A stretch of DNA of 64,000 nt from Desulfatiglandales bacterium (GCA_963666345.1 OY762721.1:1952001-2016000); one strand, 5' to 3'. Positions 1 to 64,000 are shown, counted from the stretch's first letter. Notes: generated by a model not told the origin, from the sequence alone. Translations and numbers: made by a program.

Positions 1-962
1 TTTAAAAAAAACTGTACGGTAGATACATTAAGCGGCAATCCTCCAGTATTTTTAAGTGGTAAAGAAAACAATTCCGGATATGCGTTAAATAAGATTTTTT
101 TGTATAGCATCTGATCTTTTCGTAAACTTCTTGGCAGGTTCAGCATAAACACAACCCATCGTGGATTTAAGAATGGAGCGATGTGCTTTTTATCTTTTAA
201 GAGAACCAAAGGCATAATATAAAGCCTTTGACGAATAAAAAAATCCAGTTGCTCATCTAAAGTTATTAATTTTCTATCTAAGAAAGGTTTTTCTGGCAAC
301 AGTTCATTCTCAGGCCATGAAGATTGATTTTCTGTATAATTATTGCGTTTAATAAAACCTATCTTTGCCTTTTCCCATGTGACACTGTCATTTTTTTGTA
401 AGTGCGATCCAGATAGTGGGTCGCCCATGAAGCCACTCAAAAAAACCGAACCACCTTCAAAGCAACTAAACACCTGACTGAATAAAAAACCTTCAACCAG
501 TGCTATGGGGTAGTGAAATTTTTTAGCATAGCCAATCAGCTCTTGTTCACTCCATTTGATCTTGCCCAGATTGATCACCTTGTTGACCACACCCACTTTT
601 TTAGCCACCTGTTGGCCAATTTCATAATCCAGCGCCCCAGGAATACCAACAGTAACGGTTTGTATCTGGCTTTTGGGCAAATGCTTGAGCATACCTGCAA
701 GGATGGCTCGTGAATCCATTCCACCACTTAAAGGAATGACAACTGTTTCTTTACCTACTTTGCCGGCAATATCGTGAAATGTATCGTCAAGGATTTTAGC
801 CCCTTCCCTGATGAGTTCTTCACGGGGTTTCTGGCTTTTGATTTCTTGCAGATCAATGCCATAGCGGGACAATAATCTCTGCACTTTTACTTGGTTGGGC
901 CGTGGCACATAACCATAATACAAAAAGGCATTGATTTGGTCCTTAGTCAGTGGCAGCTGCAT
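1..962 (-). CDS. Asparagine synthetase C-terminal-domain-like protein (putative sugar amidotransferase), truncated by the window edge
   Basis: Not in ORF track; translated by hand from ATG at 962: MQLPLTKDQINAFLYYGYVP...VVIPLSGGMDSRAILAG...FLSGFMGDPLSG (PP-loop SGGxDS and SGxxGD motifs); overlaps the wzx stop. Confidence 0.75.
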   Translation of the reverse strand, partial: MQLPLTKDQINAFLYYGYVPRPNQVKVQRLLSRYGIDLQEIKSQKPREELIREGAKILDDTFHDIAGKVGKETVVIPLSGGMDSRAILAGMLKHLPKSQIQTVTVGIPGALDYEIGQQVAKKVGVVNKVINLGKIKWSEQELIGYAKKFHYPIALVEGFLFSQVFSCFEGGSVFLSGFMGDPLSGSHLQKNDSVTWEKAKIGFIKRNNYTENQSSWPENELLPEKPFLDRKLITLDEQLDFFIRQRLYIMPLVLLKDKKHIAPFLNPRWVVFMLNLPRSLRKDQMLYKKILFNAYPELFSLPLKNTGGLPLNVSTVQFFL

Positions 963-2310
963 CAGATGCTAACCTCCTTGAAATCAGAACCGCTTCAATG
1001 GCCAGCATGGCAAGTGACCATGAAATATAGTAAATTAAATAAGCCACTCCAGCACCTTTCAAACCAATGGCAGAAAGGAGGATAAAAAGAACTATAAAAT
1101 ATATGATAGTACCGGCTATATGCACCCAAAATGTTGTGTGCGGTCTTCCCATGGAGAGCATGACAGGTTGCAGGGGGAAAGCCGCAGCTGCCACAACAAT
1201 GGCCAGCATGTACCAGAGCATCACGCCTAATGAGTCTGAATAGGCATTTCCTACAGTAAGTCTAATAATGTAGTCTCCAAAGAAATAAAAAATGAACCAA
1301 CTACCCAATGCAATCAGCCCTGCCAAAACTGAGGCGCGCACACCAAAGCGTACAAATTCTTTTATTGCACCGTTAGAGAAAAGTTTTGCCAGTTCCGGAA
1401 AAATGGATTGATACAACGGGTCAACCGTTTTTTGAATCACCGAGGCAAACTGTTTTGCGATTTTATAAAGACCAACTGCGGCAGGTCCAAGCATGGCAGC
1501 AATAATCATAACATCCAGTTCCCTTGATGTCATACGTATTGAGCTGTTTATGTTCGTTGTCCACACAAAGCCCCATATCCCATAAAACCTTTGCGATATA
1601 TTTTTGGCACTGCTTTGCATGAAACCATGAAACTTCTGATGAACCAATTCCTGGTAGGCAAAGTAAATCAGAATAAGTTTGCCCAGTATATCTACAACTG
1701 CCCATACCAACAGAAATACCCAGAGTCCAGCGCCCGTGGTAAAAGCGATGGTTACGCCGATCAGTTTAATGGCAGCCGCAATTACATTCTGGTAAGCAAC
1801 TTTTTTAAATTTATCAAATAATCTTAAAATTGCTGTAGGGGTTCCGTTGATATGGAAAAGAATTGTAAAGCTGTAAATCGCCGCCATCAGAACAAGCTGC
1901 TCATTCCAGCCTCGCCACTGTCCCACAAACCAAGCAGCAGAAGCAGCAAGGACAGTGCCCAGAATGGCGGTAGCACCATCCAGCATAAAGCCAAACTTGA
2001 TAAGAGATTTGAAATCCTGCTCTCGCTTTTGATCCAGAGCATCAGCACCGTATTTGATGATTGCCTGCCAGCTTTGGAAGTTAACCAGCCTGTCCACAAT
2101 GGCCACATAAGTGGTTATCAGCACCAGAATGCCAAACTGCGCCACCCCAAGAGCGCGGGCAGTCATGGCCAGAGATGCAAGCCCAAGCAAAGATGCAGCC
2201 ATGTTGCCGCTGAATAACATGGCCGCATTCTTAAACAGGCGGCGCAGAAGATCATCCTGCATCCATTGGCGAGGGTAGCCTACGGCTTTAATGGCTTTTG
2301 GTATATTCAT
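943..2310 (-). CDS. wzx: Polysaccharide flippase (Wzx/MOP family)
   Basis: 455 aa, many hydrophobic segments, ARALGVAQFG and LGPAAVGLYKIA motifs, polysaccharide locus context. Confidence 0.85.
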   Translation of the reverse strand: MNIPKAIKAVGYPRQWMQDDLLRRLFKNAAMLFSGNMAASLLGLASLAMTARALGVAQFGILVLITTYVAIVDRLVNFQSWQAIIKYGADALDQKREQDFKSLIKFGFMLDGATAILGTVLAASAAWFVGQWRGWNEQLVLMAAIYSFTILFHINGTPTAILRLFDKFKKVAYQNVIAAAIKLIGVTIAFTTGAGLWVFLLVWAVVDILGKLILIYFAYQELVHQKFHGFMQSSAKNISQRFYGIWGFVWTTNINSSIRMTSRELDVMIIAAMLGPAAVGLYKIAKQFASVIQKTVDPLYQSIFPELAKLFSNGAIKEFVRFGVRASVLAGLIALGSWFIFYFFGDYIIRLTVGNAYSDSLGVMLWYMLAIVVAAAAFPLQPVMLSMGRPHTTFWVHIAGTIIYFIVLFILLSAIGLKGAGVAYLIYYISWSLAMLAIEAVLISRRLASDAAATD

Positions 2311-2360
2311 TTAGAGACTTAAATTAATCAGTCAAAAAGGGGTTCATTGCACGCTAATAC

Positions 2361-3380
2361 TTACACCCCCAAATACCATTTCCCAGCTTTTTCCAAGCCC
2401 GCCCTCACCGAATAATGCGGCTCATATCCTAAAAGCATTTTCGCTTTGTCGATATCGGCCAGTGAATGGCGAATATCTCCGGGTCGAAAATCGCGATATT
2501 CAGGTTGAATGTCCATTACCTGAGGATGGTTCCTACCGACCCTTTCCCTGATGAGTTGGAAAAGCTCATTTAGTGTAGTGCGCTCACCAAAGGCAATATT
2601 GTAAACACCACAATCATCATTTCCATCTGCCGTGACTGCCAGGATATTTGCCTGAACACAATTATCAATGTAGCAAAAATCACGACTGGTTTCGCCATCG
2701 CCATTGATATAAACAGTGTTGCCGGTAATCAATGATTCAAACCACAGGGGGATGACTGCGGCATATGCGCCATGGGGGTCCTGGCGTCTGCCAAACACAT
2801 TAAAATATCTGAGTCCGGTGCTTTTCAGGCCATAGGTTCGGGCAAACACATCCGCATAGAGTTCATTGACATATTTTGTAACTGCATAAGGAGACAATGG
2901 CCGGCCGATCTCATCTTCCTTCTTAGGAAGACCCGGATGATCGCCATATGTTGAGCTTGACGCTGCATAAACAAAGTGTTTAACATTTGCATCTCTTGCG
3001 GCTATAAGCATGTTCAGGTGTCCTGTTATATTATTGGCGTTTGTCAGTGCCGGATCTGCTACTGACCTTGGAACAGATCCAAGTGCTGCCTCGTGCAGAA
3101 CATAATCCTGATTTTCACATGCCCTGCTACAGGTTTCAGGATCACGGATATCACCTTTGATAAAGGTAAAATTGTTCCACTGCTCTGGAGTGACTGTTTT
3201 TTCAACCTGATCCAGATTGTGCTGATAACCAGTGGAAAAATTATCTAATCCCGTTACTGTCTGGTTGAGTTTTAAAAGCGCTTCAAGAAGATTTGAGCCT
3301 ATAAAACCGGCAGCGCCGGTGATCAGCCACTTTTCAGGAGTCTTTATCAGGATTTGTTTTGTTGATTCATATTTAGTCAT
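2361..3380 (-). CDS. UDP-GlcNAc/GlcNAcA 4-epimerase (WbpP/TviC-like SDR)
   Basis: [50 protein letters not shown] motifs. Confidence 0.9.
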
Positions 3381-3419
3381 AAGTAGAACCTTTCTGCCTC
3401 ACGCAAAGGCGCAAAGGCG

Positions 3420-4680
3420 CTAATACTTTTCAAGTCTTACCTGGTCTTTAATTCTCTTTACATGGCCGCGGTCCAGGCCTTTTACTTCGCATCCAAGTTC
3501 AAAAAACCTTTTTATTTTCTCGTCATTGAGGATGCCGGAGCAGTAGATGATGGCCACCGGATTGCCCACCATTTCGACGATTTCATCAGGTGTCAGTTTC
3601 AGGTATTCCTGGTGTCTGACTGCCAGCACTACCGCATCCGCCCCTTTCAGTGTATCCGTCAGATTCGTGTGTATGCGCAGTCCTGTAAGGTTTTCCTAGT
3701 TTCGGAAAAAACGCGCCCATGAATGGCCGGGTGCGGGATAGGTCTCCTGTTTCTCAAACTCCCACCAGTGTTTTACATAGGGGTCATGAACGGATACCTC
3801 ACCCCCCATCTCGGTCAGTTTTCTCACTATCATCTCAGAGCCGCTGTAGCGGGTATCACCCACGTCCTCCCTGTAGGACACACCGAGGACCGCGATGTTT
3901 GATGCCGCAACTATCTTTCCCATGTTACGCAGCGCGTCACGCACCAGCTGGACGACATGAAGGGAGCGGGTATCGTTTATGTCGATGGCAAGGGGGGTAA
4001 TCTTGAAGATATCGTCGTCAAAGCCCATGAGCGAATTGTATGCCCATACGCCAAGCCCCCCGTCCTTGGGAAGGCAGTATCCACCGATTCCGGGACCGGG
4101 GAAAATAATGTTTGAATGGGTGGGTCGGATCTTTATGGCGTCTATGACCTTTATAAGGTCCACCCCATTTCTCTCCGAGAAAAGGCTCCATTCATTTAGA
4201 AAGGAAAGGATTGTGGCCCGATATGAATTTTCCACGATCTTGCATGTTTCACTTTCTATGGGCCGGTCAAGAACCGTTAAAGGAAATTTCTCGACATTAA
4301 TCACATTTGAAAGAAACCTTGTGACACGGCTTTTTGCCTCATCATTAATGCCTGAGCATACGCGCCAGAAATCGCGAATGGAAGCGACATAGTTTTTACC
4401 GGGCATCACTCTTTCAAATGAATGGGTAAGAAGGGGCTCGGAGCCGTTCAGGCCCCTTTTTTCAAAGGCTTTTTTATAACCAGGTAGGCGATATATTCGG
4501 TTGTCCTAGGAGGCACGGTCGTCTCAATGAGCACCAGACAATCAGGTCTTTCTTATCTTATCCCCTATTATCTGGAGGCTTTGTTCAAGAGCCTCGATAT
4601 CAGCATGGCCTTTTCTGACATCTCCCACGGTTTCCTTGTGGTAGTCACACTGCACATCCACCGCTACAATGTCCGCAATA
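3420..4680 (-). pseudogene. 5'-truncated, frameshifted duplicate of the NDP-sugar dehydrogenase at 6782-8473
   Basis: Fragments 3420-3629, 3696-4409 and the 3' half of 4542-4823 match the 563-aa protein; in-frame stop at 3696 and several frameshifts. Confidence 0.9.
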
Positions 4681-4689
4681 GGATGGGCA

Positions 4690-4900
4690 TCATTGAAAAT
4701 CACCCAGTGTCCACCAATACGAGCAATTTCTTCACCAAACAACTCGACTGTTGAATGACTAGCGGTACTCCGACTTCCGGTACGTAGCTTTTTTTTATTA
4801 AGCCTGAGGTATATCCAGAACACCCAGGGTCAATAACAATTGGCTTTTTATCAATGAAGAGTTCGAAGGCCAGTAAATCGGTCCGTGCCCACCCCTTCCC
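4690..4900 (-). pseudogene. Heparinase II/III-like gene remnant
   Basis: Two frames give DLLAFELFIDKKPIVIDPGCSGY and RSTASHSTVELFGEE, resembling the D.LSFEL...DPG..Y and RST.AHNTV motifs of that family. Confidence 0.55.
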
Positions 4901-4937
4901 CCCATGCCGACTTCTCCCCCATCTACAATGAAATAAC

Positions 4938-5176
4938 AACAAACTGCCTGTGGCCGCTATTCACGTCCTTAACGAAGATGTCTTGGCTTTCTGTGATGCA
5001 CTTGGGGTTAAAATCAACACTCCATCATCAGTGAGAACGGCAGGGAGTACTGATATCGACCAGATCGACATCCCTATGAAATTTTTCTACAGCTCGAAAA
5101 CATTGAGCATCGAATGACTAGAGTCATAAGACCTCAGAGCAATGGCTTCATTGAGAGATTGCACTGGATCCTTCTT
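4938..5176 (+). mobile_element. IS481-family transposase remnant
   Basis: Hand translation NKLPVAAIHVLNEDVLAF...(frameshift)ISENGREY*YRPDRHPYEIFLQLENIEHRMTRVIRPQSNGFIERLH resembles the IS481 integrase core (DNGREF...PQSNGFVER). Confidence 0.75.
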
Positions 5177-5204
5177 AATGGGCATTTCCATGTCATGGAT
5201 CGTA

Positions 5205-5561
5205 CTAATCATTAACATATATTATATTTACTAACGAACCGGCTACCGGGTCGGCTCCTGAGCTACCTCCAATCCGGACAAACACCGTTTTTCCCATTGA
5301 ATAAGCAGTTAACAAAGTGGCCAAACCCTGGTTTCCCAATGCATCACTTAGATAAAACATCCTTGACCCTCCCCAATGTGCATCATTCGATTCATCAAGA
5401 AAAGCAATACCTCCAGAGCTTCCTGCTGAGACATTAGGATAAAAGCCAACTTTAGTGATTGTGGCAGAACCTATATCCGCTGCGCTTGCTATTGTAGGAA
5501 TAGTAGTTATGGAAAACGCAACCAACAGAATTAGCAATATACCCATTTGTTTTGTCTTCAT
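5205..5561 (-). CDS. Small secreted hypothetical protein
   Basis: 118 aa, signal peptide ending ASA-A, AGGAGG RBS. Confidence 0.7.
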   Translation of the reverse strand: MKTKQMGILLILLVAFSITTIPTIASAADIGSATITKVGFYPNVSAGSSGGIAFLDESNDAHWGGSRMFYLSDALGNQGLATLLTAYSMGKTVFVRIGGSSGADPVAGSLVNIIYVND

Positions 5562-5688
5562 CTTTAAACCTCCTTTTTTATTTTTCGTTGTTTTTTAAAT
5601 TGGTTTTACATAAACCCAACAAAAATTATTAAGCTTTTATTTTTCACGAAGCACCTTTAGTTCAGGCTTACTTACTTCTTGGATAACC

Positions 5689-6669
5689 TCATTCCGGCGA
5701 TGACGTAATCGCATTGGGGTCGTTAGCTTTCATCTCCATTTCACGCTTCTGTTTCTCATGAAGCGCTTGCAATTGACCTCTCGTTAATCCCGGTTCATCA
5801 CCTGATCCAGGAACCACTATCTCATCCATGTTTTGATTTGCTGCTTCAAAATCCCGCTGCTGCTGTTCATGAAGCGCATTGAGCTGGCCTCTAGTTAGGG
5901 CTGGTTGGTCTCCTGATGCTGGTATCGCTATCTCATCCAGGTCACTAGGCTGCTTCTCAATTTCACGCTTTTGTTTCTCATGAAGTGCTTGCAGTTGACC
6001 TCTCGTTAATCCCGGTTCATCACCTGATCCAGGAACCACTATCTCATCCATGTTTTGATTTGCTACTTTAAAATCTCGCTGCTGCTGTTCATGAAGCGCA
6101 TTGAGCTGGCCTCTAGTTAGGGCTGGTTGGTCTCCCGATGCTAATATAACTAGCTCATTCGGATCATTAGCCTGCATCTTTATTTCACGTTTTTGCTTCT
6201 CATGAAGTGCTTTAATTTCTTGATCAGTGAGGCTCACACCATCTAAATCTTCTTCTGAATCTATTATAAAATTATTTTTACCAGGAGCCTTGCCGCCAAA
6301 ATTAAGTATTTCGAAAGTGCTATTGAACTCGTCTTTGATAACTGCACAATTTTTTATTCCGGTTCTTTTTATGATTTTTCTAACAGCTTCAAAAAGAGGG
6401 ACTTCATCCACTTTTATTGTGATTCGCTCTTTTTCAAATTCCTTATCTAAAATGATTTGATAACCCGTTTTACTATATATATCCTCAAAAATTTGTTTTA
6501 GGACCTTATTTTTAATATCTAATGACAGAACAGGCTCTTCAGTGCCTTTAGCTGATCCCCAGCATGAATCAGAATCTAAACTAACTGATATCATCGTTCC
6601 AAGACAATAAAAAAACAAAACAACGAAAAGTCTATTTCTTATACCGTATTTCATATAGCTTTTTACCAC
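5689..6669 (-). CDS. Exported protein with STN-like N-terminal domain and 37-aa C-terminal repeats
   Basis: LSLDIKNKVLKQIFEDIYSKTGYQII...ITIKVDEVPLFEAVRKII resembles the secretin/TonB short N-terminal domain; repeated LTRGQLxALHE. Confidence 0.6.
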   Translation of the reverse strand: MVKSYMKYGIRNRLFVVLFFYCLGTMISVSLDSDSCWGSAKGTEEPVLSLDIKNKVLKQIFEDIYSKTGYQIILDKEFEKERITIKVDEVPLFEAVRKIIKRTGIKNCAVIKDEFNSTFEILNFGGKAPGKNNFIIDSEEDLDGVSLTDQEIKALHEKQKREIKMQANDPNELVILASGDQPALTRGQLNALHEQQQRDFKVANQNMDEIVVPGSGDEPGLTRGQLQALHEKQKREIEKQPSDLDEIAIPASGDQPALTRGQLNALHEQQQRDFEAANQNMDEIVVPGSGDEPGLTRGQLQALHEKQKREMEMKANDPNAITSSPE

Positions 6670-6781
6670 ATTTTTTTACTTTTGGTCAAAAATTATGTTC
6701 ATTTCTTGACAAAAATTTATTTTTCTAAATATATCAAAGAGTTAAATTTCTTTCTGTTTCACAAAAACTTATTCCACTAAT

Positions 6782-8473
6782 TTATAAGGCACTCTCATTA
6801 TTCAATACCTGATCCTTAATCCTTTTAACATGCCCCCTGCCAAGCCCTTTTACCTCGCAACCCAACTCAAAATAACGTTTAATGGCTTCATCATTCAAAA
6901 TTCCGAAGCAGTCAATTATTGAGATAGGATTACCGGCCATTTCAACGACCTTATCAGGAGTCAAGCTTAGATAATCCTTGTGCCTGACAGCAAGCACAAC
7001 CGCATCGGCACCTTTAAGCACATCTGCCATGTTTTTATGGACAACAATTTTAGAAAGCTTCTCCTGACCCCTGAAAAACCTGGCCCATGACTTTTGCGGG
7101 GCAGGATATGTATCCTGTTTTTCAAGTTCCCACCAATGCTTGACATAAGGGTCGTGTACTACCACCTCACCGCCCATCTCGGTCAGTTTTCTTACTATCA
7201 TCTCAGAGCCACTGTAACGCGTATCACCCACGTCCTCCCTGTAGGAAACGCCCAGAACCGTTATGTTTGATGCCGCAACTATCTTTCCCATGTTACGCAG
7301 CGCGTCACGCACCAGCTGGACGACATGAAGGGAGCGGGTATCGTTTATGTCGATGGCAAGGGGGGTAATCTTGAAGATATCGTCGTCAAAGCCCATGAGC
7401 GAATTGTATGCCCATACGCCAAGCCCCCCGTCCTTGGGAAGGCAGTATCCACCGATTCCGGGACCGGGGAAAATAATGTTTGAATGGGTGGGTCGGATCT
7501 TTATGGCGTCTATGACCTTTATAAGGTCCACCCCATTTCTCTCCGAGAAAAGGCTCCATTCATTTAGAAAGGAAAGGATTGTGGCCCGATATGAATTTTC
7601 CACGATCTTGCATGTTTCACTTTCTATGGGCCGGTCAAGAACCGTTAAAGGAAATTTCTCGACATTAATCACATTTGAAAGAAACCTTGTGACACGGCTT
7701 TTTGCCTCATCATTAATGCCTGAGCATACGCGCCAGAAATCGCGAATGGAAGCGACATAGTTTTTACCGGGCATCACTCTTTCAAATGAATGGGCAAGAA
7801 GGGGCTTGGAGCCGTTCAGCCCCCTTTTTTCAAATGCCTTTTTTATAATCGGATAGGCGATATACTCGGTCGTGCCCGGTGGCACGGTCGTCTCGATGAG
7901 CACCAGACAATCAGGCCTTATCTTGTCCCCAATTATCTGGAGGCTTTCTTCAAGAGCCTCGATATCCGCATGGCCTTTTCGGACATCCCCGAGGGTCTCC
8001 TTGTGGTAGTCGCACTGCACATCCACCACCACAATGTCAGCAAGGCATAAGGCATCATATGAAAAGGAAGCTGTAAGGGTCTTTTTCTCCTTTACGCACC
8101 GTTTGATCAAGGGGGCGACCTCAGGGTCTTCGGCCTCAACAGGTGCCACACCCTTATTCAGATAGGGTATCTTCCAGTATGAACGGATTGAAGGCCTCTG
8201 CATGCCGATTACCGAATAGATGGAATTACCTGTTTCAGGGTCAACAGAGTCGGCCACAACCCCTGCCATAACGGAACCGACAAACCCAACGCCCATGACG
8301 ACAACGATCTCGCGACCCTTCTCTTTTTCCTGTTTTACAAGCTGTCTCAGGCGTTTGTTTTCATTTTCATAATCCGCCTCTGTCGGAAGGGGGAAGACCT
8401 CGCCGTTCGGAGAGGGGGACACGGGATTATCCGTGTTGTTGGAGGGGTTGGTTGTATTGGGGTCTTTAGTCAT
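6782..8473 (-). CDS. Nucleotide-sugar dehydrogenase (UDP-glucose/GDP-mannose dehydrogenase family, long form)
   Basis: GVGFVG, ETTVPPGTTE, KIVENSYR, GPGIGGYCLPKD (catalytic Cys), YREDVGDTRYS. Confidence 0.9.
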   Translation of the reverse strand: MTKDPNTTNPSNNTDNPVSPSPNGEVFPLPTEADYENENKRLRQLVKQEKEKGREIVVVMGVGFVGSVMAGVVADSVDPETGNSIYSVIGMQRPSIRSYWKIPYLNKGVAPVEAEDPEVAPLIKRCVKEKKTLTASFSYDALCLADIVVVDVQCDYHKETLGDVRKGHADIEALEESLQIIGDKIRPDCLVLIETTVPPGTTEYIAYPIIKKAFEKRGLNGSKPLLAHSFERVMPGKNYVASIRDFWRVCSGINDEAKSRVTRFLSNVINVEKFPLTVLDRPIESETCKIVENSYRATILSFLNEWSLFSERNGVDLIKVIDAIKIRPTHSNIIFPGPGIGGYCLPKDGGLGVWAYNSLMGFDDDIFKITPLAIDINDTRSLHVVQLVRDALRNMGKIVAASNITVLGVSYREDVGDTRYSGSEMIVRKLTEMGGEVVVHDPYVKHWWELEKQDTYPAPQKSWARFFRGQEKLSKIVVHKNMADVLKGADAVVLAVRHKDYLSLTPDKVVEMAGNPISIIDCFGILNDEAIKRYFELGCEVKGLGRGHVKRIKDQVLNNESAL

Positions 8474-8552
8474 TAATGGGTTCCTTTCTGATTAGGTTTA
8501 ACGGCCCACTTGTATTGTTTAAAAACTATAAAAGATAAAACAAATTTTATTT

Positions 8553-8660
8553 AGCCGCCCGTGCGCTTCGCTTACTTGATTAACGGGACAAAGAAGGATG
8601 AAAAGATTTTTGCTCTGCCGACACTGGCAGAGCAAAAGCTTCATTTGCTTCGCAAAAGGT
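8553..8660. repeat. Intergenic structured repeat, type A, copy 1
   Basis: AGCCGCCCG...CTTGA...GGATG...TTTTGCTCTGCC-gacact-GGCAGAGCAAAA-GCTTCATTTGCTTCGCAAAAGGT. Confidence 0.9.
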
Positions 8661-8774
8661 AAACAGCGGTATCAGTTTCAGGAATTGGGGCCTGCAGTTG
8701 AGAAGCCTTTGATTCAATTTTGGACCTCTCGAAGCTGGTTCCCTAATAACTAATAACAGTGTCCTTGTTTTCTT

Positions 8775-8884
8775 TGCCGCCCGTTCGTTTCACTCACTTG
8801 ATTGACGGGACAAAAAAGGATGAAAAAATATTTGCTCTGCCGATGCTGGCAGAGCAAAAGCTCCAATTTTACTTCGCAAAAGTT
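8775..8884. repeat. Structured repeat type A, copy 2 (followed by a type-B tail fragment at ~8927-8960)
   Basis: Same consensus, hairpin TTTGCTCTGCC-gatgct-GGCAGAGCAAA. Confidence 0.9.
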
Positions 8885-8972
8885 AAAGTCGGATTTTCAT
8901 TTAAGCACTTGGGAAAAGTCAAGTACTGCTACCCCAGGGAAAGCTTCCAATGCTTGCGCAGTAAAGTACATT

Positions 8973-9356
8973 TCAAATATTATCATTGCCCCTTTCGAGA
9001 ACCAGACGGCGAATAACGGCCTTTTCGCCCTTGAAGTTTACCAGAATCCCAAGGTGCATGCCTGTGGACCGCAGGTAGTTGAGGAGCTGCGCCTGGTGCG
9101 CCTTGGTCAGTTCATCCACCGCTTTCAGTTCCAGAATGACCTGGTTTTCAACTATCAAATCGGCAAAGTATTCGCCTACGATAGTCCCTTTGTAATTAAC
9201 ACTTATAGGTACCTGGGATTCAGCTTTGAGTCCGAGGTTTTGAAGTTCGAGCAGGAGGGCATTTTCGTAGACCTTTTCAAGGAAGCCTTCACCCAGTATG
9301 CGGTGGACCTCAAAGATAGCGCCGTTGATCTTGTAGGTAAGTTCTCTTGAATCCAT
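8973..9356 (-). CDS. GxxExxY protein (PD-(D/E)XK nuclease-like)
   Basis: LGEGFLEKVYENAL, ADLIVENQVILELK, AQLLNYL, GILVNF. Confidence 0.92.
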   Translation of the reverse strand: MDSRELTYKINGAIFEVHRILGEGFLEKVYENALLLELQNLGLKAESQVPISVNYKGTIVGEYFADLIVENQVILELKAVDELTKAHQAQLLNYLRSTGMHLGILVNFKGEKAVIRRLVLERGNDNI

Positions 9357-9421
9357 TATTATGGAATGTTCAGCGGCCCGTTATTATTGATTAAAAAGTT
9401 ATAAAAGACAAAAGACTGTTT

Positions 9422-9500
9422 AGCCGCCCGTTCACTTCGTTCACTTGATTAACGGGACAAGGCAGGATGTTTTTCCTCGGGCGATGCTCCCCGAGGAAAA
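9422..9500. repeat. Structured repeat type B, copy 3
   Basis: Same left arm AGCCGCCCGTTCACTTCGTTCACTTGATTAACGGGAC; hairpin TTTTCCTCGGG-cgatgctc-CCCGAGGAAAA. Confidence 0.88.
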
Positions 9501-9684
9501 GAGCCCAAGAGCAGGGCATCTTGGCAGATGAGCGGCTAGTAGAATAACCTTTTGGATGTTTCTTGTGCCAAATCCAGGCAGTGCCCCAGTTAAATACGCT
9601 TCGCTGTCCATGCGGAATTCTACCGGGCAGGCATGACGCGCTGTAAGAAACCAGGGGCATCTATTCTTGGTTGGCGGGGCATTG

Positions 9685-9939
9685 TTATTTATGGTAATGC
9701 TTTGTTATAGAAATTATTTCAATTTTATCTTCAGGCAGGCAAATAAAGATGGCTCTATATTTCTTATCCAAACGGAATGAATAAATATGCCGGTGTTTGG
9801 GTTCTAACAATTCAGTATTTAATGAAGGATGAGATGGATCATTCTCAAAAAGTTTTTTAGCCTTTTCCCATTTTTTATTAAGAGCATGTTTTTGAAGATA
9901 TTCCTTGATATCGTCTCTAAGTGGTAAAATGGAAGGCAT
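9685..9939 (-). CDS. RelE/ParE-superfamily toxin (TA pair 1)
   Basis: 84 aa, basic, NDPSHPSLNTELL...IYSFRLDKKYRAIF...IEIISITKHY. Confidence 0.7.
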   Translation of the reverse strand: MPSILPLRDDIKEYLQKHALNKKWEKAKKLFENDPSHPSLNTELLEPKHRHIYSFRLDKKYRAIFICLPEDKIEIISITKHYHK

Positions 9940-9945
9940 TTTGAT

Positions 9946-10209
9946 TTATCGATTAATAGATGATTTTTTTAAACCTTCTTCCAGATCTTTTAAGAAACCT
10001 TCTTCATACAAATCTGTTGCCGCAAACTCAGATATAATCGATTCAACTTTATCATTTTTAAAAGACTTTAATTCAATTGGTTTTCTCTCAAGTCTCCTTA
10101 GCAGCTTTTTTCGCTCTTCATCTGTGAGATTGTCGACGATTTCATAGAGTGTATCCATAGGTATTTCTATTTTCTTTGTTATTGTTTCTTTAAGAGTAAT
10201 TTGAGGCAT
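9946..10209 (-). CDS. Putative antitoxin (TA pair 1)
   Basis: 87 aa, 6 bp upstream of toxin, acidic C-terminus, GGAGG RBS, TTGACA -35 at 10278-10283 on minus strand. Confidence 0.6.
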   Translation of the reverse strand: MPQITLKETITKKIEIPMDTLYEIVDNLTDEERKKLLRRLERKPIELKSFKNDKVESIISEFAATDLYEEGFLKDLEEGLKKSSINR

Positions 10210-10430
10210 ATTGCACCTCCCTAAAATGGGGATTTTAAAAAGACAATACCTTAGAGATTATCATTTATTAATCTAAGTGTCAAAATCCCAAGGAAAAATA
10301 TCGTAACTCTCTTTAATAATTTGTAGTAGCTAAGATATGATCTGACACATACCCTTTCTCGCCTGTCACGCTTTTTTCGTGTTTCCCGTTTCATTATAAC
10401 CAATAACCGATAACCTTGCTCTTGTTTCTT

Positions 10431-10537
10431 TGCCGCCCGTTCGAATTGCTCGCTTGACAAATCAGGATAAAAACGGATGTTTTTTTACTCTGCCGATGCT
10501 GGCAGAGTAAAAGCTCCAATTTTGCTTCGCAAAAGGT
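10431..10537. repeat. Structured repeat type A, copy 4
   Basis: Hairpin TTTTACTCTGCC-gatgct-GGCAGAGTAAAA. Confidence 0.9.
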
Positions 10538-10693
10538 GAATGTGGCTTTTGTTTTCAGAAGTTGAGATCTGAAGATCAAGTGCCTTCTATTCCTCACAGG
10601 CACTGCAGAGAACAAGGACGAAAAACATGTGATTTCTCTGACAGTCTTTCCCTTGGAACCTTGCCCCCTGGGACCCTTGAACCCTGCTTTTTT

Positions 10694-10765
10694 AACCGCC
10701 CGCTTCGCTTGACAAAGAAGGATAAAGACAGGATGTTTTTTTGCTCTGCCGATGCCGGCAGAGCA
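10694..10765. repeat. Structured repeat type A, copy 5 (right-truncated)
   Basis: AACCGCCCGCTTCGCTTGACAAA...TGCTCTGCCGATGCCGGCAGAGCA. Confidence 0.85.
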
Positions 10766-10843
10766 CACGGCCATCTCTGCGCAGCATAGACGCCTGGGGA
10801 AAGAATCCTATATGATATAGGGTCAAATTTGCTCCTGAACCAT

Positions 10844-11245
10844 CTAAAGATCATGCTCCGATAGTTGTACCAATCCCGGGATAAACTTGAAATGTTTGTC
10901 CTTTGAATAAATTTTGTATCCGTGCTGAAAAGCAACTGAAGCAATCCATATATCGTTTGTGGGAATAGGGGTTCCAGCTTCCCTCAAATTATGCAATATT
11001 GAAGCATAAAAATCAGCACTAACCTCATCAATGAAGTGAACGACTACTCTTGGAGAATCAAGAAAAACATTAAGCTCTTCCCTGTTTTTGGTTTCATGGC
11101 GACCGCCTTTAAAACCTGAAAAAAGCTCCCCGATGCTAATGACGGAAAAACCTATCAGATCAATTTTTCTCAACGTATCGACAACATTCACTTCACCCTT
11201 CATGGCGAGTGAGTATATATTCGTGTCGATCAGAACTTTTTTCAT
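10844..11245 (-). CDS. vapC: VapC PIN-domain toxin (TA pair 2)
   Basis: VLIDTNIY, SIGEL, PIPTNDIWIA, SKDKHF. Confidence 0.92.
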   Translation of the reverse strand: MKKVLIDTNIYSLAMKGEVNVVDTLRKIDLIGFSVISIGELFSGFKGGRHETKNREELNVFLDSPRVVVHFIDEVSADFYASILHNLREAGTPIPTNDIWIASVAFQHGYKIYSKDKHFKFIPGLVQLSEHDL

Positions 11246-11502
11246 TTCCAGAGCTCCTGGTCAACTCGCCGCTCTTGGCTAATCTTCGCATGGATTTTTT
11301 CAAATTCATCATTGCTCCAACTTCCAAATAATTCATCTAGGTCATTATATTCACGCGTATATCTCTTTTCCTTTTTGAGTCCAAGGCCTTCTTTGATTAT
11401 TTCAAGGGTCAGCTGATTAACACTCTTACCTTTTTCAGCAGCAGTCTGCTTGAGCTTCTCAGCAACCTCGGCCTCAATGCCTCTAATGGTGACCGCCTTC
11501 AT
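11242..11502 (-). CDS. Ribbon-helix-helix antitoxin (VapB/FitA-like, TA pair 2)
   Basis: MKAVTIRGIE...LKQTAAEKGKSVNQL; ATGA overlap with vapC. Confidence 0.85.
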   Translation of the reverse strand: MKAVTIRGIEAEVAEKLKQTAAEKGKSVNQLTLEIIKEGLGLKKEKRYTREYNDLDELFGSWSNDEFEKIHAKISQERRVDQELWK

Positions 11503-11530
11503 AAGGGCCTCCTGATATTTCCATCAGTTT

Positions 11531-11578
11531 ATGATTGCATTTTGTAATCATTTTATGACATCACATGGTTTTTGTCAA
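11531..11578 (-). promoter_or_regulatory. Putative TA pair 2 promoter with operator palindrome
   Basis: Imperfect palindrome ATGATTGCA-ttt-TGTAATCAT (11531-11551); TTGACA on minus strand at 11573-11578. Confidence 0.5.
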
Positions 11579-11673
11579 GTACTTCGGGAAACTCGAGGGG
11601 TTGATAAAAACATGAAAAGAATCTTTAACCGCCCAGTTGGTTTTGGAACCAACAAAGACCAAAAACATTGTTT

Positions 11674-11780
11674 AACCGCCCGTTCACTGCGTTCGCTTGA
11701 CAATACAGGATAAAGACAAGATGTTTTTTTGCTCTGCCGATGCTGGCAGAGCAAACGCTCCATTTTGCTACGCAAAAGGT
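11674..11780. repeat. Structured repeat type A, copy 6
   Basis: AACCGCCCGTTCACTGCGTTCGCTTGACAA...GCTCTGCCGATGCTGGCAGAGC...CGCAAAAGGT. Confidence 0.9.
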
Positions 11781-11894
11781 GAAGGTTGGTTTTCATTTAA
11801 CCACCAATTATTTTATTGGCTGTAGGGACAATAAAATAATAAAGATCTTCCGTGCCCTTAAATTTTTAGATAGTGAGGGAGTGCCTCTGGGCAA

Positions 11895-12191
11895 TTATTT
11901 CTTTTTGAGTTCCCTTAGCTGTTCACCGAATAGTTGGTAAATATCTTTGCGATGGCCTACATAGTGAATCTGTAAGACCTTCTCGTCTTCCAGTATTTTG
12001 TAAATGATTCTATATCGTTTTGCACGCAGGGAAAGATAGCCGGAAAGTTCTTTTTCAAGGAATTTGCCTGAATAGGGCTTTTCCTGCATCTGTTCTATTT
12101 TAGACTTTATAACCGGTTTTAAGTGGGGATGTAGTTTTTTGATCTGATTACGAGAGGTTTCAGAGTAAAGCAACCTGAACTTCCGGGCCAT
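11895..12191 (-). CDS. RelE/ParE-family toxin (TA pair 3)
   Basis: PYSGKFLEKELSGYLSLRAKRYRIIY...VGHRKDIY; TAATG coupling to the antitoxin. Confidence 0.88.
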   Translation of the reverse strand: MARKFRLLYSETSRNQIKKLHPHLKPVIKSKIEQMQEKPYSGKFLEKELSGYLSLRAKRYRIIYKILEDEKVLQIHYVGHRKDIYQLFGEQLRELKKK

Positions 12192-12460
12192 TACTCCGCC
12201 CATACATCTTTATGCGTGTAGGCTTTACCGGCCTTGAAATCTTTCTCGGATGCATCCAGGGCCTTAAGAATGCCCGAATCGGAAAGGATCTCGATTGTCT
12301 CTAGTAGCCCGACGTAACGGTCCGGTGTTAACATAACACCAACGGCTACCCCGTTTTTCGTCACCGTAATAGTAGAGTCCTCATCCGTCATATCCTTGAT
12401 GATATCAAGAAAATTCTTTTTTACAGTTGTTACCGGTATAATTTTTTGAATATCATCCAT
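12191..12460 (-). CDS. Phd/YefM antitoxin (TA pair 3)
   Basis: IPVTTVKKNF...ITVTKNGVAVGVML...LLETIEILSD. Confidence 0.88.
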   Translation of the reverse strand: MDDIQKIIPVTTVKKNFLDIIKDMTDEDSTITVTKNGVAVGVMLTPDRYVGLLETIEILSDSGILKALDASEKDFKAGKAYTHKDVWAE

Positions 12461-12606
12461 TTAGAAATTTCCCCTATGAATTATAATGACCATAATAATT
12501 TCAAGTTCTTATAAAGTCAATATGGAAGGGCATTGAGAATATTAGGAAATCAGGTCTAATTTTTGGTTCGATCGGATATCAGAAAACAGAAGAACAAATT
12601 TTAATT

Positions 12607-12704
12607 AACCGCCCGTTTCGCTTGACAACACAGGATAAGGACAGGATGTTTTTTTACTCTGCCGACCCTGGCAGAGCAAAAGCTCCATTTGCTTCGCAAA
12701 GGTT
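12607..12704. repeat. Structured repeat type A, copy 7
   Basis: Consensus match; hairpin TACTCTGCC-gaccct-GGCAGAGCA. Confidence 0.9.
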
Positions 12705-12799
12705 GAGGTTGGGTTTTCATTTAAGCGCCAGGGGAAATTCAATCATCAATTACTTCATCAGCTGCTGAAGCAACAAAAAGAAAAGAAGAATTGTTGTTT

Positions 12800-12872
12800 A
12801 ACCGCCCGTTCGCGTTGCTCACTTGATTAACGGGACGGGGCAGGATGTTTTTCCTCGGGCGATGTTCCCCCG
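12800..12872. repeat. Structured repeat type B, copy 8 (truncated)
   Basis: AACCGCCCGTTCGCGTTGCTCACTTGATTAACGGGAC...TTTTCCTCGGGCGATGTTCCCC. Confidence 0.85.
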
Positions 12873-13000
12873 GTCTCCACTTATGCATGGCACTAAAAAT
12901 GGGTAATTTACAGTTCTTACATTGGCAGGGAATACAATTATTTCATGGAAAAGGTTTTATTATGGTGCAATTTGCCTCGGGCGCCAAATTCTTCAGTCAC

Positions 13001-14482
13001 CTAATCACCCAGTAGCAGGAGTAGGATGGACGACAGGACGCCGTTATTCAAAGCCACTCTTTTGACACCCATGCCAATGCACTGTGAGCCCCACTTTTCA
13101 CTGTCATTAAATTCGCTGTTCACAAAAATAAATGTTTGGCCATCTTCACTCAGAATCCCTGCACCGCTTTCTTCATCTGGAGTGCCCGGATCAAATGTGA
13201 TGGTGATAGTGCCGTCGGATGAAATCGAATAAATGCCGCTCTCAGTGCCACTACCGGAAGTAAATGTTGTTGAAAATGTGTTGTTGCCTTCAAGATCGTC
13301 CCCAATCTGCCTGTTCAATTCATCCTCTTTCGTACAGCTGCCGGTAAAAGTCCCGTCTGACATAAAAGTGAACGTCTCTTTCATGATCAAAACCTTGTCA
13401 TTGACACCCCATGAACCCACAGCACCACCATGAAATGCGCTCTCAAATTCATGAATTTCATATACCGTGTCATCGGGAAAATACTGCGAGAAACCACTCC
13501 CCTTTTTGACACCCATGCCAATGCACTGTGAGCCCCACTTTTCACTGTCATTAAATTCGCTGTTCACAAAAATAAATGTTTGGCCATCTTCACTCAGAAT
13601 CCCTGCACCGCTTTCTTCATCTGGAGTGCCCGGATCAAATGTGATGGTGATAGTGCCGTCGGATGAAATCGAATAAATGCCGCTCTCAGTGCCACTACCG
13701 GAAGTAAATGTTGTTGAAAATGTGTTGTTGCCTTCAAGATCGTCCCCAATCTGCCTGTTCAATTCATCCTCTTTCGTACAGCTGCCGGTAAAAGTCCCGT
13801 CTGACATAAAAGTGAACGTCTCTTTCATGATCAAAACCTTGTCATTGACACCCCATGAACCCACAGCACCACCATGAAATGCGCTCTCAAATTCATGAAT
13901 TTCATATACCGTGTCATCGGGAAAATACTGCGAGAAACCACTCCCCTTTTTGACACCCATACCAATGCACAGTGAGCCCCACTTTTCACTGTCACTAAAT
14001 TCGCTGTTCACAAAAATAAATGTTTGGCCATCTTCACTCAGAATCCCTGCACCGCTTTCTTCATCTGGAGTGCCCGGATCAAATGTGATGGTGATAGTGC
14101 CGTCGGATGAAATCGAATAAATGCCGCTCTCAGTGCCACTACCGGAAGTAAATGTTGTTGAAAATGTGTTGTTGCCTTCAGAATCATCCCCAATCTGCCT
14201 ATTCAATTCATCCTCTTTCGTACAGCTGCCGGTAAAAGTCCCGTCTGACATAAAAGTGAACGTCTCTTTCATGATCAAAACCTGGTCATTGGCACCCCAT
14301 GCACCCTCAGCACCCCCATGAAATCCGCTCTCAAATTCATGAATTTCATATACCGTGTCGTCGGGAAAATACCTGCTGAATGCCAATGAGTATGAGGCTG
14401 GAATTTCAAATCCAATAATAAGCAGCAACGCAAAGCTCAGTATAAAAAGTCTTTTCAATAGAAAGTTTTTAGTATTATCCAA
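13001..14482 (-). CDS. Secreted protein with three near-identical 148-aa domains and hydrophobic C-terminal tail
   Basis: Signal peptide; 444-bp DNA period (13233/13677/14121); ends GVLSSILLLLLGD; GGAG RBS before TTG start. Confidence 0.8.
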   Translation of the reverse strand: MDNTKNFLLKRLFILSFALLLIIGFEIPASYSLAFSRYFPDDTVYEIHEFESGFHGGAEGAWGANDQVLIMKETFTFMSDGTFTGSCTKEDELNRQIGDDSEGNNTFSTTFTSGSGTESGIYSISSDGTITITFDPGTPDEESGAGILSEDGQTFIFVNSEFSDSEKWGSLCIGMGVKKGSGFSQYFPDDTVYEIHEFESAFHGGAVGSWGVNDKVLIMKETFTFMSDGTFTGSCTKEDELNRQIGDDLEGNNTFSTTFTSGSGTESGIYSISSDGTITITFDPGTPDEESGAGILSEDGQTFIFVNSEFNDSEKWGSQCIGMGVKKGSGFSQYFPDDTVYEIHEFESAFHGGAVGSWGVNDKVLIMKETFTFMSDGTFTGSCTKEDELNRQIGDDLEGNNTFSTTFTSGSGTESGIYSISSDGTITITFDPGTPDEESGAGILSEDGQTFIFVNSEFNDSEKWGSQCIGMGVKRVALNNGVLSSILLLLLGD

Positions 14483-14662
14483 CCTTAGCTCCTTTCTTTC
14501 ATATTGTATTTAATCCAACAGAATAATCACAATCCATTTTTTTTATAACTGATAGGTCAAATAAATTATTGAGGAACATTATGAAATAATTTTATCCAAT
14601 ATTTAATCATAGCAAGAAATTCGATATTAGAACTTAGCTTTTCAATTTTCATATTTTTTAGA

Positions 14663-15652
14663 TCAAGTATTATAACCTTCCGGATGTTTTTTGTGCCATC
14701 CCCAGGCGGTTTCAATAATAGTCTCAAGGTCTGCAAACCGGGGCTTCCACCCCAGCTCCTTAATTGCTTTATCTCCCGAACCAATAAGCGTAGCAGGGTC
14801 CCCTGGTCTTCGGCTTACGACTTTTGACGGAATCATTTCACCCGTAACATTTTGGCTTACATCGATTATTTCCTTAACCGTGTAACCAACACCATTCCCC
14901 AAGTTGTACTTTCCTCCGGAAAGCCCATTTAAAAGCCCTTCCAATGCAAGCAGATGTGCTGAGGCCAGGTCATATATATGGATGTAGTCGCGGACGCATG
15001 TGCCGTCTCTTGTGGGGTAGTCATCGCCGAAAACATTGACCTGCTTACGTTGCCCCAAGGCCGTTTTGAGGACCAATGGAATAATATGAGTCTCGGGGTC
15101 GTGATCTTCTCCTATTTCACCGTCAGGGTCTGCTCCTGCTGCATTAAAATAGCGCAGAGAAATGTAATTTAATCCGTAGGCTTCTGAAAAATCTTTCAAA
15201 ACAGCCTCTACCATGAGCTTGCTTCGTCCATAAGGGTTAACAGGCACGCACTGGTGGGTTTCAAAGATTGGGTTATCTAACGGCTCACCATATACCGCTG
15301 CCGTAGATGAAAAAATGAAATTCTTCACACCATGATCAATCATGCCTTTAAGAAGTGTGACTGTAGAGCCCACATTATTTCTATAGTACAGAACCGGATC
15401 TGTGACTGATTCTCCAACATTGATATAGGCAGCGAAGTGCATAACAGCACTGATGCGGTTATCGGTAAATAATTGAGAAAGGAGTTCTTTGTCATCCATA
15501 TTCCCCTTAACCAAGCTGCCCCATTTCACGGCCTGAGCGTGACCCCGGCTTAGATCGTCAAGCACAATAGGCAAATAGCCGCTTTCTGACAGCTTCTTGC
15601 ACATGTGAGAGCCGATATAGCCGGCCCCGCCTACAACCAGGATTTTTTTCAT
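14663..15652 (-). CDS. galE: UDP-glucose 4-epimerase
   Basis: GGAGYIGSH, HFAAYINVGES, NPYGRSK, LRYFNAAGA, DGTCVRDYIH. Confidence 0.93.
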   Translation of the reverse strand: MKKILVVGGAGYIGSHMCKKLSESGYLPIVLDDLSRGHAQAVKWGSLVKGNMDDKELLSQLFTDNRISAVMHFAAYINVGESVTDPVLYYRNNVGSTVTLLKGMIDHGVKNFIFSSTAAVYGEPLDNPIFETHQCVPVNPYGRSKLMVEAVLKDFSEAYGLNYISLRYFNAAGADPDGEIGEDHDPETHIIPLVLKTALGQRKQVNVFGDDYPTRDGTCVRDYIHIYDLASAHLLALEGLLNGLSGGKYNLGNGVGYTVKEIIDVSQNVTGEMIPSKVVSRRPGDPATLIGSGDKAIKELGWKPRFADLETIIETAWGWHKKHPEGYNT

Positions 15653-15748
15653 ACCTTATAATTCGTTTTTTAATTAAGCATCCTAGACAGCAACTTCACC
15701 ATCTCGATTTCCAAACAAGTCTATAAATTAAAGATCATATGTAGGAAT

Positions 15749-16969
15749 TCAGCTGCGCCTCCAGAATTTGACTCCCTTTACCAGTTCATTATATCTGTCA
15801 GGGTCCTGCGTTTTTACCTTGAAGACGAATTCTTTTATAAAGGCAAGAAATATGGCTGTGAAAAACCCCACTACAGTGGAAAGGATCACTATCATCTTTT
15901 TTTTAGGAGCAGACCTTGTGTCAGGAGGAACTGCTTTATCAAGCACCTGGATTGTGTTCATATCCTTGGCCTCTTCGATTTTGGCCATCTCGTATTGACT
16001 GGTAAGGAGTTCGAATACCTGCTCCTGGATCTTTGCCTCACGCATCAGCCTTGCCAGCCTCATGCCGAGGTCAGGAAGCTCCTTAAAGGGGATATAGAAG
16101 TTGTCGGCATTTTTTTCAGGGTTTCCTGATTCTATCTTTGCAAGTTGTTTCCGGAGCTCCTCTATCTTTGATTTGAGCATTATAGCTTCATTCTGTTTTT
16201 CAGTACCGAACTTCTTTAAGACTTCAAACTCGGTCTGAGCGGCGATGATCTCTCCCTTTAATGTGGCTGCACCTTCAATGGAGGCCTTTGCCTGCTCATT
16301 AATGGATACAAGATTGTATTTCTCCTGAAACGCCTGGAGACCGGTTTCTGCATTTATTAAATCCTTTTTGGCCTTTTCAAGCCTTTCTTCAAGAAACACC
16401 CTCTTACGCTGGCCTTCAGTAACAAGCACGGTCCTGTTTATCTGATCCAGAGCCTCAACATAGATATTGGCCATGGCTGCAGCCCTTTTCGGGTCCTCTT
16501 CCTCTACTGACACACTTATGATCCCTGTGTCCTTTGAAACATTTATTTTAGTGATTTCTGAAAGCTTATTGTAGACAGGGGAAATGTATTCCGCTTCCCA
16601 CAGTTTTTTGAGATCGAATTTATTGATCAGGACATCGGCCACTGAGCGGCTTTTCATGATCCCGACATAAACATCCGAGCTTGACTGTCCCCCCCCCAAC
16701 AGCCCTGATGCAAGCCCTCCGAAGGCACCTCCCGCCTGAGAAAGGAAAGAGGAAATTCCAGATTTTTGCTGTTGTGGCGGAAGGATTCGAGCAGTTGCAG
16801 TAAATTTCTCAGGCAGATAGAGGCTGTAGCAGACAGAGAAGACTATCGCGATCAAGGTAATCCAGAAGATGAGCCATTTCCTTTTCAGGAGGACGAGTAA
16901 AAGGTCAAGGAGGTTTATTTCGTCTTCCATGCACTCAGGCGGGATGTTATTTGGATCTGTGGGGTTCAT
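15749..16969 (-). CDS. Wzz/Wzc-like polysaccharide co-polymerase (no kinase domain)
   Basis: EDEINLLDLL N-terminus, two TM segments, coiled coil, IQVLDKAVPP..SAPKK. Confidence 0.88.
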   Translation of the reverse strand: MNPTDPNNIPPECMEDEINLLDLLLVLLKRKWLIFWITLIAIVFSVCYSLYLPEKFTATARILPPQQQKSGISSFLSQAGGAFGGLASGLLGGGQSSSDVYVGIMKSRSVADVLINKFDLKKLWEAEYISPVYNKLSEITKINVSKDTGIISVSVEEEDPKRAAAMANIYVEALDQINRTVLVTEGQRKRVFLEERLEKAKKDLINAETGLQAFQEKYNLVSINEQAKASIEGAATLKGEIIAAQTEFEVLKKFGTEKQNEAIMLKSKIEELRKQLAKIESGNPEKNADNFYIPFKELPDLGMRLARLMREAKIQEQVFELLTSQYEMAKIEEAKDMNTIQVLDKAVPPDTRSAPKKKMIVILSTVVGFFTAIFLAFIKEFVFKVKTQDPDRYNELVKGVKFWRRS

Positions 16970-17049
16970 AACCGGACCTCATGATTGGATTTTTTGTTTT
17001 ATTTTTAAACGCCTGTGAGCATTGAGAGAAGAAGAATTCTTGTTTTTTT

Positions 17050-17154
17050 AACCGCCCGTTCACTGCGTTTACTTGATTAAAGGGACAAAAGCAGGATGTT
17101 TTTTTACTCTGCCGATGTTGGCAGAGCAAAAGCTTCATTTGCTTCGCAAAAGGT
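17050..17154. repeat. Structured repeat type A, copy 9
   Basis: Consensus match. Confidence 0.9.
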
Positions 17155-17374
17155 GAGCAGTAGTTTCAATTTCAGTAGTTGAGGTCTAAAGTCCAAATGC
17201 CTTTTGTTTCTCACAGAGACCACAGAGGGCACAGAGAAAAAACATGCTGTTTCTTCGACAGCGGTTCACTTGGCCCCTTGAAACTGGGAACCCGCTGCGA
17301 AGCTGTGGGACTGAGCGGAGCGTAAGCGGAGCAAAGAATCCTCGACCCCTGGAAACCTTGGACCCTGATTTCTT

Positions 17375-17470
17375 AACCGCCCGTTCACTGCGTTCACTTG
17401 ATTAGCTGGACAGGGCAGGATGGTTTTCCTCGGGCGATGCTCCCCTGGGGAAAGCTTTCAATGCTTGAGC
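17375..17470. repeat. Structured repeat type B, copy 10
   Basis: AACCGCCCGTTCACTGCGTTCACTTGATT...TTTTCCTCGGGCGATGCTCCCCTGGGGAAAG. Confidence 0.88.
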
Positions 17471-17577
17471 ATTATTTTATAGCGGTGTACATAAAACTTC
17501 TTCTGTAACGTTGATCAAACGATGGCAAAGCTTGAGGCGATGTGTTGATTAAACCGATAAAAGACAAAAGAGTGTTT

Positions 17578-17678
17578 GACCGCCCGCTTCGCTTGACAAA
17601 ACAGGATGGAAACGGATGTGACCTCTTTTTGCTCTGCCGATGCTGGCAGAGCAAAAGCTCCAATTCCTGCGTAAAGGT
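17578..17678. repeat. Structured repeat type A, copy 11
   Basis: Consensus match, hairpin TTTTGCTCTGCC-gatgct-GGCAGAGCAAAA. Confidence 0.9.
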
Positions 17679-17716
17679 GTAAGGTCAACTTTCTTTTCGA
17701 GTCTTACTGGAACGGG

Positions 17717-18022
17717 TTAGGTTTTTTGATTTTTTGAAAGAATGCGGAATGTTTCTTCATATATGATTCTTCTAGGGCCTATGGCGACAATTTCTATCTG
17801 CCGCCTTTTTGGGCGGATACGGTATATGATTCGATATCTTTTAACGCGATAACTTCTCAGACCTTTAAGCTCATCCTTGAGGGCCTTTCCACCGTATGGA
17901 TTCCCGATTATGTTTTTCAAACCGGATCGGATGTGCAATTTGATCATTGGATGAAGCTTCTTTAAAACAGAAGCAATATCGTCCGGGACCCTCGGGACAA
18001 ATTTACCTTCGTCCGTGATCAT
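17717..18022 (-). CDS. RelE/ParE-family toxin (TA pair 4)
   Basis: NPYGGKALKDELKGLRSYRVKRYRIIY...IGPRRIIY. Confidence 0.88.
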   Translation of the reverse strand: MITDEGKFVPRVPDDIASVLKKLHPMIKLHIRSGLKNIIGNPYGGKALKDELKGLRSYRVKRYRIIYRIRPKRRQIEIVAIGPRRIIYEETFRILSKNQKT

Positions 18023-18285
18023 GATTCGGGCAACAGTTCCTCCAGGCCGTATAGGGCCGCTCTGCCTTTTTTCAGTGATTCCAGACCACTTTCAATTTCC
18101 TCCATAAAATTGGAGTCGAATCGAATCTTGATGGTCTCCCGCCAGCTTTCAAATTCATCCGGGCTCACCATTACAGCAACAGGTCGGCCGTTTTTTGTAA
18201 TGATTACCTCTTCATCGGTCTGCTTTACGGAATCGACCAATGCGCTCAGTTTCATCTTGGCTTCCGACACGGACATAGTATTCAT
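18019..18285 (-). CDS. Phd/YefM antitoxin (TA pair 4)
   Basis: MSVSEAKMKLSALVD...VIITKNGRPVAVMVS; ATGA overlap. Confidence 0.92.
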   Translation of the reverse strand: MNTMSVSEAKMKLSALVDSVKQTDEEVIITKNGRPVAVMVSPDEFESWRETIKIRFDSNFMEEIESGLESLKKGRAALYGLEELLPES

Positions 18286-18305
18286 AATATAGAACCTTAT
18301 ATAGG

Positions 18306-18354
18306 TTGACTTAAATTATAGTCAATATATAAGCTTTTTTAAAATGACTGTCAA
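18306..18354 (-). promoter_or_regulatory. Putative TA pair 4 promoter/operator
   Basis: Palindrome TTGACT-taaattat-AGTCAA (18306-18325); TTGACA on minus strand at 18349-18354. Confidence 0.5.
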
Positions 18355-18419
18355 GAATACCGAGGCGAGTAACCGCCCTGTTGGTTCTGAAATCAGCACA
18401 GAAAAAAAGAATTTTTGTT

Positions 18420-18527
18420 AGCCGCCCGTTCACTGCGTTCACTTGACAAAACAGGATAAAAACGGATGAAAAGATTTTTACTCTGCCGACATGGCAGAGT
18501 AAAAGCTTCGTTTGCTTCGCAAAGGGT
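18420..18527. repeat. Structured repeat type A, copy 12
   Basis: Consensus match; hairpin TTTTACTCTGCC-gacat-GGCAGAGTAAAA. Confidence 0.9.
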
Positions 18528-18674
18528 GGCTGGTTGTTCCTTTTCCAACTCCCAAAAAAAATCGATCACCATTCACCGGTTACTGGGATAACAAAAAAAA
18601 TAAAAGATCTTCTATGTGATTAGCTTCTTTCCCTTGGCTCCTCGACTCCTGGAACCCTTGGACCCTGTCTTATT

Positions 18675-18712
18675 AACCACCCGCTTCGCTGGCAAAACAA
18701 GATATAAACGAG
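18675..18712. repeat. Structured repeat, left-arm fragment (copy 13)
   Basis: AACCACCCGCTTCGCTGGCAAAACAAGATATAAACG resembles the left arm. Confidence 0.6.
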
Positions 18713-18730
18713 TGGTTACACCCCATAATA

Positions 18731-19354
18731 TCACCTGGAGTTTGGAAGCATAAGGTGGCCCTTCTCCACCAGGTAGCCGAGTATTTTCATGGCCCCCTCC
18801 TGGGGAGTCAATTCTGCTGTCTTTATAACAAGCTCGGGATTAACAGGTGCCTCATAAGGGTCATCGATTCCGGTAAAGCCCTTTATCTCTCCTTTGCGTG
18901 CCTTCTTGTACAAACCCTTTGGGTCCCTCTTTTCACATACGTCAATAGGGGCATCTATAAATATTTCCATAAAAAACAGTCCGGCTTCATCATGTATCTT
19001 TCTTGCTATTTCACGGTCCTTTGCATATGGTGAAATGAAGCTGGTCATGGTTATGAAGCCTGCGTCTGCGAAAAGTTTAGCGACCTCTCCTATACGGCGT
19101 ATATTTTCCTCACGGTCTTCAGCTGAAAAACCCAGGTTCTTGTTCAGTCCATGTCTGACATTATCTCCGTCAAGGACATATGCAAGTCTGTCTCTTTGAA
19201 CAAGGGCATGCTCAAGGGTAAATGCCAGGGTGCTTTTGCCTGATGCACTAAGGCCAGTCATCCAGATAGTGCAGCCCCTTTGTTGGAGCAGATTCTCACG
19301 TAATTCACGGTTTACATGTCCCTCATGCCAAATGATATTATTCGCTATCTGCAT
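18731..19354 (-). CDS. cysC: Adenylyl-sulfate kinase
   Basis: WMTGLSASGKSTLA, LDGDNVRHGL, RDPKGLYKKAR, FTGIDDPYEAP. Confidence 0.95.
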   Translation of the reverse strand: MQIANNIIWHEGHVNRELRENLLQQRGCTIWMTGLSASGKSTLAFTLEHALVQRDRLAYVLDGDNVRHGLNKNLGFSAEDREENIRRIGEVAKLFADAGFITMTSFISPYAKDREIARKIHDEAGLFFMEIFIDAPIDVCEKRDPKGLYKKARKGEIKGFTGIDDPYEAPVNPELVIKTAELTPQEGAMKILGYLVEKGHLMLPNSR

Positions 19355-19390
19355 TGATATTCACCTATTAAATTTTGCTAGAAAAGGTTT

Positions 19391-19486
19391 AACCTTTCGC
19401 TTTGCTTGACAAAACAGGATAAAAACGGATGTTTTTTACTCTGCCGACACTGGCATAGCAAAAGCTTCATTTGCTACTCAAAAGGT
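19391..19486. repeat. Structured repeat type A, copy 14 (abuts the stop codon of the upstream gene)
   Basis: ...CTTGACAAAACAGGATAAAAACGGATG...ACTCTGCCGACACTGGCATAGC...CAAAAGGT. Confidence 0.85.
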
Positions 19487-21081
19487 TACTGCAGGGAAGG
19501 ATATTTCTTGCCGCAGGCAGGGCAGGTCTTGTCTTTATTCAGGGTCTCCCCGCATTCGCATACCCAGCCTTTATGGGTTGCCGGATTTCCGACCACAAGG
19601 GCATGATCGGGTACGTCCCTTGTTACCACGGCACCTGCGCCGATAAGAGAGTAACTGCCGATTGTAACCCCGCACACTACCGTGCAGTTGGCACCAAGGG
19701 TTGCCCCCTTCTTTACAAGGGTAGGCCTTGCCTGATCCATTTTACTAATCTCAGCCCTCGGATTGTACACATTGGTAAACACCATGCTGGGCCCGCAGAA
19801 CACCCCGTCTTCAAGGGTAACGCCCTTATACACGGATACGTTATTCTGTATCTTGCACCTGTTTCCTATTACCGCTTCAGGGCCTATGACCACATTCTGC
19901 CCTATATTGCACTGTCTGCCGACGCATGAGCCTGAAAGAAGATGAGAAAAATGCCATATCTTTGTTCCATCACCTATCTTGCAGTCCTGGTCAATAATAG
20001 AAGAGGGGTGCGCATAAAAGCCTTTTTCATCTTTATCGGCTGCCTGAATTTTCGCCTCTCTGCCCGCAGCCTCCACTTCTATCCTTCTGCCTCCATCATC
20101 GAGCGACATTTGAGAGCGGTTGAGCACCCTCAGGACCCTGAGGCCCTCTATCCCGTCTGTTACAGGGATCTTCCCGTTTGTGATGCAATCGATAAAATGT
20201 TCACACTCAAGCCTTAATGGTTCCGCCTCCGCCATTTCAACCCTTTCAGGCATCCCCTTTTCAGGCACCGGAATATTTTTCTCCCAGTTTATCTTGTGCG
20301 GATAGAGAAGCAGTTTGTCCTTCCAGGGTTGGGTGTCGTCAAAAACCGCCATTTTTTTGTCCCCCACAACTACCAGTTTCTGCTCTTTAAAGGGGTGAAG
20401 CCAGGAGACAAATATGTGCGCCTTCAGGCCTGAGGGAAACTCAAGGTGCGTGGTGGTGACATCCGCGATCTTCTTGTGAAGGTAGTTTCCGCCTGTGGCT
20501 GAAACCGCGTCAGGCGTTTCTCCTGCAAGGGAAAGGATCATGGATATGTCATGGGGTGCAAAAGACCAGAGGATGTTTTCTTCCCGCCTGATCTTTCCCA
20601 GGTTAAGCCTGTTTGAATATATATAGTTGATCCGGCCAAGCTCGCCACCTGAAGCAAGCTCCTTGAGTCTTATAAAGGCTGGATGGTGCTGCAGCAGGTG
20701 CCCTACCATCAGGACAAGGCCCTTATCTTCGGCAATAGAGATAAGTTCTTCGGCCGCATTTTCATCAAGCACAAGCGGTTTTTCAACATACACATGCCTT
20801 CCAGCCAGAAGCGCCTCCCTTGCCAGGTTATAATGGGTCTCGGCAGGGGTGGCAATAACCACTCCTTTTATATCTTCCCTTGAGATCACTTCATTTAAGG
20901 CGATGCAGGTATCTATGTCAGGATAGTTTTTCCTGAACTGGGCCAGGGTCTCTTCGTTTCTGTCACAGATAAGCCTCAGGGAACCGAGTTGATAGTAATT
21001 TCTTACAAGATTTTTCCCCCAGTAGCCGCTTCCAATAACTGCGATGCCCGGTCTTTTTTTATCTGCCGTGCCTTTGTCCAA
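19486..21081 (-). CDS. Gfo/Idh/MocA oxidoreductase fused to hexapeptide N-acetyltransferase (WbpB-WbpD-like)
   Basis: [13 protein letters not shown] in N-half; [45 protein letters not shown] in C-half. Confidence 0.88.
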
Positions 21082-21251
21082 TTTTTTCTGTCCCCTTTTT
21101 CAATTCACCTATCAGGCTGTTGATTAATATTTTATCTTTTTTTATCCACAGAAGCGGCATGAAGATACACCTCCGGTCCTTCGGTTACACCGATTAAACA
21201 GCATAGCATTCTGATATAACTAATAATTCAGTCAAACAGCCCTTGAAATCA

Positions 21252-21830
21252 TCACCAGAGCTTTATCAACCTTTCAGGGCTTATCCCCGCCTTTTCACTG
21301 AAGGCCTGGATATCTCCCGCGTTCTCATCAAATATGAGGACAGCGTCAAAGTTGTCGTTGTCAAAATCCGCAAGCGCCTCAAGGCTTTCGCATCTGCCCA
21401 CAATATACATATTCAAAGATTTATCCTTTATCAGGGAAATAAGGCAGTCCCGCACAATTTGAGGCCCGACAAAGACAAAGCGCTCATGTCCACTATCTTC
21501 AAGCGGGAACAGTTTTTCCGCAAGCCTTTGCCTGAGAAGGTTGTATTCCTTGAGTTTTGAAATGACAAATCTGACCGCAAGCCTTGACTTGGTTTCAATG
21601 CCTTTTGGGGTGAGCAGATACGCATAGCCTATCTTGTGAGGGCTTTTTTTGAAGTTGCCTATCTTTACAAGGCCTTTTTCCAAAAAACTTTTGAGAAGAA
21701 AATTTACCTTCCCCAGACTCATGCCGGAGCATTCCGCAAGCTGCCGCTGGGAGGTTATCTCCTCCGAGTCGAGTGCGTCAAGCAACCGGAAATCCCGCTC
21801 AGAATGCCTTACCGGAGAATCTTCCTGCAT
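21252..21830 (-). CDS. EPS-associated MarR-family transcriptional regulator with C-terminal extension
   Basis: SQRQLA..GMSLGKVNFLLK..EKGLVKIGNF...YAYLLTPKGI. Confidence 0.85.
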   Translation of the reverse strand: MQEDSPVRHSERDFRLLDALDSEEITSQRQLAECSGMSLGKVNFLLKSFLEKGLVKIGNFKKSPHKIGYAYLLTPKGIETKSRLAVRFVISKLKEYNLLRQRLAEKLFPLEDSGHERFVFVGPQIVRDCLISLIKDKSLNMYIVGRCESLEALADFDNDNFDAVLIFDENAGDIQAFSEKAGISPERLIKLW

Positions 21831-21899
21831 AATATTTCAGCCACTTTTTAGAGGTTGGCCCTGATACACGAAACAAAAACAATACTGTAAAAGGCAAAT

Positions 21900-21948
21900 T
21901 GTTCACTGCTGAACATTATTCATACCCAGAACAAATCTTTTTTGTCAA
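21900..21948 (-). promoter_or_regulatory. Putative sigma70 promoter and operator of the MarR gene
   Basis: Perfect palindrome TGTTCA-ctgc-TGAACA (21900-21915); TTGACA on minus strand at 21943-21948. Confidence 0.55.
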
Positions 21949-21968
21949 GAGCAAATAGCACCTTATTC

Positions 21969-22154
21969 TGCACATTCTTATGTGCATTTATGCACAAAAA
22001 AATGTGCACTGAGCGGTTTCTTGACCCTGTTTCTCATTAACGGCTGAACCTGATTTTTCTTTAGCGGATTTCTCAATTACCTTTAAAAAAAGGGTAAGCG
22101 GGGTTCCCGCCCATCAATTTTTGCCTGCAGGATTCAGATTGGCACGCAAATTGA
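21969..22154 (+). promoter_or_regulatory. Tandem enhancer-like palindromes and sigma54-like -24/-12 element
   Basis: TGCACA-N6-TGTGCA at 21969-21986 and 21991-22008; TGGCACGCAAATTGA at 22140-22154. Confidence 0.5.
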
Positions 22155-22395
22155 AATAATATCAACAAGCTACAGAAAGATAAAAGACGTTTGCACAAAG
22201 GATGCCGCCTCCGATCAATTCCCAAATACGAAACCTGCTATTGCACGACTTGAAATTCCGAAACATGCTGAGCCAAGCTTGAGTACCCGCGCCGACACAA
22301 CTGTCTGGTGCTATTAATTACCGGAAGACCGCGGTACCCCCTTTTTGAGGGGTTTTATTGTCAAATTGAAAACCTCAAGCAAAGGAGAAAACAAG

Positions 22396-22671
22396 ATGAG
22401 AAAGATAAGAAAAGGCCTTGTCATAGGAATTTGTATTTCCCTTATACTTGCCTTTGCCTCCGTTTCAATTGCAGAGGAAAAGATCAATATCAACAGCGCC
22501 GGCCAGGAGCAACTCATGCAGCTTGAGAAGATCGGACCCAGCTATGCGGACAGGATCATCGAATACAGGGAAAAAAACGGCAAATTCGAAAAACCGGAAG
22601 ATATCCTCAAGGTCAAGGGGATCGGTCCCAAGACCTATGAACTGAACAAGGATCGGATAACGGTGAATTAG
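22396..22671 (+). CDS. comEA: ComEA-family helix-hairpin-helix DNA-binding protein
   Basis: Signal peptide, KININSA..EQLMQLEKIGPSYADRIIEYR..NGKF...VKGIGPKT; AGGAG RBS. Confidence 0.9.
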   Translation: MRKIRKGLVIGICISLILAFASVSIAEEKININSAGQEQLMQLEKIGPSYADRIIEYREKNGKFEKPEDILKVKGIGPKTYELNKDRITVN

Positions 22672-23102
22672 AGACTTTCACAAAATAGAGGAGAGAGGGA
22701 GGGGCGGATCTGAAAAACCTTGCCAGACTGCTTTTACCCCCTCTCCCACAGCAGGGGAAAAGGGAGTGAAGGGAATTATAAAGTTAAAATATAATTTACC
22801 CGGAGGATATCATGAAAAAACAGGCGGTTATTCTGGCCATGCTTTTGTTTCTTTTTCCGGCAGGGGTGACAGCCGGGAAGATAACCCTTTCATGCGAGGT
22901 ACTGGAGCCTTCTCCTGAAATCAAGGCCGTTGATCACGACCTTCAAAGTCTCAGGTATCTGCTCATTCATCACGCCAACAGCAAGGACTGTGAATCGGCA
23001 TGCAAAAATGACCCACCTATAGGGCGAATCGGCGTCCAAAATTGACCCACCCCTGAAAGCCTTCTATTCTGCTGTGACTATGGTAGAAGGAGGCGGAAAG
23101 GG

Positions 23103-24620
23103 ATGCTCACAGTGGAAACAATCCGTAAGATACGATTAGCTGTTCTCAGAGATGGCAAATCCATACGTCAGACAGCGAAGGATCTGCGCCTTAGCAAAAA
23201 TACAGTAAAAAAGGCGATAAGGAGCGGAGAAACATCTTTTCAGTACGAACGAAGCAACCAGCCAAGACCCAAGCTGGGGCCGTTTATAGACATGCTGAAA
23301 GGCTTTCTGGAAGAAGACGAGAAACTGCCCAAAAAACTGCGCAGGACAGCCCAGATACTTTTTGAAGAGCTGCAACTCAACGGCTACGAAGGTGGCTATG
23401 ACAGCGTACGGAGATATGTTCAAAGATGGCGCCAGGATCAAAGGAGCTTGCCAAAGGAGGTATTTATACCTTTGGTATTTGATCCTGCAGAAGCCTTTCA
23501 GTTTGACTGGAGTCATGAGTGGGTAGATCTGGACGGAAGCAGAGTAAAGGCAAAGGTTGCACATATAAGGTTATGTCACAGCCGCTACTTCCTTTGTATT
23601 GCCTACCCCAGAGAAACCCAGGAGATGGTGTTTGATGCCCATATCAGGGCCTTTGAGTTTTTTGGGGGAGTTTGCCGTAAAGGCATCTATGACAATCTCA
23701 AAACAGTGGTTAACAAGATCCTGGGAGGAAGGGAAAGACAGTTCAACAGCCGCTTCAGCCAACTGTGTTCCCATTATTTATTTGAACCGGTAAGCTGCAC
23801 CCCTGCTGCAGGTTGGGAAAAGGGTCAGGTGGAAAACCAGGTAGGTGTGGTCAGAAGGAGATTTTTCACTCCCCGAATCAAGGCCAGGGATTTCACACAC
23901 CTAAACGAGCTGCTTAGAGAACAATGCATCACCTGGGCAAAGACCCGTAAGCATCCAACAATATCTGATAAGACGGTTTGGCAGGTCTACAGTGAAGAGA
24001 GACCCTATCTGATAAATCTACCACCTCTCTTTGATGGATATGCACAACGTCCAGCCAGGGTTACCCCCAGCTCACTTGTAACCTATGACCGGAACCGATA
24101 CAGCGTTAATTGCAGCCAGGTGGGTAAAGCGGTCTATATGAGAGTATATGCCGATCGGATAGTGATAGTAAATAACGGTTGTATCGTAGGAGAGCATGAT
24201 AGGCATTTTGGAAAGAACAAGACTATTTTTAATCCCTGGCATTATGTCCCGGTCCTTGAACGTAAGCCCGGGGCTCTCCGTAATGGAGCCCCCTTTAAAG
24301 ACTGGCAACTTCCCGATCCTGTCGAAGGCGTCCTAAATGGGCTTCAAAACCGTTTTTCCGACTGGGACCGTCAGTTTGTGGCCATTCTAAATGCTGTTCC
24401 TTTCTACGGACTTGAGGCTGTAAGTAAAGCCTGTAAGGAGGCCCTAAAGATAAGGGCCGTAAGTAAAGAGGTGGTTCTCAATCTTTTAAACAGGGATCAG
24501 GATCAGGATTGCACGCCTGATTTGGGTATCCCCTCCCATCTGATTCTCAAGCAAGAGCCCATAGCAGACTGCCGCCGCTATGAACGTTTGGTAAGGGAGG
24601 GATACCATGCTGCGCAATGA
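23103..24620 (+). CDS. istA: IS21 transposase
   Basis: N-terminal [25 protein letters not shown]. Confidence 0.95.
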
Positions 24621-25338
24621 TATCATGGACCAGATGGAAAAACTAAAGTTGCGGGGTATGCAGTCCATTTATGATGAAGTTGTCTCCAATGGACGCAAGA
24701 GCCATTCAACGCCTGAAAAGGTAATCCTGGAACTGCTCAAGGCTGAAGCTGCCGAAAGATATATAAGGAGTATCCGATATCGTATGGGACAGGCCAGGTT
24801 TCCTGTCCTTAAAGATATCGATGGCTTTGATTTTAACGGGGCCTGTGTTGATGAAGCCCAGATTAGGTCTATTTATCAGGGTGATTTTATAGCCGAACAT
24901 ATCAACCTGATTTTTGTAGGTGGCACCGGTACGGGCAAAACCCATTTAGCCATAACTATAGCGGCCCAGGCCATAAGGAATGGCAGGAAGTGCAAGTTTT
25001 ATAACCTGGTGGATCTGGCAAATGAGCTTGAGCAGGAGAAAATGATTGGATTGGCCGGCAAAATCACAGCAAGACTACTTCGATTTGATCTTGTGGTCCT
25101 CGATGAACTGGGTTATCTGCCTTTTTCCAAAAACGGCAGTCAACTGCTCTTTCATCTTATATCAAAACTCTACGAACAGACATCCATAGTAATCACCACC
25201 AACTTGACCTTCGGTGAATGGCCCCAAGTCTTTGGAGATAAAAAAATGACTACGGCCATGCTTGATCGGTTGACTCATCATTGTGAAATTATAGAAACAG
25301 GTAACGAAAGCTGGAGAATGAAACACGCAGCTTCATAG
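24607..25338 (+). CDS. istB: IS21 helper AAA+ ATPase
   Basis: [27 protein letters not shown]. Confidence 0.95.
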
Positions 25339-25617
25339 ATAAAGAAGGGATCAACTACTCAACTATTTAACCATATTTTTTTCTCAGGGGTGGGTCAATT
25401 TTGGACGCCGATGATGGGTCAATTTTCAACGCCTATTGACACAAGGACAGGGAAACGCTTTCGAACTGGCTTAAAACCAGGCATGGGGCAAACGTGGAGT
25501 TTTTTATAGGGGGCAGAAGATACAGCGGCCTTCTGTGCCGCCTGGCAAACTGCTTCGGTCGCGGGATACTGATATTCAAGGCGGATGTAAGGCCTGAAAA
25601 AAGGGATATTATAGAGG

Positions 25618-26562
25618 TTATACTTCCGCCCTGAAAAACTCGACAGCCCTTTTAAGGCCCTCTTCAAGGCTCATGGCCGGCTCCCAATCAAGCCTTGATT
25701 TTGCAAGCGAAATATCAGGCCTCCTTTTGAGCGGATCATCCTGGGGAAGCTTTCTAAAGATTATCCCGGAACTGCTGCCGGTCAGCCTGATAACGGCCTC
25801 TGCCAATTTCAAAACCGTGATTTCATCCGGATTACCCAGGTTTACGGGACCGGTAAAATCATCAGGGGCCGCCATCATCCTGATAAGTCCTTCGATCATA
25901 TCGTCCACATAGCAGAAAGAACGGCTCTGGCTGCCGTCCCCGTACACGGTTATGTCCGCTCCGCTCAGGGCCTGGCAGATAAAATTGCTTACCACCCTGC
26001 CGTCGCTCGGATGCATCCTGGGCCCGTAGGTGTTGAATATACGCACGACCCTGATGTTGACCCCGTTCTGGCGGTGATAATCAAAAAAGAGGGTCTCGGA
26101 GCAGCGCTTCCCTTCATCATAACACGATCTGGGGCCTATGGTATTAACATTTCCCCAGTAGTCTTCCTTCTGCGGATGCACGTTCGGGTTGCCGTAGATT
26201 TCACTGGTAGAGGCCTGAAGGACCTTGGCCTTTACCCTCTTTGCAAGCCCCAGCATGTGGATCGCGCCCATAACGCTCGTCTTGGTCGTCTTAACGGGGT
26301 TGTACTGATAATGTATGGGAGATGCGGGGCATGCCATGTTGTAGATCTCGTCCACCTCCAGAAATATCGGTTGAACAAGATCGTGGCGAATGAGTTCAAA
26401 GTTTGATTTCCCCAAAAGATGGCTGATATTTTTCTTTGATCCGGTAAAAAAATTGTCCAGGCAGATAACATCGTTTCCTTCAGCCACAAGCCTGTCACAG
26501 AGATGAGAGCCCAGAAACCCGGCGCCCCCTGTAACCAGAATTCGTTTCTGTTTGTGAATCAT
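25618..26562 (-). CDS. UDP-glucuronate decarboxylase (UDP-xylose synthase-like)
   Basis: [37 protein letters not shown]. Confidence 0.92.
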
Positions 26563-26574
26563 ATCTGTTTATTC

Positions 26575-27975
26575 CTAATGCCTAGAAGGAGATAATTCAA
26601 AATGGGTAAGAGCCGGCCGTCCTATTGAAAAGACATTGAATCCGATCTCAAACAGCCTGCCATAATCAAGGATATTTCTTCCGTCAAATATAAAGGCCGG
26701 TTTTTTCATCCGGTCATATATTTTCTTGTAATCAAGCCTCCGGTAGACATCCCACTCGGTCATTACGGCAACGGCATCGCAACCATCTGCCGCCTCATAG
26801 GGATCAACGATATAGCTTATATCCTCTAAACCCTTAAGATCATCTTTCGCGTTTTCCAGGGCCTCAGGATCGGTAATAACAAGCCTTGCCCTTTCCTCGG
26901 CGAGCCTTTCGGCTATATATATGGCGGCGCTCTCCCTGGTATCTCCTGTGTCCGCCTTAAAGGCGAACCCGAACAGGCATATCTTTTTGTCAGTCAGCGT
27001 GTTGAACATGGAATTGAGCATGTTCAGGACGAAACGCTCCTTCTGATATTCGTTTATTTCTATAACGCCTTCCCAGTATCGACCCACGGTTTCAAGCCCG
27101 TAGTAGGTGCAAAGATATACAAGGTGCAGGACATCCTTTTTAAAACATGACCCGCCGAATCCGATACTCGCGTTGAGGAATTTGTTTCCAAGCCGGCTGT
27201 CCATGCCCACGGCCCTCGCCACCTCACTGACATTGGCGTTTGTCTTCTCACACAGGGCCGAAATGGAATTGATCGATGATATCCTCTGGGCCAGGAATGC
27301 GTTTGATACCAGTTTTGAAAGCTCACTGCTCCAGATACTGGAGCTTATTATCTTTTCCTTCGGCACCCAGTTAGCGTATATTCTGCACAGTTCATCTCTT
27401 GCCCTAAGGCCTGAAGGTGTTTCCCTTGATCCTATAAGGACCCTGTCGGGATTCTCAAGGTCCCTTATCGCGGTGCCTTCAGCCAGAAACTCCGGGTTTG
27501 AAAGCACATCAAAGTGCACGCCGTTTCGGTTTGAGGTAAGGATCCTCTCCATGGCCTCAGCAGTCTTTACAGGCAGGGTGCTCTTTTCAACTATGATCTT
27601 GGACGAATCGGAATTTTCCCTGATCTGACGGGCGGTCTTTTCCCAGTACTGCAGATCGGGTGCCATGCCCGCGCCGGCGCCATAGGTCTTGGTCGGCGTA
27701 TTTACACTCACAAAAATTATGTCCGACTCTCTGATTCCCGCCTCTATGTCCGTGCTGAAAAAAAGGTTCCTCCCCCTTGCCTCCATGACTATCTCTTTTA
27801 GTCCCGGCTCGTATATGGGAAGGGAATCGGAACTCCACTGCCTGATCCTGTCGGGATTTACATCAACGACCGTGACCTTATGGCCGGGGCACCTGTGGGC
27901 GATTACCGCCATTGTGGGCCCACCCACATAGCCTGCTCCGATACATAAGATTTTTTTTTCAAATATCTGGTTCAT
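26575..27975 (-). CDS. ugd: UDP-glucose 6-dehydrogenase
   Basis: [35 protein letters not shown]. Confidence 0.93.
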
Positions 27976-28023
27976 GATTTTTTCGGGTCCAAGGGGTCAA
28001 GGATTCAAGTTATGCTTAGGTTA

Positions 28024-30846
28024 TCAATCTAATGCCGCGATTATTACCCCCGCCGAGGCGGCAATCTGATACAGGGTCTGGGTTATATCCTTTGTAATCC
28101 TGAGCCATGGATACCTTTCAAGCTTCTTGGGCACTATTATGGTATCTCCCGGATGTACCGTCACTGAGTCAAACCCACCCATGGTCCACCGCTGGTTGCC
28201 GGTATCCCAGCTTGCAAGGCCCAGAAAGCCTTCCTGGGATTTACTCATTACAGACCCGTTTGCCTTTACAAGATATACCTGATCGTCATCCGCGTCCCTG
28301 GTTGGTCCTCCTACCTGTGCCAGGTAATGCGCTACATTTTCATCCCTTACGGCAAGGAGGGCCGTCGGGTTAAACACCTCGCCGATCACATTAACCAGAA
28401 CCGATTTTTTCGGCACAAAGAGCCTGTCTCCGGCCCTGAGCTTAAGGTTATGCTCGGAAGAGGAAATCGCCATTGCTTCCTGGAGGTCTATGACCATCCT
28501 CCCGGTGGGCCTTGAGCCTTTAAGTTTTTCCAGAAGCATTTTCTTTGATTCAACAACCTGCTGATAAATTGCCGCCTCATCCTTATCCACAGCCGCCTCA
28601 GATGCCCTGGCGGTCATCGTGAGGAGATCCTCCTCCAGCTTGCTGACATAATCCATCAGCCTTTCTTCCTGGATCTCCTGGGCGGATTTTCTGTAAAATT
28701 TCGCCCCGAACGGGTAGGCGTCCTCTGTCAGGCCTCCCGCCTTTTCAATAATACTGCTCAGCCTGTTCCCTTCAACAAAGGTGTATTCACCTGGAAACAG
28801 GACCGCCCCTTCCAGGACTATCTTTCTTCCAAGAGCCTCGCCATATTTCGGCATCTCCCTGATAATTACGGTATCATCCTTTTCAAGAACCATGTTATCA
28901 GGAGACAGGCCCATTAGTGCCTTTTTTGGTGAAAAATCAAGCTTTATCGTATCAGCGCCCTCAGGCCCGGGAATTATCCTGGTTAGGGTGGCCTTTTCAT
29001 CAAATGCCCTGTTTTGAAGGTTATCGGCCTGAAATATAAGATCTTTTGTAGTCATTCCCTTAAAAAGCCTGTATGTCCCGGGGCTGCGCACGGCTCCGTT
29101 TATGTGGACCTCCGGGAAGGCCTCCTTTTCCCATGCCGGATACACCTTTACCCTGTCAAGGTCCTGGAGCAGCATGTCCTGTGATGGATCACCCGCAAGC
29201 AGTCCGCCCAGATCAAATGGTATTATCTCCTTGTGAAGATCAGGTTTTGCAGAGCGGATTATTTCAGCGTGCCTCATAAATGCCTCAGGCAGAAGATCAT
29301 CATAGGAACTTATAAGGGAACTCAACCTGATGTCGGCCTTTAATTCGTATTCCCTCGGATATTTGACATGACCTTCCAGATAAACCACCTGTCTTATCCC
29401 TTCATGCACCGGGTATATCTTTATTACATCCCCATCCTTGAGGCACATATTAAGATCGGCGCTTTCATTTGCAGGATCCAGATTAAAACTCTTGACAACC
29501 CTCCTCCTGTGGCCCTCTATCCTTTCTATTACCACATTTTGAAGCTGCCCCGAGTGAAGGACCCCGCCTGCGAGATCAATGAGTTCCTTTATGGTCTGAC
29601 TCCCCTTCATCTCATAGATGGCGGGTCGCCTGACCGCCCCGGCGACCCCTGCCACAGGCCCTAAAACAGGGATAAGTATGGTATCTCCGGCACGTAAGCG
29701 CACGTCATCTTTTGTTTTTCCATGAACAAAAAAATCATAAAGATCAAGCGTGCTTTTGAGTTCACCGTTTCTCATTACCCTTATGTTTCTCAGGCTCCCG
29801 CTTTTAGAGGGCCCGCCCGCACCTGACAGGGCCGAGATGACGGTTGAAAGAGAACTTATGGAATATGTCCCCGGGTACCTGGCCTCACCCACCAGGAAAA
29901 CATCTATGGTACGCAGCCGCCCCATTGTTATGCCAAGCTTGAAGTCAGGGTAATAGTCTCTGAATTTCCGGTATAAAAATCCCTTTAATTCATCAAAACT
30001 CAGACCGCTTACATTCAGGTTCCCGAGTCTGGGAAGAAAAATAGCCCCCTCCCTTGACACAACTGCGTCGTAGGACAATTCAGCCTTTCCCCACACATGT
30101 ATCGTGAATTCATCACCGGGACCTATCCTGTAATCGCCCCCTACAGGGACGTCTGTTACAGGGGTAAATGTCGAAACAGCCTTATCAAAAAATTTGTATC
30201 CATATTGGCTCAGTTGTCGTGATATATCGGTAGGGAAATCGCCTGAAAGTATCTTTTCAATAGTCGAGGGCGGCTCTTCCTGAACAAAGACCTCCTCTTT
30301 TATCTCAGGGCGCTCTTTCTCTTCAGCCAGTATGATATTCCTGTCAGCATTGCTCATTCTGCTCAGAAACCGACCCCTTTCCTCCTCCTCAATTACTTTA
30401 TATAAAGCTATCTTCTCCTCATTGGATACAAGATTACTGAAAAGGTCATGCCTCTCCTCTATGTCCAAAATTGGAAATACTATAAGCTTTTCTTCAAGAT
30501 CCAGGCCAAGGAAAAATTTCTTTCTTTCTTCCATTGAGAGGCCTTTTAAAAGACCCATTTTTTCGGCATTATTCAATTTTGAGAAAAATGTCTTCTGTTC
30601 AGATTCTGAAAGCCTGTTGAAAAAATATTTTATCCGGCTTGTTTCCAGACTTTCTGTTTTCAGGCCTTCAGCCTCGCTGTCTTTGACCTGACCTGCAAGG
30701 TTGTCCTGCGCTGCTTTGCGGGGAAAAGGCGGACTGTCTTGCGAGAACGCAAGGCCAAGTGACAGAAAGATGATTGCTGTTACAAAAAAACATGCCGCAA
30801 CTGACAGTTTAAAACCAGCTTGTTTGTTCACGAGACAGTGCCTCAT
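28024..30846 (-). CDS. Large SLBB-repeat polysaccharide export protein (KpsD/OtnA-like)
   Basis: DYRIGPGDE Poly_export motif, multiple GxVxxPGxY SLBB repeats, C-terminal PGDTIIVP. Confidence 0.88.
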   Translation of the reverse strand: MRHCLVNKQAGFKLSVAACFFVTAIIFLSLGLAFSQDSPPFPRKAAQDNLAGQVKDSEAEGLKTESLETSRIKYFFNRLSESEQKTFFSKLNNAEKMGLLKGLSMEERKKFFLGLDLEEKLIVFPILDIEERHDLFSNLVSNEEKIALYKVIEEEERGRFLSRMSNADRNIILAEEKERPEIKEEVFVQEEPPSTIEKILSGDFPTDISRQLSQYGYKFFDKAVSTFTPVTDVPVGGDYRIGPGDEFTIHVWGKAELSYDAVVSREGAIFLPRLGNLNVSGLSFDELKGFLYRKFRDYYPDFKLGITMGRLRTIDVFLVGEARYPGTYSISSLSTVISALSGAGGPSKSGSLRNIRVMRNGELKSTLDLYDFFVHGKTKDDVRLRAGDTILIPVLGPVAGVAGAVRRPAIYEMKGSQTIKELIDLAGGVLHSGQLQNVVIERIEGHRRRVVKSFNLDPANESADLNMCLKDGDVIKIYPVHEGIRQVVYLEGHVKYPREYELKADIRLSSLISSYDDLLPEAFMRHAEIIRSAKPDLHKEIIPFDLGGLLAGDPSQDMLLQDLDRVKVYPAWEKEAFPEVHINGAVRSPGTYRLFKGMTTKDLIFQADNLQNRAFDEKATLTRIIPGPEGADTIKLDFSPKKALMGLSPDNMVLEKDDTVIIREMPKYGEALGRKIVLEGAVLFPGEYTFVEGNRLSSIIEKAGGLTEDAYPFGAKFYRKSAQEIQEERLMDYVSKLEEDLLTMTARASEAAVDKDEAAIYQQVVESKKMLLEKLKGSRPTGRMVIDLQEAMAISSSEHNLKLRAGDRLFVPKKSVLVNVIGEVFNPTALLAVRDENVAHYLAQVGGPTRDADDDQVYLVKANGSVMSKSQEGFLGLASWDTGNQRWTMGGFDSVTVHPGDTIIVPKKLERYPWLRITKDITQTLYQIAASAGVIIAALD

Positions 30847-31113
30847 ATTTTGGGTTTATGTTCTGGAAATCACTTGTAAGGGCGCATTTGACCTTGAAAT
30901 CGTATATTATAATTGCCCTTTAAAGTCAACAAAACGGGCGTGGTAAGGAAGGCTAGCCGGGGTTCGCAATGTTTGGAATCTGAAGGATCTTATTCCCGGG
31001 GAAATAATAAGGTAGGAAGATACACCTATCCGGATTGGAAGGGTAACCCTTAGGTGCATTGACGGGCATTAAAAATACCCCCTCAGGATATTCATGAAAT
31101 AAAAGTTTCTTTC

Positions 31114-31407
31114 CTAACTACCACCGTGGCTAGAAGGAGTGCTTCCATGATGAGAAGGCGTAGCGTTATCGTCGTCACTCGAGACCGAGGCCGCGACTAC
31201 CCCAACTGCTACAGCCGCTGCCACGCCCACGGTAACTCCACTCACCGTAGCAGCACCACCGGCGCCTGCCGCGCCGCCTGATGCCGTTCCTCCTGCAACT
31301 CCGCCACCTGCCGCGGCAAAAGCGGAGGATAAGGGAAGAATCAGGAACAACACAGCCACAGCACAAACAACCAATCTTTTTACAATACCGAAACCCTTGA
31401 TGCTCAT
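31114..31407 (-). CDS. Small Ala/Gly-rich exported protein (YjbE/GfcA-like)
   Basis: Signal peptide, AGGAATVSGVTVGVAAAVAVGVVAA, Ser/Thr/His tail; next to YjbH-like gene. Confidence 0.6.
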   Translation of the reverse strand: MSIKGFGIVKRLVVCAVAVLFLILPLSSAFAAAGGGVAGGTASGGAAGAGGAATVSGVTVGVAAAVAVGVVAASVSSDDDNATPSHHGSTPSSHGGS

Positions 31408-31494
31408 TTTAAAGTCCCTCTTTTTGTTGATTTACGGCGCATACCACCAAGATTTATATATTTCACACAAACAATTTGGAAATGCAAGCATTTT

Positions 31495-33588
31495 TTATTT
31501 TTTCATGTCATTCAGATCTTCCCTGAAAACAGCCGGCATAAGATCAGAGGCAAGGCCGTAGATATTACTCCAATGCACGGGAAGAGCGGCAACATCTCTT
31601 GTCCAGGGAGATACGGCATAGGTATACCTTGAACCGGAATCGGTTTTCAAAAACATCCTCATGGGCAGACTCAAAAAGACACCCTTGTCATTATAATCCC
31701 TGTTAAACGAACTCAAATGATCCGTGTCCGTTAGGCTGTACCACGCGCCCAGTATGGCACCTGTTGAGTACTCCCTGCTTGCGGTAAAGAGAAACCCCTT
31801 GTCTCCGGCAAGGAACCTCCCATACTGTCCCTGCAGGGTGACATCAAACGGCGCAACCCTGTAGTAGGCATTTCCTATGATGGTATGATTTTCCTGATCG
31901 AGCAGACTCAACTGAGAACCCGGCTCACGTTTTCTGACCCAGTCGGACTCGACACCCAGGGCAAGGTTGCCCCGGTTGAAAAATTTGAGAACCTCTCCAC
32001 CCACACCGGCATACATATTTTCCAGGTACCCTGCTGAAATACGGCCGAACATACCCTTTGAAAGACAAACCGACTGATCGAAAAGGAGTCTTTCAAAGGT
32101 GTAATCTGTGTCCGAATATAGCCAGGAATCACTCCTTACCGCGTTTGGAATCAGCGGATTGCTGGAAGATATATTGGAATAAAAGGGGATGTCATACCTT
32201 CCATGAAAGGCGCCCCCTTGCCATGGCTCCACCCTGGCATGAGGCTTGATGCCGGCTCTTCCCTTGAAAAACCCTGAAGGGTCGTTGATATAAGGTTTAA
32301 AGTCAGGTTTTATTCCCCATGAAAAATCGAGTCTGTCATCCTCCTTTACCTCGGTGATCAAATTATCCTTTTTATTTTCATCGGCGGAAACAGACTCCAC
32401 CTTTAGCGCCTTTTGAAAAATATATTCAGGAATCTCACCGAAAAGGTATTTTTCAAGGAGCTCAGGTTCAACAGAGACGCTCAGAAGATTTATCTTGCGG
32501 CGTCTTACAACCACGCGCAGCATCTTCGTATCGCTTGGTGAATAAAACAGGAGTATTCGAAGCGCCCTTCCAACCGCCTTCTGATTTGAAAGATACCTGG
32601 CATTCGTTATTTCGGCAGTTATCTCCCTGCCGCCCGTATAAACACAAACGCCTTTAAAGCCGGCCTCATTGAGCGCATCCGACATCCTGCCTAGCATTTT
32701 TCCCATATCTCTTTTTTCAAACGGCCTTCTGTCCACAGGGTATTGGAGAGGAGGGTCGGGACGCTTGGGCACGATTGAGGCCCCAAGAAGCGACTGCACA
32801 TGGCAGTAAAGCCCCAGGGTGTCACCCCTTTGATATGAGGCCCCCAGCTGAACACCGGGGATGAGCTTATACCTGAGACCTATGTTTACCGGCAGTTCCG
32901 CTCCTTCAGGCACGCTTCTGGCAGACCTTGAATCATTTTCATATTCTATCGGATTATACTCTGCCATCACGTTTATGCGCTCGTTAAGTGCCCACTCTAC
33001 GCCGCCGAAGAGCCCCACATCGTCAAAAGTATCGAAAAAGGAAGACATTTCAGGGCCTCCTCCGAGCCGGCCCTTTCCAAAGCCGAGAGTGAAGTCAAAT
33101 GGGAAGATCTGCCTGCTCATGACCAGGTACTGGCCCTTGAAAAGGCCGGTGCCATGAAAATCGTGAAGGCCTAAGGAAATGGCGGGAGTGTATCTTGACT
33201 CGGGAAGTATCTGGTATTTTATGTCAAAGGCCTTGTCTTTATTGGAACCGTAATCAGAACCCAGGCCTGAAGCGATATTGGTCATCTGGGTCAAACGACC
33301 ACCTGCCTCAAGGCCGGGGAATATTCCCATATCGATTGTAAACCAGCGGTAGGGAAGGGCCTGGGCCGCTCCCGCCCTTACCACACCGTCTCCCAGTATT
33401 CTGGCGGTCGGAATCTCCATCAGGCCTGTGCCGCCCCAGTTCGCGCCGTTATCAAAGGGGGTGTCCCAGCAAAATGCAGGGGATGATAGGGTAAAACATA
33501 TGATCAGGGATTGAAAAAGCCGCAGAAAAACCTTGAGGCAAGTGGCTGACCGGGTATTTCCGCATGAACGTTTGAAAGGGAGGATCAT
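31495..33588 (-). CDS. YjbH/GfcD-family outer-membrane protein
   Basis: WGGTGLMEIPTAR, DKAFDIKY, GYLENMYAGVGGE, GRFLAGDKG, PWTRD. Confidence 0.88.
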   Translation of the reverse strand: MILPFKRSCGNTRSATCLKVFLRLFQSLIICFTLSSPAFCWDTPFDNGANWGGTGLMEIPTARILGDGVVRAGAAQALPYRWFTIDMGIFPGLEAGGRLTQMTNIASGLGSDYGSNKDKAFDIKYQILPESRYTPAISLGLHDFHGTGLFKGQYLVMSRQIFPFDFTLGFGKGRLGGGPEMSSFFDTFDDVGLFGGVEWALNERINVMAEYNPIEYENDSRSARSVPEGAELPVNIGLRYKLIPGVQLGASYQRGDTLGLYCHVQSLLGASIVPKRPDPPLQYPVDRRPFEKRDMGKMLGRMSDALNEAGFKGVCVYTGGREITAEITNARYLSNQKAVGRALRILLFYSPSDTKMLRVVVRRRKINLLSVSVEPELLEKYLFGEIPEYIFQKALKVESVSADENKKDNLITEVKEDDRLDFSWGIKPDFKPYINDPSGFFKGRAGIKPHARVEPWQGGAFHGRYDIPFYSNISSSNPLIPNAVRSDSWLYSDTDYTFERLLFDQSVCLSKGMFGRISAGYLENMYAGVGGEVLKFFNRGNLALGVESDWVRKREPGSQLSLLDQENHTIIGNAYYRVAPFDVTLQGQYGRFLAGDKGFLFTASREYSTGAILGAWYSLTDTDHLSSFNRDYNDKGVFLSLPMRMFLKTDSGSRYTYAVSPWTRDVAALPVHWSNIYGLASDLMPAVFREDLNDMKK

Positions 33589-33971
33589 AAAGGCCTGTTT
33601 TTTTAGGGAATAATCGTTACTTCTTGAGCGCCCCTGTAAGGGACTGCCTGGACATCGGTTTAAACCATGAAGTTCCGCTCAATCTGCGGGGAATCGGGGC
33701 GGAGTTGCGCATTAACCCAACCCGCCTGAGCTCCGGCAAACTTCGGCGAATAATCGTGAGGATCAGCTGAGAGGCTCATGTACAAAAAAGGTGCATACCG
33801 GTTCATTTTCCATTATGTTGACACAAACCTGAAATTGCTGATAGTAATTCAGACCAGCATTTAGCAGAGATGTAGAAATAAATCAATGGGACATAATAAG
33901 GAAAAACTCTCGATTTAAATTATATCAGTATTCAAGAGGCCAGGTGTTATGAAGCCCAAGGAGGAAGTGCT

Positions 33972-34475
33972 GTGAAAAAACTAAATATCCTGATCCTTTT
34001 TTTGCTTGCCCTGGCAATCTGTTGTTCTTCTTACGGTTGCGCCACCGACAAGGTCGCCCTGGATCTTGTGGAATATACGAATCAGAGCCTCTTAGGCATA
34101 GCCGAGCTTGAAAAACGGGCACTTGAAAGTTATGCTTCGGTAACGGGCAAAAACTATACCACGAATGAGGCTATTACCTCGGCTCTCAAAACCGAGGTGA
34201 TACCCCAGTACAAGAGATTCGTCGGGATGCTCACGGAGGTAAGGCCTGAGACGGAAGCGGTAAGTAAAATCCACCAGGGATATGTCGGAAATTCGGAGAC
34301 TCTTTTAAGGGGTTTTAAGATGAAGCTGCTGGGACTTCAAAGGGAAGATCCCACACTCGTAATACAGGCAAACAGTCTTATCGATCAGGCCAGGGTCTTA
34401 AATGAGAAATGGGTCGAAGAACTCAATAATGCGTATGAGCGATATGGCGTCAAAAAGGAAAAAAAGGACAAATAG
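33972..34475 (+). CDS. Hypothetical lipoprotein
   Basis: Signal peptide with Cys (SYGC), helical; GAGG RBS. Confidence 0.65.
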   Translation: MKKLNILILFLLALAICCSSYGCATDKVALDLVEYTNQSLLGIAELEKRALESYASVTGKNYTTNEAITSALKTEVIPQYKRFVGMLTEVRPETEAVSKIHQGYVGNSETLLRGFKMKLLGLQREDPTLVIQANSLIDQARVLNEKWVEELNNAYERYGVKKEKKDK

Positions 34476-35781
34476 CACTGAAAAGATCCTTGCCCTATCC
34501 TATACGGTCTTAACAGGAGGCATCTTTCTCCTTTTTTCCCCGCCCTTTCTTTTATACATAATGCTTTCCGGAAGATATAAGAGACATCTCAAAGAAAGGC
34601 TCGGGTTTTACCCTTTTCCGGAGCGGGGAAAAAGCACGGGCCGGCCCACCATATGGATACATGCGGCATCCCTGGGTGAGGTAAGGGTCGCATCCTCAAT
34701 TATCAAGGCCGTCGAATCGATCAGGCCGGGATGTCTGTTTCTTATAACAACCTTTACCGAACATGGCAGGGACCTGGCAAAATCCCTTGCAGGTAAAAAC
34801 GTTAGGGTCTCGTTCGCGCCCCTTGATTTTCTGCCCTTTGTCCGCCGCGCCCTTAAAAGGGTAAGCCCTGAACTGCTCCTTTTCGCGGAAACCGAGATCT
34901 GGCCTGCCTGGATCTTTGAAGCGAAAAAGATGGGTATAAAAACCGCGCTCATAAACGGCAGGATATCAAAGAGGTCTGCAAAGAGTTACCTCGCCCTCCG
35001 TCCGCTCTTCGGCCCGCTCCTAAAAGGAATAAATGCCTTCAGCATGATAAGCGAGCATGACGCGTCCAGGATAAAGGCGGTAGGCGCCCCCAGGGAGAAG
35101 ATCCGGGTCCTGGGAAACGCCAAATACGACCTTATGGGGACACTGACAAACGCCTCAAAAAAGGATGAGATCCGAAAGACACTCGGCCTTAAGGAAAATC
35201 AGATTATACTTATAGCCGGCAGCACCAGGACAGGAGAGGAGGAGCTTATCCTTGGAGCCTACAAGGAGATAACGGCACGCTTTCCTGATACCGTGCTGAT
35301 AATCGCCCCCAGGCATCTTGAAAGGGTCCCTCAGATTACCTCGCTAATAAAGAGCAAGGGTTATGCCTGCAGGTTCAGGAAAGAGGTTGAAGGCATCTTA
35401 TCAAACGGCAAAGAAAAGGTGGTCATAATCAACACCTTTGGCGAACTGTTTGACATATACAGTGTCGGCACCATAGTTTTCTGCGGGGCGAGTCTCGTTC
35501 CAAAGGGGGGGCAGAATCCGCTTGAACCGGCTGCCTGGTGTAAGATGCCCTTTTACGGCCCTTATATGGATGACTTTTCAGACGCAAAGGATATCCTTGA
35601 AACCGCAGGTGCCGGAATCGAGGTATCAGGCCCTGAAATGCTTGCTGAAAGGGCGATATGGTTTCTTTCCAACAGGGAAGAACTCGCTCTGCGGGGTAAA
35701 AAGGCAAGGCAGGCGGTACTCAAGAATCATGGAGCATCCGTGAGGCAGGCAAAATTCATACTTGAGTTGCTTGAAAAATAG
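34402..35781 (+). CDS. waaA: Kdo transferase (start uncertain)
   Basis: IWIHAASLGEV, ETEIWP, INGRIS, GNAKYD, AGSTR, APRHLER, GGQNPLEP. Confidence 0.93.
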   Translation: MRNGSKNSIMRMSDMASKRKKRTNSTEKILALSYTVLTGGIFLLFSPPFLLYIMLSGRYKRHLKERLGFYPFPERGKSTGRPTIWIHAASLGEVRVASSIIKAVESIRPGCLFLITTFTEHGRDLAKSLAGKNVRVSFAPLDFLPFVRRALKRVSPELLLFAETEIWPAWIFEAKKMGIKTALINGRISKRSAKSYLALRPLFGPLLKGINAFSMISEHDASRIKAVGAPREKIRVLGNAKYDLMGTLTNASKKDEIRKTLGLKENQIILIAGSTRTGEEELILGAYKEITARFPDTVLIIAPRHLERVPQITSLIKSKGYACRFRKEVEGILSNGKEKVVIINTFGELFDIYSVGTIVFCGASLVPKGGQNPLEPAAWCKMPFYGPYMDDFSDAKDILETAGAGIEVSGPEMLAERAIWFLSNREELALRGKKARQAVLKNHGASVRQAKFILELLEK

Positions 35782-36172
35782 GATTCAAGTAGATGAGCTG
35801 CAGTTGCCTATTTGCAGGAAACAGGCTACGGCACCGGCACTCTTTCCTCCGACCTTCTCTATGCTTTATGGAAAAGTGCCCGCATCCTTGGGCTTTTGTG
35901 AATGTTACCTAAGCTGATAGGGCAGCGAGGAAGAAAAGCCCTGTCTGCGGCCACTGCATATGCCTGTGGTATTTTTTTGTGAGATAAGGCCGGAAGGAAA
36001 GAGCCCCGGCACCTCCACTTGTGCCTTAACAGGCAAGGCTTCTTAATTGCGGAGTTTCCGTTTATCCCTTACAACTAAGGACCCTGCACGTTTAAACGGC
36101 TGGCACTGCTAAGCCTTCAAAAAATAAGTGCATGGCTTTAAATCTCAACTGCTGAAAATAAAACCGGCATTT

Positions 36173-36263
36173 ACCCTTTGCGAAGCAAACGAAGCTTTTG
36201 CTATGCCGGCATCGGCAGAGCAAAAATCTTTTTATCCGTTTTGATCAAGCGAAGCGGACGGTT
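36173..36263. repeat. Structured repeat type A, copy 15 (inverted relative to copies 1-14)
   Basis: ACCCTTTGCGAAGCAAACGAAGCTTTTGCTATGCCGGCATCGGCAGAGCAAAA...CAAGCGAAGCGGACGGTT. Confidence 0.85.
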
Positions 36264-36275
36264 AAAAAAAGGATC

Positions 36276-36557
36276 TTAAGGGACTTTTTTCAGGTACACT
36301 ATGGTCGCCCCCCAAGCTGATGGCCCCGGATCAAGAGTATAGCTCTCCACCAGAGGGTGCCTGTCAAGGACCGAATGGACCGACCTCCTTAAGACCCCCT
36401 TACCCTTTCCATGAATCACCGAGACCTGGTATATCCCCTTTTCAAAGCAGGCCCTAAGGTACTCATCAACCAGTGAGGCGGCATCTTTCGGCAGAAAGGT
36501 GTGAAGGTCCAGGGTTCCGTCTATCGGAATTTCCACCGGGTCCTGGCCGTTTTCCAC
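36276..36557 (-). CDS. Stand-alone Smr-domain protein
   Basis: TLDLHTF, VIHGKGKGVLR, WGATIVYL. Confidence 0.9.
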   Translation of the reverse strand: MENGQDPVEIPIDGTLDLHTFLPKDAASLVDEYLRACFEKGIYQVSVIHGKGKGVLRRSVHSVLDRHPLVESYTLDPGPSAWGATIVYLKKVP

Positions 36558-36904
36558 TATACCCGCTCCAGATTGAGCTGATCGCCGAAATGCTCCACGA
36601 TCTCCCTGTTTACCTCTTCATACTCCTTCTCGGTTTCAAACTCGGCAACCAGATCCCTTTCATCGAGCACCTTGAGCCTGCCATGCCTGCCTATTACCTC
36701 GATCACCTTTTTCACATCGGTCGTTACCCATCCCTTCATTCTCAAGACAAGCTCAGGGCCGTTGAACGCCCTTTCGATCGTCAGATCGACATCTCTTTTT
36801 TTCGCGTCCCAGCTCACAACCGCAGGCCTTACGACCACAGGTGTTACCGGATCATGCATTGCAGCGCATTGAAACCATACCTTGGTCCTGACCACCCCTG
36901 TCAC
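36557..36904 (-). CDS. Hypothetical protein
   Basis: AGGAGG RBS, tightly packed in the LemA operon. Confidence 0.65.
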   Translation of the reverse strand: MTGVVRTKVWFQCAAMHDPVTPVVVRPAVVSWDAKKRDVDLTIERAFNGPELVLRMKGWVTTDVKKVIEVIGRHGRLKVLDERDLVAEFETEKEYEEVNREIVEHFGDQLNLERV

Positions 36905-36910
36905 CTCCTT

Positions 36911-37489
36911 TTAATCAAACTTAACCCTGGGTGCCTCCTGTCTTTCCTTGGGCACCTCGAAAAAGGCCGCCTTTTCAAAACCGAACATGCCCGCCATCAG
37001 ATTGGTCGGGAAGGAACGTATCTTTGTGTTAAAGATCCTTACAGACTCGTTGAAACGGCGCCTTTCAACGGCGATACGGTTTTCCGTCCCTGCCAGCTCA
37101 TCCTGCAGGCGGATGAAATTGGCGTTCGCTTTAAGATCCGGATACCTTTCGACCACTACCAGTAACCGGGAAAGGGCCCCGGTCAACTCATTATTTGACT
37201 TGATCTTCTCATCGATACTTGCAGCCCCCCCTACCCTGGAGCGTGCCTCGGTCACCCTGGTCAGGACCTCCTTTTCATGCGCGGCATAGCCCTTTACGGT
37301 CTCCACATAGTTGGGTATCAGGTCGTATCTGCGCTGAAGCTGGTTTTCCACCTGTGCCCACGCGGCCTTTACAGACTCATCCATGGTAACAAGGCTGTTA
37401 TAGGTCCCCTTGAAAAAGAAAAAGGGTACAAGCACAACCAGAATCAGTATCGCGATCAAAACAAACAGGGTTTTTTGAGTCCGTCCCAT
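36911..37489 (-). CDS. lemA: LemA family protein
   Basis: AWAQVENQLQRRYDLIPN, YPDLKAN, ELAGTENRIAVERRRFN. Confidence 0.93.
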   Translation of the reverse strand: MGRTQKTLFVLIAILILVVLVPFFFFKGTYNSLVTMDESVKAAWAQVENQLQRRYDLIPNYVETVKGYAAHEKEVLTRVTEARSRVGGAASIDEKIKSNNELTGALSRLLVVVERYPDLKANANFIRLQDELAGTENRIAVERRRFNESVRIFNTKIRSFPTNLMAGMFGFEKAAFFEVPKERQEAPRVKFD

Positions 37490-37490
37490 T

Positions 37491-38240
37491 TCATCCTCCC
37501 ATTGTGTCCACGGCCCTTGAAAGAACCGCTATTTCCTTAAGATATCTTTTGTATAGGTCCCTGATCTCCTGATCCCTCATTTTTGCCGCTCCCTGTTTTA
37601 CCTCAAGGAGCATTTCAAAGACATTGGAATCAAGCTCAAAAGACTCACATGTCGCCTTTATTTTATCCCTTTTTCCACCCGCGACCTCTTTATCCATGAT
37701 ATAGAGGAGCGCCTCAAAGATGGCTGAAAAGGCACCGATCGACCTTCCTATCACCTCTTTCAGTATCCTGCCCTTACCGGAGCTCTCAAGAAACGCCTCC
37801 CTCAAAAGCAGGAGTTTACCCTTGATCTCCCGTTCGCATTGAAGTCGCACCAACTCCTTGTCAAAGCGGATATCCTTCAGCACATCCCTTCCAAAGACCG
37901 GGACATACTCCCTCTTGAAATTGAGATACTCTATGGGAAACACATCGAGTGAGGCTGAGATGTATTCTTCGGTCAGAAAAAGTGGGGTAGCGACCTTTCT
38001 CCTGCCCCATTTCTTTATGGCGGAAAAGGCCTTGTCCAGATTTTCGATCTCCTCCTTATCGAGTATTATCATGAAGTTTATATCAGAGCCGCCCGGCCTG
38101 TAATCACCTCCGGCAGCGCTCCCGTAAAGGATTACACCTCTCAGGGCGTCCCCGAAGATTTCCCTGTAATCATCCGTTATTTCCGAAAAAATATCCCTCG
38201 GATCACTCACTTTCTTAGACATGTCATGCCCCTGTTTCAT
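37491..38240 (-). CDS. Nucleotidyltransferase-domain protein
   Basis: LYGSAA.GDY....SDIN, DVFPIEY, LQCEREIKGKL. Confidence 0.8.
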   Translation of the reverse strand: MKQGHDMSKKVSDPRDIFSEITDDYREIFGDALRGVILYGSAAGGDYRPGGSDINFMIILDKEEIENLDKAFSAIKKWGRRKVATPLFLTEEYISASLDVFPIEYLNFKREYVPVFGRDVLKDIRFDKELVRLQCEREIKGKLLLLREAFLESSGKGRILKEVIGRSIGAFSAIFEALLYIMDKEVAGGKRDKIKATCESFELDSNVFEMLLEVKQGAAKMRDQEIRDLYKRYLKEIAVLSRAVDTMGG

Positions 38241-38493
38241 CTATGTTGTTAATCAAAAAAAGGTCACAGGATTCCCGGGGTCCGGGTATTTTTACCACCT
38301 CGGTACCCGAAGTCCTTTTATTTTAGCCCACTTGAATTATATAGCCGACATCCATCTTTTGTTTATCTCTTAGTACATTTCTACAAGCTGCTTTCAGCTC
38401 TCAGCAGCAATCAGCCAAGGAAATGATACCCTGCTTAAAACTGACTGCTGATTGCTCTCATCCATAAACCCTGGTTCATGGATGGGTACTGAC

Positions 38494-39258
38494 CTAAAAG
38501 CCGCCGCCCGCGCCCCCGCCGCCGCTCATGCCGCCTCCGAATCCTCCAAACCCGCCGCTGAATCCACCGAACCCGCCTCCGGAACCCGATCCATAACCTC
38601 TTCCTCCTCCCAGAAGAAAGGGCAGGAGGATGAACCAGAAGCCTCCCCTCCTGCGGGAAAGCCCCATTATGAAAATCAGGATAATGATTACAGGCAGGAT
38701 TCCGAGGGCCGATTTCTCCTTTTTGGCCCTTTTGACCGGTACTTTGCCGTCAAGGGTAATACCGGTGTTCTTGGCTATAACCTGCGCGAAAGCGGCAGTA
38801 CCCATCAGGAGCCCTTCTCCGAAATCATCTTTCTTGAAATAGGGGATCATGTAACGGTCCCTGATTTCTCCCACAAGCCCGTCGGGAAGGATCCCTTCCA
38901 CGCCGTAACCTGTTTCTATGCGCATCTTCCTTTCCTTTATGGTAACAAAAAGAAGCACTCCCTTGTCTTCGCCCTTTCTGCCTATTCCCCATGAACTGTA
39001 GAGCCTGCTGGCATAATCGTTGTACTCATCCCCGCCTATGTCCGGCATGGTTACAACTACTATCGGGATTTCAGTCTTGTTCAGGATCTCAGATGCGATC
39101 GACAGGATCTTTTTTTCACTCTGATCGGAGATCACACCGGCGAAATCGTTTACCAGCCCCTTCGGCTTGGGAATGGGAGCGTCCGCCCACGCATCGAACG
39201 AAAAAAGGAAAAGGATAACAATACCCAAAAGGGCCTTTTTATATCTCATGGATTTCAC
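38494..39258 (-). CDS. TPM-domain protein
   Basis: VNDFAGVI, WGIGRKGEDKGVLL, RIETGYGVEGILPD, Gly-rich tail. Confidence 0.9.
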   Translation of the reverse strand: MKSMRYKKALLGIVILFLFSFDAWADAPIPKPKGLVNDFAGVISDQSEKKILSIASEILNKTEIPIVVVTMPDIGGDEYNDYASRLYSSWGIGRKGEDKGVLLFVTIKERKMRIETGYGVEGILPDGLVGEIRDRYMIPYFKKDDFGEGLLMGTAAFAQVIAKNTGITLDGKVPVKRAKKEKSALGILPVIIILIFIMGLSRRRGGFWFILLPFLLGGGRGYGSGSGGGFGGFSGGFGGFGGGMSGGGGAGGGF

Positions 39259-39298
39259 ATCATACTCCGGTGTCTATTGATAATTTTCTTTAAGGTTT

Positions 39299-41401
39299 CT
39301 ATTTGCACGGCCTTATTTTGCAGCCGATCCCCTTTAGGTTCGGGGTCCCGAACTCCTTGCCCAGTCTTTTTGTCGTGGTCAGCATATTGAAATTGGACCT
39401 TTTCCATCCAAACTGCTCATCAGCCCCTGTCTCGGGAAACCACCACCCGTAGGAGGCGTTTACCACCCTGGGATGGATGCGCCTTGTGAGCCTGGCGGTC
39501 TGGGTCACGGTACCCTGTTTCGTCTCGATCACAACCTGATCTCCCTGAGAAATACCCAGACCGGAGGCTGTTTCAGGATGCATCTCCACCTCAGGTTTAT
39601 CACTGAGCCTTCTCAGTTTATCCACCCACCTGTAGGAAGAATGAAGATAATATGGGCTCTTTGAAGAGGTCAGGACAAGCGGATAGTCGGGGTCATCCTG
39701 TTCAGGAAGACCTGAATAAAGAGGCATGGGAGCAAGGCCGTATTTTTCGGCCTTGCTCAAAAAAAGCTCCACCTTGCCTGTGGGGGTCTTGAATCCCCTT
39801 GATTCATGCTTCCTGAAACGGGCCTCGCCTTTAAGAAAACCCTTTTCTACGAACTGCTCATAGTTCAGGCCTGAAGGCTCAAGCAGGACCTCTGCAAGGG
39901 ACTCATAGTCCTCAAACCAGTATTCTTTGGGCGTGAGCCTTTTACCCATCTCGTTGAGTATCTTTATGTCGGGCCAGCATTCACCCGGTGGTTCAACCAC
40001 CTTCGGCCTTGCAAGAATTACCCCGTGCCCGAGGCCCAGATGCCCCACATCATTGAATTCAAATTGTGTCGCAGCGGGAAGCACCAGATCGGCCAGGCAT
40101 GCGGTAGGGGTCATGAATATATCCGTTACGGCAAAAAAATCGAGCTTATTAAGAGAATCATAGGTCTGCCTGCTATCCGCGTAGGCCAGCATCGGGTTTG
40201 TGCACTGCATGTATGCGCCTTTTACCGGATAGGGCCACTGTTCAAGCACCGCCTTTCTGAAAAAGGCGGGAGGTACCGTCATCAGCCTCGGGATGGCATG
40301 ATGATAGGCGGAAAGCATCTCCTCCCTTTTTGATGGCAGCAGGTCCGCCCTTACGAACTTTCCCAAGCCTGTCAGGGCGGGCTCGTTAGCCTTTATGTTG
40401 CCGCCCGGCACATCCAGGTTCCCGCAGATTGCCATAAGGCATATCAAGGCCCTTGACGTATCAAAGGTATATATATTGTGCTCGATGGTATTGCCCCACT
40501 GGATGGAGGCAGGCCGGTTTTCCGCATAAAAGCGGGCACTCTCCCTTATAAGTTGCGGCTCGACCCAGGTTATATCCGATACGAACTCAGGGGTAAACTG
40601 AGCAACATGCGCCGCCAGTTCATCAAAACCGTTTGTCCATTTTTCCACAAAACCGGCATCAAACAGGCCCTCATTGATGATCACGTTCAGGAAGGCCAGG
40701 GCCAGGGCGTTGTCGGTTCCCGGTCTTAATTGGAGCCAGTACCTGGCCTTTTCCGCCAGATCCGTCTTCCTGGGATCCACCACCATAAGCTCGGTGCCCT
40801 CTTTTACCTGTTTCAAGAGGAGGCTGCATATCTCGCCTTCCTCATTTGTGCTTGTGACATTGCTTCCCCAGACCATGGTCAGGCGGCTTTTGTGATGGAA
40901 ATCAGCAACAGGGTAAAACCCGCATGTATGGAGCCCTGAAACCTCTCTAGGGGCGTGGCACACATCCTGGGTGGCCACGATATTGGGGGAGCCGAAGGTG
41001 TTTGCAAGCCGGATAAGGACAAAATGCTCAAGACCTTTCGGCATCCCTTGGCAGAAGGCCACAGCTCGGGCGCCATGCTTTTCCCTGATCTCTCCAAGAT
41101 TCCCGCATAAGATATCAAGTGCCTCCGGCCAGGAAATCCGCTCCCATTTGCCCTCCCCTCTTTTTCCTCTTCTCTTTAAGGGGTGTTTAAGCCTTTCAGG
41201 ATGTCCCAGTTTTTCAGCAGAGCAGAGTCCCTTTACGCATACGTAGCCCCTGTTCAGATAACCCTCGGGATCAGCCTTTATCTTGACGATTCTGTTATCC
41301 CTTACCCCCGCAAAGATAGAACATCCACCATGATCCATTCTGGCGCAATGGGTTCTTATCCACCGGATATCATCTTTCATATAGTCCTCAAATAATTTCA
41401 C
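39299..41401 (-). CDS. Molybdopterin (Mo/W-bisPGD) oxidoreductase, acetylene-hydratase-like group
   Basis: GYVCVKG, RLKHPLKR, WPEALD, VDPRKT, RPGTD, DIFMTPTA.LADLVLPA, TPTGKVE. Confidence 0.85.
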   Translation of the reverse strand: MKLFEDYMKDDIRWIRTHCARMDHGGCSIFAGVRDNRIVKIKADPEGYLNRGYVCVKGLCSAEKLGHPERLKHPLKRRGKRGEGKWERISWPEALDILCGNLGEIREKHGARAVAFCQGMPKGLEHFVLIRLANTFGSPNIVATQDVCHAPREVSGLHTCGFYPVADFHHKSRLTMVWGSNVTSTNEEGEICSLLLKQVKEGTELMVVDPRKTDLAEKARYWLQLRPGTDNALALAFLNVIINEGLFDAGFVEKWTNGFDELAAHVAQFTPEFVSDITWVEPQLIRESARFYAENRPASIQWGNTIEHNIYTFDTSRALICLMAICGNLDVPGGNIKANEPALTGLGKFVRADLLPSKREEMLSAYHHAIPRLMTVPPAFFRKAVLEQWPYPVKGAYMQCTNPMLAYADSRQTYDSLNKLDFFAVTDIFMTPTACLADLVLPAATQFEFNDVGHLGLGHGVILARPKVVEPPGECWPDIKILNEMGKRLTPKEYWFEDYESLAEVLLEPSGLNYEQFVEKGFLKGEARFRKHESRGFKTPTGKVELFLSKAEKYGLAPMPLYSGLPEQDDPDYPLVLTSSKSPYYLHSSYRWVDKLRRLSDKPEVEMHPETASGLGISQGDQVVIETKQGTVTQTARLTRRIHPRVVNASYGWWFPETGADEQFGWKRSNFNMLTTTKRLGKEFGTPNLKGIGCKIRPCK

Positions 41402-41956
41402 ACAGATTCAAAGTAGACAGCTCTCAGAAGAATCATTTCCAAAACAGATTATCATGACACAAAGCCGCTCCCGGCATCAAACCAATGGATATCAAAAAGA
41501 GTACCGGCTCACATGACCGGGCATCGGTTTACCCTGAAATGGGACAGGTTGTTATGCCGGGCTTCAGGATGCATGCCCTTCTTTTCTACCAATATGTAAT
41601 AATAATGTCCAATGGCATTGTAGTCCCCTGGGCTACCTCAAGACCCTGAGTTAGATCAAAGGGCTGCGTTGCCTGCGTTCGCTCAGCCTTTAGCATCGCT
41701 TATTGGCGACTTACATCTGACACCTTGCTGATAACCGGGGCATATTTCAAGCCCATTGATTTACATGCCTGTTCTCAAATTGGATGTTGGGTTTGGGTAA
41801 TCCCTGATTGGTACCGATGCCTGAATCAGACGGTGGATTTCGGTTGTTTTCCCTATACTACCGTGCCAAAATAATTGTAGAGTAACCAGGGGACAAAGGG
41901 AATGACAAGGCGCGGCAAAAAGGCCGCTTTTCCATAATAACATAGATCTCTAGACC

Positions 41957-42685
41957 ATGAAATTAGTCACAAAACAAAATATCAGGCTGCTTTTGTTCTT
42001 TATCCTTATTGCCCATCTTTCAGCCTGTGCTCACAGCCCCCGGCAGAAATATCCCTTCGATTTCAGTCTGTTCCTGGATAAGCCTGTCCCGGCCCGCACA
42101 GCCGAATGGCTCAAAGGAGGGCCGCAGAGTACTGTCACCCCGTTTATCCGTGCCGCCGCATTCAGCATTAAAGGGAACAACAGAAGAGAGTGCCTCTTCA
42201 AGGCTATGGACTACATATGGGACAGGTTCAGGTATGATGAATGGCTAAATACCGCCAAGTTTACCCGCACCGCGGATGATCTTTTTAAGTCTGGAAAACT
42301 CGGGGGATGCGGTGATTACGCGCTTGTTGAGATCGCCCTCTTCAGGGCCGCCGGCATTCCTTCAAGGATGGTGGTCACGGCCAATGTCGACTGGATGCAT
42401 CAATTCAGGAAAAACAACCTCAGCTTGACTGAAGGACACAGCTTCATAGAGGTGTACCTGGAGGACAGGTGGTACCTTCTTGATTCGACCTATCGCTGGC
42501 TTTTCTGCGAATATGACCCAGATTCCGTCAGTCTTCCCCATGGCGAGCATTTCTTCAGAAGGGGAAGGGATTTCTGGGACATGGGCATTGAGTCGGGAGA
42601 GGAACTTGACAGACTGCTTGGAGAGCACGCACTGGGATACAAAGGCGATTTCAGGGAACCACGATATCCCAAATATCCTATTTAG
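41957..42685 (+). CDS. Transglutaminase-like lipoprotein
   Basis: Lipobox LSAC; Cys-His-Asp pattern GGCGDYA / GHSFIEVY / LLDST. Confidence 0.75.
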   Translation: MKLVTKQNIRLLLFFILIAHLSACAHSPRQKYPFDFSLFLDKPVPARTAEWLKGGPQSTVTPFIRAAAFSIKGNNRRECLFKAMDYIWDRFRYDEWLNTAKFTRTADDLFKSGKLGGCGDYALVEIALFRAAGIPSRMVVTANVDWMHQFRKNNLSLTEGHSFIEVYLEDRWYLLDSTYRWLFCEYDPDSVSLPHGEHFFRRGRDFWDMGIESGEELDRLLGEHALGYKGDFREPRYPKYPI

Positions 42686-42833
42686 GAGCTCTGGCATTGG
42701 GCATGCCGTTTGTTGATAATGTGTGAGAATATTAGGGGTGTTTAAGATACAGGATTCGAGGAGCCAAGGAGTCTAGGGGGCAAGTGAAAGGCTTTTAAAT
42801 CTTATAAATGCGTTGAAAAAAGAATCTATCGTT

Positions 42834-42934
42834 ACCCTTTGCGAAACAAACGAAGCTTTTGCTCTGCCGGTTCGGCAGAGTAAAAAATCTTTTCATCCGT
42901 TTTTGTCCTGCTTTGTCAAGCTAAAAGGGCGGTT
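42834..42934. repeat. Structured repeat type A, copy 16 (inverted)
   Basis: ACCCTTTGCGAAACAAACGAAGCTTTTGCTCTGCCGGTTCGGCAGAGTAAAA...GGGCGGTT. Confidence 0.88.
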
Positions 42935-42985
42935 GAAAAAAACAGGCACGGGATCAGGGGTTTGTTTATAACAAAGGAAAGATTG

Positions 42986-43594
42986 ATGAAAATCTTCTCA
43001 AAAATATTACGGGCTGCTTTTCTCTTCCTTTTCCTGTGCGCACTCAGCTGTGCCACTGGAGAAGACCGGCTTTCCATTCACTACACGCCACCTGAAAAAG
43101 CACCCCTGGTCATACCTGAAAACGAGAAATTTGTCCTCTACCTGGCCCCTGTGGAGGGAGATGCCTCTGTCTTATGGTACACCCTGGGAAAGCACAAATG
43201 GGTTCTTGAAAAGGCCCCCACCCTCATTGTTCATGAGGCCGTAACAACGGAGCTTGAACGAATGGGCATCAGCGTGACCGATGATCCGGGTGAAAGTCAG
43301 GCCAGGCTGAAAGTTGAAATCAGGTGGTTCGCCCCCTGGGGGCATGCCAAAGTAACCGCCTGCATGATCCTTTCCCTCGCCCTTTCCACCGATGAGGGTG
43401 TTGAGCCATTGTGGAGGGACAAGATAGAAGCAGGCACGTTTCTGGAAACGCCTGCCTGGCAGGCCCGGGGAAAAGCTCATTATTTTGAAAAGGTAGCTTC
43501 AGAAGCATTGAGCAAGACAGTAAGGCAGATAGGATGGAACTCCGATTTTTCTCTTGCCCTGAGAGAAATTCAAAAGCGGGAAAAACTCGAATAA
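42986..43594 (+). CDS. Hypothetical lipoprotein
   Basis: Lipobox ALSC. Confidence 0.65.
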   Translation: MKIFSKILRAAFLFLFLCALSCATGEDRLSIHYTPPEKAPLVIPENEKFVLYLAPVEGDASVLWYTLGKHKWVLEKAPTLIVHEAVTTELERMGISVTDDPGESQARLKVEIRWFAPWGHAKVTACMILSLALSTDEGVEPLWRDKIEAGTFLETPAWQARGKAHYFEKVASEALSKTVRQIGWNSDFSLALREIQKREKLE

Positions 43595-43906
43595 GACTAA
43601 AAGATAAACAGTCTCACAGATCCATTATCAAAAATTCATTTGTGACAATCAATTCGTACTCCTAATGCTTAGGCCAAGGGGTAAGCCGATATTCTGAATC
43701 ATAGTTGGTTGCGTTTCAATCAGGTGATGGATCTTGGCCCTGTGCAGCTGATTGCATGACATTTGAGATTAATCTGATATTACTTTTTAGACAAAAATAG
43801 CAATTGATGTTTTCCGGCTAATGTCGTATAAGAATAATTTATAATTAAAACAAATTTTATAGATTCACCCCGGGTATAGACAACCCCAACATTAAGGAGG
43901 TTCATC

Positions 43907-44782
43907 ATGAAAACAGCGTCTAGAAGTAACCTTTTGATATTTCTTATTATTGTTGCCGGGTTTTTTCTGGTTTCTCAAGTCTCCCTTTCAAATGCGGCAA
44001 CGCTTAAAGACAGGCTCCTTAATAATTTTAAGACCATAGAAAAGCCTGCGGAACCCCTGCTTCCCGCCTCAGTCAAAATAGCGCCCGGTTTCGCGCTAGG
44101 CAAGGGATACTCGGTCGGCAATGTTCAGATGGTACAGGGTGATGTAGTCGTGGTCCATAAGGGAGAATCTTCCGCCTATAAACTTACTGAAAATGCCCCC
44201 ATATTCAATGGAGATCTCCTTGTCAGCATGGAAAAATCAAGGGCCAACATCAAATTGAACGATAAGAGTGTTTTCTCCATGGCGCCTCATACAAGGCTGC
44301 TGGTTGACAAGGTCAAATATGATCCAGTCAACAATAAGAGAGAGACAAAAATGAGCCTCAACTTCGGCCGTGCCAGATTTATCGCAAATAAGCTCTCGGC
44401 AGAATCGAAGTTTAATGTAAAAACGCCTACCGCGGTTGCAGGTGTGAGGGGAAGCGACTTCGGACTTGCCGTAACCACCGGGGAATTTCCAAAATCAAGC
44501 TGTTCCGTTCTCAGGATGCTTTCCCACCTCACACTGGTAAGTGAAGCACACGCGGCCCTGCCGGGGCTTTTGACCACGTTGGTTACAGGACCTGCAACCA
44601 ACGTATCTTTTGCGGGTCCACTGGGTGCCGCCAAGACGGTTACGGCATTTTCGGTTTCAGCCGCATCAGTCGGACAGGCGGCAATGATTCCCATGTACGT
44701 GGGTCCTATGGCCGCTGCCGGGGCCCTTGGTGCAGTCGGGGCCAACCTTGCAAGCATAGACATGCCGGCAGGAATGAAATAA
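43907..44782 (+). CDS. FecR-domain exported protein
   Basis: GDLLVSMEKSRANIKLNDKS, FNVKTPTAVAGVRGSDF. Confidence 0.8.
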   Translation: MKTASRSNLLIFLIIVAGFFLVSQVSLSNAATLKDRLLNNFKTIEKPAEPLLPASVKIAPGFALGKGYSVGNVQMVQGDVVVVHKGESSAYKLTENAPIFNGDLLVSMEKSRANIKLNDKSVFSMAPHTRLLVDKVKYDPVNNKRETKMSLNFGRARFIANKLSAESKFNVKTPTAVAGVRGSDFGLAVTTGEFPKSSCSVLRMLSHLTLVSEAHAALPGLLTTLVTGPATNVSFAGPLGAAKTVTAFSVSAASVGQAAMIPMYVGPMAAAGALGAVGANLASIDMPAGMK

Positions 44783-44809
44783 CGGAGACTGTCCTTCTTC
44801 ATTCTGAAG

Positions 44810-44848
44810 AGCACCCCGGACGTTTTTTTTAAATCGCCCGGGGTGCTT
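44810..44848. terminator. Hairpin between convergent genes
   Basis: AGCACCCCGG...CCGGGGTGCT inverted repeat. Confidence 0.55.
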
Positions 44849-44879
44849 TATTCATTTTGAGAGCGCACGCAATCTTTGT

Positions 44880-46883
44880 TCAGATCTTCAGCCCGACAAG
44901 GAATCCTTCCCTGATTGCCTCAAGCGCGTTTCCGGCCCTTATTGCATCCCCCACGACATATGTTTCCCCTACCAGTTCCTTTATCGGCTTTTCCAAGCCG
45001 TTTTCCGGCCAGGAGCCTGCGGCAATTATTACGGTATCGGCCTCAAGCATACCGGAAGAAACCTCGGTTTTAAATCTGACACCCTGATCCGTTATGCCGA
45101 CTGCCCTTGCCCCTGTCATTATCTTTACATGAAGCCGTTTCAGCTCACCTGCGATAGTCCATCTGGTTGTGGTTCCTATGTCACGTCCCGTCCTTTTATC
45201 CGTTTCCAGAACGGTAATATCCTTGTTTCCATTGTCCAGGAGATGTAGCATGGTTTCATACGATTCCGCACGGTTTATCATAAGAAAGTGGAGGACTTCC
45301 GGAGACAGGGTCCCCTGATATGCAAGGTACAGGGCGGTTTCAAGCCCCACGGCGTTTCCTCCCACGATCACGACCCTATCGCCCGCACTTGCCTCTCCGC
45401 TCAAGATATCCCTGGCATGGACCACCTTATCCTTATCGATTCCTTCAATATCCGGGAAAACCGGCCGCGAACCGGTTGCGATCACAACCGCATCAGGAGC
45501 ACTTTGTTCTATAAAGGCAGGGGTCGCCTCCTTTCCTGAAATTATCCTGACGCCGCTTGCCTCAAGGTTGTTTATCATATCCGCTACGGCTGTTATCAGC
45601 TCTCCCCTGCCGGGGATATCCCGGTTTAAAAGCAACTGACCACCCAACGCATTTTCTTTTTCAATTATCGTAACATCGTGACCCCTTTGGGCGGCGGTCA
45701 CCGCCGCTTTCATCCCTGCCGCTCCCCCACCGATAACAAGGACCCTCTTTATCTTTCCCGCCCCTGTTATCTTTAATTCCTCCTCCCTGCCCGCACGCGG
45801 ATTTACAAGACAGGTCACAGGAGCGAAGCTGAAGATGCTGTCAAAGCAGCCCTGGTTACAGGCAACACAGTGATATATCAGGTGCTCTTTTCCCTGCATC
45901 GCCTTATTGGGCAGATCCGGATCTGCCAGAAGCCCCCTTGCCATGGTGACCATATCGGCGGCCCCCGACCGAATTACCTCCTCTCCTTCCATCGGATCAT
46001 TTATTCTGTTGCTCGCAATCACCGGCACTGAAACCGCGCGTTTAATCCCCTGAGCAAGATACACATAGGCCTTTCTTGGAACAGACATGGTCAACTGGGG
46101 GACCCTTGTCTCATGCCAGCCACCGGTTACATTAAAAAGATCGACTCCGGCTGTTTCAAGTTCCGCTGCAAACGCGCTCGCCTCCTTGTTGCTGTTTCCT
46201 CCGACCATGAAATCATTTCCGGCAAGGCGCATCAATACGGGATAATCAGGACCCACGGCATTTCGCACTTTTTCCACCACCTCCAGGCCGAAGCGCATTC
46301 GTTTTTCAGGCGATCCGCCGTATCCGTCCTCCCGCAGATTTGTCAATGGAGACAGAAACTGGGATATAAGATATCCGGCGCTACCCAATATTTCCACGGC
46401 ATCGAACCCGCACTCTTTTGCCCTTAAGGCCGCCTCTGCAAAACGATCCTGAACATGTGGAATCTCATCCAGTTCAAGTGCCCTTGGAATTTCCCCTGTG
46501 AATTTTGATCTTACGGCCGATGCTGAGAACGGTTTTCTTCCCCCGATCATCGATGAATGGGTATAGCGCCCTCCCTGATAGAGCTGGGCCGCGATCTTCG
46601 CGCCATTTTCGCGAACAGCCGCGGTGAGTCTCTTCAGCCCCGGCCTGAATCTGTCATCGTCGATCCCGATCATGCTTGACATGCCACCGTATTCGTCTAC
46701 CGGGCAGCCGCCTGCTATTATCATGCCCACTCCGCCCCTGGCCCTTTCAGAGTAAAAGGAGATCAATTGATCCGTCACCTCTCCTTCAGGGCTGTACCCG
46801 AGATGCATGGCAGTCATCACGATACGGTTCCTTATTTCCATGGAATTGATCCTGAGGGACGAAAACAGGTGGGGGAATTTCAT
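44880..46883 (-). CDS. FadH-like NADH:flavin oxidoreductase (2,4-dienoyl-CoA reductase family)
   Basis: OYE barrel (GYLISQFLSP.TN.R.D.YGG), CVACNQGC Fe-S motif, VIGGGAAG. Confidence 0.85.
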   Translation of the reverse strand: MKFPHLFSSLRINSMEIRNRIVMTAMHLGYSPEGEVTDQLISFYSERARGGVGMIIAGGCPVDEYGGMSSMIGIDDDRFRPGLKRLTAAVRENGAKIAAQLYQGGRYTHSSMIGGRKPFSASAVRSKFTGEIPRALELDEIPHVQDRFAEAALRAKECGFDAVEILGSAGYLISQFLSPLTNLREDGYGGSPEKRMRFGLEVVEKVRNAVGPDYPVLMRLAGNDFMVGGNSNKEASAFAAELETAGVDLFNVTGGWHETRVPQLTMSVPRKAYVYLAQGIKRAVSVPVIASNRINDPMEGEEVIRSGAADMVTMARGLLADPDLPNKAMQGKEHLIYHCVACNQGCFDSIFSFAPVTCLVNPRAGREEELKITGAGKIKRVLVIGGGAAGMKAAVTAAQRGHDVTIIEKENALGGQLLLNRDIPGRGELITAVADMINNLEASGVRIISGKEATPAFIEQSAPDAVVIATGSRPVFPDIEGIDKDKVVHARDILSGEASAGDRVVIVGGNAVGLETALYLAYQGTLSPEVLHFLMINRAESYETMLHLLDNGNKDITVLETDKRTGRDIGTTTRWTIAGELKRLHVKIMTGARAVGITDQGVRFKTEVSSGMLEADTVIIAAGSWPENGLEKPIKELVGETYVVGDAIRAGNALEAIREGFLVGLKI

Positions 46884-47210
46884 AGCAAAGACTCCTATTT
46901 AAGGTTTCAGCCTATTTACCGACTTTCCGCACAGACCCCGGAGCCGCAAGATATTGCACCGTTGCTCTTATTACCACCCCCGACATGCCCGGGGGTGCAC
47001 AAATGAATCTTCCCAAAATCAACCGGCCCGAAGCGCTGATCTTTATTTTGGATTATTTGAAAATTTTATGTGATATATTATATCTTTTCAATAGGCATTT
47101 TTTGGCGGTAACGTGCAACCGTCAAGCCATGCCGAGATTTTTTACTTATTACGAACGCATCAAAATTGTCTTTTTCAAACGTTTCATTTTCTGAGGCTGA
47201 TCCCTTTTTA

Positions 47211-48122
47211 ATGAAAGCCATCCTATACGTCTTTAAAAAAGCCCCTTTTTTCACTCTCGCTCTTTTACTGCTCAACACGGATGTCTATTCGGCGGAACTA
47301 TCGCTAAGAGCGATGGAAGGCAAAGAGGCCGTCGTTCTTTTTGAGGCGGGCCATGCAAAGCCTGCAGAAGACCTTCTTCAAATTTATCCTAAGGTCAAAG
47401 TTGATGCTGAAAATATTTTTGGATGGAAATTTAAAGGAAGGCCGGGGATAGTAATTTTCAGCGATAAAAAAAACTTTCAGAAAACAATTAAAAACCCTTT
47501 TGTAATAGCAGCCGCAATACCTCAAAAAAATATGGTTGCAATCGACTACAGCAGTATGAAAACAGACCCCTTTGCCATAGAAACCACACTGAAGCACGAG
47601 CTGTGCCACCTGTTGATTCATCAGAACATAAAGGTCTTCATGCCGATATGGCTGGAGGAAGGAATTTGCCAGTGGGCAAGCGACGGGACGGGTGAGCTGA
47701 TGACGGCACAAAAGAGATCCAGTCTTCATAAGGCCTATCTGAGCAACTCCCTTTTGACGCTAAGATCTATTGAGAGGATGTTCCCTTCTGAAAAGGAACC
47801 TCTGCTTCTCGCCTATGAGCAGAGCAGGAGCATGGTGGAATTTATCATAAAGCGCTTTGGTACTGACGGACTCCGGCTGATTCTTGAATATATGAAGGCG
47901 GGAATCGGTTTTGAGGAGGCATTTGAGAGAAGTCTTTCCCTTTCGATTTACCAGGTGGAAAATCAGTGGAAGGAATCAATTGAAGACAGGATGTCCTGGT
48001 TCGCCTATATAAGCTATCACATCTATGAAATACTTTTCGCCTTTATGGCCCTGTTAACTGTTATCGGTTTTATCAGGGTTATGCTGAAAAAAAGGGCTTA
48101 CAAAGATGAACCTCAAATGTAA
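47211..48122 (+). CDS. Peptidase MA-like metalloprotease
   Basis: HELCH...PIWLEEG, AYEQS; C-terminal TM. Confidence 0.75.
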   Translation: MKAILYVFKKAPFFTLALLLLNTDVYSAELSLRAMEGKEAVVLFEAGHAKPAEDLLQIYPKVKVDAENIFGWKFKGRPGIVIFSDKKNFQKTIKNPFVIAAAIPQKNMVAIDYSSMKTDPFAIETTLKHELCHLLIHQNIKVFMPIWLEEGICQWASDGTGELMTAQKRSSLHKAYLSNSLLTLRSIERMFPSEKEPLLLAYEQSRSMVEFIIKRFGTDGLRLILEYMKAGIGFEEAFERSLSLSIYQVENQWKESIEDRMSWFAYISYHIYEILFAFMALLTVIGFIRVMLKKRAYKDEPQM

Positions 48123-48282
48123 GAATAGGCACTCAGTTTCGCTTCCGGTTACTGTGCGGGGGAAAGAGCCGATTAAACGAGAGGATCCAAGGGAAAACAT
48201 TTAGTCTTTACGTTATTCGAGCAATCTAAGAAATAATTGATGTTTGAATATTGTCAGGGGGTTGAAAAAAAAACCAACCCTT

Positions 48283-48497
48283 AACCTTTGCGCAGCAAAC
48301 GAAGCTTTTGCTCTGCCAGGGTCGGCAGAGCAAAATATCTTTTCATCCTTCTTTGTCCCGGTAATCAAGTGAGCAAAGCGAATTTATCCCGTTGAATGTG
48401 GCTAGGTTCACCCCATGGAATGTAGCTGCACTATCATCCAATGGATGATTCCATAGGGGCCACCCTTCGAAGAAGGATTCAACCGGGACGGGCGGTT
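48283..48497. repeat. Structured repeat type A, copy 17 (inverted), interrupted by a ~106-bp nested hairpin at 48382-48487
   Basis: Consensus resumes as ACGGGCGGTT after the insert. Confidence 0.85.
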
Positions 48498-48594
48498 AAA
48501 AGAAAGGGTTCAAGTGGTCCAGGGGGGGGCGAGTAGACGGCCCATGCGGGAAACTGAAGGTATTTGTTTTTAAATAGATGAACAGGAGTTTCAG

Positions 48595-49761
48595 ATGGCT
48601 GAAGTTCTTACCGGGTTGGACCTTGCCGGACAAGGGGCGTTAAATGGGATCAAGGGCCACAGGATCGGTCTTCTGGGCAATCAGGCCTCTTGTGACGGAA
48701 GGCTCAACCATGCAAAAGATATCCTTTCAGGACTTTTCGAAGAAGACCTCTGCGCCCTTTTCGGTCCTCAGCACGGCTATGCGGGAGAAGACCAGGACAA
48801 CATGATCGAGACTCCCCATTCAAGGGACAAAAGGCTATGTATTCCTGTTTTCAGTCTATATTCCGAGACAAGAGAACCTCTTCCCTCCATGCTTGAACTT
48901 ATCGATATACTCGTTATAGACCTGCAGGATGTGGGCACACGCGTTTATACCTTTGCCTCCACCATGCTTGGGTGTCTTAAGGCATGTGCAAGGCAGGGCA
49001 AAAGGGTAATTGTCCTTGACAGACCCAATCCGCTGGGAGGTCGGATGGTTGAGGGAAACCTGCTTGAAGACGACATGCGCTCCTTTGTAGGCCCCTTTTC
49101 CCTTCCCATGCGGCACGGACTGACGATGGGCGAGATGGCCCAGATGTTCAACAGTGAAATGGATATAGGTTGTGACCTTGATATAATTTCCATGAAGGGG
49201 TGGAAAAGGGACATGTTCTGGAACGAAACAGGCCTTAAATGGCTGATGCCCTCGACCAATATGCCTTCAGCTGAAACTGCCGCGGTATACCCGGGCCAGG
49301 TTATCTGGGAAGGGACGAATCTTTCCGAGGGCAGGGGCACATGCCGGCCCTTTGAAATTTTTGGAGCTCCCTGGCTTGACACAGCCGGGATAAAAAAGCT
49401 TATGGGGAATGGGAAAGGTTGTTTTCTCCAGGAATTCACTTTCAAGCCTACCTTCCACAAATGGGAAGGTGAAATCTGCCACGGATTCATGATCCACATG
49501 CTCGATCAGAGAAAGTACCGGCCCTATTTTACCTCGATTACTCTTTTAAAGGCGATAATCGGTATGCATAGGGATAATTTTCAGTGGCGAAGCCCCCCCT
49601 ATGAATATGAATACCAAAGAGAGCCGATCGATCTTATAATTGGAAGCACTTCTCTCAGGCGCGACATTGAATCAGGTTCTTCGATTCAATCCATAGAGGA
49701 AAGGATTTTAGCAGACGCGGAGGATTTTATTTCCCGGCGAAGGCCTTATCTGCTCTATTAG
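48595..49761 (+). CDS. namZ: Exo-beta-N-acetylmuramidase NamZ (DUF1343) family
   Basis: LFGPQHG, DLQDVGTRVYT, LDRPNP, RHGLTMGE, EGTNLSEGRGT. Confidence 0.88.
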   Translation: MAEVLTGLDLAGQGALNGIKGHRIGLLGNQASCDGRLNHAKDILSGLFEEDLCALFGPQHGYAGEDQDNMIETPHSRDKRLCIPVFSLYSETREPLPSMLELIDILVIDLQDVGTRVYTFASTMLGCLKACARQGKRVIVLDRPNPLGGRMVEGNLLEDDMRSFVGPFSLPMRHGLTMGEMAQMFNSEMDIGCDLDIISMKGWKRDMFWNETGLKWLMPSTNMPSAETAAVYPGQVIWEGTNLSEGRGTCRPFEIFGAPWLDTAGIKKLMGNGKGCFLQEFTFKPTFHKWEGEICHGFMIHMLDQRKYRPYFTSITLLKAIIGMHRDNFQWRSPPYEYEYQREPIDLIIGSTSLRRDIESGSSIQSIEERILADAEDFISRRRPYLLY

Positions 49762-49829
49762 GTGCCGCTTGGATCCCGGGACCCTTTCCTTCAACCGTAT
49801 TGGAGAAAAGTACCCTCTATTAAAACATT

Positions 49830-49860
49830 CGGGCACCACCATAAGATTTGGTGATGCCCG
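49830..49860. terminator. Hairpin between convergent genes
   Basis: CGGGCACCACCA...TGGTGATGCCCG. Confidence 0.55.
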
Positions 49861-49958
49861 ACGATGGATTTAAAACGTTATCCCTGTTTTAGATGTTATC
49901 AAAGACGATAAGGTATGGACTCAGGTGATTTTCAATTGTGAATCCACCCCTTTTGATG

Positions 49959-50129
49959 CTATTTTTTTGAATCCCCGCCTATCCATTTGTCAATCGCCTC
50001 TTTGTCGAATCTCCAGACGCGGCCTATGCGTATTGCGGGGATCTTGCCCTCGGCAGCATATTTGCAAATGGTTATTTCATGAAGCTTAAGATATTTAGCT
50101 ACTTCCTTAGTTGTCATTATTTCCGGCAT
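49959..50129 (-). CDS. Small excisionase-like HTH DNA-binding protein
   Basis: MPEIMTTKEVAKYLKL...GKIPAIRIGRVWRF; GGAG RBS before ATG at 50129. Confidence 0.85.
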   Translation of the reverse strand: MPEIMTTKEVAKYLKLHEITICKYAAEGKIPAIRIGRVWRFDKEAIDKWIGGDSKK

Positions 50130-50796
50130 AACATACTCCTCTTTAACCATAAAAAATTCATAGTTCGTTGAAATGATAAAATATATACGGCAAACCGTTA
50201 GTGTTACGTTTAATACCACATCTAGCTAAAGTCAACAATAAACTTACTAATAGACTACGAAAAGATATCAATATATTGTTTTTCATATGCATTTTCATCT
50301 TCCAAGTTAATTTCTTAAACATTAAGGAAACATAGAACGCATAAAACCCATAATTTTATCCTCAGCAAAAGAAAATGACCTGGCTATTTAGAGCAAAAAC
50401 AGAAAGTTTGAATATATGATCTAAATAAACAAAAATTGCAACTAAATTATCATATGGTTTTCTGTTTATGCATAAATGTTGAGCTGAGGAGCCTTTCCGG
50501 CAATAGTTTTCTTGACTGAAGCAGTCCAAGGACCTATAACCCCTTACCTTACAAAAGCCTGCGGCCTTAACCAATTTTAACGGATCCTTAAAAAGCCCGT
50601 TCATGCAGCTTTGCGACAGCATATCGGGAAAGAACCCGGATAATTCGGCGGCATGAGTCATTATCAGTAAATCGATTAAAAGTCAGGGACCCGGCCTTTT
50701 TAATCGATGTAACTTACTTTGAAATATAACTGCCGTCTCAATATTAATCTTTTAACGGTCCATCAAATTCAGAGAAAGCAGATAGAGCAATTCCAG

Positions 50797-53100
50797 ATGA
50801 TTTTACCCAAAATACCCATGTTCCCGGATGCTTCCACATTAAAGGAAGGCAAAAGCTTAATCACCCTGGCAGGCAAATGGATCGGCTATTATATCCTGAT
50901 AGGATGCATCGCCGGCCTTGGCGCCGTAGCCTTCCATTACCTCTGCCACCTGGGCAGTTATATTTTCATGGATCAGATGGCCGGGTATCATCCTCCTTCG
51001 CCGGCGGGCGAAATGCCCCTTTTCTCCGACTCCGGCAGGAGCTTCAACAGGTGGATACTGCTGTTTCTTCCGGCGTTCGGTGGCATCATGAGCGGGTGGC
51101 TCGTCTATACGTTCGCACCTGAAGCCGAGGGACACGGTACCGATGCCGCCATTGACGCCTACCATAGCAAGGCGGGATTCATCAGGACCAGGATCCCATT
51201 TATAAAGACCATCGCATCGGCAATAACCATCACATCGGGCGGATCGGGCGGACGAGAGGGACCTATCGCCCAGATAGGAGCGGGATTCGGCTCTTTTCTT
51301 GCGACCAAGCTGAATCTTTCCGATAGAGAACGCCGCATAATGCTTGCCGCGGGCATAGGCGCCGGTGTGGGCAGCATATTTCGCGCCCCCCTGGCGGGTG
51401 CCCTCTTCGCGGCCGAGGTCCTTTACCGCGACCCGGAGTTTGAATCAGAGGTCATTATTCCGGCAGGGATCTCCTCTGTAGTCGCCTACTGCGTGTTCTG
51501 TCTGTTTTTCGGCTGGGGATCGCTCTTTTCATCGGAAGATTTTGTATTTCGGAATCCTCTCGAGCTTGGTCCCTATACTGTACTCGCGTTTGTGCTGGTA
51601 GCCGGTGGTGTCTGCTACATAAAATCCTTTTACGGTATCCAGAAATTATTTAAGGGCATCAGAATCCCGAATCACCTCAAACCCGCAATTGGAGGAATGT
51701 GCACCGGAATCATAGGCTTTTTCCTGCCGCAAACCCTTTCTTTCGGTTACGGATTTGCACAGATGGCCCTTGAAAACCGACTGCCGGTAATCTTTCTTCT
51801 CGGCCTGGCCTTCGGAAAGATCCTGACCACATCTTTTTCTATCGGTTCGGGTGGCAGCGGCGGGGTTTTCGGCCCATCCATCGTAATAGGGGGCGCCCTG
51901 GGAGGTGCGGTCGGAAAGATATTCCATTCCGTCATGCCGCATATAGTCACACAGCCCGGTGCCTTTGTGGTTGTAGGAATGGCGGGGTTTTTCGCTGCGG
52001 TTTCAAACACCCCCATCTCAACGATAATATTCGTGAGCGAGATGACCAATTCCTATCATCTGCTTCTCCCCGGTCTACTTGTCTGCTCCCTGTCATTTCT
52101 GCTTTCAAGAAAATGGACCATCTACATCAAGCAGGTAAAAGGCAGGATTGATTCCGGAGCCCACAAGGGTGACTTTTTTGTGGATGTTCTCGCCTCGATC
52201 AGGGTCAGGGAACTGATGCACAGCCTCAGGAAGGTGGATCTGATATCTGAAAATACCACCCTCAAGCAATTCCGGGATATCTTCCGCGATAGTGAACAGC
52301 ACTATTTCCCGGTTGTGGATAAAAACAGGAGGCTTACGGGATTTTTTTCAATCAACGATATAAGAGGGATAATCTTTGACCAGGAACTGGGCGAGCTGGT
52401 CAGGATGAATGACGTAGCAAAAACCGATATAATTTACACAACCCCCTCGGAAGACCTTAATGAGGTGCTGAAAAAACTCACTGTCCGCAATCTTCAGGCC
52501 GTACCGGTTGTCAAGGAAGATGACCCGCAGACGCTCCTTGGCATGCTCGACCGCCGCGAGGTAATACAGTACTACAACGAGCGAGTCGAAGGAATCAAAT
52601 CGGGACAGAGTGTTGGTGAAGCTATCGTTGATGAAGATATGACCCGGCTGGGAAAAATCATAGTCGCTTCCGCGATGAAAAGCCATGTCAGGACTGTGCG
52701 CGCGGACGCCACGCTTGATGAGCTGGAAGGGTTGATCTATGAATCGAAATTCAGGAGTTTCCCCATGGTCGACTCCAGGGGAAGACTTGAAGGAATCATC
52801 TCTCTTTCAGATATCAAAAAAGCCATGACGAAAAAAGGGGCGTATGTTTCAGCAAAAAATATCGCAACAAGGCAGCTGGTGACGGTTACAAGAAATGACA
52901 CCCTGTTTTCAGCGCTAAACAAGATAAGCAGTGGTGATTACGCGATTCTGCCTGTGGTGGGAGAAAAGGATCCCTCCATCCTGATCGGGGTAATAAGCAG
53001 AAGCAACATAATCGCCTCCTTTAACAGCACAATATCAAAGAAGAGGTCAGGCACGGAAAAACCGGGCAAGGACCTCTTCTTAAAGAACAAATCTATTTGA
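50797..53100 (+). CDS. ClC chloride channel/antiporter with tandem CBS pairs (start approximate)
   Basis: GSGGREGP, GGVFGP, two C-terminal CBS pairs. Confidence 0.9.
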   Translation: MILPKIPMFPDASTLKEGKSLITLAGKWIGYYILIGCIAGLGAVAFHYLCHLGSYIFMDQMAGYHPPSPAGEMPLFSDSGRSFNRWILLFLPAFGGIMSGWLVYTFAPEAEGHGTDAAIDAYHSKAGFIRTRIPFIKTIASAITITSGGSGGREGPIAQIGAGFGSFLATKLNLSDRERRIMLAAGIGAGVGSIFRAPLAGALFAAEVLYRDPEFESEVIIPAGISSVVAYCVFCLFFGWGSLFSSEDFVFRNPLELGPYTVLAFVLVAGGVCYIKSFYGIQKLFKGIRIPNHLKPAIGGMCTGIIGFFLPQTLSFGYGFAQMALENRLPVIFLLGLAFGKILTTSFSIGSGGSGGVFGPSIVIGGALGGAVGKIFHSVMPHIVTQPGAFVVVGMAGFFAAVSNTPISTIIFVSEMTNSYHLLLPGLLVCSLSFLLSRKWTIYIKQVKGRIDSGAHKGDFFVDVLASIRVRELMHSLRKVDLISENTTLKQFRDIFRDSEQHYFPVVDKNRRLTGFFSINDIRGIIFDQELGELVRMNDVAKTDIIYTTPSEDLNEVLKKLTVRNLQAVPVVKEDDPQTLLGMLDRREVIQYYNERVEGIKSGQSVGEAIVDEDMTRLGKIIVASAMKSHVRTVRADATLDELEGLIYESKFRSFPMVDSRGRLEGIISLSDIKKAMTKKGAYVSAKNIATRQLVTVTRNDTLFSALNKISSGDYAILPVVGEKDPSILIGVISRSNIIASFNSTISKKRSGTEKPGKDLFLKNKSI

Positions 53101-53968
53101 GCGTCTTGAGTTTGGCCTCTGCTATCTTGGCCTCGCTTGTCTTGGGGTAATTCTTAATTATCTTTTTTAAGAGGAGTTTCGCGCTTATCTTGTCTTTTAT
53201 TTCGTAAAACGCCAGGGCCTGCCTCAACATCGCATTCGGCACCTTGTTGCCCTTGGGATATTGTTTGATCACCTTCTGGTATGCCAGGATCGCCTGCTCA
53301 TATTGTGACAGAGACATGAATGATTCACCGATCCAGAACTGGGCGTTGTCGGCCAGTTTGGAGTCGGGATGCCTCTTCAAAAACAGTGTGAAGCCTGCCA
53401 GGGCCTCGTCATATTTCCCCTCTTTGTAGGTCTTAAGGGTATCCTCATAGAGCCGTTCGTCAGGAGGCACCATCTTCTCCTCCTTGTTTTCCGGCTCAAC
53501 AGGTTTAACCGTAGCATTTTCAGAGTCAGGCCTTTGAACGGAAGTACCGGGAGGAGATCCAAGCCGCAGGTGCCCACGAAGCTCTTTAATGCTTTTCTCA
53601 AGCTCTACCAATTTGGCCTTCATAAGATCCTGTTCGGTCGTATCCCTTTCCACCGTTCGCCTGACAAGCTGATTGTTTTCTTCCATCCGGCTGTCAAGTC
53701 CCTGCATCGACTGTCTTATAGCATCGATTTCCTGGCTCATCCCCGCCTGGCTCTCCGTCATGGAGGAGAACCTCGATTCGAGGCCTGATTTGAGCTGATC
53801 GTCAACCGAACCCTCCAGTGTGCCCACCCTTTTGTTTAATGCCGTTACCTGATCGTTCAGATAAAGGATATCTTCCTGCATGGTCACGCAGGAAGTAAGC
53901 AGTAGAAGGGAAAACAGGATAAATCCCGGTTTCAAGATATTCATGAGGTTATATAAGTATGTTTTCAT
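53093..53968 (-). CDS. cpoB: Tol-Pal protein CpoB/YbgF
   Basis: Lipobox, coiled coil, TPR (ADNAQFWIGE, YPKGNKVP). Confidence 0.9.
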   Translation of the reverse strand: MKTYLYNLMNILKPGFILFSLLLLTSCVTMQEDILYLNDQVTALNKRVGTLEGSVDDQLKSGLESRFSSMTESQAGMSQEIDAIRQSMQGLDSRMEENNQLVRRTVERDTTEQDLMKAKLVELEKSIKELRGHLRLGSPPGTSVQRPDSENATVKPVEPENKEEKMVPPDERLYEDTLKTYKEGKYDEALAGFTLFLKRHPDSKLADNAQFWIGESFMSLSQYEQAILAYQKVIKQYPKGNKVPNAMLRQALAFYEIKDKISAKLLLKKIIKNYPKTSEAKIAEAKLKTLK

Positions 53969-53991
53969 CTTAATAGACCACCCAAAATAAA

Positions 53992-54021
53992 TGAGCCGAC
54001 CTTTGAGACAGGGTCGGCTCG
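53992..54021 (-). terminator. Hairpin between pal and cpoB
   Basis: GAGCCGACCT...GGGTCGGCTC followed by T-rich run on minus strand. Confidence 0.45.
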
Positions 54022-54273
54022 TTAATGTTGATTCTTTAATCTGTCCACTTCCGCCCGCCCCTCCGCATATTCAAAGGGCCAAAGCGCTCCGGATTCAAAA
54101 AGACCTTGAACTCCATAAATATACCCGACTAAAACATGTGCCCCCTTGGAATTATTAATTCACCCCGGTTTGGGATCCGGCCTCACAGACCCGTTACCGG
54201 TTCGAATGCGGGAGGCAAAGGGATGAGCGCAAATGGCGGCACATATCCGAAGATCGTTTCAGGAATCCAAGAC

Positions 54274-54861
54274 CTACTTTTTGATCAACCTGAATTCATC
54301 CCGCCTGTTTTTGGCCCAGGCCGCGTCGTTGTGACCCTGATCGGCAGGCTGTTCTTCCCCATAACTGATCGTCGACATCCTGTCCCCGGAGATGCCTAGG
54401 GCGTTGAGGTACTTCCACGCCGCCACAGCCCTTCTTTCACCCAGGGCCACATTGTATTCACTTGTGCCCCTTTCGTCACAATGCCCTTCTATCTTAAGGG
54501 AATATGAAGGGTTCTGCCTCAACCAGTCAGCCTTCTTTTTGAGTACGGACCTTGCCTCGGCCTTCAGATCGGACCTGTCAAAATCAAAGTAGATCTTTTC
54601 TGCCTGGAAATGCCGGATTTCTGTTTTGAGCTGCTGGCGCTGCTGCAACTCCCGAAGCATTTTCTGCCGCTCCGCCTCTTTCTTTGCCCGGTATGCCTCA
54701 TTTTCCGCTGTAAGATCGCTTCCCGTATCTTCAGCCTTTACCTCTGCGGCTTTTGTCTCTTCAGACACCCGGACCTGTTTTTTCGCACAGGATGTCAGAA
54801 AAAGAAAGGATGAACATACAAAAGCCAGGACGAAAAAGCCGGTCATCATTTTTTTCAACAT
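54274..54861 (-). CDS. pal: Peptidoglycan-associated lipoprotein
   Basis: Lipobox LTSC, IYFDFD, EGHCDERGTSEYN, SYGEE, KNRR. Confidence 0.95.
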   Translation of the reverse strand: MLKKMMTGFFVLAFVCSSFLFLTSCAKKQVRVSEETKAAEVKAEDTGSDLTAENEAYRAKKEAERQKMLRELQQRQQLKTEIRHFQAEKIYFDFDRSDLKAEARSVLKKKADWLRQNPSYSLKIEGHCDERGTSEYNVALGERRAVAAWKYLNALGISGDRMSTISYGEEQPADQGHNDAAWAKNRRDEFRLIKK

Positions 54862-55389
54862 TATCCCCTTACCTCCTGAATATTAGATTTTTAAAGAACC
54901 ATTATAGGTCGTCTTAAATAACAAGTAAACAATTTCCATTTCTATCAGGCTGTTGTGTTCTCAAGTAAAAAAAATCCAAAATTCTCCGAGCAAAAATGCC
55001 TCCAGACAAAAATTTTTAACATTTCCTGCTTACTATTTCAAGGCTTTAGATCGGTTAAACTGCTTTTAAGAAAGGTGCCCCTCCTAATCAGCCGGAGAAC
55101 AGTGCCCGAGGATTCGAGGAATCAAGGATTCAAGGGTTTGTTTTCTAAAGACTTTATCCTCGCTTTTAATATTCATTTGATCTGTGATTAATCCTTCATC
55201 ACTTGAAAATTTCGGCTTTCCCCTATATGTATTTTAATATAATTCGAATTATTTCTGCCAAAGCTTCAATTATTTATATTTCTTCTGCAGTTAACTTGAA
55301 AATGCGAAACCTCAGGATTCCCATATGCCAGGTTGCAGATAATCCATGAAAAAGACACTGCGCCCCCGGAGGAAGGTGCCTGAAAAATC

Positions 55390-56700
55390 TCAGGGGGCCC
55401 AGGATGGAGAGGTCTGATCACCTTTCATATGGGTGATTCTCCTCCTGTTTTTCCCATAGGCATTCATGCAGTAGAGATGATAATTGCCCTCTCTGTTTGA
55501 GCTGTACACGATGTATCTTCCGTCAGGGGACCAGCAGGGATCTTCATTATTGCCATGGTTACCGGTCAATCTTCTAAGGCCTCCGCCGTCAGGCTCTATT
55601 GTGAAGACGTCGAAACGTCCCCTGTTCATGGATACAAACGCTATTCTGTTGGTGCTCGACCAGGCGGGTGAGGTATTGTAATTGCCTTCAAAGGTTAGCC
55701 GCTCCTCCTTGCCGCTTGTCAGGTCGAATATATAGAGCTGAGGAGAACCCGACCTGTTTGAAACGAAGACCATCCTGTTCCCGTCGGGAGAAAACGCAGG
55801 GGACATATCTATGCCCCACTGATTGGTAACGCGATCAAGGATCTTTCCTTTAAGGCCTATGATAAAAATATCCTGGTTCCCTTTCGGGCTCAGTGTGAGG
55901 GCGATCTTGCTTCCGTCAGGCGACCAGCAGGCCCCGATATTGAGACCCTTCCGGGAGGAAATGAGTTTTTCCGAATTACTCGAGAAGGTTTTCATATAGA
56001 GCATCGGCCCGCCCCCGCCCTTATAGGAATTAAAGAGGAGCCTTTTCCCGTCAGGCGACCAGCGGGGCAGAAGCGCGATACTCCCGTCATCGGTTATCCG
56101 ATCCGTATTGTGACCGTCATAGTCCGAAACATAGATCTCCTTATGACCCGTTGAATTTCCCACAAAGGCCAGTTTTGTCAGACACACCCCTTCATAGCCC
56201 GTCAGTTTTCGGATAATTTCGTTTCCCAATCTGTGCATGAGCCGCCTGAAATTTTTCCTGTCTCCCAAAAGCCTCTTACCCAGTATCTGTTTCCCCCAGA
56301 ATACGTCAAAGAGCCTTATCTCCACCTCCAGACTGTTGCCGATGCATGTATAGCTCCCCTTCACGAGCAGCTCGGAGCCGATGACGGACCAGTCTTTGAA
56401 GCGAATGGTTTCAAGTGTGAGGGCGGAGGGATCCTCTTCAAGAAATGCCTCCTTATCTATCGGGCTGAAGTAGCCGCTCAGATCAAGATCACTTGAAAGG
56501 ACTTCAGGGAGCGCCGAAGCCATCTCCTGGTATTGATTTTGAGGGGTGTTGTTTTTGAAATCAGGCAGGGCCACATTGAATTTTCTGACGGAAGGGGCGT
56601 TTATATCGATAAAAATCTTTGCAAAGGACTGGGACGGTAGAATGGATAAAATCAAAAAAAGGGAAAAGACGAATATTGAAGATCTGCGATTTATAATCAT
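55390..56700 (-). CDS. tolB: TolB beta-propeller protein
   Basis: Repeated WSPDG motifs; tol-pal synteny. Confidence 0.93.
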   Translation of the reverse strand: MIINRRSSIFVFSLFLILSILPSQSFAKIFIDINAPSVRKFNVALPDFKNNTPQNQYQEMASALPEVLSSDLDLSGYFSPIDKEAFLEEDPSALTLETIRFKDWSVIGSELLVKGSYTCIGNSLEVEIRLFDVFWGKQILGKRLLGDRKNFRRLMHRLGNEIIRKLTGYEGVCLTKLAFVGNSTGHKEIYVSDYDGHNTDRITDDGSIALLPRWSPDGKRLLFNSYKGGGGPMLYMKTFSSNSEKLISSRKGLNIGACWSPDGSKIALTLSPKGNQDIFIIGLKGKILDRVTNQWGIDMSPAFSPDGNRMVFVSNRSGSPQLYIFDLTSGKEERLTFEGNYNTSPAWSSTNRIAFVSMNRGRFDVFTIEPDGGGLRRLTGNHGNNEDPCWSPDGRYIVYSSNREGNYHLYCMNAYGKNRRRITHMKGDQTSPSWAP

Positions 56701-56722
56701 AGGGTCTGATAGCCTCCAGGTT

Positions 56723-57610
56723 TTATTCCGCTTCGAGATCCCTGAGGTTAAAATTTATTTCCAGTTCATCACGGCTCTTTCGATAACCCTCAGGGAACGG
56801 CGGCAGGGGATCGGATCGCTCAACCGCCTTAAGGACCGATTGATCAAACATTGCATTTGAAGACCTTTTTGTCAGAGAAAAATCGAGGATGGTCCCGTCG
56901 TTTCTCACCTGGACAAGGACAATCGCTTCAATATCCTTATCCTTTTTGGGATTTGCCAGATCAACCGGATATGCCCAGTTACCCTTGATCTTTTCCTCCA
57001 CGCTCATCTGGTACCATCTGAAACTGATACCGCTCAAACTCCCGCCGCCCGGGCCTCCGGATTCGGCCTCCTTGCTATTCTCAAGCTTGGCCACGGCCCG
57101 GCCGATGTGATCGACCTCCTGCTTTTCCACATTCTTTTCGATCCTTGAAACCGCATCTTCTATCAGGTTGGTATCCTTTTTTTTCGCGTCAACCTCTTTC
57201 CTGATCTTTGACACGGCCTTATCGATCATCTTTGTAGGCGAAACCTTCGGTTTTTCTTTGCCGGCGGCCTTGCTTTCCACGACCCTTTTCGCGATCACCA
57301 CAGGTTTTTCTTTAACCGTCGGGACCGTTATCCGCTTTGCCGGAACAGGAACGGCCTTCTTCCTGGGAGAGGGCTTTACCGCCCGGGCCTTTTTTGCGCT
57401 CACCACCTTGGCAGGCCTGGACGCAGCGGGCATTTCCACCAGATTAACCTCGTAAACCGGCCCCGATATTCTGCGTGTGGGCATGGATTCCGGGACAAAT
57501 ACGACAGCCGAGAACAGGAAAAGATGGAAGACCACGGATGCAATAAGCATCTTGTTCCAGTTCGGATCCCCAAGGCTGCCGGTATTTGAAGAACCCCAAA
57601 CGGCCTGCAT
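56723..57610 (-). CDS. tolA: TolA/TonB C-terminal-domain protein
   Basis: Single TM, Lys/Pro-rich linker, SSNAMFDQSVLKAV..SDPLPPFP; synteny. Confidence 0.75.
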   Translation of the reverse strand: MQAVWGSSNTGSLGDPNWNKMLIASVVFHLFLFSAVVFVPESMPTRRISGPVYEVNLVEMPAASRPAKVVSAKKARAVKPSPRKKAVPVPAKRITVPTVKEKPVVIAKRVVESKAAGKEKPKVSPTKMIDKAVSKIRKEVDAKKKDTNLIEDAVSRIEKNVEKQEVDHIGRAVAKLENSKEAESGGPGGGSLSGISFRWYQMSVEEKIKGNWAYPVDLANPKKDKDIEAIVLVQVRNDGTILDFSLTKRSSNAMFDQSVLKAVERSDPLPPFPEGYRKSRDELEINFNLRDLEAE

Positions 57611-57615
57611 AAGAT

Positions 57616-58017
57616 CTAATCCTCAGGTTGGGTGACCATGCCAAGGTTATCGATACCCGCTCTTTTTACCCCTGCTATCACCTTTATGACAAAACCGTAG
57701 GGCACATCCTTGTCGGCCCTTAAAAGGACCTGTTTTTCCCTTCTGTTTTCAAAGATCTTCTTTACCTTTGCCTCAAGATTCTTGAGACTGATCTTATGAT
57801 TTTCGATGAAGATCTCTCTATTCTTTTTCACCGTGAGCATCAGCGGTTCCTGTTTTGTCTTTATGTTCTTGGTGGTAGTCTTGGGAAGTGTTACATCCAC
57901 CCCCTGCGTCATCATTGGAGCGGCCACCATGAATATTATAAGCAGAACCAGCATCACATCCACAAGGGGTGTGACGTTGATTTCAGACATCAGTTTTCTG
58001 TCTCGGGAACTTTTCAT
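57616..58017 (-). CDS. tolR: TolR
   Basis: SEINVTPLVDVMLVLLIIFM, LRADKDVPYG. Confidence 0.93.
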   Translation of the reverse strand: MKSSRDRKLMSEINVTPLVDVMLVLLIIFMVAAPMMTQGVDVTLPKTTTKNIKTKQEPLMLTVKKNREIFIENHKISLKNLEAKVKKIFENRREKQVLLRADKDVPYGFVIKVIAGVKRAGIDNLGMVTQPED

Positions 58018-58249
58018 ATTTAAGCGGCTTTATCCGTATTCAAGTAACGTCCGTAACTGTTTTATTTTACCTGATGTTTATGCTGAGATCAAATCATGTA
58101 TCGCCACCCTAAATCCACCATCCGGTTAACACATAATCAATCATGACTTGGGATTTTGACTTCCCGGTTACCGGCAAGCTGTTAGATGCAGGGCACTGAG
58201 GCCTATAACCTCATTACCTCCGGTGGCTCAGGGAGAAAGGCCTCAGCCC

Positions 58250-59047
58250 CTAGTTGGATGCGTTTGTTATTATATGCTCCTTAAAGAACTGCCTTTCAAC
58301 CATGCTTGTAAAATCGGACGCGAATATATCCATATCGCCCTTGAGTTCCCATATCTTATTGCTGAAATAGTTAAAGGCCACGACAGCCGGTATGGCGGCG
58401 GCCAGCCCGGCGGCGGTTGCGATAAGCGCCTCTGAGATACCGGGGGCCACGACAGCAAGGTTTGCCGAACCTTTGAGGCCTATGCCTCTGAAAGACTCCA
58501 TAATCCCCCAAACCGTTCCGAAAAGACCGATAAATGGAGCGGTATTCCCTGTGGTTGCAAGAAAGGTCAGAGCGCTTTCAAGCCTGTTGCCCTGATCCAT
58601 ACTTGATTTTTTCAGCGTTCTCTCAAGGTTGTCCATTATGGTATTCTTTGACTGGGTAAGGCCGTCTCCCCAGCTCAGGTCACCCGTATCCGGTGATTCA
58701 GAGGACCCCTGTATCCTGCGCATCCTGCTGAACTCTCCATAACCTGACCGGAATACATTTGCAACGGGACTTGATTCAAGGCTCTTGGACTCCATGTAGA
58801 TTCTTTTCAGGCCTCTGCTTCCCCAGTAGATCTCCATAAATTTCGCATTCTGCCTTTTTGCCTTTCTCACAAGCCGCCATTTAAAAAATATGATCGTCCA
58901 GGATATAACGGAAAATACGAAAAGGACAAAAAGGACAAATTTGACCATCAGGCCCGCATGTATGATCATTTGAACGATATCATGCCCAAAGGCGCTTTGC
59001 ATGGACAGACCGGTTATTACATGCGTGAAAAAAGGGATATCTATCAT
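58250..59047 (-). CDS. tolQ: TolQ
   Basis: APFIGLFGTVWGIM, VAPGISEALIATAAGL. Confidence 0.93.
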   Translation of the reverse strand: MIDIPFFTHVITGLSMQSAFGHDIVQMIIHAGLMVKFVLFVLFVFSVISWTIIFFKWRLVRKAKRQNAKFMEIYWGSRGLKRIYMESKSLESSPVANVFRSGYGEFSRMRRIQGSSESPDTGDLSWGDGLTQSKNTIMDNLERTLKKSSMDQGNRLESALTFLATTGNTAPFIGLFGTVWGIMESFRGIGLKGSANLAVVAPGISEALIATAAGLAAAIPAVVAFNYFSNKIWELKGDMDIFASDFTSMVERQFFKEHIITNASN

Positions 59048-59420
59048 TAATCACCTCACATGATGTTTCTGTGGATTCAAGTCAAAAAAGGGCCTCCGAC
59101 CTGTATCTTTGCCGGAAAGGCTCCGTGGGTCAAGGATAGAATCTTTCTATAATGAGATCGCTCAGCTTTCAAGCACAATTTGATTTCAGGAAAAATAAAC
59201 ATGCCTCCTGCTGTTCAGCCGGTCTTTATCCTTCGTGAGATTATAAGGCAACTTGGTGATTTGTGATAAGTTATGGGTAGATTTGTCTGTCTTTAATGTG
59301 TAAGGGGCCGAGGGGTCGGGGGGCCGAGGGAAAAACAGATAAACCTTACACTATTTGAGTAATCTGAGAAATATCTGATGTTTGAATATTATCAGGGCGT
59401 TGAAAAGAAAACCGACCACT

Positions 59421-59523
59421 AGCCTTTGCAAGAGCAGTAAGAGCTATTCCCAAGGGAGTATCGCCCTGGAAAAAACATCCTGTCTTGTCCTGTTGTTCAA
59501 GTGAACGCAGTGAACGGGCGGTT
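59421..59523. repeat. Structured repeat type B, copy 18 (inverted, degenerate)
   Basis: GGGAGTATCGCCC...AAAACATCCTGTCTTGTCC...CAAGTGAACGCAGTGAACGGGCGGTT. Confidence 0.8.
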
Positions 59524-59575
59524 AAAAGAAAGGGGCCGAGTGAAACATAGGCCTTTTATTTGAAAGTGTCCCCTG

Positions 59576-60118
59576 TCAGGACGCGGCCTCATTTTGATTC
59601 CCGGCACTACACGCACTCAGATTCAAAGAACTGACTATGAAGTCAGCCACTGCCTCCGCCTGATCAAGGCCGAAGCAGGGGACCTCCGTATCCGGGACGC
59701 TGTCGGAGACCATCGCCATCAGATACTCGTCGTTACCACAGACAGGCCTTTCGCTTATCTCCCGCCTGAAGACCTCTATCTTGTTTATCTTGGCCCGTTT
59801 ATAACCTTCCGCGATGATAATATCCACATCAGGGAAAAACTCCGCCAGTTCATCGGGCCGGCGGTCACAGTCCGTATCCCTTACCATCCCTATTTGAAAC
59901 GGTGAGGCCACCAGAGAGACCCTTGCGCCCGCCTTTTTGAGCCTCCAGCTGTCCTTGCCCGGGATGTCCATGTCAAAACCGTGAGAGTCATGCTTTATAG
60001 TCCCCACCACGAAACCCTTTGCGACAAGACAGGGAATAAGCTTTTCCAGGAATGTGGTTTTCCCGCTTCCGGATGAACCTACTAGTGAAACAACCGGCGG
60101 ATCAGTCAACATCTTCAT
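59576..60118 (-). CDS. mobB: Molybdopterin-guanine dinucleotide biosynthesis protein B
   Basis: GSSGSGKTT, IKHDSHGFDMD.PGKDSWR, IAEGYK. Confidence 0.9.
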   Translation of the reverse strand: MKMLTDPPVVSLVGSSGSGKTTFLEKLIPCLVAKGFVVGTIKHDSHGFDMDIPGKDSWRLKKAGARVSLVASPFQIGMVRDTDCDRRPDELAEFFPDVDIIIAEGYKRAKINKIEVFRREISERPVCGNDEYLMAMVSDSVPDTEVPCFGLDQAEAVADFIVSSLNLSACSAGNQNEAAS

Positions 60119-60476
60119 TTCTTGAACTTCCCTGCTCTTGCGGCCCCGGGCCGAATATGCTGTTGAACAACTCATTTTCCGTCTCAAGGCACCTCTTTTT
60201 AAAAAACCTGTATTTTTCCAAAAGCTCTTTGCCCTCTCTGGTCAGGGATGAACCGCTTCGTCTGTCCGTATCCACGATCCTGAAGTTCAGATATTTTTCA
60301 GTGGCCTTGATCTTTCCCCATACGCCCTTGTATGACATCTTCATCAGCTTGGAGGTTTTGTTTATGGAACCGGTTCTTTCAATATTATCGAGGATTTCCA
60401 TCCTCCCCTCACCCATTATGATCCGGCCGTTTTTATCCACTATCCATTGCCTTGATTTCAGATCAAAAAAGATCAT
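60102..60476 (-). CDS. ModE-like winged-helix regulator (N-terminal domain only)
   Basis: MGEGRMEILDNIERTGSINKTSK.MKMSYK..WGKI. Confidence 0.85.
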   Translation of the reverse strand: MIFFDLKSRQWIVDKNGRIIMGEGRMEILDNIERTGSINKTSKLMKMSYKGVWGKIKATEKYLNFRIVDTDRRSGSSLTREGKELLEKYRFFKKRCLETENELFNSIFGPGPQEQGSSRNEDVD

Positions 60477-60486
60477 ACGCCTCCTC

Positions 60487-62418
60487 CTATATCTCAATCC
60501 AAAATTCACCGCTCTTTGAAGGATCATACCCCCCCAACCCTGATACCCTTTCCTTGAAGCTGTCGGAGCCTACTGTATCGATCAGGAACCTGACATTTTC
60601 CAGTTCCAGATTGGCGCTCGGAATTATCAGATCATACTGCTCGCGCACCACCGGAATAAAATCCAGATCAAGGGCCTTTGCGGCGGCGAATATCCCCATT
60701 CCGCAATCGGCAGCCCCGCTGAGCACATCAACCGCCACGTTCATATGGGTAAACTCCTCCCGATCATACCCGCTGATCGCCGCAGGATCAATACCTAGCT
60801 GATCCAGTTTATAATCAAAAAGGATGCGCGTACCGGAGCCGGCCTGTCTGTTGACAAACGATGCATCCTGATTTACAAGGTCCTCGATACCCCCTATCGC
60901 CTTAGGGTTTCCCTTTGAAACTATAAGCCCCTGATCCCTCAAAACCAGATGAAATATACTGATCCTTGTCCCTTTCAGATATTTCTTGATATAAGAGACA
61001 TTGTACTGACCTGTTTCAGTATCCAGCAGGTGAGAACCGGCAAGGTGGCATATCCCTTTTTTCAGGGCCATGAGTCCTCCCAGACTCCCCACATTGCCCG
61101 ATGACAACCTGATGCTGCTTCCCTTCTGCCTTATTTCATCCCCGATCAGGTCGATGGTGTTGTCGTGACTGCCGATTACAACGATCGTGTTAAGCAGTTC
61201 ATCCTTTCCGACCAGCAGCTCCGCCTCTGATTCCTCATTAACGGAGATCCCCTCTGAAAGGGCGGGTATGCGGATGATCCCCTCGGCCCTTGTAAGGGTC
61301 GTTATGGAGCCTGCGGCCCTGGCAAGCGGGGTGGCTACATAGCCTTTACCCACTCGTCCGATATTTACCCGCAAGAACTCCTCTATCCCGGGCTTGGAAG
61401 GGATATCCCTGCTCACTCGAACCTTCAGGCTTTCACGCTTCGGAGGATCGATCCCCTGCAGCCTGTAAAGCAGCGGTCTTACGAACCGGTCAAAGGACAA
61501 GGTTGAAGATACCGGATATCCGGGATTTCCTACTACCGGTTTTCCATCGACCTTTCCCAGGATGGTCGGCTTCCCCGGCATCATGGCAATCCCGTGGGCA
61601 ATGACATCTCCCATTTTCCCTACGGCATGTACCGTAAAATCCTTACTGCCCGCTGATGAACCGGCGTTTATCATTATTATGTGGGCATCGGAGGCTACCG
61701 CCCCTTTAATCGCTTCCAGGATCTCATCCTCCGAGTCTGGGACGATATCATAGACGACCGGTATGGCGCCGCATTCCCTTACCAGAGATGCAAGCACCTT
61801 TGAATTGTACTCGATTATCTGATTTGCACCGAGCCTGCCGGAATCCTTCAGGTCCTTGTGATTCACCAGCTCGGAGCCGGTCGGTATGACAGCCACCCTG
61901 GGTCTTTGCCACACCCTGACCTGAAAGACACCCGCACCTATCAGGGCTCCGATATCATAAGGCCTGAACAGGTGGTTTTTCGGAAACAGGAGCTGTGTCG
62001 CCACGATATCCTCTCCCACCTTGCGCACATTCTGCCACGGATAGGATGAGGAAAGTATCTCCAGATGCTCGTCATCCACCTGGTGGAGTTTTTCCACCAT
62101 TATAACCGAGTCGTAATTTTCAGGCATTGGCTGACCCGTATTGATCCAGAGGGCGTCCTTTCCTATCTCAAGGACCATCGGGTTTCTCTCGGTGGTACCG
62201 TAGGTCTTGTCGGCCTTTACCGCGATTCCGTCCATTGCGGCTGAATGAAATGAAGGAGTTGAAAGTCTGGCGAAAACAGGCTCCGAAGACACCCTGCCCA
62301 ACGCCTCCTCTGATTCAATCTCCTCCGAATCGATAAGTTTATCGATGTCAAAACTTTCCATGAACAGACCTCTGGCTTCCTCAAGGTCCTTCATATCCAG
62401 GTAAACCTGCCTTTTCAT
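60487..62418 (-). CDS. MoeA fused to periplasmic-binding-protein-like domain
   Basis: AAMDG, PTGSEL, MPGKP, C-terminal GSHD, GSLGGL, NRQAGSGTR. Confidence 0.9.
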   Translation of the reverse strand: MKRQVYLDMKDLEEARGLFMESFDIDKLIDSEEIESEEALGRVSSEPVFARLSTPSFHSAAMDGIAVKADKTYGTTERNPMVLEIGKDALWINTGQPMPENYDSVIMVEKLHQVDDEHLEILSSSYPWQNVRKVGEDIVATQLLFPKNHLFRPYDIGALIGAGVFQVRVWQRPRVAVIPTGSELVNHKDLKDSGRLGANQIIEYNSKVLASLVRECGAIPVVYDIVPDSEDEILEAIKGAVASDAHIIMINAGSSAGSKDFTVHAVGKMGDVIAHGIAMMPGKPTILGKVDGKPVVGNPGYPVSSTLSFDRFVRPLLYRLQGIDPPKRESLKVRVSRDIPSKPGIEEFLRVNIGRVGKGYVATPLARAAGSITTLTRAEGIIRIPALSEGISVNEESEAELLVGKDELLNTIVVIGSHDNTIDLIGDEIRQKGSSIRLSSGNVGSLGGLMALKKGICHLAGSHLLDTETGQYNVSYIKKYLKGTRISIFHLVLRDQGLIVSKGNPKAIGGIEDLVNQDASFVNRQAGSGTRILFDYKLDQLGIDPAAISGYDREEFTHMNVAVDVLSGAADCGMGIFAAAKALDLDFIPVVREQYDLIIPSANLELENVRFLIDTVGSDSFKERVSGLGGYDPSKSGEFWIEI

Positions 62419-63676
62419 AAACCGCCTCCCCTTGTGTCGCTCAGAAGAATGGCCTCAACCTCCTGGTCTTTGTAAAGGCCCTCTGTATTAATATCGATTT
62501 TTACCAGCGCATCGGCCTCCACAAGTGTGGATATAAGGCCCGACTTTCCGAAGACCGGCTCGGCAATGATTCCCTGCCCGTCCCTTATCAGTCTGACCCT
62601 GATATAGTCTTCCCTGCCGGGGGCTGATTCTATGTTTCGCCCCATCTTCGCGGGCACTCTTCGGTCGGATACTCCCGGGATACCTGATCCGCCCGACAAT
62701 ATTGATATCAAAGGTGCCAGTATGACCTTTGCCACTATAAGGGCCGAGCTTACATGCCCCGGGAGCCCGATAACCGGCTTTGAACCGGCCTTGCCTATTA
62801 TCGTCGGTTTACCGGGGCTTATCGAGATCCCGTGGGTCAGCAATTCAAAATCCTTGAGGGTATCAAATACCTTGAGGGTCAAATCCCTTGTGCCCACTGA
62901 ACTGCCCCCCGATATCCAGACCATGTCGGCCATGGAAAGCGCCTTTTCAATCGTGTCTTTCAATGACTCGAAACTGTCCCTGCAAAGCTCGGTGTAAACG
63001 GTCCTCACACCCATGCTCGCACAAAAGGAGGAAAGAGTGTATCTGTTTATATCCCTTACCTGGCCCGGTAATGGTTTTTTGTCGATAGAAACGACTTCGT
63101 CCCCTGTAGAGATTACTGCCACCTCCGGCCTGACATAGAGATCGACTTCCGACCTTCCGAGCCCCGCCATGACACCGATATCCTGGGGACGAATAACATC
63201 TCCCCTTTTTAATACTGTTTCTCCTTTTTTTACATCGTCATCCGGTTGGATAACGTTTTCAAGGGGCGAGACCGCGCGGCTTATCTCAAGCGTATCCTCA
63301 TCCAGGATATGACAGTACTCAACCATTACAACCGCATCGGCTTCTTCGGGAAGCATTCCTCCAGTGGAGATCTTTACCGCCCCGCCCTTTGGAACGGGTC
63401 TTGCGGGCTTCCGTCCCATGAGAACTTCGCCTGCGATCTCAAAGAAGGCCGGAAGGCTCTCAGCGGCTCCAAAGGTATCCCTTGACCTTACCGCGTAACC
63501 GTCCATCGTGGATCTGTAAAAACCGGGCATATCATCATCGGCTGCCAGATCCCTGCTCAGGATCCTGCCCAGGCGTCTTCTATCGGAACTGATTCCTCAC
63601 CCAGCGGCCCGAATCGGTCTTTCATTATCTCAAAAACCTGAGCAGGCCTTTTTAACTTGAAAAAACTTTCCATCAT
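62415..63676 (-). CDS. moeA: Molybdopterin molybdenumtransferase MoeA with apparent 1-nt frameshift near 63572
   Basis: STMDGYAV, STGDEV, SGGSSVG, PGKP; N-terminus MMESFFKLKRP...SVPIEDA lies in another frame from GRILSRDL. Confidence 0.85.
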
Positions 63677-64000
63677 TCACCTGTTTTAACCGATAATATA
63701 CTAGAAAGAATCATATTTGACATAAGGAATATGTCACAAGGGATATAGCACTGCAATAAAAAACTGGCCTAGGTTTATGACAATTCCTTATTTTTCAGGC
63801 TTTCATGAGGATTAACTCCCATGTTTGAGGCAGAAAACCGCGGCCTGAATAATTATTCGGCGCATTCGCAAAAAATACCGCTCATGGACCCCTCCCGAGG
63901 TGTAACCGCTGGACTTTTTATAAAACAGTCATATTTTATTGCCTGAGGCATGATCATTCAGGCCTTCATATATCTTTCAGGGCCTTTCATAAACAGAACC

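Follow-up and report, generated by a model that had tools for sequence, protein, structure and literature searches.

Integron arrays and CALINs (clusters of attC sites lacking integrases) consist of small co-oriented units, many of them self-promoted toxin–antitoxin (TA) pairs, bounded by structured repeats of ~100–150 nt, and the order and content of the units vary between close strains. REP, BIME and REPIN families, which are served by RAYTs and carry a GTAG-type head, are intergenic hairpin repeats that occur singly, in twos and threes, as inverted doublets and as mosaics, in genomes with Y1 (IS200-like) genes that have flanking repeats of their own. JUMPstart/ops elements share a conserved motif rich in G, GGCGGT..., which the coding strand carries shortly before the start of many polysaccharide genes; the ops core is GGCGGTAG, on the non-template strand of the leader. 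Bacterial MITEs (Correia, ERIC, RUP and Chunjie), as described in parts of two reviews (PMC3184786, PMC10969869), are non-coding and 100–300 nt long, fold strongly, include truncated and mosaic copies, and lie inside operons without breaking them. Apart from the service by RAYTs, the GTAG-type head and the ops core, the locus described here has these features in common with the known systems. It belongs to a stretch of 64,000 nt from Desulfatiglandales bacterium (GCA_963666345.1 OY762721.1:1952001-2016000), referred to here as the window; its genome is G000.

A repeat search of window positions 7500–20500 gave 13 direct-repeat families, of which 11 (D2–D12) are fragments of a single element. 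Its copies were detected with an nhmmer profile from 14 seed copies and with a covariance model, R1, from 22 copies. Thirteen plus-strand copies within 8541–19523 score 66–133 bits with R1, values that are partly by construction because the same copies served to build the profile and R1; as an independent check, the pattern ACCGCCCGYT..CTTGA..GGA occurs 8 times in the window, where 100 shuffles give an expectation of 0.00. An earlier sequence-only reading had described 14 co-oriented copies of 100–110 bp, and 18 copies overall. Both counts are confirmed, 13 array copies being found by R1, partial copy 18667–18807 by nhmmer, and four more on the minus strand elsewhere in the window; the element is real as well, albeit somewhat longer, at ~135–150 nt (about 140). 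The full and partial copies are as follows.

8541–8691, plus strand: repeat copy with long 5′ module and the main hairpin type GCTCTGCC/GGCAGAGC (R1 125.2 bits)
8763–8915, plus strand: repeat copy (R1 124.2 bits)
9410–9566, plus strand: repeat copy, compensated hairpin variant CCTCGGG/CCCGAGG (R1 82.6 bits)
10419–10568, plus strand: repeat copy (R1 129.9 bits)
10682–10825, plus strand: repeat copy, 3′ tail divergent, its end lying 19 nt from the stop codon of the PIN gene (R1 86.2 bits)
11624–11660, plus strand: partial copy, only 5′ box and small hairpin, forming the edge of the RHH/PIN block (from sequence; joint 11624|17600)
11662–11811, plus strand: repeat copy (R1 127.8 bits)
12595–12735, plus strand: repeat copy, short 5′ module (R1 132.9 bits)
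12788–12935, plus strand: repeat copy, CCTCGGG hairpin type, 3′ arm decayed (R1 66.4 bits)
17038–17185, plus strand: repeat copy (R1 122.2 bits)
17363–17518, plus strand: repeat copy, CCTCGGG hairpin type (R1 84.5 bits)
17566–17710, plus strand: repeat copy, 98–100% identical to a second strain (see below) from 17600 on, with a different 5′ module (R1 123.5 bits)
18361–18385, plus strand: partial copy consisting of the 5′ box, at the Phd/ParE-1 block edge (from sequence; block end 18358)
18408–18558, plus strand: repeat copy (R1 127.6 bits)
18667–18807, plus strand: partial copy, 5′ module only (nhmmer only, E 5.5e-12)
19379–19523, plus strand: repeat copy, 3′ end overlapping the GFO/IDH–hexapeptide stop codon (R1 111.5 bits)
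36142–36275, minus strand: single copy between a Kdo-transferase gene and a gene of unknown function (R1 125.4 bits)
42803–42946, minus strand: single copy, the spacer being only 36 nt in the relative G004 (R1 127.4 bits)
48252–48387, minus strand: single copy between peptidase-MA and NamZ genes (R1 107.6 bits)
59390–59535, minus strand: single copy with tolQ-like and mobB genes on either side, co-oriented with them (R1 101.1 bits)

Read on the plus strand, the element starts with the box AACCGCCCG, followed by a variable stretch, which forms a hairpin in some relatives, and the box CTTGA(Y); in the middle GGAT occurs once or twice, followed by a T-run and an 11–12-bp hairpin with a loop starting CGA, after which come another, small hairpin and a tail of loose sequence. 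In a set of 43 copies, drawn from three genera and a metagenome contig, CCGCCCG (37–42 of 43), CTTGA (40–43), GGA (41–43) and the CGA of the loop (41) are near-invariant. In the same set the two hairpins are kept, with 87.3% paired cells versus 68.5 ± 1.1 in shuffles (0 of 500 reach the observed value) and 45–65% in slid controls; both sides change in 15 of 17 pairs, and the small hairpin was absent from the model behind this alignment. Copies combine their 5′ module, GGAT region, hairpin type and tail in mosaic fashion, and those of G000 are only 60–90% identical to one another. The search of Rfam proposed earlier returned no family for the repeat: there were no matches at gathering score across the 64 kb, and at E ≤ 1 over 8400–12950 the single match was to an unrelated pan motif (E 0.9) outside the repeats. 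The repeats of ~140 nt form a family that is not catalogued; they are non-coding, structured and mosaic.

Judged from sequence, such an element might be a cis-acting RNA of operon spacers that stabilises, processes or insulates the polycistronic mRNA, or acts in anti-termination before each gene start as JUMPstart/ops does, its spread then reflecting selection for expression after insertions; we regard this as distinctly unlikely. The covarying hairpins and conserved linkers would suit an RNA, and read-through would be expected, as no hairpin is directly followed by a T-run on either strand (weak terminator-like sites, on both strands, were flagged in only 3 copies). On the gene-sense strand every copy has GGGCGGTTAAAC at its end, which lies 30–215 nt before the next start codon and has GGCGGT in common with the ops core; just six of the eight ops bases match, however, the copies carrying GGCGGTTA, GGCGGCTA or GGCGGCAA. 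A second NusG-domain gene is present in the genome, but 1 Mb away and with no copy nearby. Orientation relative to the flanking genes is the same for 20 of 25 informative copies, but counted by locus it is 8 versus 3, which is not significant, and half of the copies point the other way in the inverted doublets of the genomes G018 and G026. Wobble pairs number 18 on one strand and 19 on the other, with no G–U excess on either, a balance that fits DNA-level structure better than RNA.

Between and beside the array copies lie the following genes, for which the earlier calls are right according to Pfam, the pair at 9685–10206 excepted, and all of which are on the minus strand, as had been stated.

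19486–21078, minus strand: GFO/IDH plus hexapeptide fusion, wbpB/D (Pfam)
18731–19351, minus strand: APS kinase, cysC, with repeats on both sides (PF01583)
18019–18282 and 17717–18019, minus strand: Phd/ParE pair 1 (Pfam), promoter-like site 18343–18315
15749–16966, minus strand: Wzz (Pfam)
14663–15649, minus strand: NAD-epimerase (Pfam)
13001–14479, minus strand: repeat protein, 492 aa, with 3 × 444-bp tandem repeats (family D1)
12191–12457 and 11895–12200, minus strand: Phd/ParE pair 2 (PF02604, PF05016), promoter-like site 12520–12492
11242–11499 and 10844–11242, minus strand: RHH antitoxin and PIN toxin (PF22513, PF01850), own promoter-like site 11578–11550 (TTGACA-17-TAAAAT)
9946–10206 and 9685–9936, minus strand: small ORFs, putatively forming a TA pair, with a weak HigB-like match only (E 0.0011, below cut-off)
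8973–9353, minus strand: small PD-(D/E)XK_3 (GxxExxY-type) gene (PF13366, E 8.1e-42)
6782–8470, minus strand: UDP-sugar dehydrogenase (Pfam)

The three TA pairs Phd/ParE-1, Phd/ParE-2 and RHH/PIN each have their own strong promoter-like site. Co-oriented, TA-rich cargo of this kind is found in chromosomal integrons, and the copies could be degenerate attC sites, forming a CALIN left by, or served in trans by, a genomic IntI, although we consider this highly improbable. The absence of IntI noted earlier is true of the window and false of the genome, in which an intact integron integrase is encoded at 1,359,039–1,359,980 (472 bits versus a cut-off of 265), and integrons occur widely in the order, in 21 of 41 genomes. 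The gene-sense 3′ end is GTT in 8 of 14 copies and the full GTTRRRY in 3 of 14 (19387 read by eye). An integron array adjoins intI, attI and Pc; this IntI, however, is ~600 kb from the array and adjoins a different, GC-rich repeat of 150–166 nt, and in none of the four R1-positive genomes with a located IntI (G000, G018, G026 and G033) does a copy share a contig stretch with it. Of the inverted core sites R″ (RYYYAAC) and R′ (GTTRRRY) that mark the two ends of attC, inspection gave no RYYYAAC box complementary to the GTT end. The RNAalifold consensus fold contains the internal hairpin alone, and single-strand DNA folds of 10 copies leave the ends unpaired in nine; the exception, 9410–9566, pairs both ends (TAGCCGC...GCGGCTA) without AAC/GTT. 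An identity as attC fails on the fold, which would be one imperfect hairpin pairing R″/R′ and L″/L′, and the earlier alternative that the copies are canonical attC sites fails with it.

Scanning G000 with the covariance model gave 26 copies, of which 22 lie within 117 kb, or 2.8% of the genome, an uneven spread. This ~117-kb repeat-rich stretch is a cell-envelope region, and the copies are densest in the spacers of the polysaccharide operon; single copies also occur between ordinary genes. The family is patchy, being present in 3 of 40 relatives (with G000, 4 of 41 genomes) and in 6 of 150 genomes of an order sample (G026 is in both counts). Another relative, G140, has five matches, and the four whose surroundings were examined, within 55 kb of one contig, are all between ordinary genes (neighbours PBP1, TRAP transporter, ATP synthase a and PLP enzyme). 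In two genera, represented by G018 and G026, the element forms tail-to-tail inverted doublets (L035, L032, L038 and L039) whose terminal inverted repeats are T/GAAACCGCCCG ... CGGGCGGTTTC, whereas in G000 one copy has pairing ends and the others do not. The single copies, those of G140 and the inverted doublets weigh against the view of the repeat as part of a dedicated gene-capture system. In both G000 and G026, which belong to different families, repeats lie in polysaccharide loci with TA pairs adjoining, a neighbourhood that hints at more than random spread. One filled and empty site can be compared: a spacer of ~280 nt holds copy 42803–42946 here, and in G004 the same pair of genes stands 36 nt apart, a single case in which the exact ends are unreadable because G004 is at genus distance.

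A second, close strain is seen in a metagenome contig (L160), in independent assemblies of runs X3, X4 and X5 from three other studies, and as a minor strain in X1. Its order is wbpB/D, other sequence of 693–725 nt, Phd/ParE-1, RHH/PIN and Phd/ParE-2, versus wbpB/D, cysC, Phd/ParE-1, wzz block, Phd/ParE-2 and RHH/PIN in G000. The three shared TA units are 90–98% identical (RHH/PIN 94.5%, Phd/ParE-2 90%), and block identities of 90 to 98.4% between the strains make a mosaic pattern. In the other strain cysC is missing from the G000-type position and located elsewhere, and the wzz–epimerase–repeat-protein block is not between the TA units, so that the units between repeats behave as separable modules, as first proposed. 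Joints were expected at the repeats, and 5 of 7 block edges are within 20 nt of a copy or partial box, close to chance expectation because repeats fill most intergenic DNA of the array; the other two are at stop codons or 66–71 nt from a copy, and the edges have no element coordinate or fixed crossover point in common. At the cleanest joint (17600), in copy 17566–17710, everything 3′ of the CTTGAY box is 97–100% identical to the other strain, the 5′ modules differ, and only about 15 nt are shared at the joint itself.

These rearrangements bear on a dedicated, integrase-independent cassette system, as the sequence-only reading had it, in which a putative enzyme, perhaps a HUH/Y1 recombinase specific for single strands or a tyrosine recombinase, would use the folded element as its recombination site, cutting out and inserting units that each join a gene or TA pair to part of a repeat; we regard such a system as unlikely. 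Conserved single-stranded boxes beside covarying stems resemble a site recognized by structure plus sequence, the wobble-pair balance and the joint at 17600 would suit it, and the swap of two TA units between strains needs excision and re-entry, beyond deletion. Repeat-delimited TA units also recur in the genome: in a second array (1,542,776–1,546,959), TA and defence units are set apart by a 23-nt motif that is also found, as inverted repeats, on both sides of a Y1 transposase gene. Yet no enzyme has been connected with the element, the contigs show no circular junction, the block edges fall at differing element coordinates, the single copies and the four in G140 are without cargo, and the IS21 and upstream cysC strain differences have no repeat at their edges. 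The separable units, the uneven distribution and the self-promoted TA pairs support the earlier proposal in part, whereas a dedicated gene-capture system is not supported, with no recombinase, circular junction or fixed crossover found.

With moderate confidence, we favour a structured repeat similar to a MITE or REPIN, with copies that act as joints for recombination. The family looks like a dispersed non-autonomous repeat of the MITE or REP-doublet kind and not an integron site. There is direct support for the existence of the family, for its conserved structure and its distribution, and for a difference between strains whose joints fall in or next to repeats. The element would spread by itself into intergenic spacers, piling up locally; copies have accumulated in the cell-envelope region, most densely in the polysaccharide-operon spacers, and the same operon would have taken in some small genes as well as self-promoted TA pairs. 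As its spacers are almost entirely similar repeats, recombination between copies, probably with no dedicated enzyme, could cut, move and re-join the intervening units, leaving close strains that differ in unit order and content; a unit may, for instance, be excised as a circle that re-enters at another copy. Several points run counter to this explanation. The identity among G000 copies makes them a poor substrate for ordinary homologous recombination, the short stretch shared at joint 17600 fits a site-specific or microhomology event better, and the filled and empty comparison is one case at genus distance. No autonomous element with the family's ends and no linked transposase was found, the only transposase gene near any copy being IS110, 440 nt from a partial copy. 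The inspected doublets have no flanking direct repeats that would indicate target-site duplication, and TTTAACC at both ends of 11662–11811 is part of the conserved element. The two Y1 (IS200-like) genes of G000, at 1.930 and 2.027 Mb, are beside or inside the repeat-rich stretch, but are flanked by other repeats (one gene by a 29-nt inverted repeat unlike the element, the other by 33-nt perfect hairpins), and the element, in 4 of 41 genomes, does not track the Y1 family, in 31 of 41.

Set against the known systems, the element differs from JUMPstart/ops in being repeated within the operon, not once in a leader, in matching the ops core incompletely, and in lying also beside unrelated genes, with no RfaH-type gene nearby. 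Unlike integron arrays and CALINs, it does not fold into the attC hairpin, in which the R and L boxes pair, its GTT is inconstant, it is not beside IntI, which has its own repeat, and its copies also stand singly between ordinary genes or as inverted doublets. From MITEs it is set apart by terminal inverted repeats that are seen only in the doublets of other genera and one G000 copy, and no direct-repeat target duplication, nor a parent IS next to the copies, was found. Unlike REPs, it is without a GTAG-type head and flanks neither Y1 gene; it is four times longer, and its ~26 copies are gathered in one region instead of numbering in the hundreds.

The repeat array is real and stands well above chance. 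In G000, a single-contig genome of 4.16 Mb, a repeat search returns 13 direct-repeat families at window 8.5–19.5 kb, 11 of which are overlapping pieces of one element. A profile was made from 14 aligned copies and then a covariance model, R1, from 22 full-length G000 copies; R1 places 13 copies on the plus strand at 8541–19523 (66–133 bits) and nhmmer adds a partial copy at 18667–18807, in agreement with the 14 co-oriented copies, some partial, of the sequence-only reading. Scores of the array copies are partly circular, because the same copies fed the models; as an independent check, a short box pattern matches eight times in the window against 0.00 expected from shuffles. The copies do belong to one element, but at about 135–150 nt it is somewhat longer than the 100–110 bp first proposed. 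R1 also places four window copies on the minus strand (36142, 42803, 48252 and 59390). All cargo genes share one strand, as had been read, namely the minus strand, and Pfam bears out the identities assigned to them except for the pair at 9685–10206, which gives a weak HigB-like match only.

Cargo units of the array (window positions)
9685–10206, minus strand, gene pair with weak HigB-like match
10844–11499, minus strand, RHH/PIN toxin–antitoxin (TA) unit
11895–12457, minus strand, Phd/ParE-2 TA unit
13001–16966, minus strand, wzz, epimerase and repeat-protein genes (wzz block)
17717–18282, minus strand, Phd/ParE-1 TA unit
18731–19351, minus strand, cysC (APS kinase)

Parts of the element, in plus-strand order
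1. Box AACCGCCCG
2. Variable stretch, which G000 has in a short or a long form; in several other-genus copies it is a clean hairpin unrelated in sequence
3. Box CTTGA(Y)
4. GGAT motif, once or twice, about 11 nt apart
5. T-run
6. Hairpin of 11–12 bp, loop starting CGA
7. AAAG
8. Small hairpin, TTTGC-TTC-GCAAA in G000; GCTGC-TTC-GCAGC or other sequences elsewhere
9. Loose tail

The two hairpins are conserved as structures. Across 43 copies (from G000, the relatives G018 and G026, and L160, a metagenome contig of a sister strain), 87.3% of cells are paired, against 68.5 ± 1.1 in shuffles, with none of 500 shuffles reaching the observed value; slid controls give 45–65%, and 15 of the 17 hairpin pairs change on both sides, while the boxes hardly vary. 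The main hairpin guided the alignment and the small one lies outside the model, so that covariation of the latter is an independent result. Rfam holds nothing resembling the element. A sigma-54 or sigma-70 promoter inside it was rejected, as the TGGCA motif is gone from compensated hairpin variants and promoter-like sites (23 overall) are not above shuffles (19.1 ± 4.8); a small peptide was rejected because compensatory stem changes break the reading frame. Replacing the variable stretch after the 5′ box in two copies (window 48383–48501 and L160 320–430) is an insertion of about 115 nt with inverted repeats of its own, CCCGGTTGAAT...ATTCAACGGGA; the same insert sits at unrelated loci in the two strains.

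That the element acts at the RNA level is quite unlikely. Wobble pairs are equally frequent on both strands (18 vs 19), and the data therefore favour neither strand, nor DNA over RNA, as the folded form; a link to the genome's NusG paralogue is unsupported. Once two rows affected by a spurious ORF are corrected, orientation to the flanking genes is alike in 20 of 25 informative copies; by locus the split is 8 vs 3, which is not significant.

In all, R1 detects 26 copies in the G000 genome, 22 of them between 1,960,541 and 2,077,358, or 2.8% of its length; three are at 553–554 kb around another ParE pair, and one is at 1.545 Mb. The copies are thus not evenly dense, as a generic REP or MITE was expected to be, but cargo-free copies do exist. 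Among 40 relatives, all of other genera, three carry the element (G018 with 11 copies, G026 with 11 and G033 with one), and an even sample of the order gives matches under strict filters in 6 of 150 other genomes, G026 being counted in both samples. Plasmids and phages yield no match; with a loose pattern on genome contigs, none of the 80 loci among the matches listed holds the element, the 17 inspected being chance. In G026, which belongs to another family, the copies occupy a polysaccharide locus (Wzy, glycosyltransferases, sulfotransferases, DegT, sugar transferase, Wzz and flippase) and adjoin DUF2281–PIN, MazF, ParE and NTase–HEPN units and a 23S-IVS four-helix-bundle gene. Ordinary genes flank all four copies inspected, out of five matches, in a further genome (G140), those four lying within 55 kb. 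The spacer holding copy 42803–42946 is about 280 nt in G000 vs 36 nt between the same two genes in G004, a single pair of filled and empty sites at genus distance.

The lack of an integrase was among the features said to set the array apart from an integron; this lack holds within the window but not for the genome, where an intact integron integrase (IntI; 472 bits, cut-off 265) lies at 1,359,039, about 600 kb away. It adjoins a different, GC-rich repeat of 150–166 nt, four copies of which bound other ORFs. Within this region (1,351,352–1,359,980; L009 6352–14981), the four copies are 95–98% identical, each folds into a closed branched structure ending GTTA, and the ORFs they bound are on the minus strand, one exceeding 1250 aa; another ORF about as large is found farther from IntI. 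Degenerate attC sites, as in a CALIN, are a highly improbable identity for the window's element: its consensus fold is an internal hairpin only, its ends pair in 1 of 10 copies in single-strand DNA folds without AAC/GTT cores, and its gene-sense 3′ end has GTT in 8 of 14 copies, not invariantly, as had been noticed, with the full GTTRRRY in 3 of 14. IntI is present in all four element-bearing genomes of the search in G000 and 40 relatives, which means little since 21 of the 41 have one, and no copy lies beside it in any of the four. These fold and core-site tests speak against canonical attC sites.

Public sequencing runs contain DNA nearly identical to the window, and another arrangement occurs in contigs of three marine-sediment studies (X3, X4 and X5) and in a minor strain of X1. 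L160, a JGI metagenome contig, gives this arrangement as sequence.

Gene order in the other strain (identity to G000)
1. wbpB/D, the GFO/IDH–hexapeptide fusion (94%)
2. Other sequence, 693–725 nt long, carrying a small RHH gene in place of the cysC and two repeats of G000
3. Phd/ParE-1 (98.4%; 0–6 differences in run contigs)
4. RHH/PIN (94.5%)
5. Phd/ParE-2 (90%)

Compared with G000, two TA units are in swapped order, and the wzz block is not between TA units, a 90% wzz relative being present somewhere in those samples. Upstream of wbpB/D, with no repeats around, the other strain has a cysC of 74% identity (nucleotide level, over a 155-nt aligning stretch; L160 5563–6174 vs window 18731–19351); the APS-kinase gene of G000 is downstream, between repeats, so the two differ in place within the same operon. 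The comparison with the window used contigs; joints with a side shorter than 35 were set aside as cross-mapping between repeats, and an apparent rearrangement joining 12829 to 10718 was rejected as a mosaic copy.

Five of the seven inner block edges (10844, 11624–45, 17600, 18358 and 19492) are no more than 20 nt from a copy or partial box, and the other two (11882 and 12529) are 66–71 nt from a copy. The cleanest joint is 17600: from its GGAT motif on, hairpins and ParE-1 unit included, the strains are 97–100% identical, the 5′ modules differing (short in G000, long in the other strain). Counted with 20 nt on either side, repeats account for about two thirds of the array's non-coding DNA, and by chance an edge in a spacer would therefore be close to one about as often; the edges share no single element coordinate. 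No repeat borders two further strain differences, IS21 (in G000 only) and the upstream cysC. Shuffling at repeat boundaries, as first claimed, agrees with the differing order and the five near edges, but the near-chance rate and the two repeat-free differences call for caution. A breakpoint scan among G000 copies has 2 informative pairs only, because the copies are too diverged. The IS21 element (istA/istB) is at window 23103–25335, and L160 joins 22997 directly to 25442.

Two side features lie in the same stretch. At window 17214–17747 contig depth is 255–711 against about 20–70 around in all four runs, with many loose contig ends at 17269–17342; the spacer module here, marked by CACAGAG repeats and a periodicity of GGNCCCTTG, is part of a far more abundant repeat common to many organisms in those samples. 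Within a 492-aa ORF (13001–14479) matching no Pfam family are three 444-bp tandem units (13060–14247), 98–100% identical, with low contig cover in the likely source run.

It is rather unlikely that the element serves an unrecognised cassette system, one working without an integron integrase, as its folded and strand-specific site of recombination. Such a system would carry self-promoted TA pairs and individual sugar-pathway genes into and out of the surface-polysaccharide operons of marine-sediment bacteria. With the break immediately 3′ of the invariant CTTGAY box, each unit would take its hairpin part from one copy and its box part from the copy that follows. Consistent with it are conserved boxes beside covarying stems, the swapped unit order, a joint located where shared sequence is minimal, the recurrence of repeat, TA and polysaccharide genes in two families, and a second G000 array in which a 23-nt motif that also flanks a Y1 transposase gene separates TA/defence units; against it, no enzyme is linked to the element, some copies carry no cargo, and no excision product appears in the contigs compared with the window. 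The gene-capture or shuffling system first proposed is partly supported: modular shuffling is observed, but a capture system is unsupported.

The 23-nt motif has 17 genomic copies, in an array at 1,542,776–1,546,959 (L168 4776–8959) and 12 further places. Five co-oriented copies separate Phd–ParE, HTH–NTase, Gp49–HTH, ORF6N and Fic/AlbA units in this second repeat-delimited TA/defence array, and three copies of the motif are fused to the 140-nt element. Perfect 29-nt inverted copies flank a 338-aa Y1_Tnp gene with a DnaA_C-like part (2,026,868–2,027,956; L163 10868–11956), inside the repeat-rich region. Several copies of homologues of this gene occur in each of 31 of 41 related genomes. A link between a Y1 transposase and the element itself was rejected.

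The explanation we prefer, at about even probability, is a dispersed, structured, mosaic repeat whose copies recombine and so reshuffle operon units. The element would spread by itself and accumulate locally, and may have come to occupy the spacers of a plastic polysaccharide operon, where self-promoted TA pairs also gather (three antitoxin genes are preceded by promoter-like sites with 10–11 of 12 matches); recombination between copies would then reorder the units. Few regions of bacterial genomes vary as much as surface-polysaccharide loci, and except in well-studied pathogens little is known of how they are re-assorted. In the present locus, whose small units vary between co-occurring strains, the seams are marked by a structurally conserved repeat, and one element, known joints and public-metagenome variants form a testable handle on ordinary repeat-driven recombination vs a new site-specific system. 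The element also represents a repeat family with clear covariation that Rfam lacks, and in G000 at least two unrelated repeat families habitually flank TA pairs.

Literature on GxxExxY, on toxin–antitoxin, polysaccharide, intergenic repeat and cassette, and on Chunjie, MITE and Geobacter yielded no account of such an element; Chunjie is described in a review as disrupting a phosphate-uptake operon (PMC10969869). The element is a repeat family not previously described, of a general kind already known. A second Y1_Tnp gene (312 aa; 1,930,151–1,931,247; L175 1152–2248), with near-perfect hairpins of 33–38 nt on both sides and an adjoining HicB–MazF pair, has the classic look of REP/RAYT. Many copies of the element in G018 and G026 form tail-to-tail doublets, the outer ends being inverted repeats of the AACCGCCCG box, and these have the same look as a MITE or REP doublet.
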